Shown: positions 1 to 64,000 of the stretch, piece by piece
Numbering within the stretch: position 1 is the stretch's first letter
Layout of the letters: the number at the start of each line of letters is the position of its first letter
Assembly (NCBI GenBank): GCA_902569095.1
Contig: CACFSX010000002.1
Span: 40,161 to 104,160 of the forward strand
Direction of reading: 5' to 3'
Length of the DNA: 64,000 nt
Origin: an uncultured Alphaproteobacteria bacterium
GTDB taxonomy: Bacteria; Pseudomonadota; Alphaproteobacteria; Methylaequorales; Methylaequoraceae
Notes under the pieces: generated by a model
Database searches by the model: none
Told to the model about the DNA's origin: nothing
What the model saw: only the letters and a program-made list of their open reading frames with translations
Made by a program: the position numbers and the translations under genes

Positions 1-1032
1 GGCTGGCATATCACCAGGCATTGGCCCAGGATCTCCTGGAGGAGGTCCTTCTGGACCTTGATGTGCTCCTGCATCGTCCATGTGTGTATGCATATCACCC
101 ATTCCGTCTGGAGGAGGCATATCGCCTGGAGCTCCAGGTCCACCATCCATCGGTCCTGGTTCACCCATCGGATCACCTGGAGGCATATCACCTGGTGGCG
201 GTCCACCAGCTGGTCCACCTTCACCAAATAATGGATCCGGTCCTTCACCACCTGGAGGTGGCGGAGGCATTCCGTCTCCGTCCATATCCATGCCTGGAGG
301 AGGTCCATCGGGTCCCATTGTTTCTGGTCCCATATCAGGAGGAGGAGTTGCTGGTCCGAATTCTGGTCCACCTGCCATATCGCCTGGGGGTGGTCCATCT
401 GGTCCCATTGCGCCTGGACCCATATCGCCTGGGGGTGGTCCATCTGGTCCTGGACCCATATCACCTGGGGGTGGTCCATCTGGTCCCATTGCGCCTGGAC
501 CCATATCACCTGGAGGAGGTCCATCTGGTCCTGGACCCATATCACCTGGAGGAGGTCCATCTGGTCCTGGCCCTGCCATATCACCTGGAGGAGGTCCACC
601 TTCACCTGGAGGAGGTCCATCTGGTCCTGCCATATCCCCTGGAGCGCCTGGCAAATCACCTGGAGGCGGAGGTGGAGGAGCATCAGCACCTGGTCCCATG
701 TCAGGAACAGGAGGCATATCCGGACCAAAATCGGAACATGGCCCGTCAGGACATCCATCTAAATGAGTATCCATAACATCAGAAACAGCATCAAAAGCTT
801 CTGCTGCACTTGCACCAGGATTTTCAGCCATAAAATCGTTATATGCACCTTGAGCGGTATCAGCCATATTGGCCATAATTTCAGGTGGCATTCCACCTTC
901 CGTCATAACGTCCATAGCTGCAGTCATACATTCGTCGAAGCTACCTCCGCCTTGCATCGCGTCGAAAGCAGCAGTACCTGCAGCATCGCCGAGATCCATA
1001 AGTTCAGGAGGCAGGTTAGTAAAGTCTGCCAT
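1..1032 (-). CDS. Pro/Gly/Asp/Met-rich repeat protein, N-terminal 344 codons (ORF runs off the left edge of the window)
   Basis: Manual reverse-strand translation from ATG at 1032 (AAGGAA 8 nt upstream) is open for all 344 codons: MADFTNLPPELMDLGDAAGTAAFDAMQGGG... then repeats GPDGPPPGDMGPG(AM). It is missing from the ORF track only because no stop lies in the window. The listed + strand ORFs here are its antisense shadows. Confidence 0.6.
   Translation of the reverse strand, partial: MADFTNLPPELMDLGDAAGTAAFDAMQGGGSFDECMTAAMDVMTEGGMPPEIMANMADTAQGAYNDFMAENPGASAAEAFDAVSDVMDTHLDGCPDGPCSDFGPDMPPVPDMGPGADAPPPPPPGDLPGAPGDMAGPDGPPPGEGGPPPGDMAGPGPDGPPPGDMGPGPDGPPPGDMGPGAMGPDGPPPGDMGPGPDGPPPGDMGPGAMGPDGPPPGDMAGGPEFGPATPPPDMGPETMGPDGPPPGMDMDGDGMPPPPPGGEGPDPLFGEGGPAGGPPPGDMPPGDPMGEPGPMDGGPGAPGDMPPPDGMGDMHTHMDDAGAHQGPEGPPPGDPGPMPGDMPA
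375..640. repeat. In-frame tandem repeat, alternating 45-bp and 36-bp units (ccatatcRcctggRggWggtccatctggtcc...)
   Basis: Unit starts seen at 375, 420, 456, 501, 537 and 576. They encode GPDGPPPGDMGPGAM / GPDGPPPGDMGP on the minus strand. Locally GC-rich in an AT-rich genome. Confidence 0.75.
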
Positions 1033-1145
1033 AATAAATTCCTTTATTAAGTTTTAGATTAGGTTGTGTTAATACTTTTAATAAGTCGATACAGTCTTCT
1101 ACTATAATATTGAATTTTCATATTTAAATCAAGCTTTATTTAATT

Positions 1146-2471
1146 TTACATTTCCAGTATTTTAAAATTAAGTATTCCACATAATTTCAATAGTTCGAAA
1201 GACGAAATAATAAGCTGGAATTGTGCATTCACTAGGTTTGATTCTGCATCAGTTAGTTCTTTTTGTGCGTCAAGTATTTCTAAAGTAGTTCTAGTCCCAA
1301 CACTTGCTTCTTTAGTTACTCCCTCAACAGCCATTAAATTTGATTCAACCGAAACTTCAAGAGAATCAATACTTGATTTTGAACTTTCAATTTTCTTCCA
1401 TGCCGAATTAATTTGAAATTCTAAATTAAGTTTTTTGGTTTCAATAGATTTAATGATAGTGAGAGCAGAATCTTTGGATTTTTCTAAATTTAAGATATTA
1501 TGTCCTTTATTAAACAGCGGAACTGTTACATTGGCAGTTACCGAATATGAGTCTGTTCTTTCAACTGTTCTTGAGGGATCTAATGATTTTCCTACTGAAC
1601 CAGATAGGGAAAATTCCGGCGCAAAGTTTAAATTATTTTTTCTTACATCCAATTTCGAGTTCATGAGTTGTAATTTTAACTTTCTATAATCTGGATTCTT
1701 TTCTAAACCTGTTTTAATTGAATCTTTCAAAGATTTAGGAAGTTTTGGTATTTCACCAAATTTTGACCAATCTTTTGGATTAGCAGAGACAATTTGGGCA
1801 TTTTTAGATTCCAGCCATTTAATGTCTGGCGCTCTACCGACAATTGTTTTAAAATCAGAAATTGAGATTTCTAAATTATTTTCAGCCTCTATTCTTTTCG
1901 ACATAGCACCCGCTAATCTGGCTTTAGCCTGAAAAACATCGGTTTTAGTAACATCTTTAAATTCAAATCGCTTTTCCGCAGCATTAAGTTTTTTTTTAAG
2001 AGTTTCTTCGTTCCTTCTTGAAACATCTAAAAGAAAATGATCCCTTAATACAGTATAATAAGCCTTACTTGCTTTAAATAAAACATCTTGGACTGTGGCA
2101 TAAAAGGTTAATTTTGCAATGCTCAAGTTATTTTTAGCTTGCTTAAAATTTATCGCTTTTGTGTAACCTAAGGGTTGTGACAAATCTACGTCGAAAGATG
2201 TTGGATTGAAAGCACTGTCGTTTATTCGAGACGTATCAGGGTTGCTTTTTGAAATTGTTCTTCCTTGTGAAGCGGAAAAATCAAGGGATGGTAGAAAATC
2301 AGTTTTTGAAATTGTTAAGTCTTTCTCCGAAATTTTTAGTTCTGTTTTGCTCTTTTCTATGTCTGGATAAAAATTATATGCGTCTTTTAAAACATTAGAA
2401 AGTTCCTCAGAAATTGAAAAAAAAGGAAATAAGATTAATGCTAAGATAGCCAAGTTTAGTTTGGGATTCAC
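1146..2471 (-). CDS. tolC: TolC-family outer membrane efflux / type I secretion protein
   Basis: 441 aa with an N-terminal signal peptide. TolC-like N-terminus (LKDAYNFYPDIEKSKTELKISEKDL) and two-fold internal coiled-coil/beta repeat organisation. Confidence 0.8.
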   Translation of the reverse strand: MNPKLNLAILALILFPFFSISEELSNVLKDAYNFYPDIEKSKTELKISEKDLTISKTDFLPSLDFSASQGRTISKSNPDTSRINDSAFNPTSFDVDLSQPLGYTKAINFKQAKNNLSIAKLTFYATVQDVLFKASKAYYTVLRDHFLLDVSRRNEETLKKKLNAAEKRFEFKDVTKTDVFQAKARLAGAMSKRIEAENNLEISISDFKTIVGRAPDIKWLESKNAQIVSANPKDWSKFGEIPKLPKSLKDSIKTGLEKNPDYRKLKLQLMNSKLDVRKNNLNFAPEFSLSGSVGKSLDPSRTVERTDSYSVTANVTVPLFNKGHNILNLEKSKDSALTIIKSIETKKLNLEFQINSAWKKIESSKSSIDSLEVSVESNLMAVEGVTKEASVGTRTTLEILDAQKELTDAESNLVNAQFQLIISSFELLKLCGILNFKILEM

Positions 2472-2596
2472 TTCTAAATTTCCATTTCCTCAAATTAACT
2501 AATATTAAAGTAAGTTCTGAATAACAACAACATCTAAAAGAAAAATTTAAATTTTTCGCTTTTATTTCGCCTGTTCATATATTATAAGCAGATTAT

Positions 2597-2673
<77 letters not shown>

Positions 2674-2719
2674 TTTGGTTTTTGGAAAGCATTAATATTG
2701 ACCTCTAAGGGAGAAAATT

Positions 2720-3328
2720 ATGTTTAAAAACTATTTTATTGCAATTTTCATTATGATGATTGGACTTTCAGTTAGTGCTAACGATTATTTTAAAGCTCTA
2801 GAACTTTTTAATAAAAAAATGATAGAACAATCAATCATTCACTTTAAAAAAGTAGCTGAAGACGAGAATCATGAAAAGAGAAGTGATGCCATGTTTAATA
2901 TAGCTTTAATTTATGACAATGGTTTCGGAATACAAACTGATAAAACTAGAGCATTATATTACTATGAATCCGCTTCGCAATTATCAAACAAATATGCCTT
3001 ATACAATTTAGGTTGGATGTATTATAATGGTGAGAATGTGAACAAGGATGTTTTCAAAGCATTTGAATTGTACAAAACAGCATCAGACTTTGGTCATCCA
3101 AGAGCGATGTATAATTTAGCTAATATGTATTTCACAGGAACTGGTACTGTTAAAGATTTAAAAATGGCTTATAAATTTTTTTTGAAATCAAAGATGCATG
3201 GAATTCAAGAGAGTGAGTATTTTATTCAACAAATTGCAATTTCCCTGAAACCTGAAGAGCTAAGTATACTTAATAAAGAGTTTGAATCACTGATAGAAAA
3301 AAAGATAGTCTTGCCGACTATCAATTAA
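2720..3328 (+). CDS. Sel1-repeat (TPR-like) secreted protein
   Basis: Signal peptide plus repeated Sel1 motifs: AMFNIALIYDNGFGIQTDKTRALYYYESAS, YNLGWMYYNGENVNKD..AFELYKTAS, MYNLANMYFTGTGTVKDLKMAYKFF. Confidence 0.8.
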   Translation: MFKNYFIAIFIMMIGLSVSANDYFKALELFNKKMIEQSIIHFKKVAEDENHEKRSDAMFNIALIYDNGFGIQTDKTRALYYYESASQLSNKYALYNLGWMYYNGENVNKDVFKAFELYKTASDFGHPRAMYNLANMYFTGTGTVKDLKMAYKFFLKSKMHGIQESEYFIQQIAISLKPEELSILNKEFESLIEKKIVLPTIN

Positions 3329-3571
3329 AAAGAAATCTAAACAAAACTAATAATAGATAAAATGATATGAGAAAACATATAATAACTGTAGTAAACCTAT
3401 TTCTTCTAAACTTCAAAAAATATTTATATGAAAGGTAAGTATCTATTAAAGCAATAGTAAATGCCAAAAAATAGATATTCATATAATCAATAAACTGTAT
3501 TTTAAAAATAAATTTTCAAAATTATTAATATTTGATATATTTATAATTACTTCCTCCCCAATATAATTGTA

Positions 3572-3599
3572 AAAGGCGCTTTTTTAAAAGCGCCTTTTA
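3572..3599. terminator. Palindromic hairpin AAAGGCGCTTTT / AAAAGCGCCTTT between convergent genes
   Basis: Near-perfect inverted repeat with A/T runs on both sides. It overlaps the last codons of the minus-strand ORF 3584-3916. Confidence 0.4.
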
Positions 3600-3916
3600 A
3601 CTTTAATGCAGTTATAACGTTTAATATACTGGTCTTTGTAAGTTATCCATTTATTTGTAGCAATATTAAAGGTACTTCTAGAGTTAAATACATCGTTATA
3701 CAAGACTATTTCGTTCCTACTAAATAAAACTACATTATCAAAAAATCCTCCAGAATAATTGACTATTGTTCTATCTTCAAAGTTTACAATCTTGGAAAAG
3801 TCTTTGCTTAGTCCTATATATGGAGAAGAGTTTATTTCTGAGCAGACAAGTTTAAAATCTTGGCATATCGCAGATTTATTTAGAAAAAAAATTATAATTA
3901 AAAAAATTCTAATCAT
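3584..3916 (-). CDS. Small secreted hypothetical protein
   Basis: 110-aa ORF with a hydrophobic N-terminus (MIRIFLIIIFFLNKSAICQ) and Cys near both ends of the mature part. Confidence 0.5.
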   Translation of the reverse strand: MIRIFLIIIFFLNKSAICQDFKLVCSEINSSPYIGLSKDFSKIVNFEDRTIVNYSGGFFDNVVLFSRNEIVLYNDVFNSRSTFNIATNKWITYKDQYIKRYNCIKVKRRF

Positions 3917-3928
3917 CTTAATCTTATT

Positions 3929-4005
3929 TGGCGACCCCGGTACGATTCGAACGTACGACCTACTGCTTAGAAGGCAGTTGCTCTATCCAGCTGAGCTACG
4001 GGGCC
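3929..4005 (-). tRNA. tRNA-Arg (UCU)
   Basis: Reverse complement GGCCCCGTAGCTCAGCTGGATAGAGCAACTGCCTTCTAAGCAGT...GTACGTTCGAATCGTACCGGGGTCGCCA. Anticodon loop CTTCTAA. Confidence 0.9.
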
Positions 4006-4211
4006 CAATAAAATCTATTTATACATAAAGAAAATAAAGATTGGAATTTTTATTTTTTTAAATTTTATTATAAAATACTAACGATTTTCTTAAATGTAAT
4101 CTAATCATGTTTGCATTGTAATTTTAAAATCTAATAATTCCTTTGGACCATTTGTAGTGAATATGAAAAAGGGTTTAATATAATTTTGATGCTCAGCAAT
4201 GAGTAGATTTT

Positions 4212-4538
4212 TCAATCAATTTTTTTTTTTGATTTTGAAGAATGTTTTTCATTATTTTTTTTCATTATAAAAACAGGAAATAATGTTATAAATGAAATTA
4301 CAAGTGATGCTATTAAAATCACAATTATCCAGTAAGAAGTTGCAATTTTTTCACAAAGATCTTTGTTAGTTAGTGCAAAATCTTCGCCGCACTTTTCATA
4401 GTTGTAAAATAAATGCGGAATTAGTTGTGTGTCTGAAAAATAAATTAATTTAATTAAAAATACAAAAGATGATAAAAAGATTAGGAGAAAAGAGGTACCA
4501 ATAGTGCAAAGTAAAAGTCTTAAAAGGAAAAAAATCAT
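4212..4538 (-). CDS. Small membrane protein, hypothetical
   Basis: 108-aa ORF with two or three hydrophobic segments and a lysine-rich tail. Confidence 0.4.
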   Translation of the reverse strand: MIFFLLRLLLCTIGTSFLLIFLSSFVFLIKLIYFSDTQLIPHLFYNYEKCGEDFALTNKDLCEKIATSYWIIVILIASLVISFITLFPVFIMKKNNEKHSSKSKKKID

Positions 4539-4560
4539 TTTAACAAAATATTTATATGTT

Positions 4561-5139
4561 TTAATGTTTGATTTTATATTCTAATTCATTGACGTTTCTC
4601 TGGAATCTATCTTTAAGTGTTTTGTGATTCTTTAAAGATTTTTTTAATTTATTACATAGTGTTTTGTAATACCACAAAATATCACTAGTTGATTGAAAAT
4701 GATTTTTCCATAATTTTTTTCCAATTTTATTATGATCATTTATCATGCAGCTTACACTGTGAAGTTTATCGCATAAAATTACAAAAAGAGAAGATTGTGA
4801 TTTTTTTTGAATTGTTTCTAAATATTCTTTTTTGTTTAGAAGCCATTGATCATTTGAGTCTTTAAAATCAGAACATTGTTTTACAATATTAAAAACTTTT
4901 ACACCGAATTTTTTTTTTATAAAATTTGATTTTTTTGTTATATCTTCTAACTCGAAATAATCGTGAATTAAAGCTGCAATTGCTTCATCAGTGTTTCCGT
5001 TGTTTTCTATTATTAAATTACTAACTGATGATAGATAATTAAAATACGGAAACTTTATTCCCTTTCTATATTTGTTCCTGTAAAAGTTAAACGAAAAGTC
5101 TAATGCCCTTTTGTATTGAATTAAATCTAATTTCCCCAT
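4561..5139 (-). CDS. HD-domain protein resembling the RelA/SpoT hydrolase domain (small alarmone hydrolase-like)
   Basis: Segment TDEAIAALIHDYFELEDITKKSNFIKKKFGVKVFNIVKQCSD parallels the SpoT hydrolase signature (AALLHDvvEDt...FG..V..lV..vT). The first His of the canonical HD set was not seen. Confidence 0.45.
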   Translation of the reverse strand: MGKLDLIQYKRALDFSFNFYRNKYRKGIKFPYFNYLSSVSNLIIENNGNTDEAIAALIHDYFELEDITKKSNFIKKKFGVKVFNIVKQCSDFKDSNDQWLLNKKEYLETIQKKSQSSLFVILCDKLHSVSCMINDHNKIGKKLWKNHFQSTSDILWYYKTLCNKLKKSLKNHKTLKDRFQRNVNELEYKIKH

Positions 5140-5209
5140 GTTATAAATAAATGTTTAAAAGATTATAAATTTATTGTTCTGAAGAGTAATATCAGCATTG
5201 GAAATTTTT

Positions 5210-6226
5210 TTAAATGTTTTTATAAAAATTATTTAAAGTTTCAATGTGTGTTACAGCTGCTTTTGCATTACCTACAACATTGTAACCTCCCTCTAAAATT
5301 GACAGAATTCTTCCATTACAGTGCTTTTCGGCTATTTGGAGCGCAATTGTTGTCAGTGTTTTAAATCCTTTATCTGAAACGTCAAAGCAACCAAGAGGAT
5401 CATCCTTTCTACTATCAAATCCAGCAGATATTAAAATAAAATCAGGTTTAAAAATATTTGCTTTTTTTACTAATTTATTTTCATAAGTACTTATAATTTT
5501 TTTATCAGTTGTACCGCAAGGAAGGTGAATATTAACATTATATCCTTTACCTTTACCACTTCCTGTTCTGTCAGGTGATCCAGTTCTTGGGTAGGCGTTT
5601 GCATCATGAGTTGAAAAGAAAAGAACTGAAGGATCATTATAAAAGAATAATTCTGTTGAATTCCCATGATGATAGTCCCAATCAATGATAAGTACTTTAT
5701 TTAATTTATATTTATTTTGTATATATTTAGCTGATATTGCGACATGGTTATAAAAACAAAATCCTTCATGTTTACCAGTATTTAGGGCATGATGTCCAGG
5801 TGGACGCACTGCACAAAAAATATTTTTAAGCCTGTTTTTCATAATTTCATCTATACCTTGTAAACAGCCTTTAACTGCTGTTAATGAAGATTTCTCACCA
5901 ATTGGATACTTACTCTTTAAAGACTTAACATGATAATTTGAATGGATAGTCTTTATCCAATTTTTTTCTTTTGTTTCAAGATTGATTTCACGAATCAAAA
6001 TTCCTAATTTTTTTTTTTCAAGTAATTTTATTAATTCTATAATTCTCTCGGATTTCTCTGGGTGATCAATTGAGATTAAATGATTTAGTACAATATCGTG
6101 TGTTAAAACTGCTGTGTGATTACGTTTTTTAAAATTTGCAAATAGACTATTAAAAAACTTTATTTTAAAAAAGAAAAAAAGAATAGTGATAAAAGAAAAC
6201 AGCAGAAATTTCCTTTTTTTCATCAT
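5210..6226 (-). CDS. Histone deacetylase-family amidohydrolase (AcuC / acetylpolyamine amidohydrolase-like) with an N-terminal hydrophobic anchor
   Basis: Motifs RPPGHHA, FCFYNHVA, IIDWDYHHGN, SAGFDSRKDDPLG and ILEGGYN. N-terminus MMKKRKFLLFSFITILFFFFKI. Confidence 0.85.
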   Translation of the reverse strand: MMKKRKFLLFSFITILFFFFKIKFFNSLFANFKKRNHTAVLTHDIVLNHLISIDHPEKSERIIELIKLLEKKKLGILIREINLETKEKNWIKTIHSNYHVKSLKSKYPIGEKSSLTAVKGCLQGIDEIMKNRLKNIFCAVRPPGHHALNTGKHEGFCFYNHVAISAKYIQNKYKLNKVLIIDWDYHHGNSTELFFYNDPSVLFFSTHDANAYPRTGSPDRTGSGKGKGYNVNIHLPCGTTDKKIISTYENKLVKKANIFKPDFILISAGFDSRKDDPLGCFDVSDKGFKTLTTIALQIAEKHCNGRILSILEGGYNVVGNAKAAVTHIETLNNFYKNI

Positions 6227-6232
6227 TTGAGA

Positions 6233-6829
6233 TTATCTTTTTATTTGAAATATTGATTCATAAGTAGTTTCGTAGATTCTTTCAATAAGATTTTCAAGCG
6301 CTTTTTGTCCAGATTTAACTGCACCATTCTGTAAATTACAATTAAGAAAAATATTTTTTTCCCAATTCATACTCGAAGAAATATCATTTGTGATACTTTT
6401 TGAGGAATTTGAGACCTCAATTTTGGTATCTAATGAAATTTGGTACATCCCAGTATTCCTGACTGTTTTAAATTTTGAGTTTCCTATAAAATCGGAGAAA
6501 GAAATTTGAGAAACAAAACCACTTTCTTCTATTTTTTCTTTTTCTAATTTTTGGTCAACTATTTCAAAATCTTTGAACATTTTATAAACTAAAGCTTCAA
6601 TTGATTTCTTGATTGGTTCCTCAAAGTTTAATTTTAGTGCCCAGGATTCGCAGTTTTCAGATTCAATTCGATTAATTTGGTTAAAATTCTCATTAGAAAT
6701 AAAGATCGCGTGTTTTCCCTCTATTTTAGCTGTAGGAGGAGGAGAAACTTCTAAGATATTTGATTTATCAAAATTTTTAGCGCAACTTACTATAAGAAAA
6801 AGCAAACATATAAAAAAAAAATTTTTCAC
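6233..6829 (-). CDS. Lipoprotein, hypothetical
   Basis: Lipobox-like FLIVSC after a hydrophobic N-terminus; 198 aa. Confidence 0.55.
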   Translation of the reverse strand: MKNFFFICLLFLIVSCAKNFDKSNILEVSPPPTAKIEGKHAIFISNENFNQINRIESENCESWALKLNFEEPIKKSIEALVYKMFKDFEIVDQKLEKEKIEESGFVSQISFSDFIGNSKFKTVRNTGMYQISLDTKIEVSNSSKSITNDISSSMNWEKNIFLNCNLQNGAVKSGQKALENLIERIYETTYESIFQIKR

Positions 6830-7280
6830 AATATTTAGATTATAATAATTAAGACATTATTGAAATTAAAATTTAAATACGTAGGACTTGAAATTTTCCT
6901 ACGCATTTAAAAAAAAGAAAGTTTTACCTCTTTGAAAATTTATATCCCCATCTGTTTTCAGATGCGTCCCAAACCCTATTAGTTTCTTTGGGTATTTTTA
7001 CAAAGAAGTTATTAAACTTTATTATATTAGTGGTTAATAACATACTGTTAACTCCTTTAAAGTTAATTAGCATGTACTTTTGACGCATGTACTATGCGCC
7101 ACTTTTAAACCATGTGGATGGTAATTTTATTATACAAATATTTAAGCCAGTTACAACAACTAATGAATATTAATGAATTTCATAAATCGATAGTTTAAAA
7201 TATACATGTTTTAGCTTTATATTTTTAAAAGAGTTCATAGAGGTGTTGAATATCCACAAGAGAACTATATTCTATAAATC

Positions 7281-7640
7281 ATGATTTTGTTTTTCTTGAT
7301 ATTTCTTTTTTTTATACCTGTTTATGCGGGTGAAATTGATGGGAAAGGAATAATTTGTGATGTATATGGAGATACTGTGGGATATTTCTTTGAAAGTGAT
7401 AGAGCTTTTGAATATAAAATCGCTGGAGGAGATAAAGGGCTGGAGGTTGTAAAAAAAGATGTGGGAAAATATTACACAAATGAAAATTCAATTTTCATTA
7501 ATGAAATTAAAATTAATAGAAAAGATTTAAAGTATCAAAAATTTTCTTCATTTAGAGGTAATTGCGAGGCTTACGACGATTTTAATTCCTTTAAAGAGGG
7601 ATTTGATATAGAAAAACTTATTGAGGATAATAAGATTTAA
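7281..7640 (+). CDS. Small secreted two-cysteine protein (paralogue of 10791-11258)
   Basis: Signal peptide, then GKGIICDV...YFFESD...INRKDLKY...GNCEAYDDF...DNKI. Aligns by eye with GKGLSCFS...LYFESD...LRRKDLEL...LKCKILDDEF...SNKI. Confidence 0.55.
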   Translation: MILFFLIFLFFIPVYAGEIDGKGIICDVYGDTVGYFFESDRAFEYKIAGGDKGLEVVKKDVGKYYTNENSIFINEIKINRKDLKYQKFSSFRGNCEAYDDFNSFKEGFDIEKLIEDNKI

Positions 7641-8063
7641 ATGAAAAGCTTTAATCTGACTTATGCAGCATTTTTATTTCCAGCTATCCCTTTGATGATG
7701 CTTACCTTTGGAAACAGATGGATAGCAATTAGCAAGTTAATTAGACAAATGCATAAGGATTTAATTGACAAACGAAAACAACAAAGTAAATCAGCACCTA
7801 AATATCTGGTTCAAATTAAAATTTTAAGTTTGAGACTTAAATATGTAAAATATATGCAATTATTCTCAGGAATAGCTTTTATTATTAACCTTCTGACAAT
7901 TCTATTTGGAATGATTGGGAGCATAATAACACCTTATTTGTTTGCTATGGCCTTATTACTTTTTTCAACTGCATTGTTTATTTTTCTTATCGAAATTAAT
8001 TTAAGTAGTCATGCTCTTAGAACACATCTTGAAGATTTAGAAGAAAAAAAAAATAATGTTTAA
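7641..8063 (+). CDS. Membrane protein (DUF2721-like)
   Basis: 140 aa with three hydrophobic segments separated by a basic loop. Start abuts the upstream stop (TAAATG). Confidence 0.45.
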   Translation: MKSFNLTYAAFLFPAIPLMMLTFGNRWIAISKLIRQMHKDLIDKRKQQSKSAPKYLVQIKILSLRLKYVKYMQLFSGIAFIINLLTILFGMIGSIITPYLFAMALLLFSTALFIFLIEINLSSHALRTHLEDLEEKKNNV

Positions 8064-8116
8064 TACACTTGTAAATTTTATCTTGTGTTTTTTTTATTTA
8101 ATATTAAAAAACTAAT

Positions 8117-8737
8117 ATGATTTTCGTAAGGTTTACAATTTTATTACTGTTATTTTCAGGAAATTTAAAAGCCTCTGAGTTTAGTTCTCGAGAAGTTTTC
8201 AATAAGCTTCTAAAGGGTTTTTATAAAAATGAAATACATAAATGTAATTATGTTAATAAATCCTGGAGTACTGGTTTTGAGCAGTATCCTTATGGAATGG
8301 TTTTAAATAGCAGTGCATTTAAGAATATATTAGTTTTTAACAACAGAAATGTTGTAGGAACATTATGGCCAAACATAGGAGAAATATCCTTGGAAAGGGG
8401 CGTGAGAAAATATCAGTTATGGAAAAAAAATAAAAATGATGAATATGAATTACTTAATACAGATTATTTGGATGATGCAAGCAGTGCTGATATAAACCTA
8501 AAATCTAAAACAAATTCAAGTTATAAAGTATATTTTGATAATAAAACACTAAAAATTGGAGTAAAACACTGGATTACAGATTTTTACAGTTGTGAAAAAA
8601 TTGAATCATCGAATTTTGCCAAAAAAAAATTAATTGATATTTTTGTTAACCAAAACGAATATGTAAAAAAAGATTTCGCGTATAGAGAGAAAAACCCAAG
8701 CCTATTTACCAATAATATTGAACTCCTTGCAAATTAA
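8117..8737 (+). CDS. Secreted hypothetical protein
   Basis: 206-aa ORF with a signal peptide (ILLLLFSGNLKASE). Confidence 0.5.
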   Translation: MIFVRFTILLLLFSGNLKASEFSSREVFNKLLKGFYKNEIHKCNYVNKSWSTGFEQYPYGMVLNSSAFKNILVFNNRNVVGTLWPNIGEISLERGVRKYQLWKKNKNDEYELLNTDYLDDASSADINLKSKTNSSYKVYFDNKTLKIGVKHWITDFYSCEKIESSNFAKKKLIDIFVNQNEYVKKDFAYREKNPSLFTNNIELLAN

Positions 8738-9034
8738 TATGGTATAATTGTGGTAGAAATAAAATTTATTATTTAAGATAATCTTATTTTTTATTTTTGT
8801 AGTTTATTTATTAATAAATACTTTATTGAATAGATATTTTATATGAAAACAGTTAATTGTGGACTAGCATTAATTGTGATTGTATTGATATTTCTTTCAC
8901 TATTTTACATGAAGGTAAACAAAAACTTTTAACAATCAATGAACAGTTGGAAGTTATAAACTCTAAACTGGATCACATAGATTATGATCTGCACGAGTTG
9001 GAGGAAAAATAAACCTAGTTGAGTTAAGATTGAT

Positions 9035-9235
9035 TTAAATCTTAAGATTAACAGCTGAATTTTTTCCATTTTCTTCAGCAATTTCGAATGTTATATCTTG
9101 GCCCTCTTCTAAATTATCAATACCTGAGCTTTTTAAGGCCGTTTTATGAACAAAAACATCTTTTGATCCATCTTCAGGCTGGATAAATCCATAACCTTTT
9201 TTAAAATTAAACCATTTAACTTTACCTTTTATCAT
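9035..9235 (-). CDS. cspA: Cold-shock protein, CspA family
   Basis: 66 aa with RNP motifs KGYGFI and VFVH: [34 protein letters not shown]. Long upstream leader (9236-9500). Confidence 0.92.
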
Positions 9236-9518
9236 TTTTCTCCTTATTAAAATAAGAACTTAGATCATAAAACGTCTAAGAGCATTAAATAAATTTGATT
9301 GAATCTAAATGATATTCTAAATGAGAGATATTATTGTAGGAGTCAACGCAATTTATTAATTATATTATAACCAAGTTCTATTAATTTAGATAGTTTTAAT
9401 ATTTAAAAAAACAATCTTTAATATTTTTAATTTGAAAGCCACCTTGCTTTTGCTTCAATATAAAATTTACTATTACAAGGTGGTGACATTAAAATAATAG
9501 CAATTTGTAAAAAAGAAA

Positions 9519-9866
9519 ATGAAAAAGTTAATAATTTTTATATATTTTTTTGGTTTTAGTTTGTTAGCTAAGGATTTTTGTGTCATTAGTAATATTTTAG
9601 ATAACAGAAAACAAATCCTAAATTGCGATGATAAACAGTTGCTTTTTGGTTATATTAAATTCAAATCAAAACAAAATAATCTAAAATTTTCTTTAAACAA
9701 AGAGATAAAAGAGTATGTCCCTCATCGATATAAGTCAGAAATTTTGACTTTTGTCAGAAATAATTGTTATAAAAAATCTTTAAAAATAAAAACTATTACA
9801 AATTTCAATAGTAAATTAGATGAATATATTAATGAAATTATCATAGAATGTAGATATAAATTATGA
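9519..9866 (+). CDS. Small secreted hypothetical protein
   Basis: 115 aa with a signal peptide and cysteines near both ends. Confidence 0.5.
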   Translation: MKKLIIFIYFFGFSLLAKDFCVISNILDNRKQILNCDDKQLLFGYIKFKSKQNNLKFSLNKEIKEYVPHRYKSEILTFVRNNCYKKSLKIKTITNFNSKLDEYINEIIIECRYKL

Positions 9867-9997
9867 CAAATGAAGACGATATAGAGTTAAAGGTTTGTAA
9901 AAAATGTGATGCGCCATTACCCTGTGATGCTTTAAGGTTAAATTATTTTAATTTAGATACTTGTATTTGTGATGACTGTTACAGTCAGTTGTCGTAG
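9863..9997 (+). CDS. 44-aa Cys-rich (zinc-ribbon-like) miniprotein
   Basis: Manual ORF MTNEDDIELKVCKKCDAPLPCDALRLNYFNLDTCICDDCYSQLS. ATGA overlap with the upstream stop. Below the ORF-track size cut-off. Confidence 0.35.
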   Translation: MTNEDDIELKVCKKCDAPLPCDALRLNYFNLDTCICDDCYSQLS

Positions 9998-9998
9998 C

Positions 9999-10178
9999 AT
10001 GAGAATAAGAGAAGAAAGAAGTTGTTTTAAGTGTGAGAAATTGTTTTCTGAATTATTTCGATGCAAATATGACGAAAGAGGTAATTGGGTATTTCTTTGC
10101 AAAAACTGTTTAGAAGAATCAAAGTTAAATAATTTGTTTTATCAATATGGTGGAACTTGGAAATCTAAAAAAAGATAG
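9999..10178 (+). CDS. 59-aa zinc-ribbon miniprotein
   Basis: MRIREERSCFKCEKLF...RCKYDERGNWVFLCKNCLEESK has two CxxC pairs. The internal ATG at 9999 is preferred over the GTG at 9969, because it begins 2 nt after the previous stop. Confidence 0.45.
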   Translation: MRIREERSCFKCEKLFSELFRCKYDERGNWVFLCKNCLEESKLNNLFYQYGGTWKSKKR

Positions 10179-10191
10179 AAACATAAAAATC

Positions 10192-10764
10192 ATGTGTGGC
10201 AGATACGTACTTTATTCAAAAGATAAATTTAAAAATAAATATAATATAAATATAAGTCCAAATTATAACATTTCGCCTAATCAAGAAGTATTTGTGATTG
10301 ATCAAAACATTAATATTAATAAACTAAAATGGGGAATTAGAGCTGAATGGAAAAATTCGTTAATCATTAACGCAAGATCAGAAACAATAGAAGTAAAAAA
10401 GTCTTTTGCCAATTTAAATAGATGCGTTTTTATTAGTGACGGTTATTACGAGTGGAAAAGAAGCGGAAAATTTAAGACTCCATATTATCATTATGTTCCA
10501 AACAGTTTTTTGTATTTTGCAGGTTTATGCAATAATATAGGTTGTGTTGTTGTTACTATGGATAGTTTTCAATACCTTTCTAAAGTGCATAGAAGGCAAC
10601 CATTTTTTTTAAAAGAAAATCAAATTGATTCATGGATTAAAAATGAAAATAGTAATATAATTTTTGATGAAATAGTAAATTTTCATAAAGTATCAACTGA
10701 AGTAAATAAAATATGGTGTAATTCAAACGATTTAATTAGTGAAGTTCAAGACAAACCTCAATAA
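10192..10764 (+). CDS. SOS-response-associated peptidase (SRAP / YedK, DUF159), abasic-site processing protein
   Basis: Hallmark N-terminus MCGRY (catalytic Cys2) appears at the internal Met at 10192, so the ORF-track start 10147 is probably too far upstream. Confidence 0.85.
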   Translation: MCGRYVLYSKDKFKNKYNINISPNYNISPNQEVFVIDQNININKLKWGIRAEWKNSLIINARSETIEVKKSFANLNRCVFISDGYYEWKRSGKFKTPYYHYVPNSFLYFAGLCNNIGCVVVTMDSFQYLSKVHRRQPFFLKENQIDSWIKNENSNIIFDEIVNFHKVSTEVNKIWCNSNDLISEVQDKPQ

Positions 10765-10790
10765 AAACAGTTATTTATATAATATATCTT

Positions 10791-11258
10791 ATGCTAAACA
10801 TCATAAAAATATTTTTTATCACGTTTTTAAACTTTTTAGTCCTTTTTGAACTTCAAAGTAAACCAGTTGGTAAAGGCTTATCATGTTTTTCTGAGGAAGA
10901 TTCGGTCAATAATAATTATGAATCATTTCGTGGATTATATTTCGAATCAGACAATTCAATTAGAGTAGTAAGTTTCAAAAGTAAGAATAAATCTCTTAAA
11001 ATTATTTCAAAACTTACTCCTTATAAAATTTCTGAGAAATCTGTAAAATTCAAAATAAAGTTTATTTGGTATGGCGATATTTCTTTTGAAGAATTTACTT
11101 TGAGAAGAAAAGATCTTGAACTAAGTCACGAAATAAATAATGAAAATAGAGTTTTGAAGTGCAAAATTCTAGATGATGAGTTTATGCCAGAAATGATTGA
11201 GTTAAAGAATCTCTTTCAATTGAAATTTGATGATGGTTTAAAGTCAAATAAAATATAA
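10791..11258 (+). CDS. Small secreted two-cysteine protein (paralogue of 7281-7640)
   Basis: See 7281-7640 for the shared motifs and shared C-terminal xNKI. Confidence 0.55.
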   Translation: MLNIIKIFFITFLNFLVLFELQSKPVGKGLSCFSEEDSVNNNYESFRGLYFESDNSIRVVSFKSKNKSLKIISKLTPYKISEKSVKFKIKFIWYGDISFEEFTLRRKDLELSHEINNENRVLKCKILDDEFMPEMIELKNLFQLKFDDGLKSNKI

Positions 11259-11264
11259 AAAAAA

Positions 11265-11288
11265 AGCCTGACTAAATTAAGTCAGGCT
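11265..11288 (-). terminator. Rho-independent terminator (AGCCTGAC-loop-GTCAGGCT), T-run on the minus strand
   Basis: 8-bp GC-containing stem and 8-nt loop. An A8 run on the plus side equals a T8 run after the hairpin on the minus strand. Lies between the convergent 10791-11258 and the pqqA-like gene. Confidence 0.6.
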
Positions 11289-11316
11289 AATTAAATACAT
11301 GAAAATCTCTACTTAT

Positions 11317-11394
11317 TTACTTTTCAGCGCAAGCGTAAGAGTTGATTTCAAGTCCTACTGAGATTTCAGAAATAGTTGGTTTTGTCCAAGCCAT
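11317..11394 (-). CDS. pqqA: PqqA-like 25-aa peptide (coenzyme PQQ precursor family)
   Basis: Manual translation MAWTKPTISEISVGLEINSYACAEK. Matches the PqqA pattern (W-x-K/x-P ... E-x-x-x-Y) and closely resembles alphaproteobacterial PqqA as I remember it. AAGGAG sits 7 nt upstream of the ATG and a terminator lies downstream. Confidence 0.7.
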   Translation of the reverse strand: MAWTKPTISEISVGLEINSYACAEK

Positions 11395-11545
11395 TGTATT
11401 CTCCTTTATGTTAATATTAATAATTGAGAACAATTTACTAGTTTTATCTTAATCAACTCTGATAAGCTTGTTCATAATCCGTTAATGTTGAGAAGTCTTA
11501 AAAAGATGATTGTGTTAGTTTTTGGTTTGGAAGGATGAATGGGAT

Positions 11546-11578
11546 AATAAAGAGAATGAAACTTCATTCTCTTTATTA
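11546..11578 (-). terminator. 15-bp perfect-stem hairpin just downstream of 11586-11828
   Basis: AATAAAGAGAATGAA-ACT-TTCATTCTCTTTATT. No clean T-run, so the terminator call is tentative. Confidence 0.4.
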
Positions 11579-11585
11579 CTATAGA

Positions 11586-11828
11586 TTAGTTGTTTAGTAG
11601 TGCCAGAGCTCTATCAAAGATTTCTTCAGCGTTTTCAAGCTCACCGATTTCTAACTTTTCAGCTCCTTGAGTTCTGAGATTAGATATCTGTGCAAAAGTT
11701 TCTGTATTTATTGAACTTTTGTTGGAAAATAACTTTGAATCAACTTCAGCCATTTTTTGATAAGGGCAAGCTTCAGCACTAGAAGAAATGACGAAAGCTG
11801 CAGCTAGGCATAAAATAATTTTTTTCAT
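11586..11828 (-). CDS. Small secreted hypothetical protein
   Basis: 80 aa with signal peptide MKKIILCLAAAFVISSSAEA. Confidence 0.5.
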   Translation of the reverse strand: MKKIILCLAAAFVISSSAEACPYQKMAEVDSKLFSNKSSINTETFAQISNLRTQGAEKLEIGELENAEEIFDRALALLNN

Positions 11829-12034
11829 AATTTATCCTTTTGGTTATTTATTTAAGATAATACATCAAATTTTTTTTTCTATTATTATTTTTTTAAGTTG
11901 TATTTTAATGTAAAATTTAATTTTGCAAATTGATTTTTTGCTTTTTACTCATTAATAATTCAGAAACATTATTTTTTTTAAAATTCTTTTGTAAATAAGT
12001 AAAAATCTAAAAAATTTAAAAAGGAATATATTTA

Positions 12035-12871
12035 ATGGAATTCTCTGGAAGTAAAAATTATATTTCAACAATTGACTTAACTGTTGCTGTAAATGCCTCA
12101 ATTGCTTTGGAGAAACCATTATTGGTGAAAGGAGAACCAGGTACTGGTAAGACAGAGTTAGCAAGACAGATTGCCAGTAGTTTAAAGCTAGAAATAATTG
12201 AATGGAGCATAAAGTCGACAACAAAGGCACAGCAAGGCTTATATGAGTACGATGCTGTTAGTAGATTAAGAGACAGTCAGCTTGGTGAAGAAATAAAAGA
12301 TATTACTAAGTATATTAAAAAAGGTAAAATATGGGAATCTTTTGAAACAACGAAAAAATCAGTTCTTTTAATTGATGAAATCGATAAAGCTGATATTGAA
12401 TTTCCCAACGATTTACTCCAAGAATTGGATAAAATGGAGTTTTACATATACGAAACAGGAGAAGTTATTAAAGCTAACCACAGACCAATAATAATCATAA
12501 CTTCCAATAATGAAAAAGAGCTTCCTGAGGCGTTTTTAAGGAGATGTTTCTTCCATTATATACAATTCCCTGAAATTGATACACTAAGAAAAATAGTTGA
12601 AGTTCATTTTCCAGATATAAAAAAATCATTATTAGAGACTGCGCTAAAAACATTTTTTCAGATAAGAGAAGTTCCAGGATTAAAAAAAAAACCATCTACA
12701 TCAGAAGCCCTTGATTGGATAAAACTTTTATTGGTAGAGGATTTGGACTCAAAAGATTTGAAATCAGATGGAAAGAACATATTACCAAAGCTTCATGGGG
12801 CGTTGCTAAAAAATGAACAAGATATTCAACTCTTTGAGCAATTAGCGTTTATGTCAAGAAGAGAAGATTAA
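12035..12871 (+). CDS. MoxR-family AAA+ ATPase
   Basis: Walker A GEPGTGKT and Walker B LLIDEIDKA. Size and partner gene are typical of MoxR/CoxD-like ATPases. Confidence 0.85.
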   Translation: MEFSGSKNYISTIDLTVAVNASIALEKPLLVKGEPGTGKTELARQIASSLKLEIIEWSIKSTTKAQQGLYEYDAVSRLRDSQLGEEIKDITKYIKKGKIWESFETTKKSVLLIDEIDKADIEFPNDLLQELDKMEFYIYETGEVIKANHRPIIIITSNNEKELPEAFLRRCFFHYIQFPEIDTLRKIVEVHFPDIKKSLLETALKTFFQIREVPGLKKKPSTSEALDWIKLLLVEDLDSKDLKSDGKNILPKLHGALLKNEQDIQLFEQLAFMSRRED

Positions 12872-12875
12872 GTTT

Positions 12876-14072
12876 ATGTTTTTAGATTTTTTCCTCAAAT
12901 TAAAAAATGCTAAAATACCTGTATCGATAAACGAATTTTTAAGTCTTCTCAATGCTTGCAACAATCAAGTAATTTCATATGACATTAATGCATTTTATTA
13001 TTTGGCAAGAACATGTTTGATAAAAGACGAAAAACTTTTTGATAGGTTTGACTTAGTTTTTGGCGAATATTTCAAATCAATTGAAAGAATTGAATTAGAA
13101 GATGTGATGTCATCCATGGACATCCCTGATGATTGGATCAAACAAATGTTTAATAGATATTTCACAGAAGACGAAATTAACAGAATTAAATCTCAAGGTG
13201 GTATTGAAAAACTTTTAAAAACTTTAAAACAAAGATTAAAAGATCAAAAAAAAAGACATCAGGGCGGAAATAAATGGATTGGAACCTCAGGAACTTCTCC
13301 ATTCGGAGCATATGGGTATAATCCTGAGGGCATAAGAATTGGTCAGGATAAAAGGCGTCATGGAAAAGCAATAAAAGTTTGGGATAAAAGGATTTTTAGA
13401 GATTTTGATAATACCAAGGAATTTAATAACAGAAGTTTTAAAGTAGCATTAAAGAAACTAAGACAATGGGCCAGAACTGGAATTAACCAGGAGTTGGATA
13501 TAGAAGAAACAATATCTGATACTGCAAAAAATGGAATTTTGAACATCAAAACAAAAAAAGAAAGAGAAAATTCAATCAAAGTTTTATTGTTTTTAGATGT
13601 TGGTGGTTCCATGGACAGTCATATTGAGCAAGTTGAACAACTTTTTTCAGCTGCTAGTAATGTATTTAAAAATCTTCATTATTTTTATTTCCATAACTGC
13701 TTATACGAGGGTATTTGGAAAAACAATAACAGAAGATGGAATGAAAGGTTATCAACATATGATGTTATAAGAACTTATGGAAAAGAATTTAAATGTATCT
13801 TTGTTGGAGATGCCACTATGAGTCCATACGAAATTGTAATTCCAGGTGGAGGTAATGAACATTTTAACGATGAACCTGGAAGAGTTTGGTTGGAAAGAGC
13901 TATTACTCAATGGCCGTCATATATATGGATAAATCCAGTTATCGAAAAATATTGGGAGTATTCAGAATCTACAATGATAATAAAAGATATTTTTAAGAAT
14001 CGGATGGTACCATTAACATTGGATGGAATTGACAAAGCTACAAGGATCCTCGCTAAACCAAATTATAATTAA
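12876..14072 (+). CDS. VWA-domain protein (CoxE-like partner of MoxR)
   Basis: MIDAS-like LLFLDVGGSMDS. Located 4 nt after the MoxR gene, the canonical MoxR-VWA pair. Confidence 0.75.
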   Translation: MFLDFFLKLKNAKIPVSINEFLSLLNACNNQVISYDINAFYYLARTCLIKDEKLFDRFDLVFGEYFKSIERIELEDVMSSMDIPDDWIKQMFNRYFTEDEINRIKSQGGIEKLLKTLKQRLKDQKKRHQGGNKWIGTSGTSPFGAYGYNPEGIRIGQDKRRHGKAIKVWDKRIFRDFDNTKEFNNRSFKVALKKLRQWARTGINQELDIEETISDTAKNGILNIKTKKERENSIKVLLFLDVGGSMDSHIEQVEQLFSAASNVFKNLHYFYFHNCLYEGIWKNNNRRWNERLSTYDVIRTYGKEFKCIFVGDATMSPYEIVIPGGGNEHFNDEPGRVWLERAITQWPSYIWINPVIEKYWEYSESTMIIKDIFKNRMVPLTLDGIDKATRILAKPNYN

Positions 14073-14354
14073 GAAATTATTATTTTTTAATTATTAAATT
14101 TTTCTTATTTTTAGTTCCTTGTTTAACCTTTTTTTCCAAATAACTAGGATTAACTTTAATTGGGTATGAATTGTTATCCTTACAGTATTTTGATCTAACT
14201 GAATCAAAAAAGTTATTATTAGAATAACCATTAGAAAAAACAAGACTAAGGCTAGAAATATTAAAATTCGATTGAATTTACGTAATAATTTCACTATTAA
14301 CTTCAATTAAAATTTTAATTTATAATAATAATGAATAACTGAAAGTTTTATAAG

Positions 14355-14615
14355 ATGAATGAAAAAGTAAATACACTCTTTAAAAAAGTTGATTATTGGA
14401 GATGGTTTGGTTTTTTTTTAGCAGTAATCGGAGCGTATGTCCTTGGAAATGCAAAAGTATCGTCTCAATCTATTGGTTGGATTATATGTAGTTTCTCATG
14501 CCTTATATGGATTATTATGGGAATAAAAGATAAAGACATTCCAAGAACTTTAATGGAAGTGATGTATTTTGTGATTGGCATTAGAGCAACAATTAATTGG
14601 CTTGATTTTAGCTAA
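14355..14615 (+). CDS. Small 3-TM membrane protein, hypothetical
   Basis: 86 aa with three hydrophobic segments. Confidence 0.4.
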   Translation: MNEKVNTLFKKVDYWRWFGFFLAVIGAYVLGNAKVSSQSIGWIICSFSCLIWIIMGIKDKDIPRTLMEVMYFVIGIRATINWLDFS

Positions 14616-14719
14616 TTTTGCATAAAGATAAATCCAACAACTATTTTAAAAGATTTTTTTAAATTATTCTCTTCAATTTTTGAGGGCAGCGAAAGGAAAA
14701 TCATATATAATATTTTAAT

Positions 14720-14992
14720 ATGAAGAACTGGTGGGTCTACATAATCCAATGCCGAAATAATAGTTTGTACACAGGTATAACAACTGATGTCGAACGACGA
14801 CTGGATGAACACCAAAACGATAATAAAAAAGCTTCTAAGTATTGCGCGAGACTTCGTCCCCTTAAACTAGTCTATAAAAGCTCTGCGTATGAAAGTAAAA
14901 GTGATGCATCCAAAGAGGAGTATCGTATTAAACAATTATGTCATAAAGACAAACTTAAAATTATAAAAAAGGTTTATGAACGAACTAGCTAA
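14720..14992 (+). CDS. GIY-YIG nuclease-family protein (UPF0213-like)
   Basis: WWVYIIQCRNNSLYTGITTDVERRLDEH matches the GIY-YIG core (YIxx...LYxG...R..eH). Confidence 0.8.
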   Translation: MKNWWVYIIQCRNNSLYTGITTDVERRLDEHQNDNKKASKYCARLRPLKLVYKSSAYESKSDASKEEYRIKQLCHKDKLKIIKKVYERTS

Positions 14993-16790
14993 AACTCTAG
15001 AAAATGTATTTGGGTTTTCCTCTTTTAGACCAGGGCAAGAGGAAATTATTAATCATTTAATGCAGAAGAAAAAACTATTAGCAGTTATGCCCACAGGAGC
15101 AGGAAAATCTTTATGCTTTCAACTCCCAGCCTTGCTCTTTGAAAATCAGACTATTGTGGTGTCTCCACTTTTAGCTCTTATGGACGACCAAGTTATCGGC
15201 TTGAAGGATTTGGGTGTTAAGGCTGAACGAGTTCACTCTGGAATGGCTATGACCGAGAGAGAACAAGTATGGGAGGATTTTAAAAATAAAATAATTAAAA
15301 TTTTATACATCTCGCCTGAATCTTTAATGCGTAATGAAATGATATGCGCATTAAAGCCATTGAATATTAGTATGTTTGTTGTTGATGAAGCTCATTGTAT
15401 TTCTAAATGGGGGAGTGATTTTAGAAGAGAGTATGAACTCTTAAAAGAACTTCAAAATCATTTTCCTGAAGCAGTTATTTCAGCATTTACTGCAACAGCT
15501 GATGAAGAAACACGTAGCGACATTAACAACAAATTAACTAATGGCAAAGGTAAAATATTTCTTCATGGTTTTAATCGTCCTAACCTCTCTTTAGCTGTGC
15601 AACAAAAAACTAACAACTGGAAAGCTCAACTTCTTGAATTCTTAGAAAATAGAAAAAATCAATCAGGTATTGTGTATTGTTTGTCTCAAAAACTCACTGA
15701 ACAATGCTCTGAATTTTTGAGATCAGAGGGATTCAAGGCATATCCGTTTCATGCTGGATTAGATACTCAGGTAAAAATTGATACCCAAGATAAATTTATG
15801 ACAGAAGACAATATTGTAGTTTGTGCGACAATAGCGTTTGGAATGGGGATTGATAAAGCTGATGTTAGGTATATAGCTCATATAAGTTTGCCTAGTAGTA
15901 TGGAAGCTTTCTATCAGGAAATTGGAAGAGCTGGGCGAGACGGCCTAGAGGCTGATACTTTACTAATTTTTGGTTTACAGGATTTATTTCAACGCAAACG
16001 TTTTATTGATATGAGCGATGCCCATGATAGTTTTAAAATTAAAGAGCATAAACGATTAGATGCATTGATCGCGTATTGTGATTCGGCTACTTGTAGGCGT
16101 CAAACATTATTATCTTATTTTAAAGAAACCTGCGAAATATGTGGTGTGTGTGATAATTGTCTTAATCCTCCTCAAATGATTGAAGGAACAGAGTATGCAC
16201 AGATGGTTTTATCAGCTATATATCGTACAGGTCAATACTTTGGTTCGGGACATATTGTTGATGTGCTGAGAGGGGTTTTAAGTGACAAAGTCAAAGCAAA
16301 AGGACACGACACAATTAAAACATTTGGAGTAGGACGAACAGCTTCGACTGATTTTTGGAAAACATTTATTCGTCAGATGGTGTCAGCAAATTACTTGCTT
16401 ATTAATATTCAGCGTTATGGTGCATTACAAATTACATCAAAGGGCGAAATGGTTCTTAAAGGAGAGGACGAATATTTTTATCGTAAGATCGTATTTAATC
16501 AGCCTATTAAAACAAAAAGGATTAAACCTGAAACTATTGATAGTGAAACACTTGATGATGAAAAAGAATTATTCTCAGCATTAAAATCTAAACGTTTGGA
16601 ATTGGCTCGCAAAAGGCGAGTTCCTGCTTACATAATTTTTCCAGATTCGACTCTTCATCAAATGCTACTTCATAAACCCCAAACAATCTGGGAGCTGGGA
16701 AAGCTAAATGGAGTAGGGCCACAAAAGTTAGAAAAATATGGCGAAGCTTTTTTATCTATTATTACAAACGAAAAATACTCTAATGATTAG
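14976..16790 (+). CDS. recQ: ATP-dependent DNA helicase RecQ
   Basis: FRPGQEEII, MPTGAGKSLCFQ, VDEAHCISKWG, a Zn-binding Cys cluster (CRRQ..C..C..CDNC), and a C-terminal HRDC-like segment (LKSKRLELARKRRVPAYIIF). Confidence 0.95.
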   Translation: MNELAKTLENVFGFSSFRPGQEEIINHLMQKKKLLAVMPTGAGKSLCFQLPALLFENQTIVVSPLLALMDDQVIGLKDLGVKAERVHSGMAMTEREQVWEDFKNKIIKILYISPESLMRNEMICALKPLNISMFVVDEAHCISKWGSDFRREYELLKELQNHFPEAVISAFTATADEETRSDINNKLTNGKGKIFLHGFNRPNLSLAVQQKTNNWKAQLLEFLENRKNQSGIVYCLSQKLTEQCSEFLRSEGFKAYPFHAGLDTQVKIDTQDKFMTEDNIVVCATIAFGMGIDKADVRYIAHISLPSSMEAFYQEIGRAGRDGLEADTLLIFGLQDLFQRKRFIDMSDAHDSFKIKEHKRLDALIAYCDSATCRRQTLLSYFKETCEICGVCDNCLNPPQMIEGTEYAQMVLSAIYRTGQYFGSGHIVDVLRGVLSDKVKAKGHDTIKTFGVGRTASTDFWKTFIRQMVSANYLLINIQRYGALQITSKGEMVLKGEDEYFYRKIVFNQPIKTKRIKPETIDSETLDDEKELFSALKSKRLELARKRRVPAYIIFPDSTLHQMLLHKPQTIWELGKLNGVGPQKLEKYGEAFLSIITNEKYSND

Positions 16791-17430
16791 AATCATAAAC
16801 GTTTTTATTATTTTATTTTTAGTTGTAAGTGTTTCTGAAGCTAAATCTCCTGAAGAAATGATTAAAGAATCTATTGCAAACTATCCTGGAAAATGCCCAT
16901 GTCCTTATTCAATAATGAGTAACGGTAAAGATTGTGGAAAAAGAAGTGCATACTCAAAACCTGGTGGTTATGAGCCGTTGTGCTACGTTTCAGATATTAC
17001 AGCTGTAAAAAATGATAGTGTAAATACACAACAAGAAATAAGAATTGTTGATGGAGATACTATCCATATTAATAAAATTAAATATAGACTTCACGGTATT
17101 GATGCACCTGAAATGAAGCAATTATGTAAAATGAAAGAAAAAAATTATAAATGTGGGGTCAAATCAAAAGAATTTTTAGGTTCTCTCATTGGCAATCAGT
17201 CCGTTAAGTGTAATCACAAAGATAGAGATAGATACAAACGAATTGTTGCTGAATGTTTTGTAGGTCAAACCAACCTAAATAAAGAACTGGTAAGAAATGG
17301 GTGGGCTCTTGCTTACAGAGATTATTCCAAAGACTATGTTATTGATGAAGAATACGCCCAAGAAAACAATCTAGGTATGTGGAAGGGAACATTTATTCAT
17401 CCGAAAAAATGGAGAAAACTAAATAGATGA
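16783..17430 (+). CDS. Secreted thermonuclease (SNase/micrococcal nuclease-like)
   Basis: IVDGDTIHI..YRLHGIDAPE...DRYKRIVAEC...LVRNGWALAY. The internal ATG at 16783 gives a signal peptide (MIRIINVFIILFLVV) and overlaps the recQ stop. Confidence 0.8.
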   Translation: MIRIINVFIILFLVVSVSEAKSPEEMIKESIANYPGKCPCPYSIMSNGKDCGKRSAYSKPGGYEPLCYVSDITAVKNDSVNTQQEIRIVDGDTIHINKIKYRLHGIDAPEMKQLCKMKEKNYKCGVKSKEFLGSLIGNQSVKCNHKDRDRYKRIVAECFVGQTNLNKELVRNGWALAYRDYSKDYVIDEEYAQENNLGMWKGTFIHPKKWRKLNR

Positions 17431-17711
17431 AAAATATAAAGGGCACTGATTTTCAAAAAATGGTGTGGTCAGAGATAACAAAAATTCCTAAAGGAAAAAC
17501 AATCACTTATAAAGAACTTGCGATGAAAATAGGGAAACCCAAAGCTTACCGAGCTGTTGCTAATGCATGTAGTAAGAATCCATTATTAAAAATAATTCCA
17601 TGTCACAGAGTCATTAGAGGAGATGGAAAAATGGGAGGATATAAAGGAAAAAAAGGAATAGAAAGAAAAAAAAGACTGCTTATCAATGAAGGAGTAAAAT
17701 TACATAAATAG
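17427..17711 (+). CDS. MGMT-family protein (methylated-DNA-protein-cysteine methyltransferase DNA-binding/active-site domain only)
   Basis: PCHRVI active-site motif; 94 aa; ATGA overlap with the upstream gene. Confidence 0.8.
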   Translation: MKNIKGTDFQKMVWSEITKIPKGKTITYKELAMKIGKPKAYRAVANACSKNPLLKIIPCHRVIRGDGKMGGYKGKKGIERKKRLLINEGVKLHK

Positions 17712-17797
17712 TATTTTCCTAATAATAGAGATTCAATTGCATTATAAATAATTTACAATACTGTTAAGCAATAAAAAGTAATACATGATGGTTTATT

Positions 17798-18001
17798 TTA
17801 TTTCTTGAAAAAAATTAATATCAAACTAACGACCACACTAACAACGATACAAGTAACTATTGGAAAATAAAAAGATGAGTTTTCTTTTTTAATGACAATA
17901 TCACCTGGTAATCTTCCAAATCCAAGATCCCTAAGAAATGGATACAATAGTCCGATAAGAATTAATAGTAACCCAATTATAATTAGTAATTTTTGAATCA
18001 T
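17798..18001 (-). CDS. DUF2905-like small membrane protein
   Basis: 67 aa with GRLPGDI between two TM segments. Confidence 0.55.
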   Translation of the reverse strand: MIQKLLIIIGLLLILIGLLYPFLRDLGFGRLPGDIVIKKENSSFYFPIVTCIVVSVVVSLILIFFKK

Positions 18002-18058
18002 AATTTAATTTTATGCTTAAATAAATTATTTGAAAATATAATTTAAATTTATTAAGAT

Positions 18059-18361
18059 TTGACTATGAAAAGTAAAATTATAATTCCATTTTTATTTTTA
18101 TTCCTTGCTTCCTGTTCAAGTATTGATAACAAAACTATTGGTAACACATTAGGTGCTGCAGCAGGTGGAGTTATTGGTGCTCAATTTGGAGCTGGAACTG
18201 GCAAACTATTTATGACAGCTATTGGTGCCGGTTTAGGGTCCTTAGTTGGTGGTGAGATAGCGGATGAATTATCTGTAGACAAAGTCAAAAAGAAATGTGA
18301 AGAGTTGGGCTTTGAAGAAAACACCTCTGAGTTTGAAAATTGTCTAAATAAACTTAAATAA
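18059..18361 (+). CDS. Glycine-zipper lipoprotein (17-kDa surface antigen-like)
   Basis: Lipobox LASCSS followed by GAAAGGVIGAQFGAGTGKLFMTAIGAGLGSLVGG. Confidence 0.65.
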   Translation: MTMKSKIIIPFLFLFLASCSSIDNKTIGNTLGAAAGGVIGAQFGAGTGKLFMTAIGAGLGSLVGGEIADELSVDKVKKKCEELGFEENTSEFENCLNKLK

Positions 18362-18520
18362 GAACATACTAAAATAATTAAAAGTTAGAAGCTCTGTGAT
18401 CTTTATGCTAAATGTCGTAAAGTGGTCTGTATTACTTTCCTAAAGAAGTTTATTAATAAAATAAATTTAATTTAATTCAAAGAAATTTAATACTATTGAA
18501 TTTTTTTATTTTATTAGTAT

Positions 18521-18739
18521 TTGTATGATATGAAATTTTTTTTTTATTATTTAATCGTTTGCTTAGTAACTTTTTTTTCTGACACAAAGGGAAATTTTAT
18601 AAATGATGTTAGAGATAAATTTGGTAATTCTGACAAGTCTTATTCAATAAAAATGAAACACATTAATAAAGATACTAAGAACAGTGAGTCTAATAAGAAA
18701 AAATTAAAAAAGGAAAAAAAAAAAGGTGGATATAGGTAG
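18521..18739 (+). CDS. Small hypothetical protein with a Lys-rich tail
   Basis: ORF only, with a hydrophobic N-terminus. Weak support. Confidence 0.3.
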   Translation: MYDMKFFFYYLIVCLVTFFSDTKGNFINDVRDKFGNSDKSYSIKMKHINKDTKNSESNKKKLKKEKKKGGYR

Positions 18740-18935
18740 CAACAGGAAAATAAAAAAACAATCCATTTAATTTCCTCAAATTAACGTCTTTTACTTATGA
18801 GGGTATAGGTTTAAAAATCATTGGGGATTCTAAATCAAAAGCTGACACTACTGTGCTACTTCTTATGAACACTTTGTTAAATAAATATCTTATCTTCGCT
18901 TGAGTTTTATAATTTATATTCATATATAATTTTAT

Positions 18936-19559
18936 ATGAAAAAAATCCTTTCATTTCTTGTTATAACAATTTTTCTTTCGTCATGTGCTGTAGAAAAAAA
19001 AAAACTTACAGAAAACGTTGGTAAATATGTTCCACCAAATATTGACGATACTAACTTTAAAAATACCCTTGTTACCAATAAAAAATTTGACGAAACTTGG
19101 ACCTCTGTAATTGACTTTGTAAAAGATTCTTTTTTTAAAATCGAAAATATTGACAAAGATTCTGGATTATTAACGTTGTCATTTGGTCCAAAAGAACCAG
19201 AAAAATTTATAGATTGTGGTGACTTTGAATATACTCTATTTTTTACTGGTGAAGAATTTAAAGGCTCTTATATTGATTATGCTAAAAGTGGGTTATTGGC
19301 AGTTCTTGAAGCAAAAATGAACATCACTATACAAAAAATTGATTATGAATCCACAAACGTAATTATTAACACAAATTATACTTACTCAACACAACATGCA
19401 CTTGGGTATTATGACCCCAAGCTAAACCAAACATATAGTTTTGTATCAGGAGGCTATCAAACAATAGATGTTATCAACCCTATTAAAGGAAGCATTCCAA
19501 CACGAACTTGTAAATCAACTAACTTTGCAGAGAATGCAATTTTTAATTTAATAAAGTAA
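18936..19559 (+). CDS. Lipoprotein, hypothetical
   Basis: Lipobox FLSSC; 207 aa. Confidence 0.55.
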   Translation: MKKILSFLVITIFLSSCAVEKKKLTENVGKYVPPNIDDTNFKNTLVTNKKFDETWTSVIDFVKDSFFKIENIDKDSGLLTLSFGPKEPEKFIDCGDFEYTLFFTGEEFKGSYIDYAKSGLLAVLEAKMNITIQKIDYESTNVIINTNYTYSTQHALGYYDPKLNQTYSFVSGGYQTIDVINPIKGSIPTRTCKSTNFAENAIFNLIK

Positions 19560-19600
19560 GGTTTCTTTGTTATTTTAAAGAAATCAGTTATTTAAAAAAA

Positions 19601-19849
19601 CTAGACTAGATTTTCATCCTTAGGTGATGATGGTACTTTTTTTTCCCACTCAAACTCTTCAAAATGTTTTTCCATCTCTTGAAATATGTTCTGAATCTCA
19701 TTAAACCCATCGCCAACAAATCCTACGAACTGAAAAATAGGAATTAGAAACATAACAATGGTGTAAATAATTACTATGCTAATAGGAATAAATATGAGTT
19801 TAAACATATTTCGTTCAAACCATTTGAATATTTTTAGGAAGTCTTTCAT
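19601..19849 (-). CDS. Small membrane protein, hypothetical
   Basis: 82 aa with one long hydrophobic region. Confidence 0.4.
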   Translation of the reverse strand: MKDFLKIFKWFERNMFKLIFIPISIVIIYTIVMFLIPIFQFVGFVGDGFNEIQNIFQEMEKHFEEFEWEKKVPSSPKDENLV

Positions 19850-19975
19850 AAAATCAAACTTTGGTAAGAATATAAATTAAAGCAAATATATTATATGAGC
19901 TTTAATCATTAACGCTTCGTGAATCTTCAATTTTTTGATTACACCCCAATGTATTTAAGTATAGTTTCGTATAAT

Positions 19976-20033
19976 CCTTAGTGAGTGGTGCCGCTTGAGA
20001 GATTTGAACTCCCGACCCACTGATTACAAATCA
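19976..20033. repeat. Island-end direct repeat: displaced 3' part of tRNA-Thr (att site)
   Basis: 58/58 identity with 35719-35776 (ccttagtgagtggtgccgcttgagagatttgaactcccgacccactgattacaaatca). Covers the tRNA from the anticodon loop to CCA plus 10 bp. Confidence 0.92.
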
Positions 20034-20198
20034 TTTTTAATGCTGTTTCATCCCGTTTCATTTAGCCTTATATAGTCTTATTTATAGCAATATAATCAAT
20101 TGCTTATTGCACAAACCTAAATCAAATTGTATCATTTAATTTTAATGTGACTTACGCATTTTGGAGCCCCAGTGGAGCCCCAGATTAGATTATATTAT

Positions 20199-21341
20199 AT
20201 GTTAAATGATCGTCAAATTACCCATATTAAACCCCCAGTAAAAGGACGTAAATCATATGGCGATATCAATGGATTAAGTTTACGCGTAACATCGACCAAT
20301 CACAAAAGTTGGAGTATTCAGTATCGCGTTAATGGTCGTAAATTGCGATTAACATTAGGTAATTACCCCACACTATCATTAAAGGATGCACGTCAGCTCA
20401 CCACAGAAAAGCTCAATAGCATCTATAAAGGTCAAGATCCTCAACATGAAAAGAATGAAGCTAAAGTCAATAATTTTGCGTACTTTGTTGAGCTTTATAT
20501 GGAAAACCACGTGCGCATAAACCTGAAGAGCAGGTATGAGGTTGAGCGTATCTTTAATAATTATTTCGTTAGTAAATTGGGGAGCATAGCTATTAACCAG
20601 ATTACAAAGCAACATATTCTTAGGATTACTGATGATTTGGTGGCAAAGGGGAAGGGGGTTCAGGCTAATCGTCTTTTATCATACATTAAATCAATGTTTA
20701 AATGGTGTGTACAGCGCGATTATCTTGCAATCAATCCTATTGATTCTCTAGCCAAACCATTTAAAGAGAAATCACGTGATAGGGTACTTACACTCCAAGA
20801 AATTAGGGCTATTTATGAAGCGTGTGGCAAGGTGGATCCTATTCAAGGGCATTTGATTAAGTTCTTAATCCTGTCAGGACAACGCATTAATGAGATTACC
20901 AACTTAAAATGGTCTGATATCAATAATGATAACTTTGAAATACCTAAAGAACGTTCTAAGAATATGCAGAAGATAATTACACCCTTAACTACCCATATGA
21001 AAGATATATTAAGTCTAATGTCTCAACGAGACAGTTACATATTCTCATATGATGGTCTCAAGCCGCTTAACTGTTTTAGTCAGCTAAAGAAACGCCTTAT
21101 TTACCATTCAGGGGTCACAAATTGGACGTATCATGACTTTAGACGCTCAATGGGAACATTCCTCGGTGATAACGGTTTTAATAAGGATAGGATTATGACT
21201 GTTCTCAATCACACCGATAGCTCGGTTACCTCAATATATAATCGCTCACATCAGTTTAAACAAAAGTTAGAAGCGCTCAATTTTTGGAACGAACATTTAA
21301 TAGATAAGGGTATAGGTGGGGGGAGGGCCTACAGCGTATAA
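20199..21341 (+). CDS. int: Tyrosine recombinase, P4-type integrase (Arm/DUF4102 N-terminal domain)
   Basis: N-terminus LNDRQITHIKPPVKGRKSYGDINGLSLRVTSTNHKSWSIQYRVNGRKLRLTLGNYP. Catalytic SGQRINEI, HDFRRS and VTSIYNRS (Tyr). ATG at 20199 preferred over the GTG at 20172. Confidence 0.9.
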   Translation: MLNDRQITHIKPPVKGRKSYGDINGLSLRVTSTNHKSWSIQYRVNGRKLRLTLGNYPTLSLKDARQLTTEKLNSIYKGQDPQHEKNEAKVNNFAYFVELYMENHVRINLKSRYEVERIFNNYFVSKLGSIAINQITKQHILRITDDLVAKGKGVQANRLLSYIKSMFKWCVQRDYLAINPIDSLAKPFKEKSRDRVLTLQEIRAIYEACGKVDPIQGHLIKFLILSGQRINEITNLKWSDINNDNFEIPKERSKNMQKIITPLTTHMKDILSLMSQRDSYIFSYDGLKPLNCFSQLKKRLIYHSGVTNWTYHDFRRSMGTFLGDNGFNKDRIMTVLNHTDSSVTSIYNRSHQFKQKLEALNFWNEHLIDKGIGGGRAYSV

Positions 21342-21363
21342 GAGAGTGGCCACAAAACTATAT

Positions 21364-21858
21364 TTAAGATTTTTCTTCCACTTTTTTATTGGAGTAGTGT
21401 TGCGTAAACTTGTTCTTTTCTAACTTCCATACTTCGATTTCGATATCTTGGGTTTCTTTGCGTTGACGTACACTTTCGGTAAACACCTCATTTTTTTTAA
21501 AGTTAAGTACTAGTCCCGTTTTAATTTTTTTGATGATAGCGTTGTCATTTTTTGCAGCTGAGCGTAGGTAGTTTCTTAGTTGTTGTCGGTGTTCCTCTCC
21601 GATCCCAGAGCCAACTTTCGTTTCAATAATAACAGCTTCTTTTAAATCCATACAGGGAGGAATGAGAAAATCAAGCTCATGAAGACCGATAGGATGATTG
21701 TCGTAGAAGAGTTCAAGACCTGCCTCTCTCATAAAATCAATTTTATTTTTTCTTAATTCAACGCCTAACGCAGTTTGGAAATGTTCTTCTTTTAAGCCTG
21801 AGAGTTGTTTAAAAACTTTCTCTGCAAGACCCTCTATTTTTTTCAAAAATAAATTCAT
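21364..21858 (-). CDS. GxxExxY-family protein (PD-(D/E)XK nuclease superfamily)
   Basis: GLKEEHFQTALGVELRKNKIDF...HELDFLI...AVIIETKV...HRQQLRNYLRS...GLVLNF follows the GxxExxY family layout (D...E-x-K core). Confidence 0.65.
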   Translation of the reverse strand: MNLFLKKIEGLAEKVFKQLSGLKEEHFQTALGVELRKNKIDFMREAGLELFYDNHPIGLHELDFLIPPCMDLKEAVIIETKVGSGIGEEHRQQLRNYLRSAAKNDNAIIKKIKTGLVLNFKKNEVFTESVRQRKETQDIEIEVWKLEKNKFTQHYSNKKVEEKS

Positions 21859-21906
21859 ATTTAATTGCCTGTATACAAAATTTTCATGATAATTTATTAT
21901 TTATGA

Positions 21907-22797
21907 ATGGAAAATAAGTTTTTTTTCTTAAGTTTAAATCAACTTGAGTTTAATACTTTCTCTAGAGAAGTTTTCGAACAAATTCCTGTGGGAAGTTCTC
22001 AAGAAGATATTTGTAAATTTTTTAATAATTTAGATAATAATTCCTTACTAGACGACATTTTAAAAAATGGAATAATTGAGCCATTAAAAGTAAAACCTAA
22101 AAAAAATAACAAATATCTAAAAAATAGATTTAGTGTTATTGAGGGAAATAGACGACTGGCAGCAATGATTACTTTAAATAAAGACCATTTAAAAAAGTAT
22201 GAAAAAAATCCTCAAAAATTTAAACCTCTTCCAACTTGGTTAACGAGGCTTCCTTGTTCACTAGATGATGGTAAAGGAAATTACGATGATATGGATGGTT
22301 ATTTCAAAAAAGCTATAGAACAGTGGGAAAGTAAAAAACTTGAATTTAAGTCATCACTAAATAAGAATTTTCATACCCAGTCAAGTCCATGTGAAATAAT
22401 GAGGTATGAAACTCTTCTTACAGTGAATGCTTTTTTAAATACTAATGATGGTAATCTTATTATTGGTGTTAGAGATAACAAACAGGTTGTTGGAATTGAA
22501 AAGGACGATTACTATGATAATGATAAATACATGACTAAACTTGAAAATATCTTATCATCTTCCATGGGACCGGAATATTCAAAATATTATGAAATTGAAA
22601 TTCATCCATATGAAGGAAAAAAACTGTGTTTAGTAAAATGTCAAAAAAGTGAAAGTCCAGTCTTTCTTAAATATAAACCGTACAATAAAAAAAAAAATAG
22701 ACCTGATAACACAGAAGACTTTTATATTAGAAAAAATAGTGGGTCTCAAATTTTAAAGCCAAGCTCAATGACTAAGTATATAAATGATCATTTTTAG
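21907..22797 (+). CDS. ParB/Srx-fold domain fused to an AlbA_2 (Schlafen-like) domain
   Basis: N-terminal IIEPLKVKP...FSVIEGNRRLAAMITL (ParB box). C-terminal ESKKLEFKSS...VNAFLNTNDGNLIIGVRDNKQVVGI...FYIRKNSGS (AlbA_2 signature). Confidence 0.7.
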   Translation: MENKFFFLSLNQLEFNTFSREVFEQIPVGSSQEDICKFFNNLDNNSLLDDILKNGIIEPLKVKPKKNNKYLKNRFSVIEGNRRLAAMITLNKDHLKKYEKNPQKFKPLPTWLTRLPCSLDDGKGNYDDMDGYFKKAIEQWESKKLEFKSSLNKNFHTQSSPCEIMRYETLLTVNAFLNTNDGNLIIGVRDNKQVVGIEKDDYYDNDKYMTKLENILSSSMGPEYSKYYEIEIHPYEGKKLCLVKCQKSESPVFLKYKPYNKKKNRPDNTEDFYIRKNSGSQILKPSSMTKYINDHF

Positions 22798-22812
22798 TAA
22801 GAGGAGTATGAT

Positions 22813-23898
22813 ATGAAATTTAAGATGTTACCCATTGATAAAATTTTAATGAACCCGGGAAACCCTAGAATGGCTTTTGATGATAATTTTTCAGGTTATG
22901 ACAAAATACCTGTTGAAAAAATTGAATTAAAACAACCTGATATTCTGAGTTGGTATGATTTAACTGCTGATGACGATGTGAATGAGGATAGAGAATTGGG
23001 AAGGCAATATTCGTATCATCGAGCTGGACTAAGGGATTCCATTGAAATTGAAGGAATTCAGGACCCTATTAAAGTTCAGGAATTAGACAATGGTCAATTT
23101 CTTGTTGTTGACGGAAATACTCGGTTATCAATTGCCAAGGAACTTGTTAAAAGTGACGAAAAATTCAAAGAAGTCCCATGTTTTATAATAAGTGATTATC
23201 AAGAATCAAATTTTCATAAAATACAATTAACTCAGCATGTAGTTGGTTCCAAACCATGGGATATTTTTTGTAGAGCTAGATACTTACATCACTTAAAAAA
23301 AACAAATCTGATGGAATTAACTCATATTCTTAATATTTGTGGTATGGCAAACACTAGAAAATATAAACTAGAAATTGCTTCTTATGAACAAATGATGGAG
23401 TGGAAGAAAATTTGTGATGATGATTCAGTTGAAGCGGTAAAGAATAAAAACCTTCAAATGTGGGATACGACTAGATTTAGTTACTTTTTAGAATTCCAAA
23501 AAAAAATAAATATTTTTAATGATATTGTCTATCCCCCTGAGGAGTTTAATAAACATATGAGACAAAATCTCATTGATAAAGGAGCAGATGTTAGAAGGCT
23601 TCCTGATATATGGCAAAATACAGACGATCCCGAGAAAAGGATAAGAAAAATTTTTCTTGAAAAAGGCACTCAAGCAGCGATTAAAGAACTTGATAATAAA
23701 TCAAAAGATAAGAGTGATAACAGTATAATTAACACTGCTGAATACTTAACGGCTGCTATAAATTCCATGCGCAACGAAGAAAGAGAAAAATTTATGGAGG
23801 AACAAGGTGATAAAAAAATTGAAATTCTATCTAACTGTTCTGATGAACTAATTGATTTTATAAAAGATTTAGAGCGTTATCTAAGAATTAGTAGATAA
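22813..23898 (+). CDS. ParB/Srx-fold domain protein 2
   Basis: LPIDKILMNPGNPR ... IEGIQDPIKVQELDNGQFLVVDGNTRLSIAKEL. AGGAG sits 7 nt upstream. The long C-terminal region is unassigned. Confidence 0.7.
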   Translation: MKFKMLPIDKILMNPGNPRMAFDDNFSGYDKIPVEKIELKQPDILSWYDLTADDDVNEDRELGRQYSYHRAGLRDSIEIEGIQDPIKVQELDNGQFLVVDGNTRLSIAKELVKSDEKFKEVPCFIISDYQESNFHKIQLTQHVVGSKPWDIFCRARYLHHLKKTNLMELTHILNICGMANTRKYKLEIASYEQMMEWKKICDDDSVEAVKNKNLQMWDTTRFSYFLEFQKKINIFNDIVYPPEEFNKHMRQNLIDKGADVRRLPDIWQNTDDPEKRIRKIFLEKGTQAAIKELDNKSKDKSDNSIINTAEYLTAAINSMRNEEREKFMEEQGDKKIEILSNCSDELIDFIKDLERYLRISR

Positions 23899-24369
23899 AT
23901 GGCTGAGTCAACTTCGCATTTCTTTTATAAGAGAATTTTATATGAACATGTTGAAAAATTTTTGCAAAAGAAAAGCATTTGCCTAAAGGATTTAGATAAT
24001 GATTATGAAGTATATATGGAGTTACAAGAGCAAGGGTTATACACAAGAAGATATCCAACAAAAAATTTGAACGGATATATACCTGACTTTTTTTTTTCTT
24101 CATTTAGAAACAAAATTTTATATGTAGGCGAAGCAAAGATAATCTCTGATTTTAATAGAGATAAAAAACTTCTCAATGGAAATATTTCGCAAATAAAAAA
24201 AGGCTTTAAGTTTATCTTTGAAAATAATTACAAAGATGTAGATCATATTTTTTTTTTTAGTGTGCCTTTAAGATATAAAATGAGTGTATTGAACACTTTT
24301 GAAAAGATTCTTTTTGAATTTAAATTAGAATTTAATAGTTCACTAAATTTTAGGATAATTGTTATTTGA
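23899..24369 (+). CDS. Small PD-(D/E)XK-like putative nuclease
   Basis: GYIPDFFF...(16 aa)...ILYVGEAKI fits PD...(D/E)xK spacing. The start abuts the upstream stop (TAAATG). Motif-level call only. Confidence 0.45.
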   Translation: MAESTSHFFYKRILYEHVEKFLQKKSICLKDLDNDYEVYMELQEQGLYTRRYPTKNLNGYIPDFFFSSFRNKILYVGEAKIISDFNRDKKLLNGNISQIKKGFKFIFENNYKDVDHIFFFSVPLRYKMSVLNTFEKILFEFKLEFNSSLNFRIIVI

Positions 24370-25832
24370 TGAATAAAAGAGAATTTGATTCAAAAACAAC
24401 AGCATTTGATTTTCAAAGCAGAGCTATTAAGCTTTTAAAAAAGTTAGATTATGGGGGGATTTTTTTTGAGCAAGGGCTAGGAAAAACAAAAATTGCTATT
24501 GAACTTATACTTTACTGGCTGAAAGAAAGACAAGTTGATTTAGTAATTGTAGTCACTAAAAAAGGGCTTATTAAAAATTGGGAAGAAGAAATATCTTTAC
24601 ATAGTTTTCTTTCGCATGCTGTTTTACAACAAAACAGAAAAATGAGTAGTGCTCTTTTTTTATCTGGTATTAATCTTTTGATTACAAATTACGAAGTAAT
24701 TAATAGTCAGCACAGAAAACTATTACCATTATCTAGATTAAAAAAACTAGCAATAATTCTTGATGAATCCGCTAAAATTAAAAATCCTAATTCTAAGCTT
24801 TCCAAAATTTTCTTTTCGTTGATAGATATCTTTAAAAAAAGATTTATTTTGACTGGCACTCCATCAGCCAACAGACCTTATGACATTTGGTCACAAATAA
24901 AGTTCCTAGATAATGGTATTTCTTTAAATGTTCCATATGAGATGTTTGTTGAACAAACAGATTTGAAAAACACCTTAAACGATGATGTTCAAGGTCAAGA
25001 AGCTTTTTCAGATAACCTTACTTCAATATTCAGTAAGATTGATGCATTTTGTATTAGAGAAACTAAAGAAGAGAATTTAAAAGATTTACCTGAAAAAAAA
25101 TTTTTGGAAATAAAATGTCCATGGGAGAAAAACCAAAAAGAACTATATGAAAAATTTAAAGAAGAATTTAAAGCATTTGTAAAAAAAAATAATTCAATGG
25201 TTGAAGAAAATACTAGTAACATCTTAAAAAGAATAATGCGATTAATGCAAGTTACTTCAAATCCGTCTTTGGTTGATGATAATTATTCTAATATAACTGA
25301 AAAATATAATGAGCTTAAGAAATTAATTTACAGCATAATTGAAAAAGATGAAAAGTGTATTGTTTGGTCATCCTACGTAAAAAATACTGATTTCTTACAC
25401 TCACACTTTGAAAAACTTGGAGCAGTTAAGATTCATGGAAAAATTAATATAGATAAAAGAAATGAAAATATTTATGAATTTAAAAATAATAAAGATATAA
25501 GAATTTTGTTTGCAACACCTCAATCTTGTAAAGAAGGATTAACACTTACTGTTGCTAATCATTGTATTTTTTTTGATAGAACGTTAAGTCTTGACGACTA
25601 TCTTCAATCTCAAGACAGGATTCATAGAATATCTCAAAAAAAACAATGTTTTATTTATAACTTTATAATTGAAAACTCCATTGATGTTTGGGTTGACAAA
25701 CTAATTGATGCCAAAAATAATGCTGCTAGAGTAGTAATGGGGGATATTAATATTGATACATTCAAAGACTCTATGGACTATGATTTTGCAGCAATTATAA
25801 AATCCATATTATATGATAATAAAGAAAAATGA
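24369..25832 (+). CDS. SNF2-family helicase/translocase
   Basis: Motif I EQGLGKTKIAI, motif II ILDESAKIKN, motif III LTGTPSANRPYDIWSQIKFL, motifs V/VI CKEGLTLTVANHCIFFDRTLSLDDYLQSQDRIHRISQKK. The ATG at 24369 overlaps the upstream TGA. Confidence 0.85.
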   Translation: MNKREFDSKTTAFDFQSRAIKLLKKLDYGGIFFEQGLGKTKIAIELILYWLKERQVDLVIVVTKKGLIKNWEEEISLHSFLSHAVLQQNRKMSSALFLSGINLLITNYEVINSQHRKLLPLSRLKKLAIILDESAKIKNPNSKLSKIFFSLIDIFKKRFILTGTPSANRPYDIWSQIKFLDNGISLNVPYEMFVEQTDLKNTLNDDVQGQEAFSDNLTSIFSKIDAFCIRETKEENLKDLPEKKFLEIKCPWEKNQKELYEKFKEEFKAFVKKNNSMVEENTSNILKRIMRLMQVTSNPSLVDDNYSNITEKYNELKKLIYSIIEKDEKCIVWSSYVKNTDFLHSHFEKLGAVKIHGKINIDKRNENIYEFKNNKDIRILFATPQSCKEGLTLTVANHCIFFDRTLSLDDYLQSQDRIHRISQKKQCFIYNFIIENSIDVWVDKLIDAKNNAARVVMGDINIDTFKDSMDYDFAAIIKSILYDNKEK

Positions 25833-26851
25833 CAAAAGAGTTTAATATTGTTAACAGAGAAATTCCAGTAGAACAAATTGAGTTTTGGCCAAACAACCCA
25901 CGACTTTTAGAATTCACCAGAACAAACACTGAACTTCAACCTATTGACATTAAGAATTATTTTTTAAAAAAGGAAACTATTGAAGAATTCAAAATTAAAG
26001 AATTAGCTGAAAATATTATTGATTTTAAAATGGTCCATGACCCATTGCATCTTCAACCTGTCAGTGGACTGAAGAATAAATTTACACTCTTTGAGGGTAA
26101 CAGAAGGTTAGCAGCTCTATTTTGGATTAAACATGAATATGGTGAGCAATTTAAAGACATAATTAACAAAGTACACTGTATGGTTTATGAAAATCTATCT
26201 GATGTAAATAGAGATAAATTATTAGCTAATTGGCATGAAATTGGGAAACTTCAGTGGACTCCTTTTGCAAGAGGTCTAAAGATGTTAAATGAGAAAAATC
26301 AAGGTATTTATAGCGAAAAACAAATGTGTGAAATCTATAAAAAAGGATCCCAAGAGATTAAACAAATCATTTCAGCTACACAATTTGTTTTACAGCATAG
26401 ACTCAAAACCGACCAATTTAGTCATTCCTTAGAATTTCAAAAGATTAAAAGCACAACTGGAAAATTTAAAGACCTGAGTATAGGGGATAATGAGCTTGAA
26501 AAATTTGAAACCAAATTAGCTGCTGAATTTAAAAATATTAAGGGCTCTGATGTCCGAATACTCGGAAAAATGTATGATAAAAGACCTGGAAGGGCTAAGA
26601 TTAAGAGTTATATAAATAACGAAATACCCTATATAGACTTAATCAAATACAGTTTTCGAGCAGGTGATAGAAGTCGATTAGTTAATAAGTTTGAGCAAAT
26701 AGCAGATGAATTAATTGATTTAGTACCTGACGCAATTAAAAAACTTGAAGATAAAAAAAATCACGAAATTGCTGTTAAAATAGTCAAAAAGATAAAAATT
26801 ATTCAGGAAAGATTAAAAGATTGTCAAAAAGCCTATAAAAATAGAAAATAA
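25829..26851 (+). CDS. ParB/Srx-fold domain protein 3
   Basis: IPVEQIEFWPNNPRL ... DPLHLQPVSGLKNKFTLFEGNRRLAALFWI. ATGA overlap with the SNF2 gene. Confidence 0.7.
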   Translation: MTKEFNIVNREIPVEQIEFWPNNPRLLEFTRTNTELQPIDIKNYFLKKETIEEFKIKELAENIIDFKMVHDPLHLQPVSGLKNKFTLFEGNRRLAALFWIKHEYGEQFKDIINKVHCMVYENLSDVNRDKLLANWHEIGKLQWTPFARGLKMLNEKNQGIYSEKQMCEIYKKGSQEIKQIISATQFVLQHRLKTDQFSHSLEFQKIKSTTGKFKDLSIGDNELEKFETKLAAEFKNIKGSDVRILGKMYDKRPGRAKIKSYINNEIPYIDLIKYSFRAGDRSRLVNKFEQIADELIDLVPDAIKKLEDKKNHEIAVKIVKKIKIIQERLKDCQKAYKNRK

Positions 26852-26894
26852 TGCTATATATTGTTATTAATTACAATGTTTAACTAAATATAGT

Positions 26895-28508
26895 ATGGCA
26901 AATAAAAATATCTTGTTAATTGAACCTGGGTACAAAAACAAATATCCTCCTTTGGGTTTAATGAAAATAGCTCAATATCATGGAGCCAACGGTAAAAAAG
27001 ATAATGTTAAATTTATTAAAGGTGAAGATAAAAGTACGGAAAGCATTGTTTGGGATAGAATTTACATTACTACATTGTTTTCTTTTGAATGGAATAAAAT
27101 TTCCGAAACAATTGAATATGCTTCCAAGTTAGTTAATCAACAGCACGATAAGATTTTTGTTGGAGGAATAGCGGCATCTTTAATGCATGAGAAGTTTTTG
27201 TCTCAAGACAAATGGAGAGGAATTCGTTTCATTCAAGGCTTACTTGACAAATCTCCAGCAGAATCGTTACAACTCGATGATTTTGAAGAGGAGCTATATT
27301 CCGATGATTTAGATAGCACACCGATTGAAGACCTCATACCGGATTACAGTATACTTGAACAGATTGATTATAAATATCCGGTTTATGATGCTTATTTTGC
27401 TTATGCAACAAGAGGGTGTGTTAGAAAATGTGCTTTTTGTGGCGTACCAAAACTTGAAGGTGGAATGCGTGAAATGCCGCCGCTTAGTAAAATAGTTGGT
27501 GGTATTGAAAAATTGTATGGCCCAAAAAAGGATTTAATTTTGATGGACAATAATGTTGTAGCTTCTCCACGATTAAAAGAGATAATTGATGAAGTAGTGG
27601 ATTTAGGTTTTGCAAAAGGGGCATCTATGGTCAACCCTAAAACAGGTAATAAAGTTCAAAGGCGTGTTGATTTTAATCAGGGTGTAGATGCCAGAATTCT
27701 CGCCAAATCAGAGCATTTTATGAAACAATTAAGTAGAATATGTTTATCACCGCTCAGGATTGCTTTTGATCATGTTGGTTTAATGAAACCCTATGAGCAA
27801 GCTGTTCGGTACGCAAGCGCTTCAGGTTTGAATTTTTTATCAAATTACATGCTGTATAATTTTCATGATACTCCAAATGATTTGTTTCAAAGAATGAGAA
27901 TTAACGTCAGCCTTAATGAAGAATTAGGTACCCAAATTTATTCTTTTCCAATGAGGTATCAACCAACAGATAGACCAGATAGGGGACATGTTGGTGAGCA
28001 TTGGAATAAATATTATTTGCGCTCAATTCAAATTATTCTCCAAGCAACTCATGGAGTTGTTAGTGGTGCACCTGAATTTTTCAAAAAAGCGTTTGGTGAT
28101 ACTGAGGATGAATTTCTAAAAATTCTAAGAATGCCACATGATTTTATTTTTAATAGAGATTGGTTTGAGAAATTCGGTGGTCGAGCTAAACTAGATGAGT
28201 TTAATTCACAAATTAACAAACTAAATGAATCGGAGGTTGAAGAACTAATGAATTTTTTAGCATCACACTTCCCTGCAGAGTATTTGAACGAATCAAAAAA
28301 AATTAAAAATAATAAGATTAGAAATATGATTCCTTTTTATAAACATATGACAATGGAAGAAAATAGAAAAATTTGGTCTTCGCAAAAGCAAATAAAAAAT
28401 AATCTAAAAATTGCTATGGCTGACGATGAAATAGTTGAAGATGCAGGACTAGATCATAATCCGGATAGTGAGAGTGAAGAAAATATGAGAAAAGTTATAG
28501 CAAGATAA
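26895..28508 (+). CDS. Radical SAM enzyme with an N-terminal B12-binding-like (class B type) domain
   Basis: CxxxCxxC cluster motif in YATRGCVRKCAFCGVPK. N-terminal ILLIEPGYKNKYPPLGLMKIAQYH...IFVGGIAASL resembles the Rossmann-like B12-binding domain layout. No SPASM-type Cys clusters seen. Confidence 0.8.
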   Translation: MANKNILLIEPGYKNKYPPLGLMKIAQYHGANGKKDNVKFIKGEDKSTESIVWDRIYITTLFSFEWNKISETIEYASKLVNQQHDKIFVGGIAASLMHEKFLSQDKWRGIRFIQGLLDKSPAESLQLDDFEEELYSDDLDSTPIEDLIPDYSILEQIDYKYPVYDAYFAYATRGCVRKCAFCGVPKLEGGMREMPPLSKIVGGIEKLYGPKKDLILMDNNVVASPRLKEIIDEVVDLGFAKGASMVNPKTGNKVQRRVDFNQGVDARILAKSEHFMKQLSRICLSPLRIAFDHVGLMKPYEQAVRYASASGLNFLSNYMLYNFHDTPNDLFQRMRINVSLNEELGTQIYSFPMRYQPTDRPDRGHVGEHWNKYYLRSIQIILQATHGVVSGAPEFFKKAFGDTEDEFLKILRMPHDFIFNRDWFEKFGGRAKLDEFNSQINKLNESEVEELMNFLASHFPAEYLNESKKIKNNKIRNMIPFYKHMTMEENRKIWSSQKQIKNNLKIAMADDEIVEDAGLDHNPDSESEENMRKVIAR

Positions 28509-28513
28509 TTATC

Positions 28514-29806
28514 ATGAATAGTACCTCTAAACAAATAACAGTCGGTAAAGATATTCTAGAGTTGCTTACCTCTGGGATGTATTTAGATCCACTCACAATA
28601 TATCGTGAATATATACAAAACTCTGCTGATTCAATAGAAAAAGCTGTAGATAAAGGTTTGCTAAAGTCAGTTGAAGATGAAGGTAAAATAAAAATAAATA
28701 TTAATTTCATAGATAGATCAATTGTTATTGAAGATAACGGTACAGGTTTATCAAGTAATGATTTTTTAAGAATACTTCTTTCATTTGGAAATAGTCCCAA
28801 AAGAGGAACAGATGCAAGAGGATTTAGAGGTATTGGACGTTTAGCAGGATTAGCATACTGTCAAGAACTAATCTTTACTAGTAAATGTGCAGGTGAAAAA
28901 AATATAAATACTTTAAAATGGGATTGTCGAAAATTAAAAAAGTTATTGGTTGATCATACGATTAAATCAGATTTAAAAAAAATAGTTCACGACTCAACAA
29001 TTTATGAACAACAAGAAACAAATGAAACAAATGCTCATTATTTTAAAGTCGAGTTAAAGAAGATACTAAGACTAAAAAACGATGTTCTACTTAACAATAT
29101 GATGATCGAGAAGTATCTATCTCAAGTTGCTCCAGTCCCTTTTTCCGATAGCTTTAAATTTAAAGATAGAATAAATGAAATTCTTAGAGAAAAAATCAAA
29201 GTTTCGTATCATAATATTTTACTTAATGGTGAAACGGCGATAACTAGAACATTTAGAAATTCGTATGACTTTAGTTCAACAACTACTGATTATATTAATG
29301 GTGTTGAAAAGTTAGAGATAGTGGATAATGATGATGAACTTTTGGCTTACGGCTTTTTGTTAAATCATGGGTATCTAGGAGCTATAAATAAAAGTACTGC
29401 ACTTCCTGGACTAAGAGCACGAATTGGTAATATTCAAATAGGTGAAAATACAATTTTTTTAGATCAATTTTCAGAATCCAGATTCAATGCATGGACTATT
29501 GGTGAGCTTCACATTTTGAGTCCCAAACTTGTTCCTAATGGAAGACGAGATGATTTTGAGAAAAATAACTTTTACTATAATTTTCTTAATTATATCTCTC
29601 TAATAACCAGGCGTATTTCAGAAATCTGCAGACAAAAATCACAAGTAAGAAATCAAGTAAAGGTAGTTGAAATTGAGAATGTTAAATCAAAAAAAAGAGA
29701 ATCAGCTGCTAATAACATTATAGATGTGGCAAGTAAATTCATTAAAAACAAAGAGGAAATAAAAAAAGTTAGAAATACAATTTATGATGAGATATCAAAA
29801 CTTTGA
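28514..29806 (+). CDS. GHKL-superfamily ATPase (Hsp90/MORC-like, HATPase_c_3 type)
   Basis: N box YREYIQNSADSIEKA, G1 box IVIEDNGTGLS, G2 box RGFRGIGRLAGLAYC. Begins 5 nt after the radical SAM gene. Confidence 0.8.
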   Translation: MNSTSKQITVGKDILELLTSGMYLDPLTIYREYIQNSADSIEKAVDKGLLKSVEDEGKIKININFIDRSIVIEDNGTGLSSNDFLRILLSFGNSPKRGTDARGFRGIGRLAGLAYCQELIFTSKCAGEKNINTLKWDCRKLKKLLVDHTIKSDLKKIVHDSTIYEQQETNETNAHYFKVELKKILRLKNDVLLNNMMIEKYLSQVAPVPFSDSFKFKDRINEILREKIKVSYHNILLNGETAITRTFRNSYDFSSTTTDYINGVEKLEIVDNDDELLAYGFLLNHGYLGAINKSTALPGLRARIGNIQIGENTIFLDQFSESRFNAWTIGELHILSPKLVPNGRRDDFEKNNFYYNFLNYISLITRRISEICRQKSQVRNQVKVVEIENVKSKKRESAANNIIDVASKFIKNKEEIKKVRNTIYDEISKL

Positions 29807-29812
29807 GTTGAT

Positions 29813-30118
29813 TTATCTTTGAAGTTTCCTTAATTCTACCCAAACATTATTGTATGCGCTTTTTCTCTCAACCTCTTTAACAGAGTTTTTAAAATTATCA
29901 TAGTTGATCTCTGTAATCTTAAGCATCATTCTAGCTGCCACTTTAGCTTTAGAGATTAAGGCTCTATATTTATAATCTGCACTATCATCTTCAAAGACAT
30001 CAGCTTCAGGAAAAACTTTCTCAATATCACCTTTTACACGAGCCCTGACTAATAACTCTAATTTATTGTCTCTATTTTCTACTATTGATAAGAAGGCATT
30101 ATTGAATTGGATCCACAT
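29813..30118 (-). CDS. Hypothetical protein (island)
   Basis: 101-aa ORF convergent with the operon. No motif recognised. Confidence 0.45.
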   Translation of the reverse strand: MWIQFNNAFLSIVENRDNKLELLVRARVKGDIEKVFPEADVFEDDSADYKYRALISKAKVAARMMLKITEINYDNFKNSVKEVERKSAYNNVWVELRKLQR

Positions 30119-30152
30119 ATCTAACTTTATCCATTTATTAAAAAGAAGGGAA

Positions 30153-30170
30153 GGGGAGATTTCTCTCCCC
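30153..30170 (-). terminator. Rho-independent terminator GGGGAGA-loop-TCTCCCC
   Basis: GC-rich 7-bp stem followed on the minus strand by TTCCCTTCTTTTT. Immediately downstream of the three micro-ORFs. Confidence 0.55.
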
Positions 30171-30175
30171 TAATG

Positions 30176-30325
30176 TTAATGTTTTTTTATAGTTATTTTT
30201 TTATATCCCTTAGGCTTACCTTTTACCTTAAAACCATGCAGTTCAAGTTGATAAACCATTTCATACAATAATTCCTCCTTAGTTTTATTTTTGGTTGGTA
30301 TTAAGAATAATGGAGTACGAGTCAT
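30176..30325 (-). CDS. 49-aa micro-ORF (third of three coupled)
   Basis: MTRTPLFLIPTKNKTKEELLYEMVYQLELHGFKVKGKPKGYKKITIKKH. Its start overlaps the upstream stop (TGATG). Confidence 0.35.
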   Translation of the reverse strand: MTRTPLFLIPTKNKTKEELLYEMVYQLELHGFKVKGKPKGYKKITIKKH

Positions 30326-30438
30326 CACTTATCTCCTTTTCTTTTTTTATTAAAAGTTACTTTTGGATTTGAGATTATAAATCCAGTTTTGAAGATTGGG
30401 TCATCCTCTTTTAGTTCTTTCCAAATGATTTTTGCCAT
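30325..30438 (-). CDS. 37-aa micro-ORF (second of three coupled)
   Basis: MAKIIWKELKEDDPIFKTGFIISNPKVTFNKKRKGDK. Its start overlaps the upstream stop (TAATG). Confidence 0.35.
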   Translation of the reverse strand: MAKIIWKELKEDDPIFKTGFIISNPKVTFNKKRKGDK

Positions 30439-30554
30439 TATTTGTCCCCTTTCTTAATTAAATTTCGACCAAATATTATAGAATATCCTGTCGACATTAT
30501 TTTTTTCCCTTGTGAGGATTTTCTGACTAATACTGATTTTACTACTTTTCCCAT
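30438..30554 (-). CDS. 38-aa micro-ORF (first of three coupled)
   Basis: MGKVVKSVLVRKSSQGKKIMSTGYSIIFGRNLIKKGDK. AAGGAG sits 7 nt upstream of the ATG. Confidence 0.4.
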   Translation of the reverse strand: MGKVVKSVLVRKSSQGKKIMSTGYSIIFGRNLIKKGDK

Positions 30555-30625
30555 TACGGTTCTCCTTTGTTAATTGTTATTAACCAAGAAAATTTGAATG
30601 TATGGAAACTTTTACTGTTTGAGAA

Positions 30626-30688
30626 AGAACGATTAGGTCGTTACTATTCCAGAACGGTAGGTCGTTACTATACCCCAAATTAATTTGG
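30626..30688. promoter_or_regulatory. Tandem ~24-bp direct repeat plus a 14-bp perfect palindrome in a divergent intergenic region (candidate operator)
   Basis: TAGGTCGTTACTAT is exact at 30634-30647 and 30658-30671, each preceded by AGAACG. CCAAATTAATTTGG at 30675-30688. Confidence 0.45.
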
Positions 30689-30740
30689 ATATTTTATTTC
30701 TATCAAACATATATTAATTTGATATGAACAAGGAGTATTT

Positions 30741-30944
30741 ATGTACGATCAAGTTATGGTTGAAGTATGTAATTGGTGTATTCGTTTTCTTTACAAAGCT
30801 AGTGACTTCTTAGGAATGTCTTATGAAGAAATTAACGTATGGTTGTTTATTATCATTCAACCTGGACTAATTATTTATTTCTTTTGGAGTTCTAGCAAAT
30901 GGAAGAAAAAATATTTAAAAATTAAAACTGAATATATAAAATAA
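30741..30944 (+). CDS. Small membrane protein, hypothetical (island)
   Basis: 67-aa ORF with one TM segment; AAGGAG upstream. Confidence 0.4.
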   Translation: MYDQVMVEVCNWCIRFLYKASDFLGMSYEEINVWLFIIIQPGLIIYFFWSSSKWKKKYLKIKTEYIK

Positions 30945-31056
30945 GAATTATACTTAAGGAATTGACTTTCAATTATTATGAAAAGAGAATTAAATTAACA
31001 AGAACTGGAAAGTGTGTTTATTAATCTAGTATGCCAGAGAACAGGAAAGGGTATGA

Positions 31057-31281
31057 ATGGATGACAAAGAAAAATTAACAAAGTTACTGAACTTACTATC
31101 ATTTAAATTAAAACATAAAGACTATGTCGCTGCATTTAGTCTCATTTACGGTTTAAAGCTTGGTAACCTATCAAAAGAACAAAACATTGAAATATTTAAA
31201 GAAGTTGCGCATTTAGAACATGAATTTAATAATTATAAAAAATTCTCTGTTATACAAGGTAACAAAAAAGACGATGAGTGA
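31057..31281 (+). CDS. Hypothetical protein (island)
   Basis: 74-aa ORF with GGAAAGGG upstream. Confidence 0.4.
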   Translation: MDDKEKLTKLLNLLSFKLKHKDYVAAFSLIYGLKLGNLSKEQNIEIFKEVAHLEHEFNNYKKFSVIQGNKKDDE

Positions 31282-31326
31282 TTTTACAAAAGTAATAATC
31301 ATTGATATTCTTATTTTTGGATCTCT

Positions 31327-31893
31327 ATGGATTTTAGTATAAAAAAACTACACTTTAAACTTTTCAAATATATTTTAAGGAGACCATATCCATTTAACCA
31401 TTGGTTGTGCCTAATGACATCATATGTAACACTTTGGCTTTATTCTATAATCGTTTCATCAATTCTGTGTTTTATTGTTGGAACTACATTTGTTGATTCT
31501 TTAAAGTTTTATTTTGTAATTAATTTTTTCTTAATGATTTATATTGTTTTTTCTTCATATAAACTAAAGAATCTTTTTGAATTGATTAGCGATACAATGG
31601 ATCAAATTTTCAGAATGACTATTGGAAGGTTATTTGGATTAGCACCAATAGATTATGATAATAAACCAATTGAGCAAAGAAAATATTATGGAAAGAGTGT
31701 TTTAGATTTTGACAATGAAAGATCTAAGATTTTTGCAAAAAAATATGAAGAAATAGATTTTCTTGTTCTCAATGATTACATTTCGATAGAAGAGGGGAAT
31801 AAGAGAACCGATGAATTATTAAAACAAGAATATAGGTTTGGTTTTCTTGTTACTCTAGATGGTCATTATTACACTCAAGAGTTTAATTCATAA
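31327..31893 (+). CDS. Membrane protein, hypothetical (island)
   Basis: 188 aa with two or three N-terminal TM segments and a soluble C-terminal half. Confidence 0.45.
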   Translation: MDFSIKKLHFKLFKYILRRPYPFNHWLCLMTSYVTLWLYSIIVSSILCFIVGTTFVDSLKFYFVINFFLMIYIVFSSYKLKNLFELISDTMDQIFRMTIGRLFGLAPIDYDNKPIEQRKYYGKSVLDFDNERSKIFAKKYEEIDFLVLNDYISIEEGNKRTDELLKQEYRFGFLVTLDGHYYTQEFNS

Positions 31894-32067
31894 AACTTTA
31901 ACTAACTAAAAATAATTTCTATCAATATCATAATAGAAAATTCTGTGAATAATTTAAAGTTGAAAAGGTTGATACTAAGAAAACTATAAAACTAGGTAAA
32001 AATACCTAATTTTCTCTTTAACAATAATTGTTACAGTAAAAAATGATTTAATGTTTAAGGAGTTTAA

Positions 32068-32250
32068 ATGAAACTATATACAAAAAAAGACATAGAGGAC
32101 ATTTTTAAGATCAGTCGTGCAACAGTTTATCGTTGGTGTAGGGAAGGGGATTTTCCAAAACCATTCAATTGTAAGAAGGGTAGTAGACAATATTGGAGAG
32201 CTGAGGACATAGAAAGATTTATTAATAATTCTGATTTATTCCGAAATTGA
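32068..32250 (+). CDS. alpA: AlpA/Xis-family helix-turn-helix protein (excisionase / island regulator)
   Basis: 60 aa: KKDIEDIFKISRATVYRWCREGDFPKP...YWRAEDIERFI is the typical AlpA/MerR-type HTH pattern. AAGGAG upstream. Confidence 0.8.
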   Translation: MKLYTKKDIEDIFKISRATVYRWCREGDFPKPFNCKKGSRQYWRAEDIERFINNSDLFRN

Positions 32251-32278
32251 TTTAGTCAATAATGAGAGGGCTTAAGCT

Positions 32279-32590
32279 TTGAATAGAATTAATCCAGCAA
32301 TCTATGGCAAGTATATTGTAATCCCCAAACGCGCTGTAGGTGATCCAAATCTAAATAAGAATCCTGTTCTCTTTCAAATATTAGTGACGCTTTGCTCATT
32401 TGCCAGTAACAAGAGACATAGGCTTTTTGTTAGTCAGGCACATTTATCTAAAAAGTTAATGAAGCATCAATCAACTATTTCTAGACAAATTAAGATGTTA
32501 GTTAAAATGGGTTATTTAAAAGTTCTTAGGAAAGGGTCTCCCTTAATAAAATTTAATCAAAAAAGTACACACTATATTGTTTTATTTTAA
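32279..32590 (+). CDS. Winged-helix DNA-binding protein (MarR/replication-regulator-like)
   Basis: SQAHLSKKLMKHQSTISRQIKMLVKMGYLKVLRKG. TTG start in the ORF track, so the start is uncertain. Confidence 0.45.
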   Translation: MNRINPAIYGKYIVIPKRAVGDPNLNKNPVLFQILVTLCSFASNKRHRLFVSQAHLSKKLMKHQSTISRQIKMLVKMGYLKVLRKGSPLIKFNQKSTHYIVLF

Positions 32591-32742
32591 TAGTGGACGT
32601 TTCCTTTTTCCATTTCCTTCATCGCTCTTTTGAAGTTTTTATCCCATTCTTTTCGAGCTACTTTATATTCTTTTTCAGAATTAAAGTTCTTTCTTTCTGG
32701 TGGAGGGGCAATAGTCATATAAGTATAGTTTACAGCAAATCA

Positions 32743-33045
32743 TTATTTTGATGGTAGATAATCTTTATATTTTTCCTGATCAAATTTAACATCCTTGGTT
32801 GAGATACACTTAATACTCTTTATTTTTATTGGAGTATTGAGGAATTGTCGCTCAGCATTGTTAAATGCCTTTTTGCAATCACTTTGAAGAGGAAATGCCT
32901 CCTTCTCATATTCCTTTCCATTATGCTCTAATACTAAAGTTATTAAATATAGTTCATCTAATTCTTGTTTAGATTCTTTTTTTAATTCTGAGCAACCAGT
33001 CATAATTAGTATTATAAATGGAAATGTAAAAAAAAAGACTTTCAT
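32743..33045 (-). CDS. Lipoprotein, hypothetical (island)
   Basis: The internal Met gives MKVFFFTFPFIILIMTGCSE (lipobox). Confidence 0.5.
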   Translation of the reverse strand: MKVFFFTFPFIILIMTGCSELKKESKQELDELYLITLVLEHNGKEYEKEAFPLQSDCKKAFNNAERQFLNTPIKIKSIKCISTKDVKFDQEKYKDYLPSK

Positions 33046-33262
33046 ATTAAGAGAACATAAATTGTATAACATAATACAAAGTTAATATTGCAGAAATCAT
33101 TAGATAACCGACTAGAAACAATCTAAACATATTATATCTCAAATATTGTTTTCAAATATATTATAGTCATAACTAGTAAAAAAAAAGTTTAAGAATTATG
33201 TATGGAATTAAGACTGTTGCGGAGGCCCAAAAAATGACAATTTTTAAAAACTGCATAATTAT

Positions 33263-35359
33263 TTAACGTCTTAATCGTTCATAGTATCGATGTAACTTAT
33301 TACCAACAATTTCTTCAGTTGTATTTCCATTTCGAATATATATTTTTTCCTCCTTATTATCGAGTAATCTCGCAGGTTGATATTTCTTTGGAAGTTTTTT
33401 TACTTTTACAATGCATAGCTCAACATCATTTTCCTTTTCAATTTCAACATGAATAAAATCTTTACAGGCCAATGGTAAAATATAGCTATTAATTTGAGAA
33501 TTTATAAATTGGAGATAAGAATCCTTACTTTTAAATTTAATTGTACTTTTTAAGTCATGTTGGATTCCAACATATTCTTTTATATGATCTTTTTCATGGA
33601 TTCCTATTACCAACTCTCCACCATTACTATTAAGAAAAGCAACGATTGCTTTTAATGTTTGATTTTTTATAAAGTTATAGACTTGTTTTTCACCTGAAAA
33701 CTTTTCTTTTCCTAGGAAGTAAAAATTACCTTCTTTTTTTGGAAATTCTGGATAGGGAGTCCACACACTCGCCTTAAACTCAAATTCAGAATTCTCGTTT
33801 TGCTTTATTTTGTTTTTTTTTCCAGATTGATTGTATATTTCCTCCATTGTTTTAAATTGTTGTTTTAATTTTGCTTGTTCGAGGAATAACTCTTCAACTT
33901 TAGCCTCCATTTCTGTAAGCTTTTTTCCTTTAATATCAATATTGATTGGTCTGGCTATTTTATCTTCTGGAAAAGTTAGAATATTTGTTTTATTTGTCCT
34001 AATATTTATGACGTATTCAAAAAAATCTTCATTTTGAGAAAATAGTCTAATGATTTTTTTATAAATACTTGATTCTTTATCACAGTACTTAAATTGATTT
34101 AATAATGCATCTCTTAATTCTTTATCAACAACTTCCTTGTTTAGTAATTTTTTTTTTCTTCTAAATTCATCAAGGCCGATTTCCAAAAGTTTTAAATGAG
34201 ATTCGCAAAGACTATTAAACTGTAAGCTATTACGTAAGCAATTTATTTTTTCTTCTCCAAAATCTAAAGTTGATGCCAACCCTGTGAATGCGTCATAGAA
34301 GACATTCGCTACTTCGAAATAAGCTTCTGAAAAACCCTCTAATTCTTTTTGTATTTCCTCATTCTCATCCCAATTTTCATAGATATTATTCTCATAAATT
34401 ATTTCGGAATGCTGATCTAAAGTCATTATTATTTGCTCATAAATGTCCTGAGCTTCTTTTTTTTTTCCTTTTTCAAGATATATTTCCGCAATAATCAAAC
34501 AAGCAGTATGATGGTATTCACCATAGTCATATTCAAATAAGTCTGAAGGACCGTAATCGCCCTTAGATATTTCTGCCCATTTAAGAGCCTCATTCTTGTT
34601 TGCGACTAAATATCCTGATAATCCATGAAAGTAAAGATTAGCCAATACAGAAGCATATTCATCTTTAAAGACTGCTGCGTATTCAATTAATAAATCACGC
34701 GCTTGATTAAATTGTTTGTCGGTAACATCTTCACGAGGTGAGTAAGGACGAAAACTAAAAATTTGGTAAGTATCAAAAATAAATACTTCTAAGTACCTTA
34801 GCATGTAGGGGTTTTCACCATAATCAAACTTCGAACTATCTTTTACTTTTAATACTAGTTTTGCTAGGTCAAAAAGAATTTGCTCATATTCTTTATTAGA
34901 AACAAGGTTTTGTTCGCTGCTATTCATATTTTTATAATAAAGTTTTAATAACTGCTCTCTTGCCTTTATGTGATCTGGGTTTGATTTTATAGCTATTTTT
35001 AAATAATGAGCTTGTTCAGAAATATCTTCACGCATAATACTTGCATATAGATATGCAGAAGGACAATGATTTTTGTCGGCACATTTTTTAAAGGTTTCTA
35101 AAGCAAAGCCAATATTTTTTGACAAATCTTTTGTGAGTGATTCCTTCTTATTTGTTTTATCTAATGAACTGAAAAATAAAATTACTGCTACTGTAAATTG
35201 ACTCTTTAAGTCATCTTCTTTAAATTTATCAATAAGAATTTTTTGCTTTACTGTTCTTGGGTTTAAAATCTCATTACTATCTATGAAATTTTCTATTCGT
35301 TTAAAAACTGAATCATCAACCTCTAGGTCTAAATTTTCAATATTCACATTAAGCTTCAT
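33263..35359 (-). CDS. Sel1/TPR-like repeat, coiled-coil and C-terminal AlbA_2 (Schlafen-like) domain protein
   Basis: C-terminus SEFEFKASV...LKAIVAFLNSNGGELVIGIHEKDHIKEYVGI...IYIRNGNTT (AlbA_2). N-terminal half has Sel1-like units (CPSAYLYASIM..., LANLYFHGLSGYLVANKNEALKWAE). Central EAKVEELFLEQAKLKQQFKTMEE is coiled coil. Confidence 0.65.
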   Translation of the reverse strand: MKLNVNIENLDLEVDDSVFKRIENFIDSNEILNPRTVKQKILIDKFKEDDLKSQFTVAVILFFSSLDKTNKKESLTKDLSKNIGFALETFKKCADKNHCPSAYLYASIMREDISEQAHYLKIAIKSNPDHIKAREQLLKLYYKNMNSSEQNLVSNKEYEQILFDLAKLVLKVKDSSKFDYGENPYMLRYLEVFIFDTYQIFSFRPYSPREDVTDKQFNQARDLLIEYAAVFKDEYASVLANLYFHGLSGYLVANKNEALKWAEISKGDYGPSDLFEYDYGEYHHTACLIIAEIYLEKGKKKEAQDIYEQIIMTLDQHSEIIYENNIYENWDENEEIQKELEGFSEAYFEVANVFYDAFTGLASTLDFGEEKINCLRNSLQFNSLCESHLKLLEIGLDEFRRKKKLLNKEVVDKELRDALLNQFKYCDKESSIYKKIIRLFSQNEDFFEYVINIRTNKTNILTFPEDKIARPINIDIKGKKLTEMEAKVEELFLEQAKLKQQFKTMEEIYNQSGKKNKIKQNENSEFEFKASVWTPYPEFPKKEGNFYFLGKEKFSGEKQVYNFIKNQTLKAIVAFLNSNGGELVIGIHEKDHIKEYVGIQHDLKSTIKFKSKDSYLQFINSQINSYILPLACKDFIHVEIEKENDVELCIVKVKKLPKKYQPARLLDNKEEKIYIRNGNTTEEIVGNKLHRYYERLRR

Positions 35360-35514
35360 TTTATTAAAATTTTCTGCAAAAATAATTCAGCACTATAAAG
35401 TAAACCAAAATTAAGAAAAACAATCCATAACTAATTAGTTCTATTAATGTGGGTTGCGCTGAGTGCACATTGATTATGCATTCACTGAATAGAATTTATG
35501 TACTCAGTACATAT

Positions 35515-35565
35515 ATAACTATCTGATCTAACTATCTAATCTAACTATCCATCTAATTTATCTAA
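35515..35565. repeat. Short direct repeats of TCTAACTATC(T/C) near the island end
   Basis: ataactatctga / tctaactatctaa / tctaactatccatctaa, about 155 bp from the att core. Confidence 0.55.
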
Positions 35566-35718
35566 AAAGAATAATAAGACTGTAAAAAATATTGTTAATG
35601 GATTTTGTTGTTATAAGCACAACTAGAACTAAACTATTTCTTTTATAATTATGAGATGATGAAAGTGGAGCCCCCGTGGAGCCCCGAGGGTTCGGTGTGA
35701 TTCGTAATTCCCTGAAAC

Positions 35719-35776
35719 CCTTAGTGAGTGGTGCCGCTTGAGAGATTTGAACTCCCGACCCACTGATTACAAATCA
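35719..35776. repeat. Island-end direct repeat inside the intact tRNA-Thr (att site)
   Basis: Identical to 19976-20033. Confidence 0.92.
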
Positions 35777-35804
35777 GTTGCTCTACCAACTGAGCTAAAG
35801 CGGC
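35729..35804 (-). tRNA. tRNA-Thr (UGU)
   Basis: Reverse complement GCCGCTTTAGCTCAGTTGGTAGAGCAACTGATTTGTAATCAGTGGGTCGGGAGTTCAAATCTCTCAAGCGGCACCA. Anticodon loop TTTGTAA. Confidence 0.9.
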
Positions 35805-35844
35805 ATAAGTGATCAAATTACATAAAAATTATTTTTTTTTCAAC

Positions 35845-36075
35845 CTAATTTTGTGGAGGCTCAAATGGCAGTTCGTCTTCAACATTTTGTTTATTAGTCT
35901 CCATATTATTTGGGTTGGCAAATGAACTAGGTGTGCACTGCTTCATAACAACTTGAGCAAAAAGAGATTCTTTACATTTTACCCATGGTGGTGCTTCTCT
36001 ATTCCTTCCAAACCAAAATGAACTAATCACAAGAATTAAAATTAAAACTGAGATTATCCACATACTTCTAGACAT
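35845..36075 (-). CDS. Small membrane-anchored hypothetical protein
   Basis: 76 aa with an N-terminal TM segment. Located 2 nt downstream of panD. Confidence 0.4.
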   Translation of the reverse strand: MSRSMWIISVLILILVISSFWFGRNREAPPWVKCKESLFAQVVMKQCTPSSFANPNNMETNKQNVEDELPFEPPQN

Positions 36076-36077
36076 AA

Positions 36078-36476
36078 TTATATCGAAACCACATTATTAC
36101 GTTGAACGGGAATTGAAGATTTTATTGTATCAATGATATTAGATTCATTTTTAAAATAAATAAGTTTTGGAATGTGTTTTTTAACATCTTTTTTATTTAT
36201 ATCTGCATATGTACAGATTATAACTTTATCATTTTTGTTACCTTTAAAGGCAGCAGCTCCATTGAGTGTGATTATGCCGCTCCCGCTTTCAGCTTTGATG
36301 GCATAAGTTGTAAATCTTTCTCCATTAACTAAATTATAAATATGAATCATTTCATATTCTGAAATATCAGCAGCATTTAACAATTCACTATCAATTGCAC
36401 ATGAACCCTCGTAATCTAGGTGAGTGTTTGTAATTGTTGCCCTGTGAAGCTTTGATTTTAAAATGCTAATTTTCAT
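36078..36476 (-). CDS. panD: Aspartate 1-decarboxylase
   Basis: MKISILKSKLHRATITNTHLDYEGSCAID contains the self-processing Gly-Ser site. Internal Met preferred over the ORF-track start 36494. Confidence 0.9.
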   Translation of the reverse strand: MKISILKSKLHRATITNTHLDYEGSCAIDSELLNAADISEYEMIHIYNLVNGERFTTYAIKAESGSGIITLNGAAAFKGNKNDKVIICTYADINKKDVKKHIPKLIYFKNESNIIDTIKSSIPVQRNNVVSI

Positions 36477-36540
36477 TAATGTAACTAAAAACATAATGAT
36501 GATAGATAATCAACTAAAAATATAATATAATATACTGTTT

Positions 36541-38358
36541 ATGAAATTAAGAAGATGGCAACAAAAAGTAATTGATGAATTTCCTGAAATTACAAAAAAT
36601 TACAAGAAGTTTATCTTAAAAGCTCCAACTGGAGCTGGTAAGACTGTTTTAGCAAGTGAGATAATAAATAGATTTTATAAAAATAAAAAAATAGTTGTTC
36701 TTTGTCATAGATTAGTTTTATTAGAACAGCTTGAAAAAGGGTTATCTACCGATCACAAAGTAAAAAAACTTGGTCTATCCGAAGAGGGAACTCCATTTGA
36801 TAATTATGATGTTTTAATCTCAACTAATTTAAGGTCCAGAGATTTTCTTCAAAATGCAATCAAACATTGTGATTTACTCATAATTGACGAGGCACATAGA
36901 GTTTCACCAAACGGACAAGCTTACAAGGAGTTACTTGATCAATTTGACAAAGAATCTGCAGAACAATCTAAACTTCTTGGTCTAACTGCCTCTCCTGAGA
37001 GAAGAACAGGTGATCAAAAAGACCAACTGGGTTTAGCATTTGATGCTATCATAGATTGTGCTGACATTGAGGAATTAATCAGAGAAGGTGTTCTTGTTCC
37101 AGCTGATTATCGCTCGTTTTTTATTCACGATTTAGAACTCGATAATATGGATATTTCTACAGGCGACTTTCCAATAGAACAATTGTCTAATGCCATTATT
37201 AAGTCTTCAATGATTGAATATGCTATAAACATATATCTTGCAGAAACAAAAAAAATGAAAGACAAACCTATTTCTGCGTGGTTTTGTCCAGATATTTTAG
37301 TTGCTGAGGAAACCAAAAAGCAGGTAGCAGACAAAAATCTCAATGTTGAGTTAATTACTGCTAAAACTCCAATTAAAGAAAGATTAGAGATACTTAAAAA
37401 GCATGAGGTTGGTGATCTTGAGTGTTTGATTTCCGTAGGAGTTCTCTCTGAAGGGTGGGATAACCCAAATTGCAATATTATTGTTCATCTAAGGCCAACT
37501 TTATCAAAAGTATTTTGGGGACAATCAGTTGGACGGGGTTTAAGATCGGCTGATGGTAAGACTAAATGTTTGGTTATAGATGTAAGCTCAAACTTCACAA
37601 CCTTTGGGCCTGTTGAACAACTTAAGTGGAAACTAATGAATCATAGAAAATCTTACTTGGAATTTAAAAATAGGTTTAATTGGGTGAGTAAACAGCAATT
37701 TGTAAAAGACAGAGATTACACTTATTTACTTTGTGAAGGACCCAGTGACACTGGGAAAAGATGTTCACTTGTATACAAAAAAAAGCAACTTTCAGACGAG
37801 GCATGTCCAATATGTAAGTCTTATGCTTCAACAGACCTTTACAAAGATAATAAAATTGAAAAACCTAAAAATGATAACAGTCTTCACAAGATTTTTTTTG
37901 AAAAAGTACCAAAAATTTTTGAGGATATGAATAAAAATATATGGCAAAATATGGAAGCTACGGCTTGGCGAGATGCTAATATTTATGAAAAATTATTTCT
38001 AACATTTTGTTTGGCTTTCGACTTTGTATCAGGTGAAATGACTAATTCTGAACATGAGTTCTGGAACCTAACCTTGGATGCTGAAAAAAAAATACGAGAG
38101 TTTTTATTTGAAAGGGAAATTACTATTCCACAGCAGGAAGAGTTTATATTTACTACATTAGCAGACGGATTAAGTAAAGGTAGAGTTATAAGACCAGTTC
38201 AAACAAATTATGGTATTGCTTTGTGCGGTGAAAATTTTGTTAAAAATTCAAGTGATGAAAATGAAAGAAAATTTCAAAAAGCTTTACAAGTAATTGAAAG
38301 AATCGCAGCGATGGGTGTAACTAATACAGAGGAATTGCCATACTATAAGATAAACTAA
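36541..38358 (+). CDS. Superfamily-2 DEAH helicase (type III restriction Res-like core) with a C-terminal Zn-ribbon extension
   Basis: Walker A APTGAGKT and motif II IIDEAHR. Helicase C motifs (SVGVLSEGWDNPN, QSVGRGLR). CEGPSDTGKRC...CPIC, then ~190 aa unassigned. Confidence 0.75.
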   Translation: MKLRRWQQKVIDEFPEITKNYKKFILKAPTGAGKTVLASEIINRFYKNKKIVVLCHRLVLLEQLEKGLSTDHKVKKLGLSEEGTPFDNYDVLISTNLRSRDFLQNAIKHCDLLIIDEAHRVSPNGQAYKELLDQFDKESAEQSKLLGLTASPERRTGDQKDQLGLAFDAIIDCADIEELIREGVLVPADYRSFFIHDLELDNMDISTGDFPIEQLSNAIIKSSMIEYAINIYLAETKKMKDKPISAWFCPDILVAEETKKQVADKNLNVELITAKTPIKERLEILKKHEVGDLECLISVGVLSEGWDNPNCNIIVHLRPTLSKVFWGQSVGRGLRSADGKTKCLVIDVSSNFTTFGPVEQLKWKLMNHRKSYLEFKNRFNWVSKQQFVKDRDYTYLLCEGPSDTGKRCSLVYKKKQLSDEACPICKSYASTDLYKDNKIEKPKNDNSLHKIFFEKVPKIFEDMNKNIWQNMEATAWRDANIYEKLFLTFCLAFDFVSGEMTNSEHEFWNLTLDAEKKIREFLFEREITIPQQEEFIFTTLADGLSKGRVIRPVQTNYGIALCGENFVKNSSDENERKFQKALQVIERIAAMGVTNTEELPYYKIN

Positions 38359-38363
38359 TAATA

Positions 38364-38654
38364 TTAGTTTGGATCATAAATACATATTAAAGTCAGGCCA
38401 CTTCCTCTTTTATGGATGATTTTAACCTCGTCTTTTGTAATTATTGTGTGCTCAAGATTACATAATTTTACAATTAACTCTTCTTCTCTTACTTTTATGT
38501 CAAAATAAAGAAGCAGTTTATCACCTTTATCACATATTTTTAATTTCTCTTGAATTTCATTTACTGATTTAATGATCGGTGGCTTGCAAATCTTTTTTGC
38601 TATGCTCAGATTTGATGTAAGTAAAATAAAGGAAATGATAAAAATTTTTTGCAT
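38364..38654 (-). CDS. Small secreted hypothetical protein
   Basis: 96 aa with a signal peptide. Start overlaps the upstream stop by 1 nt (TAATG). Confidence 0.45.
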   Translation of the reverse strand: MQKIFIISFILLTSNLSIAKKICKPPIIKSVNEIQEKLKICDKGDKLLLYFDIKVREEELIVKLCNLEHTIITKDEVKIIHKRGSGLTLICIYDPN

Positions 38655-40342
38655 TAGATTGTTGCAGAAACTTTACCCAAATGTTTTGTTAACTTCATAT
38701 TTTCAGCATAGTCGACAGGGACACCTATTATTGCAGGACCATTCTGTTTAAAAGCTTCATTAAGGGCTGGAATAAATTGATCTGCAGAGTGCACTTGTTT
38801 TCCCCACATACCAAAAGATTTGGCTAACTCAAGAAAATTTGGGTTGTCAAATTTTAGATCTGAATGTTCACCTTTAAATTGAACTTGTTGTTTCCATTTT
38901 ATTAAACCATATTCACCGTCTAACCAAACAACAGCAACAATATTTATTTTCTTTCTAACTGCAGTTTCTAAATCTTGCACGTTCATAAGGAATCCAGCAT
39001 CACCATTTACTGAAAGTACTTTTTTGTCTGGAAATGCCATTTTTGCTCCTATTGAACCAGGAAGAGCAAAACCCATTGTACAAAATCCATTGGAGATAAG
39101 ACATGTATTTGGATTGACACAATTATACTCTCTTGCAACCCACATCTTATGAGCCCCAACGTCTGAAAGTATAATATCATCTTCGCTGAGTACTTTCTTT
39201 ATGTCTGCCAAGACTCTCTGTGGTTTCATTGGGAATGAGTTATCTTCATTATTTTTATCTAAATGATTTAACATTTTTGATCTTAATTTTTCCCTTGAAT
39301 CAATGTTGAATAATGGCAATTGACTTCTAGAAACTTTATTAATTAAAGCTAAATTTAGTTGATAGAGAGCACCTGCTAAATCTGCGATAATTTCAACGTT
39401 AGGAAGATAGTCTCTGTCTACTTCTGCAGGAGTATAGTCAATGTGAATAATCTTCTTTTCTCTCCCTTCAATTCTATTCCAAGCTGATGGCGAATATTCA
39501 ACTAAATCGTAACCTATAGCAATTACTAAATCTGACTCATCAATTGCCAAATTGTTGTAATCACCACTTCCAAGTCCAATAGTAAATAGGGAATGTTTAT
39601 CTTTAAAAGAAACTGATCCTTTGCCCATAAAAGTATTAATTACGCCGATTCCTAAATTCTCTACTAACACCCTAAGTCTGGTAGATGCTCTTTTTCGTAT
39701 GGTTCCGTTTCCAGCAAGGATAATTGGATTTTTTGCATCCAAAATGAGATTAAGTGCCATTTCAATTGCCCTATTATCAGCTGCTGGTCTTCTTATCAAA
39801 GTTGGTTTAATTGGTGTGTCTTTTATTTCTTCTTTTGCAATATCCTCTGGAAATTCAACAACGGTAACACCTGGTTTTTCAGTTTCAGCTACCTTAAAGG
39901 CTTTTCTTACTACTTCAGTTATATTTTTTGGGGATAAAATAGTTTGCGCCCATTTTGATATAGGGTGAACCATGCTTATTGAATCCATAATTTGGTGACT
40001 TTCTTTGTGAAGTCTATTTGTAGATCCTTGTCCAATTATTGCTACTACTGGGGATCTATCCATGTTAGCATCCGCTAATCCTGTCATAAGGTTAGTAACG
40101 CCAGGACCTAGTGTGGATAAACAAACTCCTGCTTTACCAGTTAACCTGCCGTATGCATCAGCCATAAAAGCAGCTGCTTGCTCGTGTCTACATAAAATAA
40201 ATTCTATTTTTTTACTTTGTTTTAAGGAAATCATAAAATCAGCATTCTCTTCTCCGGGAACTCCGAATATCCGGGTAACCCCTTCCTCTTCAAGACATTT
40301 TACGAATAAATCTGATGCTTTCATTTCTTTTCTCCTTTGCAA
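38654..40342 (-). CDS. Thiamine-diphosphate enzyme, acetolactate synthase-like
   Basis: GVPGEEN, LGPGVTNL and the TPP motif NGDAGFLMNVQDLET. The true start may be the Met at 40324 (MKASDLF). Confidence 0.85.
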   Translation of the reverse strand: MQRRKEMKASDLFVKCLEEEGVTRIFGVPGEENADFMISLKQSKKIEFILCRHEQAAAFMADAYGRLTGKAGVCLSTLGPGVTNLMTGLADANMDRSPVVAIIGQGSTNRLHKESHQIMDSISMVHPISKWAQTILSPKNITEVVRKAFKVAETEKPGVTVVEFPEDIAKEEIKDTPIKPTLIRRPAADNRAIEMALNLILDAKNPIILAGNGTIRKRASTRLRVLVENLGIGVINTFMGKGSVSFKDKHSLFTIGLGSGDYNNLAIDESDLVIAIGYDLVEYSPSAWNRIEGREKKIIHIDYTPAEVDRDYLPNVEIIADLAGALYQLNLALINKVSRSQLPLFNIDSREKLRSKMLNHLDKNNEDNSFPMKPQRVLADIKKVLSEDDIILSDVGAHKMWVAREYNCVNPNTCLISNGFCTMGFALPGSIGAKMAFPDKKVLSVNGDAGFLMNVQDLETAVRKKINIVAVVWLDGEYGLIKWKQQVQFKGEHSDLKFDNPNFLELAKSFGMWGKQVHSADQFIPALNEAFKQNGPAIIGVPVDYAENMKLTKHLGKVSATI

Positions 40343-40345
40343 ATC

Positions 40346-41725
40346 TTATTTTCTTAAAACTAGCATTTTATCTATTTGCATGTCATGCATAGAATATTTT
40401 ATACCACCTGTTCCATGTCCGGAGTTTTTAAGACCAGCGAATGGCATCCAATCCACTCTAAATGCTGTATGGTCGTTGTGAAAAACTGAAGATGCGTTTA
40501 TTTTTGCGTAGAATTGTAAAAGTTCATTTATTTGATTTGTAAAGATTGACGTTTGAAATGACACATTTACTGAATTTGCATCATCAATAGCTTTTTCTAA
40601 ATCATCAAATTCATTTATTGTTACAACTGGACCAAATATTTCAAACTGAGAAATTTTATCTTCCTTTTTTGGGTTTAAAATTATTGTTTTGTCATAAGTA
40701 CATTCTGACAAAACCTTACCTCCTAAAATTAACTTTGATCCATTTTCTAAAGATTCACTAACCCATTGGTCAACTCGTTTAACTTCAGTGTTCCTGATTA
40801 ATGGACCTACCACGGTTTTTTTATCCAAAGGATCGCCCAAATGCACCTTTTTAACTTCTTCTTTAAATTTGTCTATAAAACTATCCGATACGTTCTTGCT
40901 TAAATATATTCTTTGAACTGATACGCAAACTTGACCAGCATGATAAAAACCTCCTCTTGCTATACTCTTTGCACATAAATCTAAATCGCTATTTTTTGTG
41001 ATAAAGGTTGGTGCCATCCCTCCATGCTCGAGAGAACAACGTGTTCCAGGTGCTAATTTGGAACGTAGAAACCATCCAACTTTACTTGAACCAATAAATG
41101 AAAAAAAATCGATTCTTTCATCTGAAACTAACTTTGTAGCTAACTCTAAATTTTCAGGCATTACAAAGTGACATCTATTTTTTGGTAAACCAGCTTCATA
41201 GAGCATTTCAACAATTTTTAGACAAGAAAGTGGTGTATCTTCTGCTGGTTTTACAATTACGGGACATCCTACGGCTATTGCTGGAATTACCTGATGAATA
41301 ATTAAATTAAATGGATGGTTAAATGCACTTATCGCAAGTACTACACCAATTGGTTCTTTTTGTGTAAATGCAATTCTATTTGAAGAAGCCTCGTTTATAT
41401 TCATGGGAATAACGGAACCACTCTCTGATTTTAAAACTTCTATGCATGATTCAACACCCTCAGCACCCCTTTTAATTTCAATTATTGAGTCGGTAATTGG
41501 CTTGCCACCCTCAGATGTTGCAAGTTCTGCTAAACTTTGGATATTTTCTTGTATAATCTTAATAAAAGATTTTAAAACATTAATTCGTTCTTTGGGAGGA
41601 AAGTCTTCACCTTTATGAATAGAAACTCTGCATGCTTCTTGAACAATACCCTCAATTTCTGAAGAGTTATGAGTTTTTACTGTTCCAACAGTTTCATTGT
41701 TCCAAGGAGATTTAACTTCAAGCAT
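40346..41725 (-). CDS. NAD(P)-dependent aldehyde dehydrogenase
   Basis: Catalytic-region motifs LEHGG and GQVCVSVQR, plus FGPV. 459 aa. Confidence 0.88.
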   Translation of the reverse strand: MLEVKSPWNNETVGTVKTHNSSEIEGIVQEACRVSIHKGEDFPPKERINVLKSFIKIIQENIQSLAELATSEGGKPITDSIIEIKRGAEGVESCIEVLKSESGSVIPMNINEASSNRIAFTQKEPIGVVLAISAFNHPFNLIIHQVIPAIAVGCPVIVKPAEDTPLSCLKIVEMLYEAGLPKNRCHFVMPENLELATKLVSDERIDFFSFIGSSKVGWFLRSKLAPGTRCSLEHGGMAPTFITKNSDLDLCAKSIARGGFYHAGQVCVSVQRIYLSKNVSDSFIDKFKEEVKKVHLGDPLDKKTVVGPLIRNTEVKRVDQWVSESLENGSKLILGGKVLSECTYDKTIILNPKKEDKISQFEIFGPVVTINEFDDLEKAIDDANSVNVSFQTSIFTNQINELLQFYAKINASSVFHNDHTAFRVDWMPFAGLKNSGHGTGGIKYSMHDMQIDKMLVLRK

Positions 41726-41809
41726 AGTTATTTATTATTTACTTTATGAAAGATTTAATTTTATAATAGACAATGTTAATTACAACAAAATATTGAACGG
41801 GATTAATAA

Positions 41810-42295
41810 ATGCCATCATTCGACATAGTATCAAAAGTAGATTTAGCTGAAGTAGACAACGCACTAAATGGAGCAATGAGAGAAATTACAAGCCGATATG
41901 ATTTTAAGAACAGTGAATCAAAAATAATAAGAGTTGATAATCAAATTGAACTGATGGCTGAGGATCAATATAAAATAGATCAAGTTCAACAAATTTTTAG
42001 GACACATCTGGTAAAAAGAAAGCTATCATCTGGTTCTTTTCAATTTTCAAAAGTTGAAGATGCGAGGGGAGGAATGTTAAGACAAAAATCTCCTATTATT
42101 CAAGGAATTGACAAAGACATTTCTCAAATCATTAATAAAACGATTAAAAATTCTAAGCTTAAAGTTCAGGTTTCAATCCGTGGAGAAGAACTAAGAGTTA
42201 CGAGCAGTAAAAGAGATTTGCTGCAAAAAACCATTGAAATGACAAAAGAACTAGATATAAAACAACCGTTACAATTTATAAATTTTAGAGATTGA
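41810..42295 (+). CDS. yajQ: YajQ-family nucleotide-binding protein (UPF0234)
   Basis: MPSFDIVSKVDLAEVDNALNGAMREITSRYDFK is the family-typical N-terminus. Confidence 0.9.
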   Translation: MPSFDIVSKVDLAEVDNALNGAMREITSRYDFKNSESKIIRVDNQIELMAEDQYKIDQVQQIFRTHLVKRKLSSGSFQFSKVEDARGGMLRQKSPIIQGIDKDISQIINKTIKNSKLKVQVSIRGEELRVTSSKRDLLQKTIEMTKELDIKQPLQFINFRD

Positions 42296-42323
42296 ATTGG
42301 CATAAATATTTCATAGGAATTGC

Positions 42324-42473
42324 ATGAAAAAAAAAGACGATACATTCAAAAAACTACTGGATAGTTCCTCAAACACTTTTGTTGACAAATTAGCATCACT
42401 TAAATACGTAAGTAAAAAGGATTCTAAACTTCTTTCATCCGTCGTTTCAGGAATTTTAAAGAAAAAGAAATAA
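42324..42473 (+). CDS. 49-aa Lys-rich small ORF
   Basis: MKKKDDTFKKLLDSSSNTFVDKLASLKYVSKKDSKLLSSVVSGILKKKK with AGGAA upstream. An alternative to the antisense ORF 42311-42517. Weak support. Confidence 0.25.
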   Translation: MKKKDDTFKKLLDSSSNTFVDKLASLKYVSKKDSKLLSSVVSGILKKKK

Positions 42474-43241
42474 CTATTTTTTAATAACGAAAAAAGCAAC
42501 ACCCTGATGCCAGTCACTGTTTTCGCCTGTGATTAACGAGCTTGAGTTATCAGTGGTGGTTTTAATTTCTAATTTAGATACAATTTTTAATTTTTCATTG
42601 TGGATTGACTCCAAAGTACCTTTTCTAACCTGCTCCCAGTTCCAATCATCAATAATTAATATGAATTTCTTTGTTAATGCAGGTAAAACTAATTTAATTG
42701 CATCATAATGATCTTCATAATGATGAGATCCATCGTAAAAATAAATGTTTATATTTTTAATATTTTTAAAATTAACTTCTCTGAAATCTTTTTCTATAAT
42801 TTGAAGTGAGATATCTTCATGTAAATATTTTTTTAAATTGCGTTTAAAAATTTTTTTTGAATCAAGGTTTGTTGAAAAACTTTGAGACCAATTGTCTACA
42901 CACGTAATGTTTACTTTATTTTGAAAACATACTGAGCATGCGCTAGAGCCGAGCCAAGAGCCAATTTCAAGATATTTTGAATCCTTAAAATTTTTGATTA
43001 GATTATTCATCATTACTCTAAATTTTCTACCTGACAATCCCTTCATTTTTTTTACTTCATCACTTAAGTTCGACTTTCCAGAAATTGCGCTTATAAAAGA
43101 ATTTTCAATTACTTTAGAGTAGGTATCATTTTTATCTCCTGAGAAGTTAATTGTTGTTTCATCTATTGCAAAGACATGATTGATTATATTCATCAATTTT
43201 TTTTTCTTTTTAAGTCGTATTTTTGTTTGAATACTTTCCAT
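42474..43241 (-). CDS. Class I SAM-dependent methyltransferase
   Basis: Motif I-like YLEIGSWLGSS and later IYFYDGSHHYEDH (Methyltransf_24-like layout). Confidence 0.65.
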   Translation of the reverse strand: MESIQTKIRLKKKKKLMNIINHVFAIDETTINFSGDKNDTYSKVIENSFISAISGKSNLSDEVKKMKGLSGRKFRVMMNNLIKNFKDSKYLEIGSWLGSSACSVCFQNKVNITCVDNWSQSFSTNLDSKKIFKRNLKKYLHEDISLQIIEKDFREVNFKNIKNINIYFYDGSHHYEDHYDAIKLVLPALTKKFILIIDDWNWEQVRKGTLESIHNEKLKIVSKLEIKTTTDNSSSLITGENSDWHQGVAFFVIKK

Positions 43242-43260
43242 AATGAATTAAGTTTAGTTA

Positions 43261-44421
43261 ATGAGTAATCTTTCGAAATGTAATAATATAAATGATTTTA
43301 GAAAACTAGCCAAAAGTAAATTACCTTTTCCAATTTTTCATTACATAGACGGGGGGGCTGACGATGAAATAACCCTTCAAAGAAACACGAAATCATTTGA
43401 AGATTGTGATTTAGTTCCAAATGTATTAAGAGGGGTTGAGGATATTGATTTATCAATTAAGCTGTTTGGTAAAAAAATTGACTTACCTTTTTTTCTCTCA
43501 CCAACAGCACTACAACGTCTTTTTCATTATGAAGGTGAAATGGCAGTTGGTCAGGCAGCTGAGTCTTTTAATACTTTTTTTGGTATATCTTCTCTCTCAA
43601 CAGTTTCAGCAAGCGAAATAAGCAAATTAAAGGGACCAAAAATTTTTCAACTCTACTACCATAAGGATAAAGAACTGACAAAAAATATGATTGATGAGTG
43701 CAAAGAAAAAAAATTTGATGCATTAGCATTAACGGTAGATACAATAACGGGAGGAAATAGAGAAAGAGATTTAAAAACTGGTTTTACCTCTCCACCTAAA
43801 TTTACATTGAAAAGTATTTTAAGTTATGCAACATCGCCTTCTTGGACTTTAAATTATTTAGTAAGGAAAAAATTTGATCTTCCTTTTCTAAGTGATTACG
43901 TTGGGGAAGGTACAAAGTTTGCAGTATCTGTGAGTGACTATTTTAGTACGATGTTGGATCAAAGTATGTCATGGAAAAATGCCGAAGAAATAAGAAAATA
44001 TTGGAATGGTCCTTTTTGTCTTAAAGGAATAATGTCTGCAGAAGACGCAAAAAAAGCTGTTAAGATTGGTGCTTCTGCAATAATGGTATCAAATCATGGA
44101 GGACGTCAGCTCGATGGATCAAGGTCACCATTTGATCAACTAAAAGAGATTCTTGATGCAGTCGGAGGAAAAATAGAAGTTATTTGTGATGGGGGTATAA
44201 GAAGAGGGACGCACATTCTTAAAGCTTTATCTCTAGGAGCAAATGCGTGTTCTGGAGGAAGATTGTATTTATACGCTTTGGCAGCAGCAGGAAGAGAGGG
44301 TGTTGAAAAAACTTTAGAAAACCTCCAAAATGAATTAATTAGAAATATGAAGTTGTTAGGGTGTAAAAAAATTTCTGAATTAAATCGTGACAATGTTCGT
44401 TTTAGAAATGTTAAAGACTAA
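43261..44421 (+). CDS. lldD: FMN-dependent alpha-hydroxy-acid oxidase/dehydrogenase (L-lactate dehydrogenase LldD / glycolate oxidase family)
   Basis: FHYIDGGADDE, SNHGGRQLD and DGGIRRG. Confidence 0.88.
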   Translation: MSNLSKCNNINDFRKLAKSKLPFPIFHYIDGGADDEITLQRNTKSFEDCDLVPNVLRGVEDIDLSIKLFGKKIDLPFFLSPTALQRLFHYEGEMAVGQAAESFNTFFGISSLSTVSASEISKLKGPKIFQLYYHKDKELTKNMIDECKEKKFDALALTVDTITGGNRERDLKTGFTSPPKFTLKSILSYATSPSWTLNYLVRKKFDLPFLSDYVGEGTKFAVSVSDYFSTMLDQSMSWKNAEEIRKYWNGPFCLKGIMSAEDAKKAVKIGASAIMVSNHGGRQLDGSRSPFDQLKEILDAVGGKIEVICDGGIRRGTHILKALSLGANACSGGRLYLYALAAAGREGVEKTLENLQNELIRNMKLLGCKKISELNRDNVRFRNVKD

Positions 44422-45409
44422 TTTAAATAAAACTTTTTTTCTTTTAGCAATTTTTATTTTTCTGAAGGCAAACGATTTATTTAGTAGAAGCACGGATTCC
44501 CCCGATCTTGATAAATTTCCAAAAAATAAAATATCTTGGAATGAGTGGATTTTAAAAACTAAGAATGATCTGAAAAACAAAAATTACAAGGACGATACTA
44601 TAAATTATCTTGATAATATTAAATTTAATCCAAGGGTCATTGAGTTAGACAGAAAACAGCCTGAGTTTAGGCTAACTTTTGACAAATATTTCAACAATTC
44701 TGTAAATACCAAAAGTAAAAAAAAAATAAATGAACAATATAATCAAAATAAGAACCTACTTAAAAAAATTGAACTAGAATTTAATGTAAGCGCTAAAATT
44801 TTATTAGCTTTGTGGGGTATTGAAACTTCCTTTGGCAAACATACGGGTAAAATGGATATTATCAGATCCCTAGCATCTTTAGCATATGATGGAAGAAGAA
44901 AAGAATTTTTTACCAAAGAACTTGAGAACGCACTCAATATTCTCGAAAATAATCATTTCGAAAGAAGTTCATTTAAGGGTTCGTGGGCTGGGGCATTTGG
45001 TCAAACTCAATTTATGCCAAGCACTTTTCTTAAATATGCAGTTGATTTTGACGGTGATTCAAAAGTAAATCTATTTAAAAAACCTGATGCATTGGCATCT
45101 GGTGCAAATTATTTAAAAAAAATTGGTTGGAATAATAATTTGCAATGGGGTGAAGAAATAAATATTAACTTAACAGATGAATTTAAAAAATTAGCAAAAA
45201 ATAAAATTTATAAAGATATCACTTTTTGGTCAGGTAAAGGAATAAAATTAAATAAAGAATATGGCACGTCTAAACTTAAACTCGTTATTCCTGATTCAAA
45301 TTATAATGAATGTTATCTTGTCTCAAAAAACTATGATGTTATATTAAATTGGAATAGGTCTAATTATTTTGCATTAACTGTATTTTTATTTTCTGATGAA
45401 ATTAAATAA
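44387..45409 (+). CDS. Lytic murein transglycosylase (MltB family)
   Basis: LWGIETSFGKHTG, AYDGRR and GAFGQTQFMPSTF. Confidence 0.85.
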   Translation: MTMFVLEMLKTNLNKTFFLLAIFIFLKANDLFSRSTDSPDLDKFPKNKISWNEWILKTKNDLKNKNYKDDTINYLDNIKFNPRVIELDRKQPEFRLTFDKYFNNSVNTKSKKKINEQYNQNKNLLKKIELEFNVSAKILLALWGIETSFGKHTGKMDIIRSLASLAYDGRRKEFFTKELENALNILENNHFERSSFKGSWAGAFGQTQFMPSTFLKYAVDFDGDSKVNLFKKPDALASGANYLKKIGWNNNLQWGEEININLTDEFKKLAKNKIYKDITFWSGKGIKLNKEYGTSKLKLVIPDSNYNECYLVSKNYDVILNWNRSNYFALTVFLFSDEIK

Positions 45410-46298
45410 CATTTTTACCTCCTTGAAATTTCAAATCATTCTTTTGATTCCATTTTTCTTGATTGGTTGTTCTGAAGCAACATTTCTTGTAAATTCTGCA
45501 AAAAGAATAGGAACGTGGGGTGATGAACCAATCTATAAAATAGGCACGCCATATAAGATTAATGGCAAATGGTACTACCCTTCTGTTGATTATGATTACG
45601 AAGAAATTGGTATTGCATCATGGTACGGACCAGGATTTCATGGGAAAAAAACAGCAAATGGGGAAATTTTTGATCAAAATAAGGTTTCTGCTGCACATAG
45701 AACATTACCGATGCCTTCCATAGTGAGAGTTACTAACCTTGACAATGGAAAAGTTCTCCCAAAGGTTAGAATAAATGATAGAGGTCCTTTTGCTGGAAAT
45801 AGAATAATTGATTTATCAAAAAAAGCCGCACAAGAACTGGGTTTTGTGAATACAGGAATAGCTAAAGTGAAAGTTGAAATTTTAGAAAATGAGTCAAGAG
45901 AACATGCATTAGTTAATTCAGGCAATAAAATAACACAAGTTCAGTCAGCAGAAATAAAAGAAATTAAGAAAACGGAAATTGTAAATAATTTTGATAAGCA
46001 GAGAATCATAAAAAATAAGAATCAAAATTCGCAAAATGAAAACTTTAATGAGCAAAACTCTATTTTAAGTGATAAACAATTAGCTATTCAAGTTGGCGCA
46101 TTTACTGACCACAGAAATGCTAAATCATTAACTCAAAAACTATCGGACTTTCAAGCATATATTGAGAGGACTTTTGTTAATAATAAATATTTGTATAGAG
46201 TTAGAATAGGCCCAATTGAAAATCTAAATTTAGCCGAAAATATAAAAAAAAAACTTTTTGAATTAGGTTATACTGCGAGTCATTTAATAGTAAATTAA
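45396..46298 (+). CDS. rlpA: Septal-ring lytic transglycosylase RlpA with a C-terminal SPOR domain
   Basis: ASWYGPGFHGKKTANGEIFD and AHRTLPMPSIVRVTN. C-terminus AIQVGAFTDHRNA...YRVRIGP. Confidence 0.9.
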   Translation: MKLNNIFTSLKFQIILLIPFFLIGCSEATFLVNSAKRIGTWGDEPIYKIGTPYKINGKWYYPSVDYDYEEIGIASWYGPGFHGKKTANGEIFDQNKVSAAHRTLPMPSIVRVTNLDNGKVLPKVRINDRGPFAGNRIIDLSKKAAQELGFVNTGIAKVKVEILENESREHALVNSGNKITQVQSAEIKEIKKTEIVNNFDKQRIIKNKNQNSQNENFNEQNSILSDKQLAIQVGAFTDHRNAKSLTQKLSDFQAYIERTFVNNKYLYRVRIGPIENLNLAENIKKKLFELGYTASHLIVN

Positions 46299-46299
46299 A

Positions 46300-47439
46300 A
46301 TGAAATTTTTGTTAATATCTCTTTTCTTTTCTTGTTTATTTAATTATAAAGCTTTTTCGCTAGACACAATTGCAAAGCAAGCAATACTTTATGATTATGA
46401 AACCAAAACAATAATTTTCGAAAAAAACTCAGAAGAACTTATGTCACCAAGCTCTATGAGTAAGATTATGACAATTTATTATGTTTTTAAAAAGATAAAT
46501 GAAGGTGATTTAAAACTAACAGACAAATTTAAAATAAGTAAGAAAGCATGGAAAAAGGGTGGTTCAAAAATGTTTGTTAATGTTAATACAATGGTTTCTG
46601 TTGAAGAATTAATAAGAGGAATAATTGTTCAATCTGGAAATGATGCATGTATAGCTATTGCGGAAGGTATATCAGGAAGTGAAGCACTTTTTGCTGAAGA
46701 ATTAAATCTACTTGCTAAGGAAATAGGAATGATGAACTCAAGCTTCACTAATTCTACAGGTTGGCCAGACCCAGATCATTTAACAACAATACAAGATCTG
46801 CTCACATTGACAGTGAGAACAATTGAAGATTTTCCAGAACTTTATCATTATTATGCTGAAAAAGAATTTACATATAGTGGAATTAAACAATTAAATAGGA
46901 ATCCACTATTATTTAATGAAATTAATGCTGACGGTTTAAAAACTGGACACACATCTTTAGGTGGCTACGGTCTGGTTGCGTCTGTTTTAAAAAATAATCG
47001 AAGGTTAATTCTTATATTAAATGGTTTAAAAAGAAATAAAGATAGAAGTGATGAGTCAGAAAGATTAATAAAAGTGGGTTTCAATCAATACAAAGCCATT
47101 GATCTTTACAAAAAAAATCAAATAATTACAAATCTTCAGGTTTGGGGTGGGAGAAAAAAAAGCGTCGACGTGTATTCAAAGGAGAGTGTAAATCTTACTG
47201 TACCAAATAGGATAAATAAAGATTTAGTATTTACAATAAAACATTATAAACCATTGCTCGCTCCTATAGAAAAAGATCAAAAAGTTGCTGATTTAATTGT
47301 GAAAAATAAAAATGCAGAGATTATAAAAAAATTTGAACTTTTTTCTAAAGATGAAATCAAAAAAATGTCTTTCTTTTCTAAAGTTTATAATAACTTAAAA
47401 TTTTTGTTACTTGGCGACAGTATCTTTAAAACAAAATGA
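46300..47439 (+). CDS. dacA: D-alanyl-D-alanine carboxypeptidase (PBP5/6 family)
   Basis: SxxK (SMSKIMT), SGND and KTGHT motifs; signal peptide. Confidence 0.9.
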   Translation: MKFLLISLFFSCLFNYKAFSLDTIAKQAILYDYETKTIIFEKNSEELMSPSSMSKIMTIYYVFKKINEGDLKLTDKFKISKKAWKKGGSKMFVNVNTMVSVEELIRGIIVQSGNDACIAIAEGISGSEALFAEELNLLAKEIGMMNSSFTNSTGWPDPDHLTTIQDLLTLTVRTIEDFPELYHYYAEKEFTYSGIKQLNRNPLLFNEINADGLKTGHTSLGGYGLVASVLKNNRRLILILNGLKRNKDRSDESERLIKVGFNQYKAIDLYKKNQIITNLQVWGGRKKSVDVYSKESVNLTVPNRINKDLVFTIKHYKPLLAPIEKDQKVADLIVKNKNAEIIKKFELFSKDEIKKMSFFSKVYNNLKFLLLGDSIFKTK

Positions 47440-48074
47440 AGAAATTTATAACTTTTGAAGGTGGGGAAGGAACAGGAAAATCAACCCAAGCTAAATTGTT
47501 ATCAAAATCATTATCATTAATAAATGAAAATAATTTGCTTACAAGAGAACCGGGTGGGACTAAAGTATCTGATAAGATAAGAGAAATTTTAGTAGAGGAC
47601 AAAAATAGTAATATTTCGTCTGATGTTGAATTTCTTTTAATTTATGCATCAAGACATCAACATCTAAAAGAAAAGATAATTCCGTCATTAAAAGAAAAAA
47701 CAGTAATCTGTGACAGATATATTCATTCAACAATTTCGTATCAATTTGATATAAAAAATTTTGCCAAAAAATTAGACTTTTTTCACCAAAATTTTGCATT
47801 TAATTTAATGCCTGACTTAACTATACTTCTAGACTTAGCTCCAGATGTTGGTTTAAAAAGAAGTCTAAAGATTAAAAATAAAGAAACTAGGTTTGAAAAT
47901 AAAGATAAAATCTATCATGAAAAAATTAGAAAAAATTTCTTAAAATTGAGTAAAAAATATAAAAATATGTATAAAATTGACGCTTCTTTATCTAAAAAGG
48001 TTATACATAAAAAAATAATTGATCACTTAAATCAATTATTATTTTTCAAACGCAAACTTCCTTGTGTAATTTAA
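47436..48074 (+). CDS. tmk: Thymidylate kinase
   Basis: ITFEGGEGTGKSTQ P-loop; DRYIHS. Confidence 0.9.
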   Translation: MKKFITFEGGEGTGKSTQAKLLSKSLSLINENNLLTREPGGTKVSDKIREILVEDKNSNISSDVEFLLIYASRHQHLKEKIIPSLKEKTVICDRYIHSTISYQFDIKNFAKKLDFFHQNFAFNLMPDLTILLDLAPDVGLKRSLKIKNKETRFENKDKIYHEKIRKNFLKLSKKYKNMYKIDASLSKKVIHKKIIDHLNQLLFFKRKLPCVI

Positions 48075-48076
48075 TT

Positions 48077-48961
48077 ATGATACACCCAACAAAAATTATT
48101 GGACATAACGAGCAACTAAAGATTTTAAATGAAAGCTATAATGTTCAATTTCCGCATGCCTGGATTTTTAATGGAATGAAAGGAATAGGGAAGTATTCAA
48201 CTGCAGTTAGTTTCATAAGATCAGTTTGTAAAATAAAAGGAAGTAATACTCAAAATTTTTTTGAAATAAATTCTGAAGAAAGCCCTGTGTTGGTAGACGA
48301 TATTAGATTACTTATAAATCAAATAAACCTTACCAATGCAAATGAAAATCAAAATTGTTTTATAATAATTGATAACGCTAACAGTTTAAATTTTAATTCA
48401 TATAATGCGATGTTAAAAACAATAGAAGATCCACCTTCGAATACTATCATAATATTTATTTCTCATGACATTAAAAGAATACCAAAAACAATAGCATCTA
48501 GGTGTATTAAACTTGATTTTAAACCTTTGAATAAAAAAAATATGTTTGAATTCTGTAAATATTACGAAATTGATTGTAAACATTTTGATCTAGAAAAAAA
48601 GTTCTTTTTGACAAATGGAAGTATCGAAAGGCTTTTTTTTTTGATAAGTGAGGAAGGAAAAATTATTCAGGAATATTTTGATAAGCTAGAAAAGAATAAA
48701 ATTTTCAAGATGTCTGAATTTGAATTATTCTATGACCTTATAGCTCATAATTATGATAAATTGTTTTCTTCGATAATGAATCATATATTTTTTATCCAAA
48801 AGGGGAGGTTTCTAAAGTATTATCAAAATAAAGCTTATATAAGAAAAATTTTAATTTTTTTTGCAAATATAAGAATTCTTTATATCCAAAATTTAAATAT
48901 TGATAAAAAAAAGGAATTATACTACTTACTTTCAGAATATATAAAAACAAATGAATATTAA
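48077..48961 (+). CDS. holB: DNA polymerase III delta-prime subunit
   Basis: HAWIFNGMKGIGKYSTA, NAMLKTIEDPP and IASRCIKL. Conserved tmk-holB-metG order. ATG at 48077 preferred over the TTG at 48062. Confidence 0.8.
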   Translation: MIHPTKIIGHNEQLKILNESYNVQFPHAWIFNGMKGIGKYSTAVSFIRSVCKIKGSNTQNFFEINSEESPVLVDDIRLLINQINLTNANENQNCFIIIDNANSLNFNSYNAMLKTIEDPPSNTIIIFISHDIKRIPKTIASRCIKLDFKPLNKKNMFEFCKYYEIDCKHFDLEKKFFLTNGSIERLFFLISEEGKIIQEYFDKLEKNKIFKMSEFELFYDLIAHNYDKLFSSIMNHIFFIQKGRFLKYYQNKAYIRKILIFFANIRILYIQNLNIDKKKELYYLLSEYIKTNEY

Positions 48962-50480
48962 TAAAACTTATATTACAACACCAATTTTTTATGTTAATGA
49001 TCTTCCACATATTGGACACGCATATACTAGTATTATATGTGATACTGTTGCAAGATTTAACAAATTAGATGGCAAAGAAATACTTTTTACAACTGGTACA
49101 GACGAACATGGAATGAAAGTTGAAAAAGCAGCTAAAATAAAAGGTGAGATACCTCAAGATTTTGTGGATAAAGTCTCTCAAAATTTTAAAAAACTATCTC
49201 AAACTCTTGGAATAATAAATACTGACTTTATTAGAACCACAGAGAAAAGACACAAAAAATCAGCTATTCACTTTTGGAATGAACTCCTAAAAAACAACCA
49301 AATATATAAAAGTAATTATAGTGGTTGGTATTCGGTAAAGGATGAGTCTTATTATCAAGATAAAGAATTGATAAAGAATGGAGACGTCTATACAACAAAA
49401 GACGGAAGTCAAGTTGACTGGATTGAGGAGGAGAGCTTTTTTTTCAAGTTATCAGAATGGCAAGAAAAATTATTAATTTTTTATGAAGAAAATCCAGATT
49501 TTGTAATGCCTAAATCTAGAATGAATGAAGTTAAAAGTTTCGTAAAAGGCGGATTAAAGGATTTATCCATCTCAAGAACAAGTTTTGACTGGGGAATAAA
49601 AGTTCCTGAATCGAAACATATTATGTATGTCTGGATAGATGCACTAACTAATTATTTGACTTCGATTGGTTACCCAAATATTACAGATGAAAAAATGAAG
49701 TTTTGGGAGAATTGTATTCATATAATTGGAAAAGACATATTAAAATTTCATGCAGTTTATTGGCCTGCTATGTTAATGGCAATAAACTATCCTCTACCAA
49801 AAACTATATTCGCACATGGATGGTGGACAAATGAAGGAAAAAAAATATCTAAGTCTATGGGGAATACAATTGATCCAAACCAAATGATTGATCAATTTGG
49901 TTTGGATCAACTAAGATATTTTCTTTTAAGAGAAGTGCCTTTGGGAAATGATGGTGATTTTTCTGAATCTTCTTTAATCAATCGAACAAACTCAGATTTA
50001 TCAAATAATCTGGGAAACCTAATTCAAAGAGTCGTTAAATTTATTAACAAAAATTTCGACAACTCCGTTCCAAATTCATTGAAAGAAGAAGCAGATAACA
50101 TAAAACTTATATGTCAAGGTTATGAATTAATAATACTTTTAAAAAAAACAATGCAGGAATTCCAAATAAGCAAATGTCTTGAAGCTATTTTCTTCTACAT
50201 AGATGAATTAAATAAATATATGGATGAAAGTCAGCCTTGGAATAGTTTTAAAATAGATCCAAAAAAAGCAGGTAAAGATCTATCAATTCTTATCGAATGT
50301 TTTAGGATTATTGGAATTATACTTCAGCCATTTATTCCAAATGCTTCAAAAAAAATTTTAGATATTTTAAATATTAATAATAAGTCAAGAGGTTTTGATA
50401 ATCTCAATTCGAAATATATACTTATGAGTAACCATATGTTAAATAAACCCTCGCCAATATTTCCAAGATATGAAAAATAA
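48951..50480 (+). CDS. metG: Methionine-tRNA ligase
   Basis: HIGH motif (PHIGHAYT) and KMSKS motif (KISKSMGN). Confidence 0.95.
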   Translation: MNINKTYITTPIFYVNDLPHIGHAYTSIICDTVARFNKLDGKEILFTTGTDEHGMKVEKAAKIKGEIPQDFVDKVSQNFKKLSQTLGIINTDFIRTTEKRHKKSAIHFWNELLKNNQIYKSNYSGWYSVKDESYYQDKELIKNGDVYTTKDGSQVDWIEEESFFFKLSEWQEKLLIFYEENPDFVMPKSRMNEVKSFVKGGLKDLSISRTSFDWGIKVPESKHIMYVWIDALTNYLTSIGYPNITDEKMKFWENCIHIIGKDILKFHAVYWPAMLMAINYPLPKTIFAHGWWTNEGKKISKSMGNTIDPNQMIDQFGLDQLRYFLLREVPLGNDGDFSESSLINRTNSDLSNNLGNLIQRVVKFINKNFDNSVPNSLKEEADNIKLICQGYELIILLKKTMQEFQISKCLEAIFFYIDELNKYMDESQPWNSFKIDPKKAGKDLSILIECFRIIGIILQPFIPNASKKILDILNINNKSRGFDNLNSKYILMSNHMLNKPSPIFPRYEK

Positions 50481-51276
50481 AATAGTTGATTCACACTGTC
50501 ATTTGAATTTTGATGATTTTAAAGATGATCTTGATGACGTGATTAAAAATGCAAAAGATAAAGATGTAGATTATATGTTAAGTATATCAATTGATTTAGA
50601 AAAGTTTGAGGAGATTTACAATTTAACTCAAAAGTATAAAAATGTTTGGTGTACAACTGGGGTTCATCCAAATAATGTTCCAAAGCAATTAGATATTCAA
50701 AATATCACAAAACTCAAATCACAATTATTGAAAAATTTATTGAGAAAGAAAGTTGTTGGTATTGGTGAAACCGGATTAGATTATTATAGAAGTTTTGAAA
50801 ACAAGCAAAATCAAATAGATTTTTTTGAAACACATATGCAAGTCTCTGGGGAAACAAATTCTCCAGTTGTAATTCATACAAGAAATGCAGACGAAGATAC
50901 AATTTTCTATCTAGATCAATTTGTAAAAAAATATAATTCTAGTGGTCTAATACATTGTTTTTCATCAGGAAAATCTCTAGCTAATTGTGCTTTAGATAAT
51001 GGTTTTTACATATCCTTTTCTGGAGTAGTTACCTTTGAAAAGTCAGAAGAAATTAGAAAAATAGTAAAGTATGTACCCTTAAATAAAATTCTAGTTGAGA
51101 CAGATTCACCATATCTTGCTCCTATACCCAAACGGGGTAAAAGGAATGAACCTGCATTTACGAAATATACGTTAGTACAAATAGCCAAAATTAAGAAAAT
51201 TGATATCGAAGAAGTCGCAAATGTAACTACAAGTAATTTTTTTAATTTATTTTCAAAGGCTAAAGATGCAACTTGA
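50470..51276 (+). CDS. tatD: TatD-family metal-dependent hydrolase
   Basis: DSHCHL, GETGLDY and ETDSPYL. Confidence 0.9.
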   Translation: MKNKIVDSHCHLNFDDFKDDLDDVIKNAKDKDVDYMLSISIDLEKFEEIYNLTQKYKNVWCTTGVHPNNVPKQLDIQNITKLKSQLLKNLLRKKVVGIGETGLDYYRSFENKQNQIDFFETHMQVSGETNSPVVIHTRNADEDTIFYLDQFVKKYNSSGLIHCFSSGKSLANCALDNGFYISFSGVVTFEKSEEIRKIVKYVPLNKILVETDSPYLAPIPKRGKRNEPAFTKYTLVQIAKIKKIDIEEVANVTTSNFFNLFSKAKDAT

Positions 51277-52042
51277 AATAACTGTTTTGGGTTGTGGAAG
51301 TTCTTCTGGTGTACCAGCAATTGGAAACAATTGGGGTAATTGTAATCCAAAGAATCCGAAAAATAGAAGGCTAAGATCGTCAATTTTAATTGAATCTCCA
51401 AGCGTATCAGTATTAGTTGATGCTACTCCAGATTTGAGACAACAACTTTTGAATGCAAATGTTAAAAATTTGGACGCAGTCTTAATCACTCATTGTCACG
51501 CAGACCATATCAATGGTATTGATGACTTTAGATTTTTAAACGTTTTAATGAAAAAGGATTTAAATTTGTATGCTACAAGGGAAAATATAGACGAAATTAG
51601 AAGAAGGTTTGCATATGTTTTTGATAAACTATCTCCCAAGGCTAATGGTTTTTACTATAAGCCGTGTTTAATTCCAAATGAAATAGATGGACCATTTAAA
51701 GTTAAAAATTTAGATATTTTGAGTTTTCAGCAAGATCATGGCTTTGGATTATCAACGGGATTTAGGATAAAGAATTTTGCTTATTGTTCAGACGTTTTTG
51801 ATATAAGTATAGATATTTTAAAAAAACTCGAAAATTTAGATTTATGGATTGTAGATTGTTTAAGATTTGAACCACATAAATCTCATGCACATTACGAGAA
51901 AGTTATGAAATGGATAGAAATTATTAAACCAAAAAAAACTATTCTAACTCACATGAACTACGAAGTTGATTACGACCATATCAACTCGCTTTGTCCTGAG
52001 AATTGTCAAGCTGCATACGATGGACTAAAGTTAATTGTTTAA
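51266..52042 (+). CDS. MBL-fold metallo-hydrolase (PhnP/GPAD-like)
   Basis: THCHADH motif, with further His/Asp later in the sequence. Confidence 0.8.
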   Translation: MQLEITVLGCGSSSGVPAIGNNWGNCNPKNPKNRRLRSSILIESPSVSVLVDATPDLRQQLLNANVKNLDAVLITHCHADHINGIDDFRFLNVLMKKDLNLYATRENIDEIRRRFAYVFDKLSPKANGFYYKPCLIPNEIDGPFKVKNLDILSFQQDHGFGLSTGFRIKNFAYCSDVFDISIDILKKLENLDLWIVDCLRFEPHKSHAHYEKVMKWIEIIKPKKTILTHMNYEVDYDHINSLCPENCQAAYDGLKLIV

Positions 52043-52929
52043 TTATTTAAAATTATTTTTTCAAGTTTTAATATCTCTCCAAGGAAAGAAGTAACTGCTT
52101 TAATTCTTTGTAAATTGTATAAATTTTCATGAACAACTAACCAATACTCTCTCTTTATATTCACTAGATTAGGTAAAACAGGAACTAAATCCTGATGATT
52201 TCTTGCTATAAAAGAGTGCAAGAGTCCCAGACCAACCCCTTTTTTTACAGCATGTAATTGAGAACGAAGGCTATTACTTGAAAATACCACGTTAAGTTTG
52301 TTATTAATTTCTTTAAGATAATTTAATTCAGGAAACTCTATTAATTCGTCAACATAGCTAACGTAATTATGACTATTTAAATCTTTTAAATTTTTGATAT
52401 TATTTAAATCTTTCTTATAATTCTTAGATCCATACAGTTTTACGAAATAATCACATAACTTCCAAGATAAAAGTCTTCCTTTATTTGGTCGTGACAAAGA
52501 TATAAGTATATCAGCCTCATGGTTAGATAAACTTCTTAATTTTGTATCTGCAAGGAGTTCGATTTCAATTTCTGGAAATCTTTCATAGAAAAGATTTAAG
52601 TTTTTACTAATTATTTCAACACCCAGTCCTTCTCCAACACTTAACCTAACTTTTCCTCTGATTTTAGGGTTTGATTTTAAAAAATTATCGTTAATTTCAA
52701 ATACTTCATTTTCAATTTTTTCAACGTATCTTAATAACTCAATTCCTTTTTCTGTTAAAACATACCCCTTGGGTGATCTATTAAATAGATCAGATTCAAT
52801 GTTTTTTTCTAGCCTTGCAATTCTTCTTGCAATTGTGGTTGGTTCAACTCTTAATTTTTTCGAAGCTAGCTTTAACTTTGAACACCTAGAGAGTGCAAGA
52901 AAAGAGTTCAAATCGTTCCAATTAAACAT
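52039..52929 (-). CDS. LysR-family transcriptional regulator
   Basis: N-terminal HTH LNSFLALSRCSKLKLASKKLRVEPTTIARRIARLE. ~300 aa, divergent from mmsA. Confidence 0.9.
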   Translation of the reverse strand: MFNWNDLNSFLALSRCSKLKLASKKLRVEPTTIARRIARLEKNIESDLFNRSPKGYVLTEKGIELLRYVEKIENEVFEINDNFLKSNPKIRGKVRLSVGEGLGVEIISKNLNLFYERFPEIEIELLADTKLRSLSNHEADILISLSRPNKGRLLSWKLCDYFVKLYGSKNYKKDLNNIKNLKDLNSHNYVSYVDELIEFPELNYLKEINNKLNVVFSSNSLRSQLHAVKKGVGLGLLHSFIARNHQDLVPVLPNLVNIKREYWLVVHENLYNLQRIKAVTSFLGEILKLEKIILNN

Positions 52930-52960
52930 GAAGAAATAATATATTCAAAAAGATTTTTTT

Positions 52961-52986
52961 AAAATGCTTTTTTGCATTTTTATAAT
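52961..52986. promoter_or_regulatory. Candidate LysR operator (AAAATGC-N6-GCATTTT) abutting a TATAAT box
   Basis: Perfect 7-bp inverted repeat at 52961-52980, TATAAT at 52981-52986, and a further AAATGCA half-site at 53003. Lies in the lysR-mmsA divergent intergenic region. Confidence 0.4.
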
Positions 52987-53035
52987 TCAAAAATTTAAAT
53001 TGAAATGCAAATAGGATAATGTAATCTTAATTTCA

Positions 53036-54541
53036 ATGGTAGAAAATTTAGGACATATAGTCAACGGAAAATCAATTCATGATTCTGGATCTCCCATTGA
53101 AATTTTTGATCCTTCTAATGGGGAGGTTATTTCAACTATTTCAAATGCTTCTGAAAAAACAATTGAAAACACTTTGAACAATTCAATAGAAGCATTCAAT
53201 GAATGGAAAAACTATTCCATTGCTAAACGCTCCTCTATTTTATTTGAATACAAAGTCTTGCTAGAAAAAAATATACAGAAACTCGCGCAAATAATAAGTA
53301 AGGATTTAGGCAAAGTTCACGATGATGCGGTGGGTGAGATTAGAAGAGGTATTGAAAATGTTGAGTATGCCTGCGGTATAGGAGAAATTTTAAAGGGAGA
53401 ATTTAACAAAAATATTAGTACCTCCGTAGACTCATGGAGTGAATTTTCACCATTGGGACCCGTTCTAGGTATTACGCCATTTAACTTTCCTGCAATGGTT
53501 CCTCTTTGGATGTTTCCACTTGCGATTGCTGCTGGAAATTCTTTTATTTTAAAACCATCAGAAAAAGATCCACTTGGTTCTATGTTCATAGTTGAGCTAT
53601 TTAATCAAACTAAGGCTCCTAGTGGACTCCTAAATTTATTAAATGGAGACAAGAATGTAGTAAATAAGTTAATAAAAGATGATAGAATTAAAGCTGTAAG
53701 TTTTGTAGGTTCAACACCTGTTGCAAAGAATATTTATGAAACCTCTGCAATTTCAGGCAAAAGATGTCAAGCACTTGGTGGTGCTAAAAATCATGCTTTG
53801 ATCTTACCTGATGCCGATTTAGATTATACAACAGATCAGTTGATATCTGCTTCTTTTGGTTCGTCAGGTCAGCGTTGTATGGCTTTATCCGTTGCAGTAG
53901 TTTTTTCAGATATAAAGGATGAATTTATTCAAGACCTTGAAAGAAAAGTGCATAAATTAAAATTTGGCCTCGATGATCTTCATTCAAATAGTTTTGGTCC
54001 ATTAGTTTCAAAGGAGCATTTAGAATCGGTTAAAAATTATATAGACATGTCAGAAGAAGAGGGAGCTAGAGTTTTAGTTGATGGAAGAGATGTTCTAAAA
54101 AAAAAAAATTCTAACAATGGTTATTTTCTTGGTCCAACTATTATTGACAATGTAAGCTCTAATATGAAATCATACAAAAATGAAATATTTGGTCCAGTTC
54201 TTCAAATTATCGAAGTTAATAAATTGTCAGATGCAATTAAACTAATTAATAATAACAGATTTGGAAATGGATGTTGTATTTTTACTAGAAATGGAGAACA
54301 AGCAAGGACATTTTCTGAAAATGTAGAAATTGGTATGGTAGGTGTTAATATTCCACTGCCAGTTCCGACTTCATTTCATAGTTTTGGAGGGTGGAAGAGT
54401 TCTCTATTTGGTGATCTTAATATATATGGTCCAGATGGAGTTAGATTTTACACTCGAAGAAAAACAATTACTCAAAGATGGCCATCTACTGGATCGTCTA
54501 AAGGAGTAGATTTATCAATGCCTAATAATTTAAAACAATAA
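53036..54541 (+). CDS. mmsA: CoA-acylating methylmalonate/malonate-semialdehyde dehydrogenase
   Basis: ALDH fold with the MmsA-typical C-terminus GVNIPLPVPTSFHSFGGWKSSLFGD. Catalytic GQRCMA. Confidence 0.9.
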   Translation: MVENLGHIVNGKSIHDSGSPIEIFDPSNGEVISTISNASEKTIENTLNNSIEAFNEWKNYSIAKRSSILFEYKVLLEKNIQKLAQIISKDLGKVHDDAVGEIRRGIENVEYACGIGEILKGEFNKNISTSVDSWSEFSPLGPVLGITPFNFPAMVPLWMFPLAIAAGNSFILKPSEKDPLGSMFIVELFNQTKAPSGLLNLLNGDKNVVNKLIKDDRIKAVSFVGSTPVAKNIYETSAISGKRCQALGGAKNHALILPDADLDYTTDQLISASFGSSGQRCMALSVAVVFSDIKDEFIQDLERKVHKLKFGLDDLHSNSFGPLVSKEHLESVKNYIDMSEEEGARVLVDGRDVLKKKNSNNGYFLGPTIIDNVSSNMKSYKNEIFGPVLQIIEVNKLSDAIKLINNNRFGNGCCIFTRNGEQARTFSENVEIGMVGVNIPLPVPTSFHSFGGWKSSLFGDLNIYGPDGVRFYTRRKTITQRWPSTGSSKGVDLSMPNNLKQ

Positions 54542-54552
54542 AAGGAGTAAAA

Positions 54553-55434
54553 ATGAAAAAGTTATTGATGATACTTGCGATATTTTCGCTAAATTTTTTA
54601 GATAAAACTGCCCATGCTGATGGTCACGTTGAGAAAGTTTGGGAAACAGAAAAAATTTTTGAATTACCAGAATCTGTAATTTATGATGCAACAAATGATG
54701 TTCTTTATGTTTCTAATATTACGGACCATCCATTCAAAAAGGATGGCACTGGATACATTTCAAAAATGGGCCTTGATGGAACTGTCATAAAGAAAAAATG
54801 GATTGATAAACTTAATGCACCTAAAGGGCTGACAATAAGTAAAGATAAATTATATATCGCTGACGTTGACGAATTAGTAGAAGTAGACATTGCTACTGCT
54901 AAAGTTACAAACAAATATAAAGGATACGGTTCGGTATGTATGAATGACGTTACTCATGATAAGTATGGTAATGTTTATGTTGGGGATACATATAATGACA
55001 CTATTTACAGGTTGAATCAATTTGGACAACTTCCTGCATGGTTTTATAGTCCTGGATTAGCTCCTAATGGAATTCACATTGATGATGAAGAGGGTAATCT
55101 CATTGTTGGAAGTTGGGGAGCAGTTATGGAAGGCTGGGGAACACCAGAGCTTAAAGGAAGCTTGAAAAGTATAAATATTCATACTAAGCAAATGAAGAAT
55201 CTTGGTAAGAAACCTATTGGTAATTTAGACGGTATAGAGCCAGATGGTAAAGGTTCATACTTCGTTACTGATTGGACCGGTGCAAAGCTTTATAACATTA
55301 ACAAAAAGGGAAAATTTAAAGTGATAGCTGAAGTTGGTAAAGGTGCGGCTGATCATGAGGTCATTTTAGATAAGAATCTTATTATTATTCCAGTAATGGC
55401 TGAAGGAAAGGTTATTGCACTAAAAGTCAAATAA
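54553..55434 (+). CDS. Secreted protein, probable beta-propeller (SMP-30/gluconolactonase/LRE- or NHL-like)
   Basis: Signal peptide plus blade-like recurrences DVLYVSNI, DKLYIADV, GNVYVGDT, GNLIVGSW and GSYFVTDW. Confidence 0.45.
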   Translation: MKKLLMILAIFSLNFLDKTAHADGHVEKVWETEKIFELPESVIYDATNDVLYVSNITDHPFKKDGTGYISKMGLDGTVIKKKWIDKLNAPKGLTISKDKLYIADVDELVEVDIATAKVTNKYKGYGSVCMNDVTHDKYGNVYVGDTYNDTIYRLNQFGQLPAWFYSPGLAPNGIHIDDEEGNLIVGSWGAVMEGWGTPELKGSLKSINIHTKQMKNLGKKPIGNLDGIEPDGKGSYFVTDWTGAKLYNINKKGKFKVIAEVGKGAADHEVILDKNLIIIPVMAEGKVIALKVK

Positions 55435-55438
55435 GAAA

Positions 55439-56815
55439 ATGTCATCACAAAAACTTGTAATATTCAATAGTTTATCAAAGCCATTTGTTAAATTAGTTGA
55501 AAGATATTATCCAGATGCATTTATTTTTGTAATTGTTTTATCTGTGTTAACTTTTGTTTTGGCACTTGTTAACACAGATTCAACTGCCTTTGAAGTTCTA
55601 GAGGCGTGGGGTAACGGTCTTCCAAAGCTGTTTACTTTTACCGCTCAAATAACAATTATAATGATAACAGCGCATGCTCTTGCGCATACCAAGCCCGTTG
55701 AAAATATTTTATCGAAAATCGGCTCTTATCCTAATTCACAAATACAAGCTTATGCCCTTGTTACATTTGTTTCAGGCTTAGCAAGTTTATTTGCTTGGTC
55801 ATTTGGATTGATTGTCGGTGGTATTATTTCAAAATTTGTAGCCATCGGATGCACAAAAAAAAGAATAAGAATTCATTATCCACTATTAGTTGCATCTGCT
55901 TACTCTGGTTATGTGATTTGGCATATGGGGTATTCTTCTTCTGCGGCATTATTTGTATCCTCTAGTGGACACTCTTTAGAGGAACAAATAGGAATTCTCC
56001 CTGTCACAGAAACAATATTTACTAATTTTAATATAACGTTAGCATTAATAACTCTGACGATTATAACAATCGTAAATCCGTTAATGAGACCAACGAATAA
56101 AACAGAGATTAAAGAGATAGATCCAAACGTTTTTCGTTTTAGTAAAAGTAAAGACGACGAGCAAAATCTAAACCAAAACAATAGAACATTTGCACAAGTC
56201 ATTGAAAATAATAGATTAATAAGTTTATTTGTAGGTTTTGTCTTATTGTTTTTCATTTTTTATATTTTCTATCAAAAAGGATTTTCCTTAGATTTAAACC
56301 TTGTGAGTTGGACATTTTTAGGATTGGGACTTATTTTATCTAGTTCTTCAATTCATTATGTGAAATTGGTTAATAATGCTGCAATAACAGTTGGACCAAT
56401 TATTCTTCAATATCCGTTTTATGCAGGAATAATGGGTATGATGGCTGATACTGGTCTTATAAATGTTGTTGCATCAAAAATTTCTCAAGTTTCATCATCT
56501 GAAACCTTAGGTTTTTACTCCTTTTTGTCAGGGGGCTTAGTTAATATGTTTATTCCATCTGGTGGAGGGCAGTGGGCTGTTCAAGGACCGGTAATGATAG
56601 AAGCTGCAAGAAATTTAAATGTGGAGCCATATGTGGTGGTTCTTGGCGTGGCTTATGGCGATCAATGGACTAATATGATTCAACCTTTTTGGACGATTCC
56701 TCTTCTCGCAATAGCCGGTCTCCACATGAGACAAATTATGGGTTATACATTTGTAATATTTTTGATTACCGGGTTTTTGTACGGAGGTGGTATGCTTTAT
56801 TTAGGATCTGGATAG
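55439..56815 (+). CDS. atoE: Short-chain fatty acid transporter (AtoE family)
   Basis: Polytopic membrane protein with SGGGQWAVQGP and the family-typical length. Confidence 0.75.
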   Translation: MSSQKLVIFNSLSKPFVKLVERYYPDAFIFVIVLSVLTFVLALVNTDSTAFEVLEAWGNGLPKLFTFTAQITIIMITAHALAHTKPVENILSKIGSYPNSQIQAYALVTFVSGLASLFAWSFGLIVGGIISKFVAIGCTKKRIRIHYPLLVASAYSGYVIWHMGYSSSAALFVSSSGHSLEEQIGILPVTETIFTNFNITLALITLTIITIVNPLMRPTNKTEIKEIDPNVFRFSKSKDDEQNLNQNNRTFAQVIENNRLISLFVGFVLLFFIFYIFYQKGFSLDLNLVSWTFLGLGLILSSSSIHYVKLVNNAAITVGPIILQYPFYAGIMGMMADTGLINVVASKISQVSSSETLGFYSFLSGGLVNMFIPSGGGQWAVQGPVMIEAARNLNVEPYVVVLGVAYGDQWTNMIQPFWTIPLLAIAGLHMRQIMGYTFVIFLITGFLYGGGMLYLGSG

Positions 56816-56931
56816 TTAAATATTTTTAAAATCTAAAAAAAAACTTAGTATGCGGGATAAACTATATTCTAATAAAAGTCTAAATAAAAGACATACTTTC
56901 AGTCGTATAATATATATTATGTTAAATTATA

Positions 56932-57759
56932 TTAAGCTATACTTAATGCATGTTCTTTTATTAAATTTAAATCAACAGATGAACTAAATGCTATAAACGC
57001 TCCATTCTTAAAATTTTTCTTCCCATACAAAAATTCAAATATATCGTTCTTTTCTAAACTAATAAGTTTAGCATTAGCAGTTTGAAGTATAGAATGTCCT
57101 GCTGCAATATCCCATTCCATCGTTTTACCGAACCTAATGTATAGATTAGCTTTTGAATCAGCTATCATACAAAGTTTAAGAGACGAACCTTTTTTAATTA
57201 AATCATTTTCGTAATTAATTTTAGATAAAAATTCCTCTGTCTTTTTATCTAAATGTGATCTGCTGCAAACAATTGATAATTCGGATGATTTAGATGAATT
57301 AATTATTTGAACCTCATTTTGGCTTGATCTGAACGAATTATAACCATTTGAATAATATTGAGTTTTTTGAACAGGAACGTCAATAACTCCGACTTGTGGA
57401 CGATTTTGTTGGATAAGTGCAATATTTACTGTAAATTCACCGTTCTTATTTAAAAACTCTTTGGTACCATCTAAAGGGTCGATTAATATAAATTCATCAA
57501 AATCCGTACAATCAGGGATTTGAGTCTCCTCAGAAACCCTAGTGATTGATCTTAATTCTTTTTTAAGTATTTCAATTATTATTCTATTAGACTCAATATC
57601 CGCTTTTGTTAAAGGTGTGTTGTCCTTTTTAACTTTCTTGGTTAATTCATCGCATTCATATATTTCTAGAATCTTAGAAGCAGCTTTGTTAGAAGCAAAT
57701 CTAAATATTTCTGTTATTTCTGCAAAGTTGTGATTCTTTATTTTATTTTTTTTTGACAT
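56932..57759 (-). CDS. cysQ: 3'(2'),5'-bisphosphate nucleotidase (inositol monophosphatase family)
   Basis: IDPLDGTKEF and WDIAAGHSI motifs. Confidence 0.85.
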   Translation of the reverse strand: MSKKNKIKNHNFAEITEIFRFASNKAASKILEIYECDELTKKVKKDNTPLTKADIESNRIIIEILKKELRSITRVSEETQIPDCTDFDEFILIDPLDGTKEFLNKNGEFTVNIALIQQNRPQVGVIDVPVQKTQYYSNGYNSFRSSQNEVQIINSSKSSELSIVCSRSHLDKKTEEFLSKINYENDLIKKGSSLKLCMIADSKANLYIRFGKTMEWDIAAGHSILQTANAKLISLEKNDIFEFLYGKKNFKNGAFIAFSSSVDLNLIKEHALSIA

Positions 57760-58733
57760 TATATAACTTTTATCAAAGTCCTACCTCTTATTTCTCCCTT
57801 TAATATTTGATTAGATATATCATGTAAATCATTGAAACTTTTACTAATTTTAATTTTTTTTAAAACTCGTTTGTCTAAATATTTTTCTAAGAATTTCCAC
57901 GCATTTACTCTTTTTGTATAACTAGCATAAACACAATCAATTCCAGATAAAGTTATATTTCTTAATATAAACGGATAAACAGTCGTATTTAATGTTGCAC
58001 TCTTCGCTAAACCTGTACTAACTACAATTCCATCATACATTGTTTCAGCTAATATAGTAGATAAGATTTCTCCACCAACAGTATCGATAGCCCCCTGCCA
58101 CTTTTGTTTTGATAAAGGATTTTTTGAATAATTAAAACTATCTCTTCTAATGATATTTGTAGCACCCAATTTTATTAAGAATTTTTCATCTTTATTTGTT
58201 AAAGCAACAACTTTGTAGTTCAAATTAGCCAATAAATTTACTGCAATACAACCAACGCCTCCTGATGCACCTGTAACTAAAATATTATTAGTTGTTGGTT
58301 TTTTTATTTTTTTTATTAACTCTTGAACACACAATGCTGCGGTGTACCCTGCTGCGCCAATAATCATAACCTCTTGAAGTGAAAAATTATTTGGTAAATG
58401 AATTAACCAATCACTTTTGACTTGGGCATATTCTGAGAATCCGCCAAAATGTTTTTCTCCAATACCCCACCCATTACACAAAACTTTATCTCCTTTTTTG
58501 AATTTTTTCGAACTTGATTTCACAACTACACCTGAGAAATCTGCCCCTGGTATCATCGGAAATCTTTTAACAATTGGAGCTTTATTAAGAATTGCCAAAC
58601 CATCTTTATAATTAAAACTTGTGTAATGTATTTTAACTAATACGTTTCCTTCCATTAATTCAGAAAAATTCATATTTGTTATTTTAGAAGTTTTATCTTC
58701 ATAAATTACAAATGCTTTAAATGTATTTTTCAT
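57759..58733 (-). CDS. acuI: YhdH/AcuI-type MDR oxidoreductase (acrylyl-CoA reductase-like)
   Basis: MKNTFKAFVIYEDKT...VLVKIHYTSFNYKDGLAI and GASGGVG. Internal Met at 58733 preferred over 58808. Confidence 0.8.
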   Translation of the reverse strand: MKNTFKAFVIYEDKTSKITNMNFSELMEGNVLVKIHYTSFNYKDGLAILNKAPIVKRFPMIPGADFSGVVVKSSSKKFKKGDKVLCNGWGIGEKHFGGFSEYAQVKSDWLIHLPNNFSLQEVMIIGAAGYTAALCVQELIKKIKKPTTNNILVTGASGGVGCIAVNLLANLNYKVVALTNKDEKFLIKLGATNIIRRDSFNYSKNPLSKQKWQGAIDTVGGEILSTILAETMYDGIVVSTGLAKSATLNTTVYPFILRNITLSGIDCVYASYTKRVNAWKFLEKYLDKRVLKKIKISKSFNDLHDISNQILKGEIRGRTLIKVI

Positions 58734-58817
58734 GTTATAAATATTGATTTTTAATGGGATTAAATATTTTTTTGAAATTAGATTAACAAATATTTTAAAA
58801 AACACCATTTATAATGT

Positions 58818-58991
58818 ATGTCAAGACGAACCTATGAAAAAGATGCAGATTTTGTTGAAGTTGCAGATGATTTAGAAAATTTAGTTGCTGACAAAAGGAT
58901 AAGTTGGAGAGCATCAGCAACGAAAGCAAGAAGAAGACAAAGAAGGTATAAAAATAGACTTACTTATGAAATCTTAAAAATATCTAAGTAA
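58818..58991 (+). CDS. 57-aa basic small ORF
   Basis: MSRRTYEKDADFVEVADDLENLVADKRISWRASATKARRRQRRYKNRLTYEILKISK. Below the ORF-track cut-off. Weak support. Confidence 0.3.
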   Translation: MSRRTYEKDADFVEVADDLENLVADKRISWRASATKARRRQRRYKNRLTYEILKISK

Positions 58992-59007
58992 GATTCTTGT
59001 CTTTTAT

Positions 59008-59583
59008 CTAAACTGGTAAACCCTTGTAACACTGACCTTCGAAATGAAATATTTCTTTTGGTTTTAAAGATAATGATTCGAGAGTTTTCAAGGATAGCCT
59101 CCCTTTTTTGTTATATAACGGGACATTTTTTGTGTTGGCTTCAAGTTTATTTATAGCATTAAAAAATTTCGGATCATTAAAACTGTAAAATGATCTTTTT
59201 GTTTCACCTGTGATTTTGTTGATTGTATATGATTCTAAATAATAAGCTTGAGAGACAAATGTACTAATAGTTATTGTATCTTTAACTGTTTTATATTCAT
59301 CTAGCAGTATTCCTTGATGATTGAACCATGAATTTCTTAACCTATATTCATTTTCACTATTAGATAAACTGTATTGATTTACTTCAATAAAATCTTTACA
59401 ACCAAGGTTTTTACAAATTTGCTGATTATTAATCTTATCATTTTCAACAAATCCAATTTCATTTATCTCTTTTGTGATAAGGCTAGGATCAAATTCACAT
59501 GTAAGTTTTAAAACGTTCTTAGGATTTGTGTATGCATTGCTTGATGCGAACAAACAATATAAAAGGATGAGAAGCTTTTTCAT
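59008..59583 (-). CDS. Secreted hypothetical protein
   Basis: 191 aa with a signal peptide and several Cys. Confidence 0.5.
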   Translation of the reverse strand: MKKLLILLYCLFASSNAYTNPKNVLKLTCEFDPSLITKEINEIGFVENDKINNQQICKNLGCKDFIEVNQYSLSNSENEYRLRNSWFNHQGILLDEYKTVKDTITISTFVSQAYYLESYTINKITGETKRSFYSFNDPKFFNAINKLEANTKNVPLYNKKGRLSLKTLESLSLKPKEIFHFEGQCYKGLPV

Positions 59584-59783
59584 ACAATTTGTAAAATAGG
59601 CATATAAAAGTTGTTTACATTATCTGCAATTACCAAAAGTTGTGAGCTATCATCAGCAGTAAACTTTTCTTTTATTTCAGGAAATTTTTTTACAAAGAAC
59701 CATATGGTAAAAAAACATGACCAAAATATAATTAAAAATCGTCTTACAATTTTTGGTTTAACTTCAATTTTCATGAGACACAA
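59580..59783 (-). CDS. Small membrane protein, hypothetical
   Basis: 67-aa ORF overlapping the downstream gene by 4 nt. Confidence 0.35.
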   Translation of the reverse strand: MCLMKIEVKPKIVRRFLIIFWSCFFTIWFFVKKFPEIKEKFTADDSSQLLVIADNVNNFYMPILQIV

Positions 59784-60033
59784 TTACTTAATTAGATGTT
59801 ATATAAAATATTTATGACTGATTATAAATAATTCAATAATTTCTTGTGTGTTTTATTAAATTACTCAGTTTGAAAAAGAAACATAGTTGAAATCTTTTAG
59901 GTTTTGTAATATTTTCTTGTTTGAAAATGAGTTATATTATTATATCTATTTTGATGTAAAAATATTGGATTTTAGTGTTTAGTAGTGAACAATATTAAAA
60001 GCTCTATTATCTAAAAATCAAACTCAGATTAAC

Positions 60034-60123
60034 GGAGAGATGGCAGAGTGGTCGAATGCACCGGTCTTGAAAACCGGCAAGGATGCAAGTCCTTCCAGGG
60101 TTCGAATCCCTGTCTCTCCGCCA
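60034..60123 (+). tRNA. tRNA-Ser (UGA)
   Basis: 90 nt with a long variable arm. GGAGAGA...anticodon arm CCGGT-CTTGAAA-ACCGG...CAGGG-TTCGAAT-CCCTG-TCTCTCC-G-CCA. Confidence 0.9.
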
Positions 60124-60290
60124 CCAACCCTAACCCTATAATTTTGTGCTTCTACGGGCTTTAAATTGGCTTTTTATACCTAAACTTTATACCTAAAAGA
60201 TTAACCCCACCCCCATATATTTTTACCCGGGGGAGACTAGTATTAGACTAAAGGTAGTCTAGTGTTGATCTAATGCTAGTTCTATATATG

Positions 60291-60410
60291 TCTCGTATAA
60301 CTATAAATATCTCTTTATAACTATGATTATCTCTGTATAACTATGATTATCTCTTTATAACTATGATTGTCTCTATTTAACTATGATTAACTATAGTTAA
60401 CTATATATAG
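60291..60410. repeat. Tandem array: about five 20-bp units (TCTCTKTATAACTATGATTA) plus two 10-bp half units
   Basis: Units start near 60291, 60310, 60330, 60350 and 60370, then ttaactatag/ttaactatat. Non-coding, about 170-290 bp past the tRNA-Ser 3' end. Confidence 0.8.
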
Positions 60411-60571
60411 CGATTTTGTTCAATTTTAGATCCACCCTACTCGTGTTATCAATTATAGCAGATTAGGGCAAGACCCGCCAAAGAGGAAGTAAGTAATTAA
60501 AATTAAAGAGAAATTATATATGAATTATCAGTTTAGATATATGTATATAAGTAATTGATTTTATTTGTAAT

Positions 60572-61852
60572 TTATTTTTTTGAAGCCTCAATTGCTTGTT
60601 CAACATCATTAATAATATCATCTATATGCTCAATACCCACAGAGATCCTAATCAAGTCTTCGCTAACTCCTGCTAAAGCCTTTTGTTCAGAAGTTAATTG
60701 TCTGTGTAACGTTGACGCTGGATGACATGCAAGAGATTTTGCATCACCCATACTTAATACCCTTAAAATCATTTTAAGTGCATCAATGAACTTCGCACCT
60801 GAGTCTTTTCCACCTTTAATGCCAAAACTGATAATACCAGATGCTTGACCATTGGTAATTTTTTTACAAACATCATGATATTTATCGTTTGGTAGAGCAG
60901 CATAATTAACCCATTTCACACTTTCGTGACTATCTAGATACTTCGCTAATGCAAGTGCATTTTTGCAATGTCTTTCCATTCTCACACCCAATGATTCAAG
61001 TCCTAGCATTATTAAGTATGCATTATTAGGAGATAGACAAGCTCCTGTTTCTCTCAGTGGAACGACCCTACAACAACCAATAAAAGCAGCTGACCCAAAC
61101 TTTTCAGTATATTTAATTCCGTGATAAGAAGGATCTGGTTCATTTAGCATGGGAAATTTTTTTGGTTCTTTGGCCCAATCAAATTTCCCTGAGTCAACAA
61201 TGATTCCTCCGATAGTAGCACCATGGCCATCTATATATTTTGTTAAAGAGTGAATGACAATATCTGCTCCAAAATCAATAGGCCTACACAAGTATGGTGT
61301 TGCTACCGTATTATCAACAATTAATGGTATCCCATGTTTGTGAGCAATATCTGCAAATCTTTTGATATCGATAATATTACCAAAGGGATTACCAATTGAT
61401 TCGCAATATAAAGCTTTAGTTCTTTCATCAATTGCTTCATCAATTCCTTTATAATCATCTCCGTCAAACATTTTAACTTTAATACCTTGCTTTGGGAAAC
61501 TATGAGTGAAACAGTTATAAGTCCCACCATATAATTGATTTGTACTTACAATATTATCCCCAGCTCTTGTAATGGTTTGAATGGCATATGCTATTGCGGC
61601 CATTCCAGAAGCTAAAGATAAAGCTGCAATTCCACCTTCCATTTCCGCAATTCTTTTTTCAAGCACTGCATTGGTTGGGTTGCCTATTCTTGAATAAATA
61701 TTTCCCTCGACTTTGAGGTCAAATAAATCTGCTCCATGTTGTGTATTATCAATAGTAAATCCCGAGGTCTGGTAAATGGGTATTGTTGCTGACTTTTGGT
61801 CATTTTTTTCTGATTCATAACCATGATGAAGTGCAATTGATTCTAATTTCAT
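60572..61852 (-). CDS. metY: O-acetylhomoserine sulfhydrylase / aminocarboxypropyltransferase (PLP-dependent)
   Basis: Cys/Met-metabolism PLP family. PLP lysine context SLTKYIDGHG; N-terminus HHGYES...ATIPIYQTSGF. Confidence 0.9.
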   Translation of the reverse strand: MKLESIALHHGYESEKNDQKSATIPIYQTSGFTIDNTQHGADLFDLKVEGNIYSRIGNPTNAVLEKRIAEMEGGIAALSLASGMAAIAYAIQTITRAGDNIVSTNQLYGGTYNCFTHSFPKQGIKVKMFDGDDYKGIDEAIDERTKALYCESIGNPFGNIIDIKRFADIAHKHGIPLIVDNTVATPYLCRPIDFGADIVIHSLTKYIDGHGATIGGIIVDSGKFDWAKEPKKFPMLNEPDPSYHGIKYTEKFGSAAFIGCCRVVPLRETGACLSPNNAYLIMLGLESLGVRMERHCKNALALAKYLDSHESVKWVNYAALPNDKYHDVCKKITNGQASGIISFGIKGGKDSGAKFIDALKMILRVLSMGDAKSLACHPASTLHRQLTSEQKALAGVSEDLIRISVGIEHIDDIINDVEQAIEASKK

Positions 61853-61868
61853 ATTAATAATCCTTTAA

Positions 61869-63194
61869 TCATTTTGAAAAGTCTAATACTCCATCGTTTA
61901 TTTTTGTAAATTTAAAGCTTAAATATTCTATAATATAATTTTGATAGAACTTGTAAGTTCTGTTAGGAAATTGATCCATTGCTCGCAGAATATAATTTGC
62001 TTGAATTGATGGTTCTGTTTTTTCTCCAATATATTTTGGAGTGCAACTTAGTAATTTATTCTTCTTTATATATTTAATTGTTTTACAGATACGTTGGCTA
62101 ACTATTTCACATCTAGCTGTCCAACTGAAATTAATATATCCCGCATGTGCGAAGAGATTTGGTAATCCACTAAACATCATTCCTCTATACCAACTAGTAT
62201 CATTGATGTTTATTCGTTTATTTTCAATAAAGATATCAATGCCCCCTAATAATTGTGAATTGCCGCCGGTAGCCATAATTGTGATATCACTTTTAATAAC
62301 TTTTCCATTTTTTAACTTTACACCAGTTCTCTCCCAATTACTAATTCCTTGCCGAACTATAGTTACTTTTTTTGACTTTACAGCTGTAAAATAATCTTTA
62401 TCCAAACTACTTGCAGGACGCTGATCCCAATAATCATATGAAGGGGTGGTAGTCTCGTTATAATAAGTATTACCAGATATCATTTTTTTTCTTTGAAACT
62501 TTTTAAAAATCCTACTTGAAAAGTAATCCCATAAAACTTTAAATGTTTTACGAATTCGTGTTGATTTTTCTTTGCTATCGATATTTATAATCCATGCAGG
62601 ACTTCGCTGAACCAACGTAACCTTTTTTGCTTCTTTGATGATAGAGGGTGCCATTGTTATGGCGGTACATCCACTGCCAACAATGGTTACATTTTTGTCT
62701 TTAATGTCTGTGTTACCCCAAGCTTGAGTGTGTATAATTTTTCCTTGATATATTTTTTCATTTTTAAACTTCGGCAAATGTGGGTTTTTTCGATCTCTTG
62801 AACCGGTGCAACAAATAATGTATTGACTAACAAACTTTTTGAGATCAGTTTTTATAACCCATTTATTATCTTTCCAATTTAATGATCTGACCTCAGTGTC
62901 AAACAAAATGTTTTTTTTAATATTAAATTTATCTGTAACCTTATTTAAATAATTTTTTATTTCCTTCCCATTACCTATTATAGAACCTTTCCATGGATCA
63001 AAGGTGAATCCATAGGTATACATGTCGTTATCCGCACGAACACCAGGGAATCTCATTTGATCCCAAGTGCCACCTACACTACTTCTTGACTCTAATATTT
63101 TAAATCTAATATTCGGAAAGTTTTCTTGCAGATAGTAAGCAGATGCAATTCCAGCAATTCCAGCACCAATAATGACTATATCTATTTTTTCCAT
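61869..63194 (-). CDS. Flavin-dependent monooxygenase (FMO/BVMO-like)
   Basis: GAGIAGI dinucleotide fold, FxGxxxHxxxW-type motif YQGKIIHTQAW, and a second GSGCTA fold. Confidence 0.8.
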   Translation of the reverse strand: MEKIDIVIIGAGIAGIASAYYLQENFPNIRFKILESRSSVGGTWDQMRFPGVRADNDMYTYGFTFDPWKGSIIGNGKEIKNYLNKVTDKFNIKKNILFDTEVRSLNWKDNKWVIKTDLKKFVSQYIICCTGSRDRKNPHLPKFKNEKIYQGKIIHTQAWGNTDIKDKNVTIVGSGCTAITMAPSIIKEAKKVTLVQRSPAWIINIDSKEKSTRIRKTFKVLWDYFSSRIFKKFQRKKMISGNTYYNETTTPSYDYWDQRPASSLDKDYFTAVKSKKVTIVRQGISNWERTGVKLKNGKVIKSDITIMATGGNSQLLGGIDIFIENKRININDTSWYRGMMFSGLPNLFAHAGYINFSWTARCEIVSQRICKTIKYIKKNKLLSCTPKYIGEKTEPSIQANYILRAMDQFPNRTYKFYQNYIIEYLSFKFTKINDGVLDFSK

Positions 63195-63367
63195 CTATAC
63201 AAACAGTCTTCGCATATAGTTAAGTTGATTTGATATTTGAATAAGAACAAAATTTAAATTCATTATTAATTAAAAGAATATCCATTATTATATATGTAAA
63301 TATCTTATTATTTCAATTAAAATTGAATCTTATAAATTAAAGTTAACTTAAACTTTTTACTCTATTA

Positions 63368-63383
63368 CCTGTCTCTCCGCCAC
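63368..63383. repeat. 16-bp direct repeat of the tRNA-Ser 3' end
   Basis: cctgtctctccgccac is identical to 60109-60124. The flanking bases differ on both sides. Confidence 0.75.
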
Positions 63384-63496
63384 TACCTGAAAGCCCCTAA
63401 TTCCCTATTCTCTAGAGTCTTAATTTTGTAATTTTACCCCTAACTTTTACCTTTGAAAAATATTGTCTCTGGGGAAGGAAAAATACTCCGCCTTAT

Positions 63497-63916
63497 TCAT
63501 ATTTTAAAGAGTAAATCCCAACCAGTAATAAGCACCATTAGGTTTAAAAATGCTATTATAGCAGGGGCGACATAGCCTTCAGCAGATGTCTTTACACCGT
63601 CAACAGTACCCCAATAACTATGGATAGTTTGAAAGCAAACAACTGCCCCGATACATGCTTGCACAAAACCATAGACAAACAGTAACCAAGCACCTTCGAT
63701 AGAAGTGAGTAAAGCAATAGCTAAGGTGACTGCAAAGCCAGCAGCAAAAGTGCCCACAAGTCTTGTCATTATTGCGCTGCCTTCACCAAAGCCATATTTC
63801 TCAATGTACTTGCGTGTTTGGAAAATACATTGATAAGCATAAATCAAATTTCCAAATATTATTAACGCTATGAGTACAAAAATTAGCATTTCAGTAAATC
63901 TCCCTAACCCTCTCAA
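63497..63916 (-). CDS. Four-TM membrane protein, hypothetical
   Basis: 139 aa, strongly hydrophobic. Confidence 0.5.
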   Translation of the reverse strand: MRGLGRFTEMLIFVLIALIIFGNLIYAYQCIFQTRKYIEKYGFGEGSAIMTRLVGTFAAGFAVTLAIALLTSIEGAWLLFVYGFVQACIGAVVCFQTIHSYWGTVDGVKTSAEGYVAPAIIAFLNLMVLITGWDLLFKI

Positions 63917-64000
63917 ATGGGAAACAAATTATCAATCATTTACGTATACTATTCAAAATGTAATTGAAAAAGTATTATTTTAATAAATAATCTACCAAAT

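Follow-up and report, generated by a model that had tools for sequence, protein, structure and literature searches.

The locus analysed here raises the question of what a radical SAM enzyme acts on when it is encoded among genes for DNA-handling proteins, and whether cobalamin takes part in the reaction. It lies in a stretch of 64,000 nucleotides from an uncultured alphaproteobacterium, referred to below as the window. There, a sequence-only reading had described a protein laid out like the cobalamin-dependent class B radical SAM enzymes, encoded in a purely DNA-centric operon and acting most plausibly on DNA or a nucleotide.

The operon and its genomic island

The operon is carried by a 15.7-kb integrase island, inserted in a tRNA-Thr gene and bordered by 58-nt exact direct repeats of att type (Table 1). 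The integrase gene follows the left repeat at a distance of 138 nt, and a 90% identical copy of it is present in SAG AG-892-K07 (locus L006). The neighbouring PD-(D/E)XK protein is 83-85% conserved in loci L005 and L006 and lies outside the family-wide conserved set. As for the TPR and Schlafen/AlbA_2 protein at the other end of the island, its gene is not conserved with the radical SAM gene in other loci, and it probably has a separate function.

Table 1. Features of the island and predicted domains of the radical SAM protein (coordinates are those of the window)
Position	Strand	Feature	Evidence and remarks
19976..20033	.	attL-type copy, 3' part of tRNA-Thr plus 10 nt	left island border
20172..21341	+	tyrosine integrase	Phage_integrase 1.2e-19, Arm-DNA-bind_3 5e-19, Phage_int_M 4e-10
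21364..21858	-	PD-(D/E)XK nuclease-fold protein	island cargo; PDDEXK_3 PF13366 1.3e-18
21907..22797	+	ParB-N-like and Schlafen/AlbA_2 fusion	first operon gene in this lineage
22813..23898	+	ParB-like protein, first ParB340 copy of the SNF2 module	ParB340 2.9e-59, full length
23899..24369	+	small SNF2-module protein, 156 aa	'small139' profile 1e-9
24366..25832	+	SNF2-family helicase/translocase	SNF2-rel_dom 2e-32, Helicase_C 1.8e-16, family profile 6e-200
25829..26851	+	second ParB340-family ParB-like protein, directly upstream of the radical SAM gene	ParB340 3e-38, full length
26895..28508	+	radical SAM enzyme	ATG start, 537 aa
residues ~1-115		B12-binding-like Rossmann domain, followed by a linker
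residues ~160-360		radical SAM core	bears C175/C179/C182
residues ~372-500		helical bundle	predicted at 372-500 of the model
C-terminal end		disordered tail	(E/D)xxVEDAGLD (512-519)
28514..29806	+	Hsp90-like GHKL ATPase (HATPase_c_3), partner of the radical SAM enzyme	HATPase_c_3 9e-14
33263..35359	-	TPR and Schlafen/AlbA_2 protein	further island cargo; SLFN_AlbA_2 3.9e-11 (residues 559-683), weak TPR
35719..35804	-	tRNA-Thr(TGT) 35729-35804 with attR-type repeat 35719-35776	right island border; ARAGORN and Rfam

In the fusion protein encoded by the first operon gene, residues 141-282 match SLFN_AlbA_2 (2.8e-18), residues 28-98 match the ParB340 profile (7e-11), and an EGNRR motif is present. 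The next product, which carries a DGNTR motif, matches Pfam ParB_N (1e-3) and PADLOC PDC-M38A (1.2e-7). The start of the 156-aa gene abuts the preceding stop and its end overlaps the SNF2 start by 4 nt, the SNF2 gene being in turn overlapped by 4 nt by the second ParB340 gene. No match to the 156-aa protein was found in Pfam, NCBIfam, PADLOC or PHROG. The SNF2 protein, with GLGKT and DESA motifs, has partial-length PADLOC matches to ZorD (2e-47) and DpdE (4e-36). Concerning the ParB-like protein of 340 aa encoded directly upstream of the radical SAM gene, which has an EGNRR motif, its identification as the canonical DGQHR/DndB partner was rejected, since it scores just 1.2e-8 with the DGQHR350 profile vs. 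3e-38 with ParB340. In the window, the place of the canonical DGQHR/DndB-like gene is thus taken by a second ParB340 copy. The ParB340 and small139 profiles were built from 43 and 30 loci, respectively.

Six neighbours had been described as DNA-binding or DNA-processing. This holds for the integrase, the PD-(D/E)XK protein, the ParB-like proteins and the SNF2 protein, whereas the 156-aa protein has no recognisable domain and an Hsp90-like GHKL ATPase is present as well. Rather than a purely DNA-centric operon, the locus is a mobile system of the defence-island type, whose invariant partner is an Hsp90-like ATPase and not an established DNA-binding protein.

A SAR11-like host had also been considered. 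Searches with MetRS and a flanking helicase gave no Pelagibacter-named matches, the nearest named relatives being unclassified Alphaproteobacteria, 'Rickettsiales' and Rhodospirillaceae MAGs (57-64% identity); from these sequence matches, the SAR11 attribution appears unsupported rather than disproved. In any case, the operon hardly informs on the B12 physiology of the host, because it resides on a horizontally acquired island.

The radical SAM protein and its N-terminal domain

The strand opposite the radical SAM gene is full of stops. The canonical cluster motif reported earlier is CVRKCAFC at residues 175-182 (C175-x3-C179-x2-C182), and its three cysteines are invariant in the 34 homologs compared, as is, among homologs, the acidic motif of the tail. 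The protein has four cysteines in total, at positions 175, 179, 182 and 283, so that neither a SPASM/twitch nor a MiaB-type auxiliary cluster can be accommodated. The absence of a SPASM cluster was therefore correctly recognised, C283 being the lone cysteine beyond the motif, and no small-peptide or RiPP neighbour that would suggest a maturase recurs in the related loci.

With Pfam Radical_SAM (PF04055), the window protein scores 20.4 bits, below the cutoff of 29.5, which several of its relatives exceed (29.9-31 bits). Foldseek with the full-length model placed MgmA (9ccb, E 3.6e-7) first, OxsB (5ul2, E 4.8e-6) second and MtaB third; the radical SAM cores matched were those of MgmA, OxsB, MtaB, LipA, GDGT-MAS, HydG and LAM. 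A sequence search of the PDB gave RimO as best match, around the cluster motif (E 8e-4), and a BFVD fold search added nothing specific. In Pfam, NCBIfam, PADLOC, PHROGs and PDB sequences, matches to named families were sub-threshold or generic, and identities of the MiaB/RimO, SPASM, viperin, QueE and HpnJ/BchE types were rejected. Likewise, no homology to a characterised family acting on something other than nucleic acid, which would have spoken against a DNA-related substrate, was found in Pfam, NCBIfam or PDB sequences. By its cluster motif and modelled fold, the protein of 537 aa appears to be a true radical enzyme of the [4Fe-4S]/SAM kind, and it belongs to a distinct, unnamed and very widespread family.

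Homologs number over 7,900, which places the gene well outside chance, and come from at least 571 species of many phyla. Identity across phyla is 59-64%, and the window protein scores 958 bits against the family profile. One representative protein is a DGQHR-radical SAM fusion. In a second subfamily, the pairing with GHKL is kept, with the opposite gene order and other partners. Homologs of 800 aa have C-terminal extensions without any domain match, and the two genes found upstream of the radical SAM gene in a gut subfamily have no domain match either; a HerA/NurA-like nature of these two genes is suggested by the annotation of a Marinitoga virus. Phage relatives (phrog_9298; L105-L118) have no GHKL or ParB neighbour, indicating that the radical SAM chemistry is not intrinsically dependent on those partners. 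Full-text searching of papers available without subscription found no published description of the radical SAM-GHKL system; Ophion, the EVE-associated radical SAM proteins and the radical SAM clusters of pQBR plasmids were considered and are different things.

As to the class B-like layout claimed for the protein, the model bears it out, with a predicted Rossmann domain, radical SAM core and C-terminal helical bundle in the same order as in the class-1 class B enzymes OxsB, TsrM and TokK, and also MgmA. Another shared trait is the absence of the DxHxxG His-loop. Identity to these enzymes is, however, just 11-13%, OxsB, TsrM and TokK have a beta-hairpin behind strand 5 that is not predicted in the model, and the protein lies far below every cutoff of the NCBIfam class-B models. 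Moreover, known class-1 members have small-molecule or peptide substrates and belong to biosynthetic clusters, whereas the window family occurs in a ParB/SNF2/GHKL operon of conflict type.

Residues 1-115 were modelled as a beta-alpha-beta Rossmann fold of five strands (pLDDT 92). The top fold matches of this domain in the PDB are mostly cobalamin-binding (AerR, 1y80, 4jgi, CarH-like, MetH, MCM), with E values of 3e-3 to 0.1, TM scores of 0.5-0.6 and flavodoxin and Ras folds mixed in, which makes them weak matches. The Pfam B12-binding model gave 12.7 bits (cutoff 32.1; E=0.12), and the domain profile found no match among PDB sequences. The N-terminal segment is a candidate B12-type domain by its nearest folds, with no significant match in these two sequence comparisons. 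Two motif-like features would suit a cobalamin site. One is the combination of [ST][ST]L behind strand 3 with an invariant GG behind strand 4, reminiscent of the SxL and GG of classical B12 domains. The other is F62, in the loop after strand 3, which is invariant in homologs. In the solved class-1 enzymes, this loop supplies the residue positioned beneath the cobalt, namely Asn186 in OxsB, Arg69 in TsrM and Trp76 in TokK (PMC13331322), the aromatic F62 being comparable to the last of these. On the basis of the modelled fold and of the two motif-like features, the enzyme could use cobalamin, which we judge a little short of probable. Such a need would sit oddly with the spread of the family to very many lineages, streamlined marine bacteria included.

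The methylthiotransferases MiaB and RimO, and MtaB, also have a flavodoxin-like domain before the radical SAM core. In contrast to these enzymes, the window protein has no TRAM domain match in Pfam, and the strand-4 GG replaces their Cys-containing motif. Residues 1-174 being devoid of cysteine, a MiaB-type auxiliary [4Fe-4S] cluster cannot form. NCBIfam methylthiotransferase scores are 17-20 bits vs. cutoffs of 251-357.

The GHKL partner and the variable modules

The GHKL ATPase of the window is a short form of 430 aa, vs. ~520 aa typically, and covers positions 17-431 of the 520 of its family profile (4e-160, 523 bits). Its N-box (E32/N36/D39), DNGTG and GFRGIGRLAG boxes are present. Under strict ORF criteria, the GHKL gene is directly 3' of the radical SAM gene in 74 of the 81 loci bearing the latter, and a tblastn match was obtained downstream in all 84 of 84 loci. 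Compared with the PDB, the profile matches the N-domain of HtpG/TRAP1/Hsp90 (3e-11), and the sequence is nearer to Hsp90/HtpG chaperone ATPase domains than to the DNA clamps of MutL, MORC or topoisomerases, so that a maturation or regulatory factor is possible instead of a DNA-loading factor.

Across 82 loci, DGQHR350 was found in 55, the SNF2/ParB module in 43, PIN_8 with a second GHKL in 34 and DGQHR-HEPN in 17, this second GHKL having a weak BbrUII/HgiDII match. Four loci have the radical SAM-GHKL pair without further partner, and about nine have the pair plus DGQHR alone. The window shows the combination that defines the family, i.e. the radical SAM gene with an adjacent cognate HATPase_c_3 gene and ParB340 directly upstream. 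Its gene set is common to nine loci, some of which have the SNF2 module on the opposite strand, and the order ParB-small-SNF2-ParB-radical SAM-GHKL without DGQHR occurs in at least five genome loci (L005, L007, L067, L082, L083). In related loci, the rough identity to the window proteins is ~62% for the radical SAM protein, ~43% for SNF2, ~40% for GHKL and ~25% for ParB.

Genes flanking the family loci are enriched in integrases, transposases, T4CP and ArdC. No recurrent metabolic neighbour was found among the 129 flanking genes, and neither peptide precursor, cofactor-pathway nor B12 genes recur among them, in line with what had been noticed in the window. No model of PADLOC-DB v2.0.0 matches the radical SAM protein or GHKL, the matches of the system being a generic SNF2 (ZorD/DpdE/DrmD) and weak ParB hits (PD-Lambda-5_A, PDC-M38A). 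Across the 82 loci, from many phyla, the gene keeps GHKL together with DGQHR/ParB, SNF2, PIN or HEPN partners. A comparison of neighbourhoods thus does not refute the suggestion of a DNA-related substrate, which is strengthened.

A possible DNA-marking system and its alternatives

A huge and conserved radical SAM family that neighbours an Hsp90-like ATPase as well as genes for DNA handling, and that is carried by mobile elements, probably represents an undescribed DNA-targeting defence core. In the reading that we tentatively favour, and which may hold without yet being the probable one, the radical SAM-GHKL pair marks the cell's own DNA and is in this way the modification core of a defence system of restriction type, presumably directed at phages or plasmids. 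The enzyme would work as an obligate pair with the GHKL ATPase encoded downstream, and the two would be the constant part of a system that is modular, moves horizontally and is similar to restriction-modification. Assisted by an NTPase of the DGQHR/ParB superfamily (the canonical DGQHR in most loci, presumably the second ParB340 protein here), the pair would be loaded on the DNA of the host and place there a covalent mark of radical origin; were cobalamin bound, C-methylation at an unactivated carbon, in a base or a sugar, would be the most likely form of this mark. Unmarked DNA would be attacked by the companion modules, ParB-small-SNF2-ParB here and PIN+GHKL or DGQHR-HEPN elsewhere. A core that stays constant while the nuclease and helicase modules vary agrees with a conserved modification enzyme to which restriction modules are joined interchangeably. 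That the pair installs a previously unknown radical-derived mark on cellular DNA, as a self-label for the interchangeable SNF2/ParB, PIN and HEPN modules, is a more doubtful proposition, with cobalamin-dependent C-methylation of an unactivated base or sugar carbon as a candidate for the mark. The variant found in the window, without canonical DGQHR gene and with a truncated GHKL, counts against the modification model, as do the phage relatives that have no GHKL or ParB neighbour, the nearness of GHKL to Hsp90/HtpG and the lack of a PADLOC model for either member of the pair.

The DGQHR/ParB, SNF2, PIN and HEPN wiring of the family parallels that of the Dpd and Dnd modification enzymes. In Dpd, the DpdB ATPase is required for the insertion of preQ0 into DNA by DpdA, and the SNF2-containing dpdD-K genes restrict; a DGQHR/ParB-type NTPase coupled to a DNA-modifying enzyme, with SNF2-type helicases in a restriction module, is thus found in both cases (PMC10164549). 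The DGQHR partner of the family matches DpdB models (7e-11 to 1.6e-17), and the SNF2 gene of the window partially matches DpdE models. However, neither DpdA (TGT-like) nor DpdC was found in the window or related loci, preQ0 pathway genes are absent, the putative modifier is a radical SAM protein, all Dpd matches are far under equivalog cutoffs, and the window itself lacks a canonical DGQHR gene. Similarly, Dnd/Ssp systems have a DGQHR/DndB-family protein beside a machinery that modifies the DNA backbone and has an Fe-S enzyme among its components, with a separable restriction module, and DndB has a role in phosphorothioation (PMC10853773). Unlike them, the loci analysed here have no DndA, DndC, DndD or DndE homologs, and DndC is a PP-loop ATPase outside the radical SAM superfamily.

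A study of 2021 counted no more than two radical SAM enzymes with DNA as their substrate at that time, spore photoproduct lyase, in repair, and one phage thymidine-hypermodification isomerase (PMC8989533). Spore photoproduct lyase and gp53 of phage M6, which installs a DNA modification after replication, are the only precedents that we found for radical SAM chemistry on DNA itself (PMC8989533). Both are of the SPL type, with ~340 aa and no B12-like N-domain, occur outside cellular multi-gene systems and have no detectable relation to the window protein below the superfamily level. If DNA is marked, the family would represent a new DNA modification, a new class of defence system and a nucleic-acid substrate for class-B-like radical SAM chemistry; should the mark serve as a self-label, the family would provide the first DNA-modification system of cells that is based on radical SAM chemistry, as well as a very widespread new class of epigenetic defence.

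An alternative that we consider unlikely is that the enzyme, much like viperins, makes an antiviral analogue or a signal from a free NTP or dNTP, or from a metabolite derived from a nucleotide. The GHKL and ParB/DGQHR NTPases would then have a sensing or regulatory role, and SNF2, PIN and HEPN would be downstream effectors. Prokaryotic viperins provide a precedent for radical SAM-based anti-phage nucleotide chemistry, and OxsB, one of the two closest solved structures, is an enzyme of oxetanocin biosynthesis with a nucleotide substrate. The phage and prophage relatives stand alone, without DNA-loading partners, as would suit a free substrate. ParB/DGQHR proteins are NTPases (PMC10853773), and Ophion pairs a radical SAM enzyme with a PRTase (bioRxiv 2025.09.30.679545). 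Although the anti-phage activity of Ophion (OpnABC) and of prokaryotic viperins, both centred on a radical SAM enzyme, has experimental support, they have no partner in common and no sequence match with the window system: the enzyme of Ophion is joined with PHP and PRTase proteins, viperins are stand-alone enzymes of ~300 aa, and no similarity to components of either was seen in PADLOC or NCBIfam. Nor does a nucleotide-metabolism gene (kinase, PRTase, phosphatase, Nudix) recur as a neighbour, and the fixed coupling to DNA-associated ParB/DGQHR and SNF2 better suits a polymer substrate.

Still less likely is that the radical SAM protein is itself the weapon, the GHKL and ParB/DGQHR proteins recognising invading DNA and the 5'-deoxyadenosyl radical abstracting hydrogen from it, with strand breaks, cross-links or abasic lesions as a result. 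In MutL, Topo VI and HgiDII-type enzymes, a GHKL ATPase acts together with a partner that cleaves DNA, and the second GHKL of the family has its weak match to the last of these types. The pair is the sole invariant part of the system, the loci reduced to it, with or without DGQHR, have no recognisable nuclease, and spore photoproduct lyase performs radical chemistry directly on DNA (PMC8989533). Yet in defence systems it is usually the effectors that vary and the sensors that are conserved, and here the nucleases (PIN, HEPN, PD-(D/E)XK, ParB) vary. The cross-phylum identity of 59-64% would be unusual for a component in direct arms-race contact, and it is not obvious what a B12-type domain would contribute if hydrogen were simply abstracted. 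About equally improbable is a function outside defence, in which the pair would serve the mobile element (plasmid or island maintenance, anti-restriction, establishment) or the radical SAM enzyme would modify protein or RNA, the Hsp90-like ATPase then being a chaperone or maturase. Plasmids, ICE-like regions and islands do carry the system close to genes for ArdC, T4CP and replication, partition is the classical role of ParB-like proteins, the N-domain of HtpG/Hsp90 is the nearest match to the GHKL domain, and the invariant acidic C-terminal peptide resembles a protein-docking motif. The ParB-like proteins, however, have no usual ParA partner and are tied to SNF2, PIN_8, HEPN and AlbA_2, domains typical of conflict systems; the system is chromosomal as well in many phyla; and no candidate protein or peptide substrate other than GHKL co-varies with the enzyme.

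A nucleotide-acting enzyme or a radical effector, in place of the favoured DNA-marking core, would still amount to a new immune mechanism. The carriers include plasmids of culturable bacteria, among them pNL1 of Novosphingobium aromaticivorans, rhizobial megaplasmids, and plasmids of Rhizobium leguminosarum WSM1325, Mesorhizobium and Agrobacterium, which make the system directly testable.

The rSAM family and its gene context

The 537-aa radical SAM protein (rSAM) belongs to a large family. More than 7,900 homologs turned up in a word-indexed search, with full-length identities of 61-65% for those of Rhizobium, Ensifer, Mesorhizobium and Sphingomonads. When representatives at 50% identity were searched exhaustively, 1,711 clusters matched at E ≤ 1e-3 and 296 did so at E ≤ 1e-30. 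The family is present in at least 571 GTDB species genomes, the carrier taxa including Alpha- and Gammaproteobacteria, Acidobacteriota, Binatia, Verrucomicrobiota, Gemmatimonadota, Eremiobacterota, Latescibacterota and Armatimonadota. An alignment of 34 members has a mean column identity of 75%, and NCBI labels members only "radical SAM protein". Shorter relatives make up phrog_9298, which matches rSAM residues 4-378 (E 1.5e-42), and are encoded by Marinitoga camini virus 1, Clostridium phage phiCT453B and Bacteroides LoVEphage-like phages. In homologs P0132, P0134, P0148, P0150 and P0159 (~800-825 aa) the C-terminus is extended by ~350 residues, helical, containing an internal repeat and matching no domain.

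Gene context was analysed at 80 genome loci, together with loci from plasmids and metagenomes, for which ORFs were called and clustered and profiles built. Only one neighbour is almost invariant, a ~520-aa HATPase_c_3 protein (GHKL) immediately downstream of rSAM, with a tblastn match at 84 of 84 loci and strict ORF criteria passed at 74 of 81. At 55 of 82 loci, a DGQHR/DndB-family protein of ~350 aa (TIGR03187 at 7e-45; DpdB models at 4e-11) lies directly upstream of rSAM, usually overlapping its start. Concerning the other partners, a ParB-like(340) - small(139) - SNF2(493) - ParB-like(340) module was found at 43 of the 82 loci, a PIN_8 protein with a second HATPase_c_3 protein at 34, and a ~790-aa DGQHR protein ending in a Swt1-like HEPN tail at 17. 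Across these 82 loci the companion modules combine freely and lie on either strand. In the metagenomic representative P0216 (791 aa), rSAM and the C-terminal portion of a DGQHR domain form one polypeptide, which may be either a Rosetta-stone fusion or an artefact due to a frameshift in genes that normally overlap.

The partner modules recur across the fetched loci; the finding that would have refuted the sequence-only reading, the gene elsewhere lacking DNA-related neighbours, was thus looked for there and not found. Outside the modules, the immediate flanks (129 proteins) are heterogeneous, integrases, transposases, a T4SS coupling protein, HerA-like proteins, ArdC and RepA being the commonest Pfam families; genes for B12, cofactors or RiPPs do not recur among them, in agreement with the sequence-only reading, which had reported neither peptide-precursor nor cofactor-pathway neighbours. 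The family is also plasmid-borne, on Novosphingobium aromaticivorans pNL1 and on plasmids of rhizobia, Mesorhizobium, Bradyrhizobium, Agrobacterium and Roseomonas. The annotation of Marinitoga camini virus 1 has HerA and NurA-like neighbours beside rSAM.

A second rSAM subfamily, 40-49% identical, occurs on gut and virome contigs (L087, 454-6730; L098-L104) in the order [~390 aa][~570 aa P-loop ATPase][GHKL][rSAM ~620 aa]. The GHKL pairing is kept, Pfam matched neither of the two leading genes, and two inserts of ~70 aa interrupt the rSAM protein, the first within its Rossmann domain and the second within its core. At the gut locus L087, an AlbA_2+HATPase_c_4 protein (6797-8314) adjoins rSAM.

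Within the window, the successive gaps of 15, 0, -4, -4, 43 and 5 nt between the seven operon genes, from ParB-N+AlbA_2 to GHKL, indicate probable co-transcription and, for some of them, translational coupling. Their catalytic motifs look intact in sequence (GHKL N-box and G-boxes; SNF2 GLGKT and DESA; ParB EGNRR and DGNTR). Two marine SAGs, AG-337-E20 and AG-359-E17, share the same reduced gene order, as do Jannaschia, Nitratireductor and a Pseudomonadota MAG; AG-892-K07 has it too, the small protein being undetected there. The gene preceding rSAM was considered as the canonical DGQHR partner and rejected, being a second copy of the ParB-like family (3e-38 vs. 1.2e-8 for DGQHR); no ~350-aa DGQHR, PIN_8 or large DGQHR gene was found within the 64 kb.

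Positions of features in the window
Feature	Position	Strand	Remark
ORFs of the GC-rich start	21-776; 80-766
RecQ helicase	14976-16790		TIGR01389, 7.5e-209
58-nt repeat, left copy	19976-20033
Tyrosine integrase	20172-21341		adjoins left repeat copy
ParB-N+AlbA_2	21907-22797		first operon gene
ParB-like (ParB340 family), first copy	22813-23898
Small protein	23899-24369
SNF2	24366-25832
ParB-like (ParB340 family), second copy	25829-26851
rSAM	26895-28508	+
Acidic peptide of rSAM	28428-28451		residues 512-519
GHKL	28514-29806	+	last operon gene
TPR-AlbA_2 protein	33263-35359	opposite to operon	698 aa
58-nt repeat, right copy	35719-35776
tRNA-Thr(TGT)	35729-35804	-
SF2 helicase	36541-38358		605 aa

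The window GHKL is a short form covering positions 17-431 of the 520 of the family profile; in the marine lineage the C-terminus is ~90 aa shorter than in other phyla (430 vs. ~520 aa; family alignment A4). Since the PDB matches of a 25-member profile were confined to ATP-binding N-domains, those of HtpG, TRAP1, Grp94 and Hsp90 (best E 3e-11), the protein is best labelled, from its sequence, an Hsp90-like GHKL ATPase and not an established DNA clamp. The other ~370 residues are family-specific, with invariant Arg-rich motifs such as NGRRD at 342-346. With such a partner, the description of the operon as purely DNA-centric has to be tempered.

Motifs and predicted fold of rSAM

The rSAM reading frame proved genuine, with an ATG start and an opposite strand closed by stops, and the announced CxxxCxxC motif is present as CVRKCAFC at residues 175-182. 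Because C283 is the sole further cysteine, rSAM would have one SAM-binding [4Fe-4S] site and neither a SPASM/twitch nor a MiaB-type auxiliary cluster, which bears out the claimed absence of SPASM. Profile scores were low: 20.4 bits for Pfam Radical_SAM (cutoff 29.5), 12.7 bits (E = 0.12) for B12-binding (cutoff 32.1), and hundreds of bits under the cutoffs for the NCBIfam matches (ladderane-type B12 rSAM, RimO/MiaB, MgmA-type, PhpK and BzaD). A PDB sequence search returned RimO only, matched around the cluster motif. An invariant acidic peptide, (E/D)xxVEDAGLD, lies in a variable C-terminal tail predicted to be disordered (pLDDT < 50) and resembles a short motif by which a partner protein might dock.

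An AlphaFold2 model built from 34 homologs (pLDDT 77) comprises a beta-alpha-beta domain (1-115), a linker, the rSAM core and a helical bundle (372-500). In a PDB fold search with the full model, only MgmA (9ccb, a B12-dependent MCR glutamine C-methylase; E 3.6e-7), OxsB (5ul2, B12-dependent) and a MtaB model reached E ≤ 0.001, followed by the cores of LipA, GDGT-MAS, HydG and LAM. The class B layout put forward from sequence, a Rossmann-like domain with an rSAM core and helical bundle, is thus reproduced by the model.

Class-1 cobalamin-dependent radical SAM enzymes combine a Rossmann cobalamin domain, an RS domain and a C-terminal helical bundle without a His ligand, and place a residue of the post-strand-3 loop under the cobalt, Asn186 in OxsB, Arg69 in TsrM and Trp76 in TokK (PMC13331322). 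Three features of the family would fit this architecture: F62, invariant in this loop, [ST][ST]L ending strand 3, and a GG behind strand 4 that is likewise invariant. The model does not fit it in having no beta-hairpin after strand 5. Modelled by itself, the N-domain (pLDDT 92) has mostly corrinoid-binding top PDB folds (AerR, 1y80 from Moorella, 4jgi, CarH-like, MetH, lysine aminomutase and MCM), at weak scores (E 3e-3 to 0.1, TM 0.5-0.6) and interspersed with flavodoxins and Ras; its sequence profile had no PDB match, which, like the missing hairpin, does not fit. Cobalamin binding by rSAM is a serious possibility that falls a little short of probable.

Proposed function and alternatives

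The reading favoured here, tentatively, is that the rSAM-GHKL pair and the DGQHR/ParB NTPase form a DNA self-marking module: the pair, aided by the NTPase, would mark self DNA, and the variable companion modules would then restrict DNA without the mark. This model fits the constant, strongly conserved enzyme pair with its swappable nuclease/helicase modules, the carriage on mobile elements, the partners of the DGQHR/ParB superfamily and the conservation gradient (rSAM ~62%, SNF2 ~43%, GHKL ~40%, ParB ~25%). DGQHR proteins are known to work with DNA-modifying enzymes: the DpdB ATPase is needed for preQ0 insertion into DNA by DpdA, the SNF2-containing dpdD-K restricting (PMC10164549), and phosphorothioation involves DndB (PMC10853773).

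A viperin- or OxsB-like nucleotide-directed reaction is an unlikely alternative. Less likely still, and to a similar degree, are a radical DNA-damaging effector gated by GHKL and a role in mobile-element maintenance, or in a protein- or RNA-directed function with GHKL as chaperone.

Taken as a whole, the system looks like a multi-gene modification/restriction-like conflict system around an unprecedented enzyme. PADLOC v2.0.0 has no model for rSAM or GHKL, and searches of open full-text literature found no description of an rSAM-GHKL system. Among radical SAM anti-phage systems, viperins and Ophion are unrelated to it in both sequence and partners. According to a 2021 study (PMC8989533), gp53 of phage M6 was, spore photoproduct lyase apart, the first radical SAM enzyme shown to install a DNA modification. 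There is a substantial chance that the system will prove categorically new once its chemistry is known.

Island, host and surroundings

The 58-nt exact direct repeats, consisting of the 3' 48 nt of tRNA-Thr(TGT) plus 10 nt, and the adjacent tyrosine integrase place the operon on a 15.7-kb integrative island, which holds the whole operon plus PD-(D/E)XK, HTH_36 and TPR-AlbA_2 proteins. Measured over 2-kb steps, GC on the island is 26-35%, close to that of the flanks. Two separate Schlafen/AlbA_2 proteins are present on it, the ParB-N-like fusion and the protein with TPR repeats.

The host is a low-GC (~30%) marine alphaproteobacterium. The premise of a SAR11-like host found no support, no Pelagibacter-named protein being present among the top 120 MetRS matches; the nearest named ones belong to MAGs of an "Alphaproteobacteria bacterium" (64%), a "Rickettsiales bacterium" (62%) and Nisaea (54%). 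Because the gene sits on an acquired island, rSAM says little on host B12 physiology; its spread into streamlined genomes, if anything, counts mildly against a strict cobalamin requirement.

At the start of the window (1 to ~850), GC reaches 51-60% vs. ~30% in the remainder, falling abruptly near 900; this segment had no match in PDB or PLSDB and could be a chimeric joint in the assembly, contamination, or foreign DNA inserted at the edge of the contig. Two helicases appear to be chromosomal and not island genes: RecQ, ~3 kb left of the island, and the SF2 helicase immediately to its right, past panD and tRNA-Thr, whose nearest named protein is from a Rhodospirillaceae MAG (57%).
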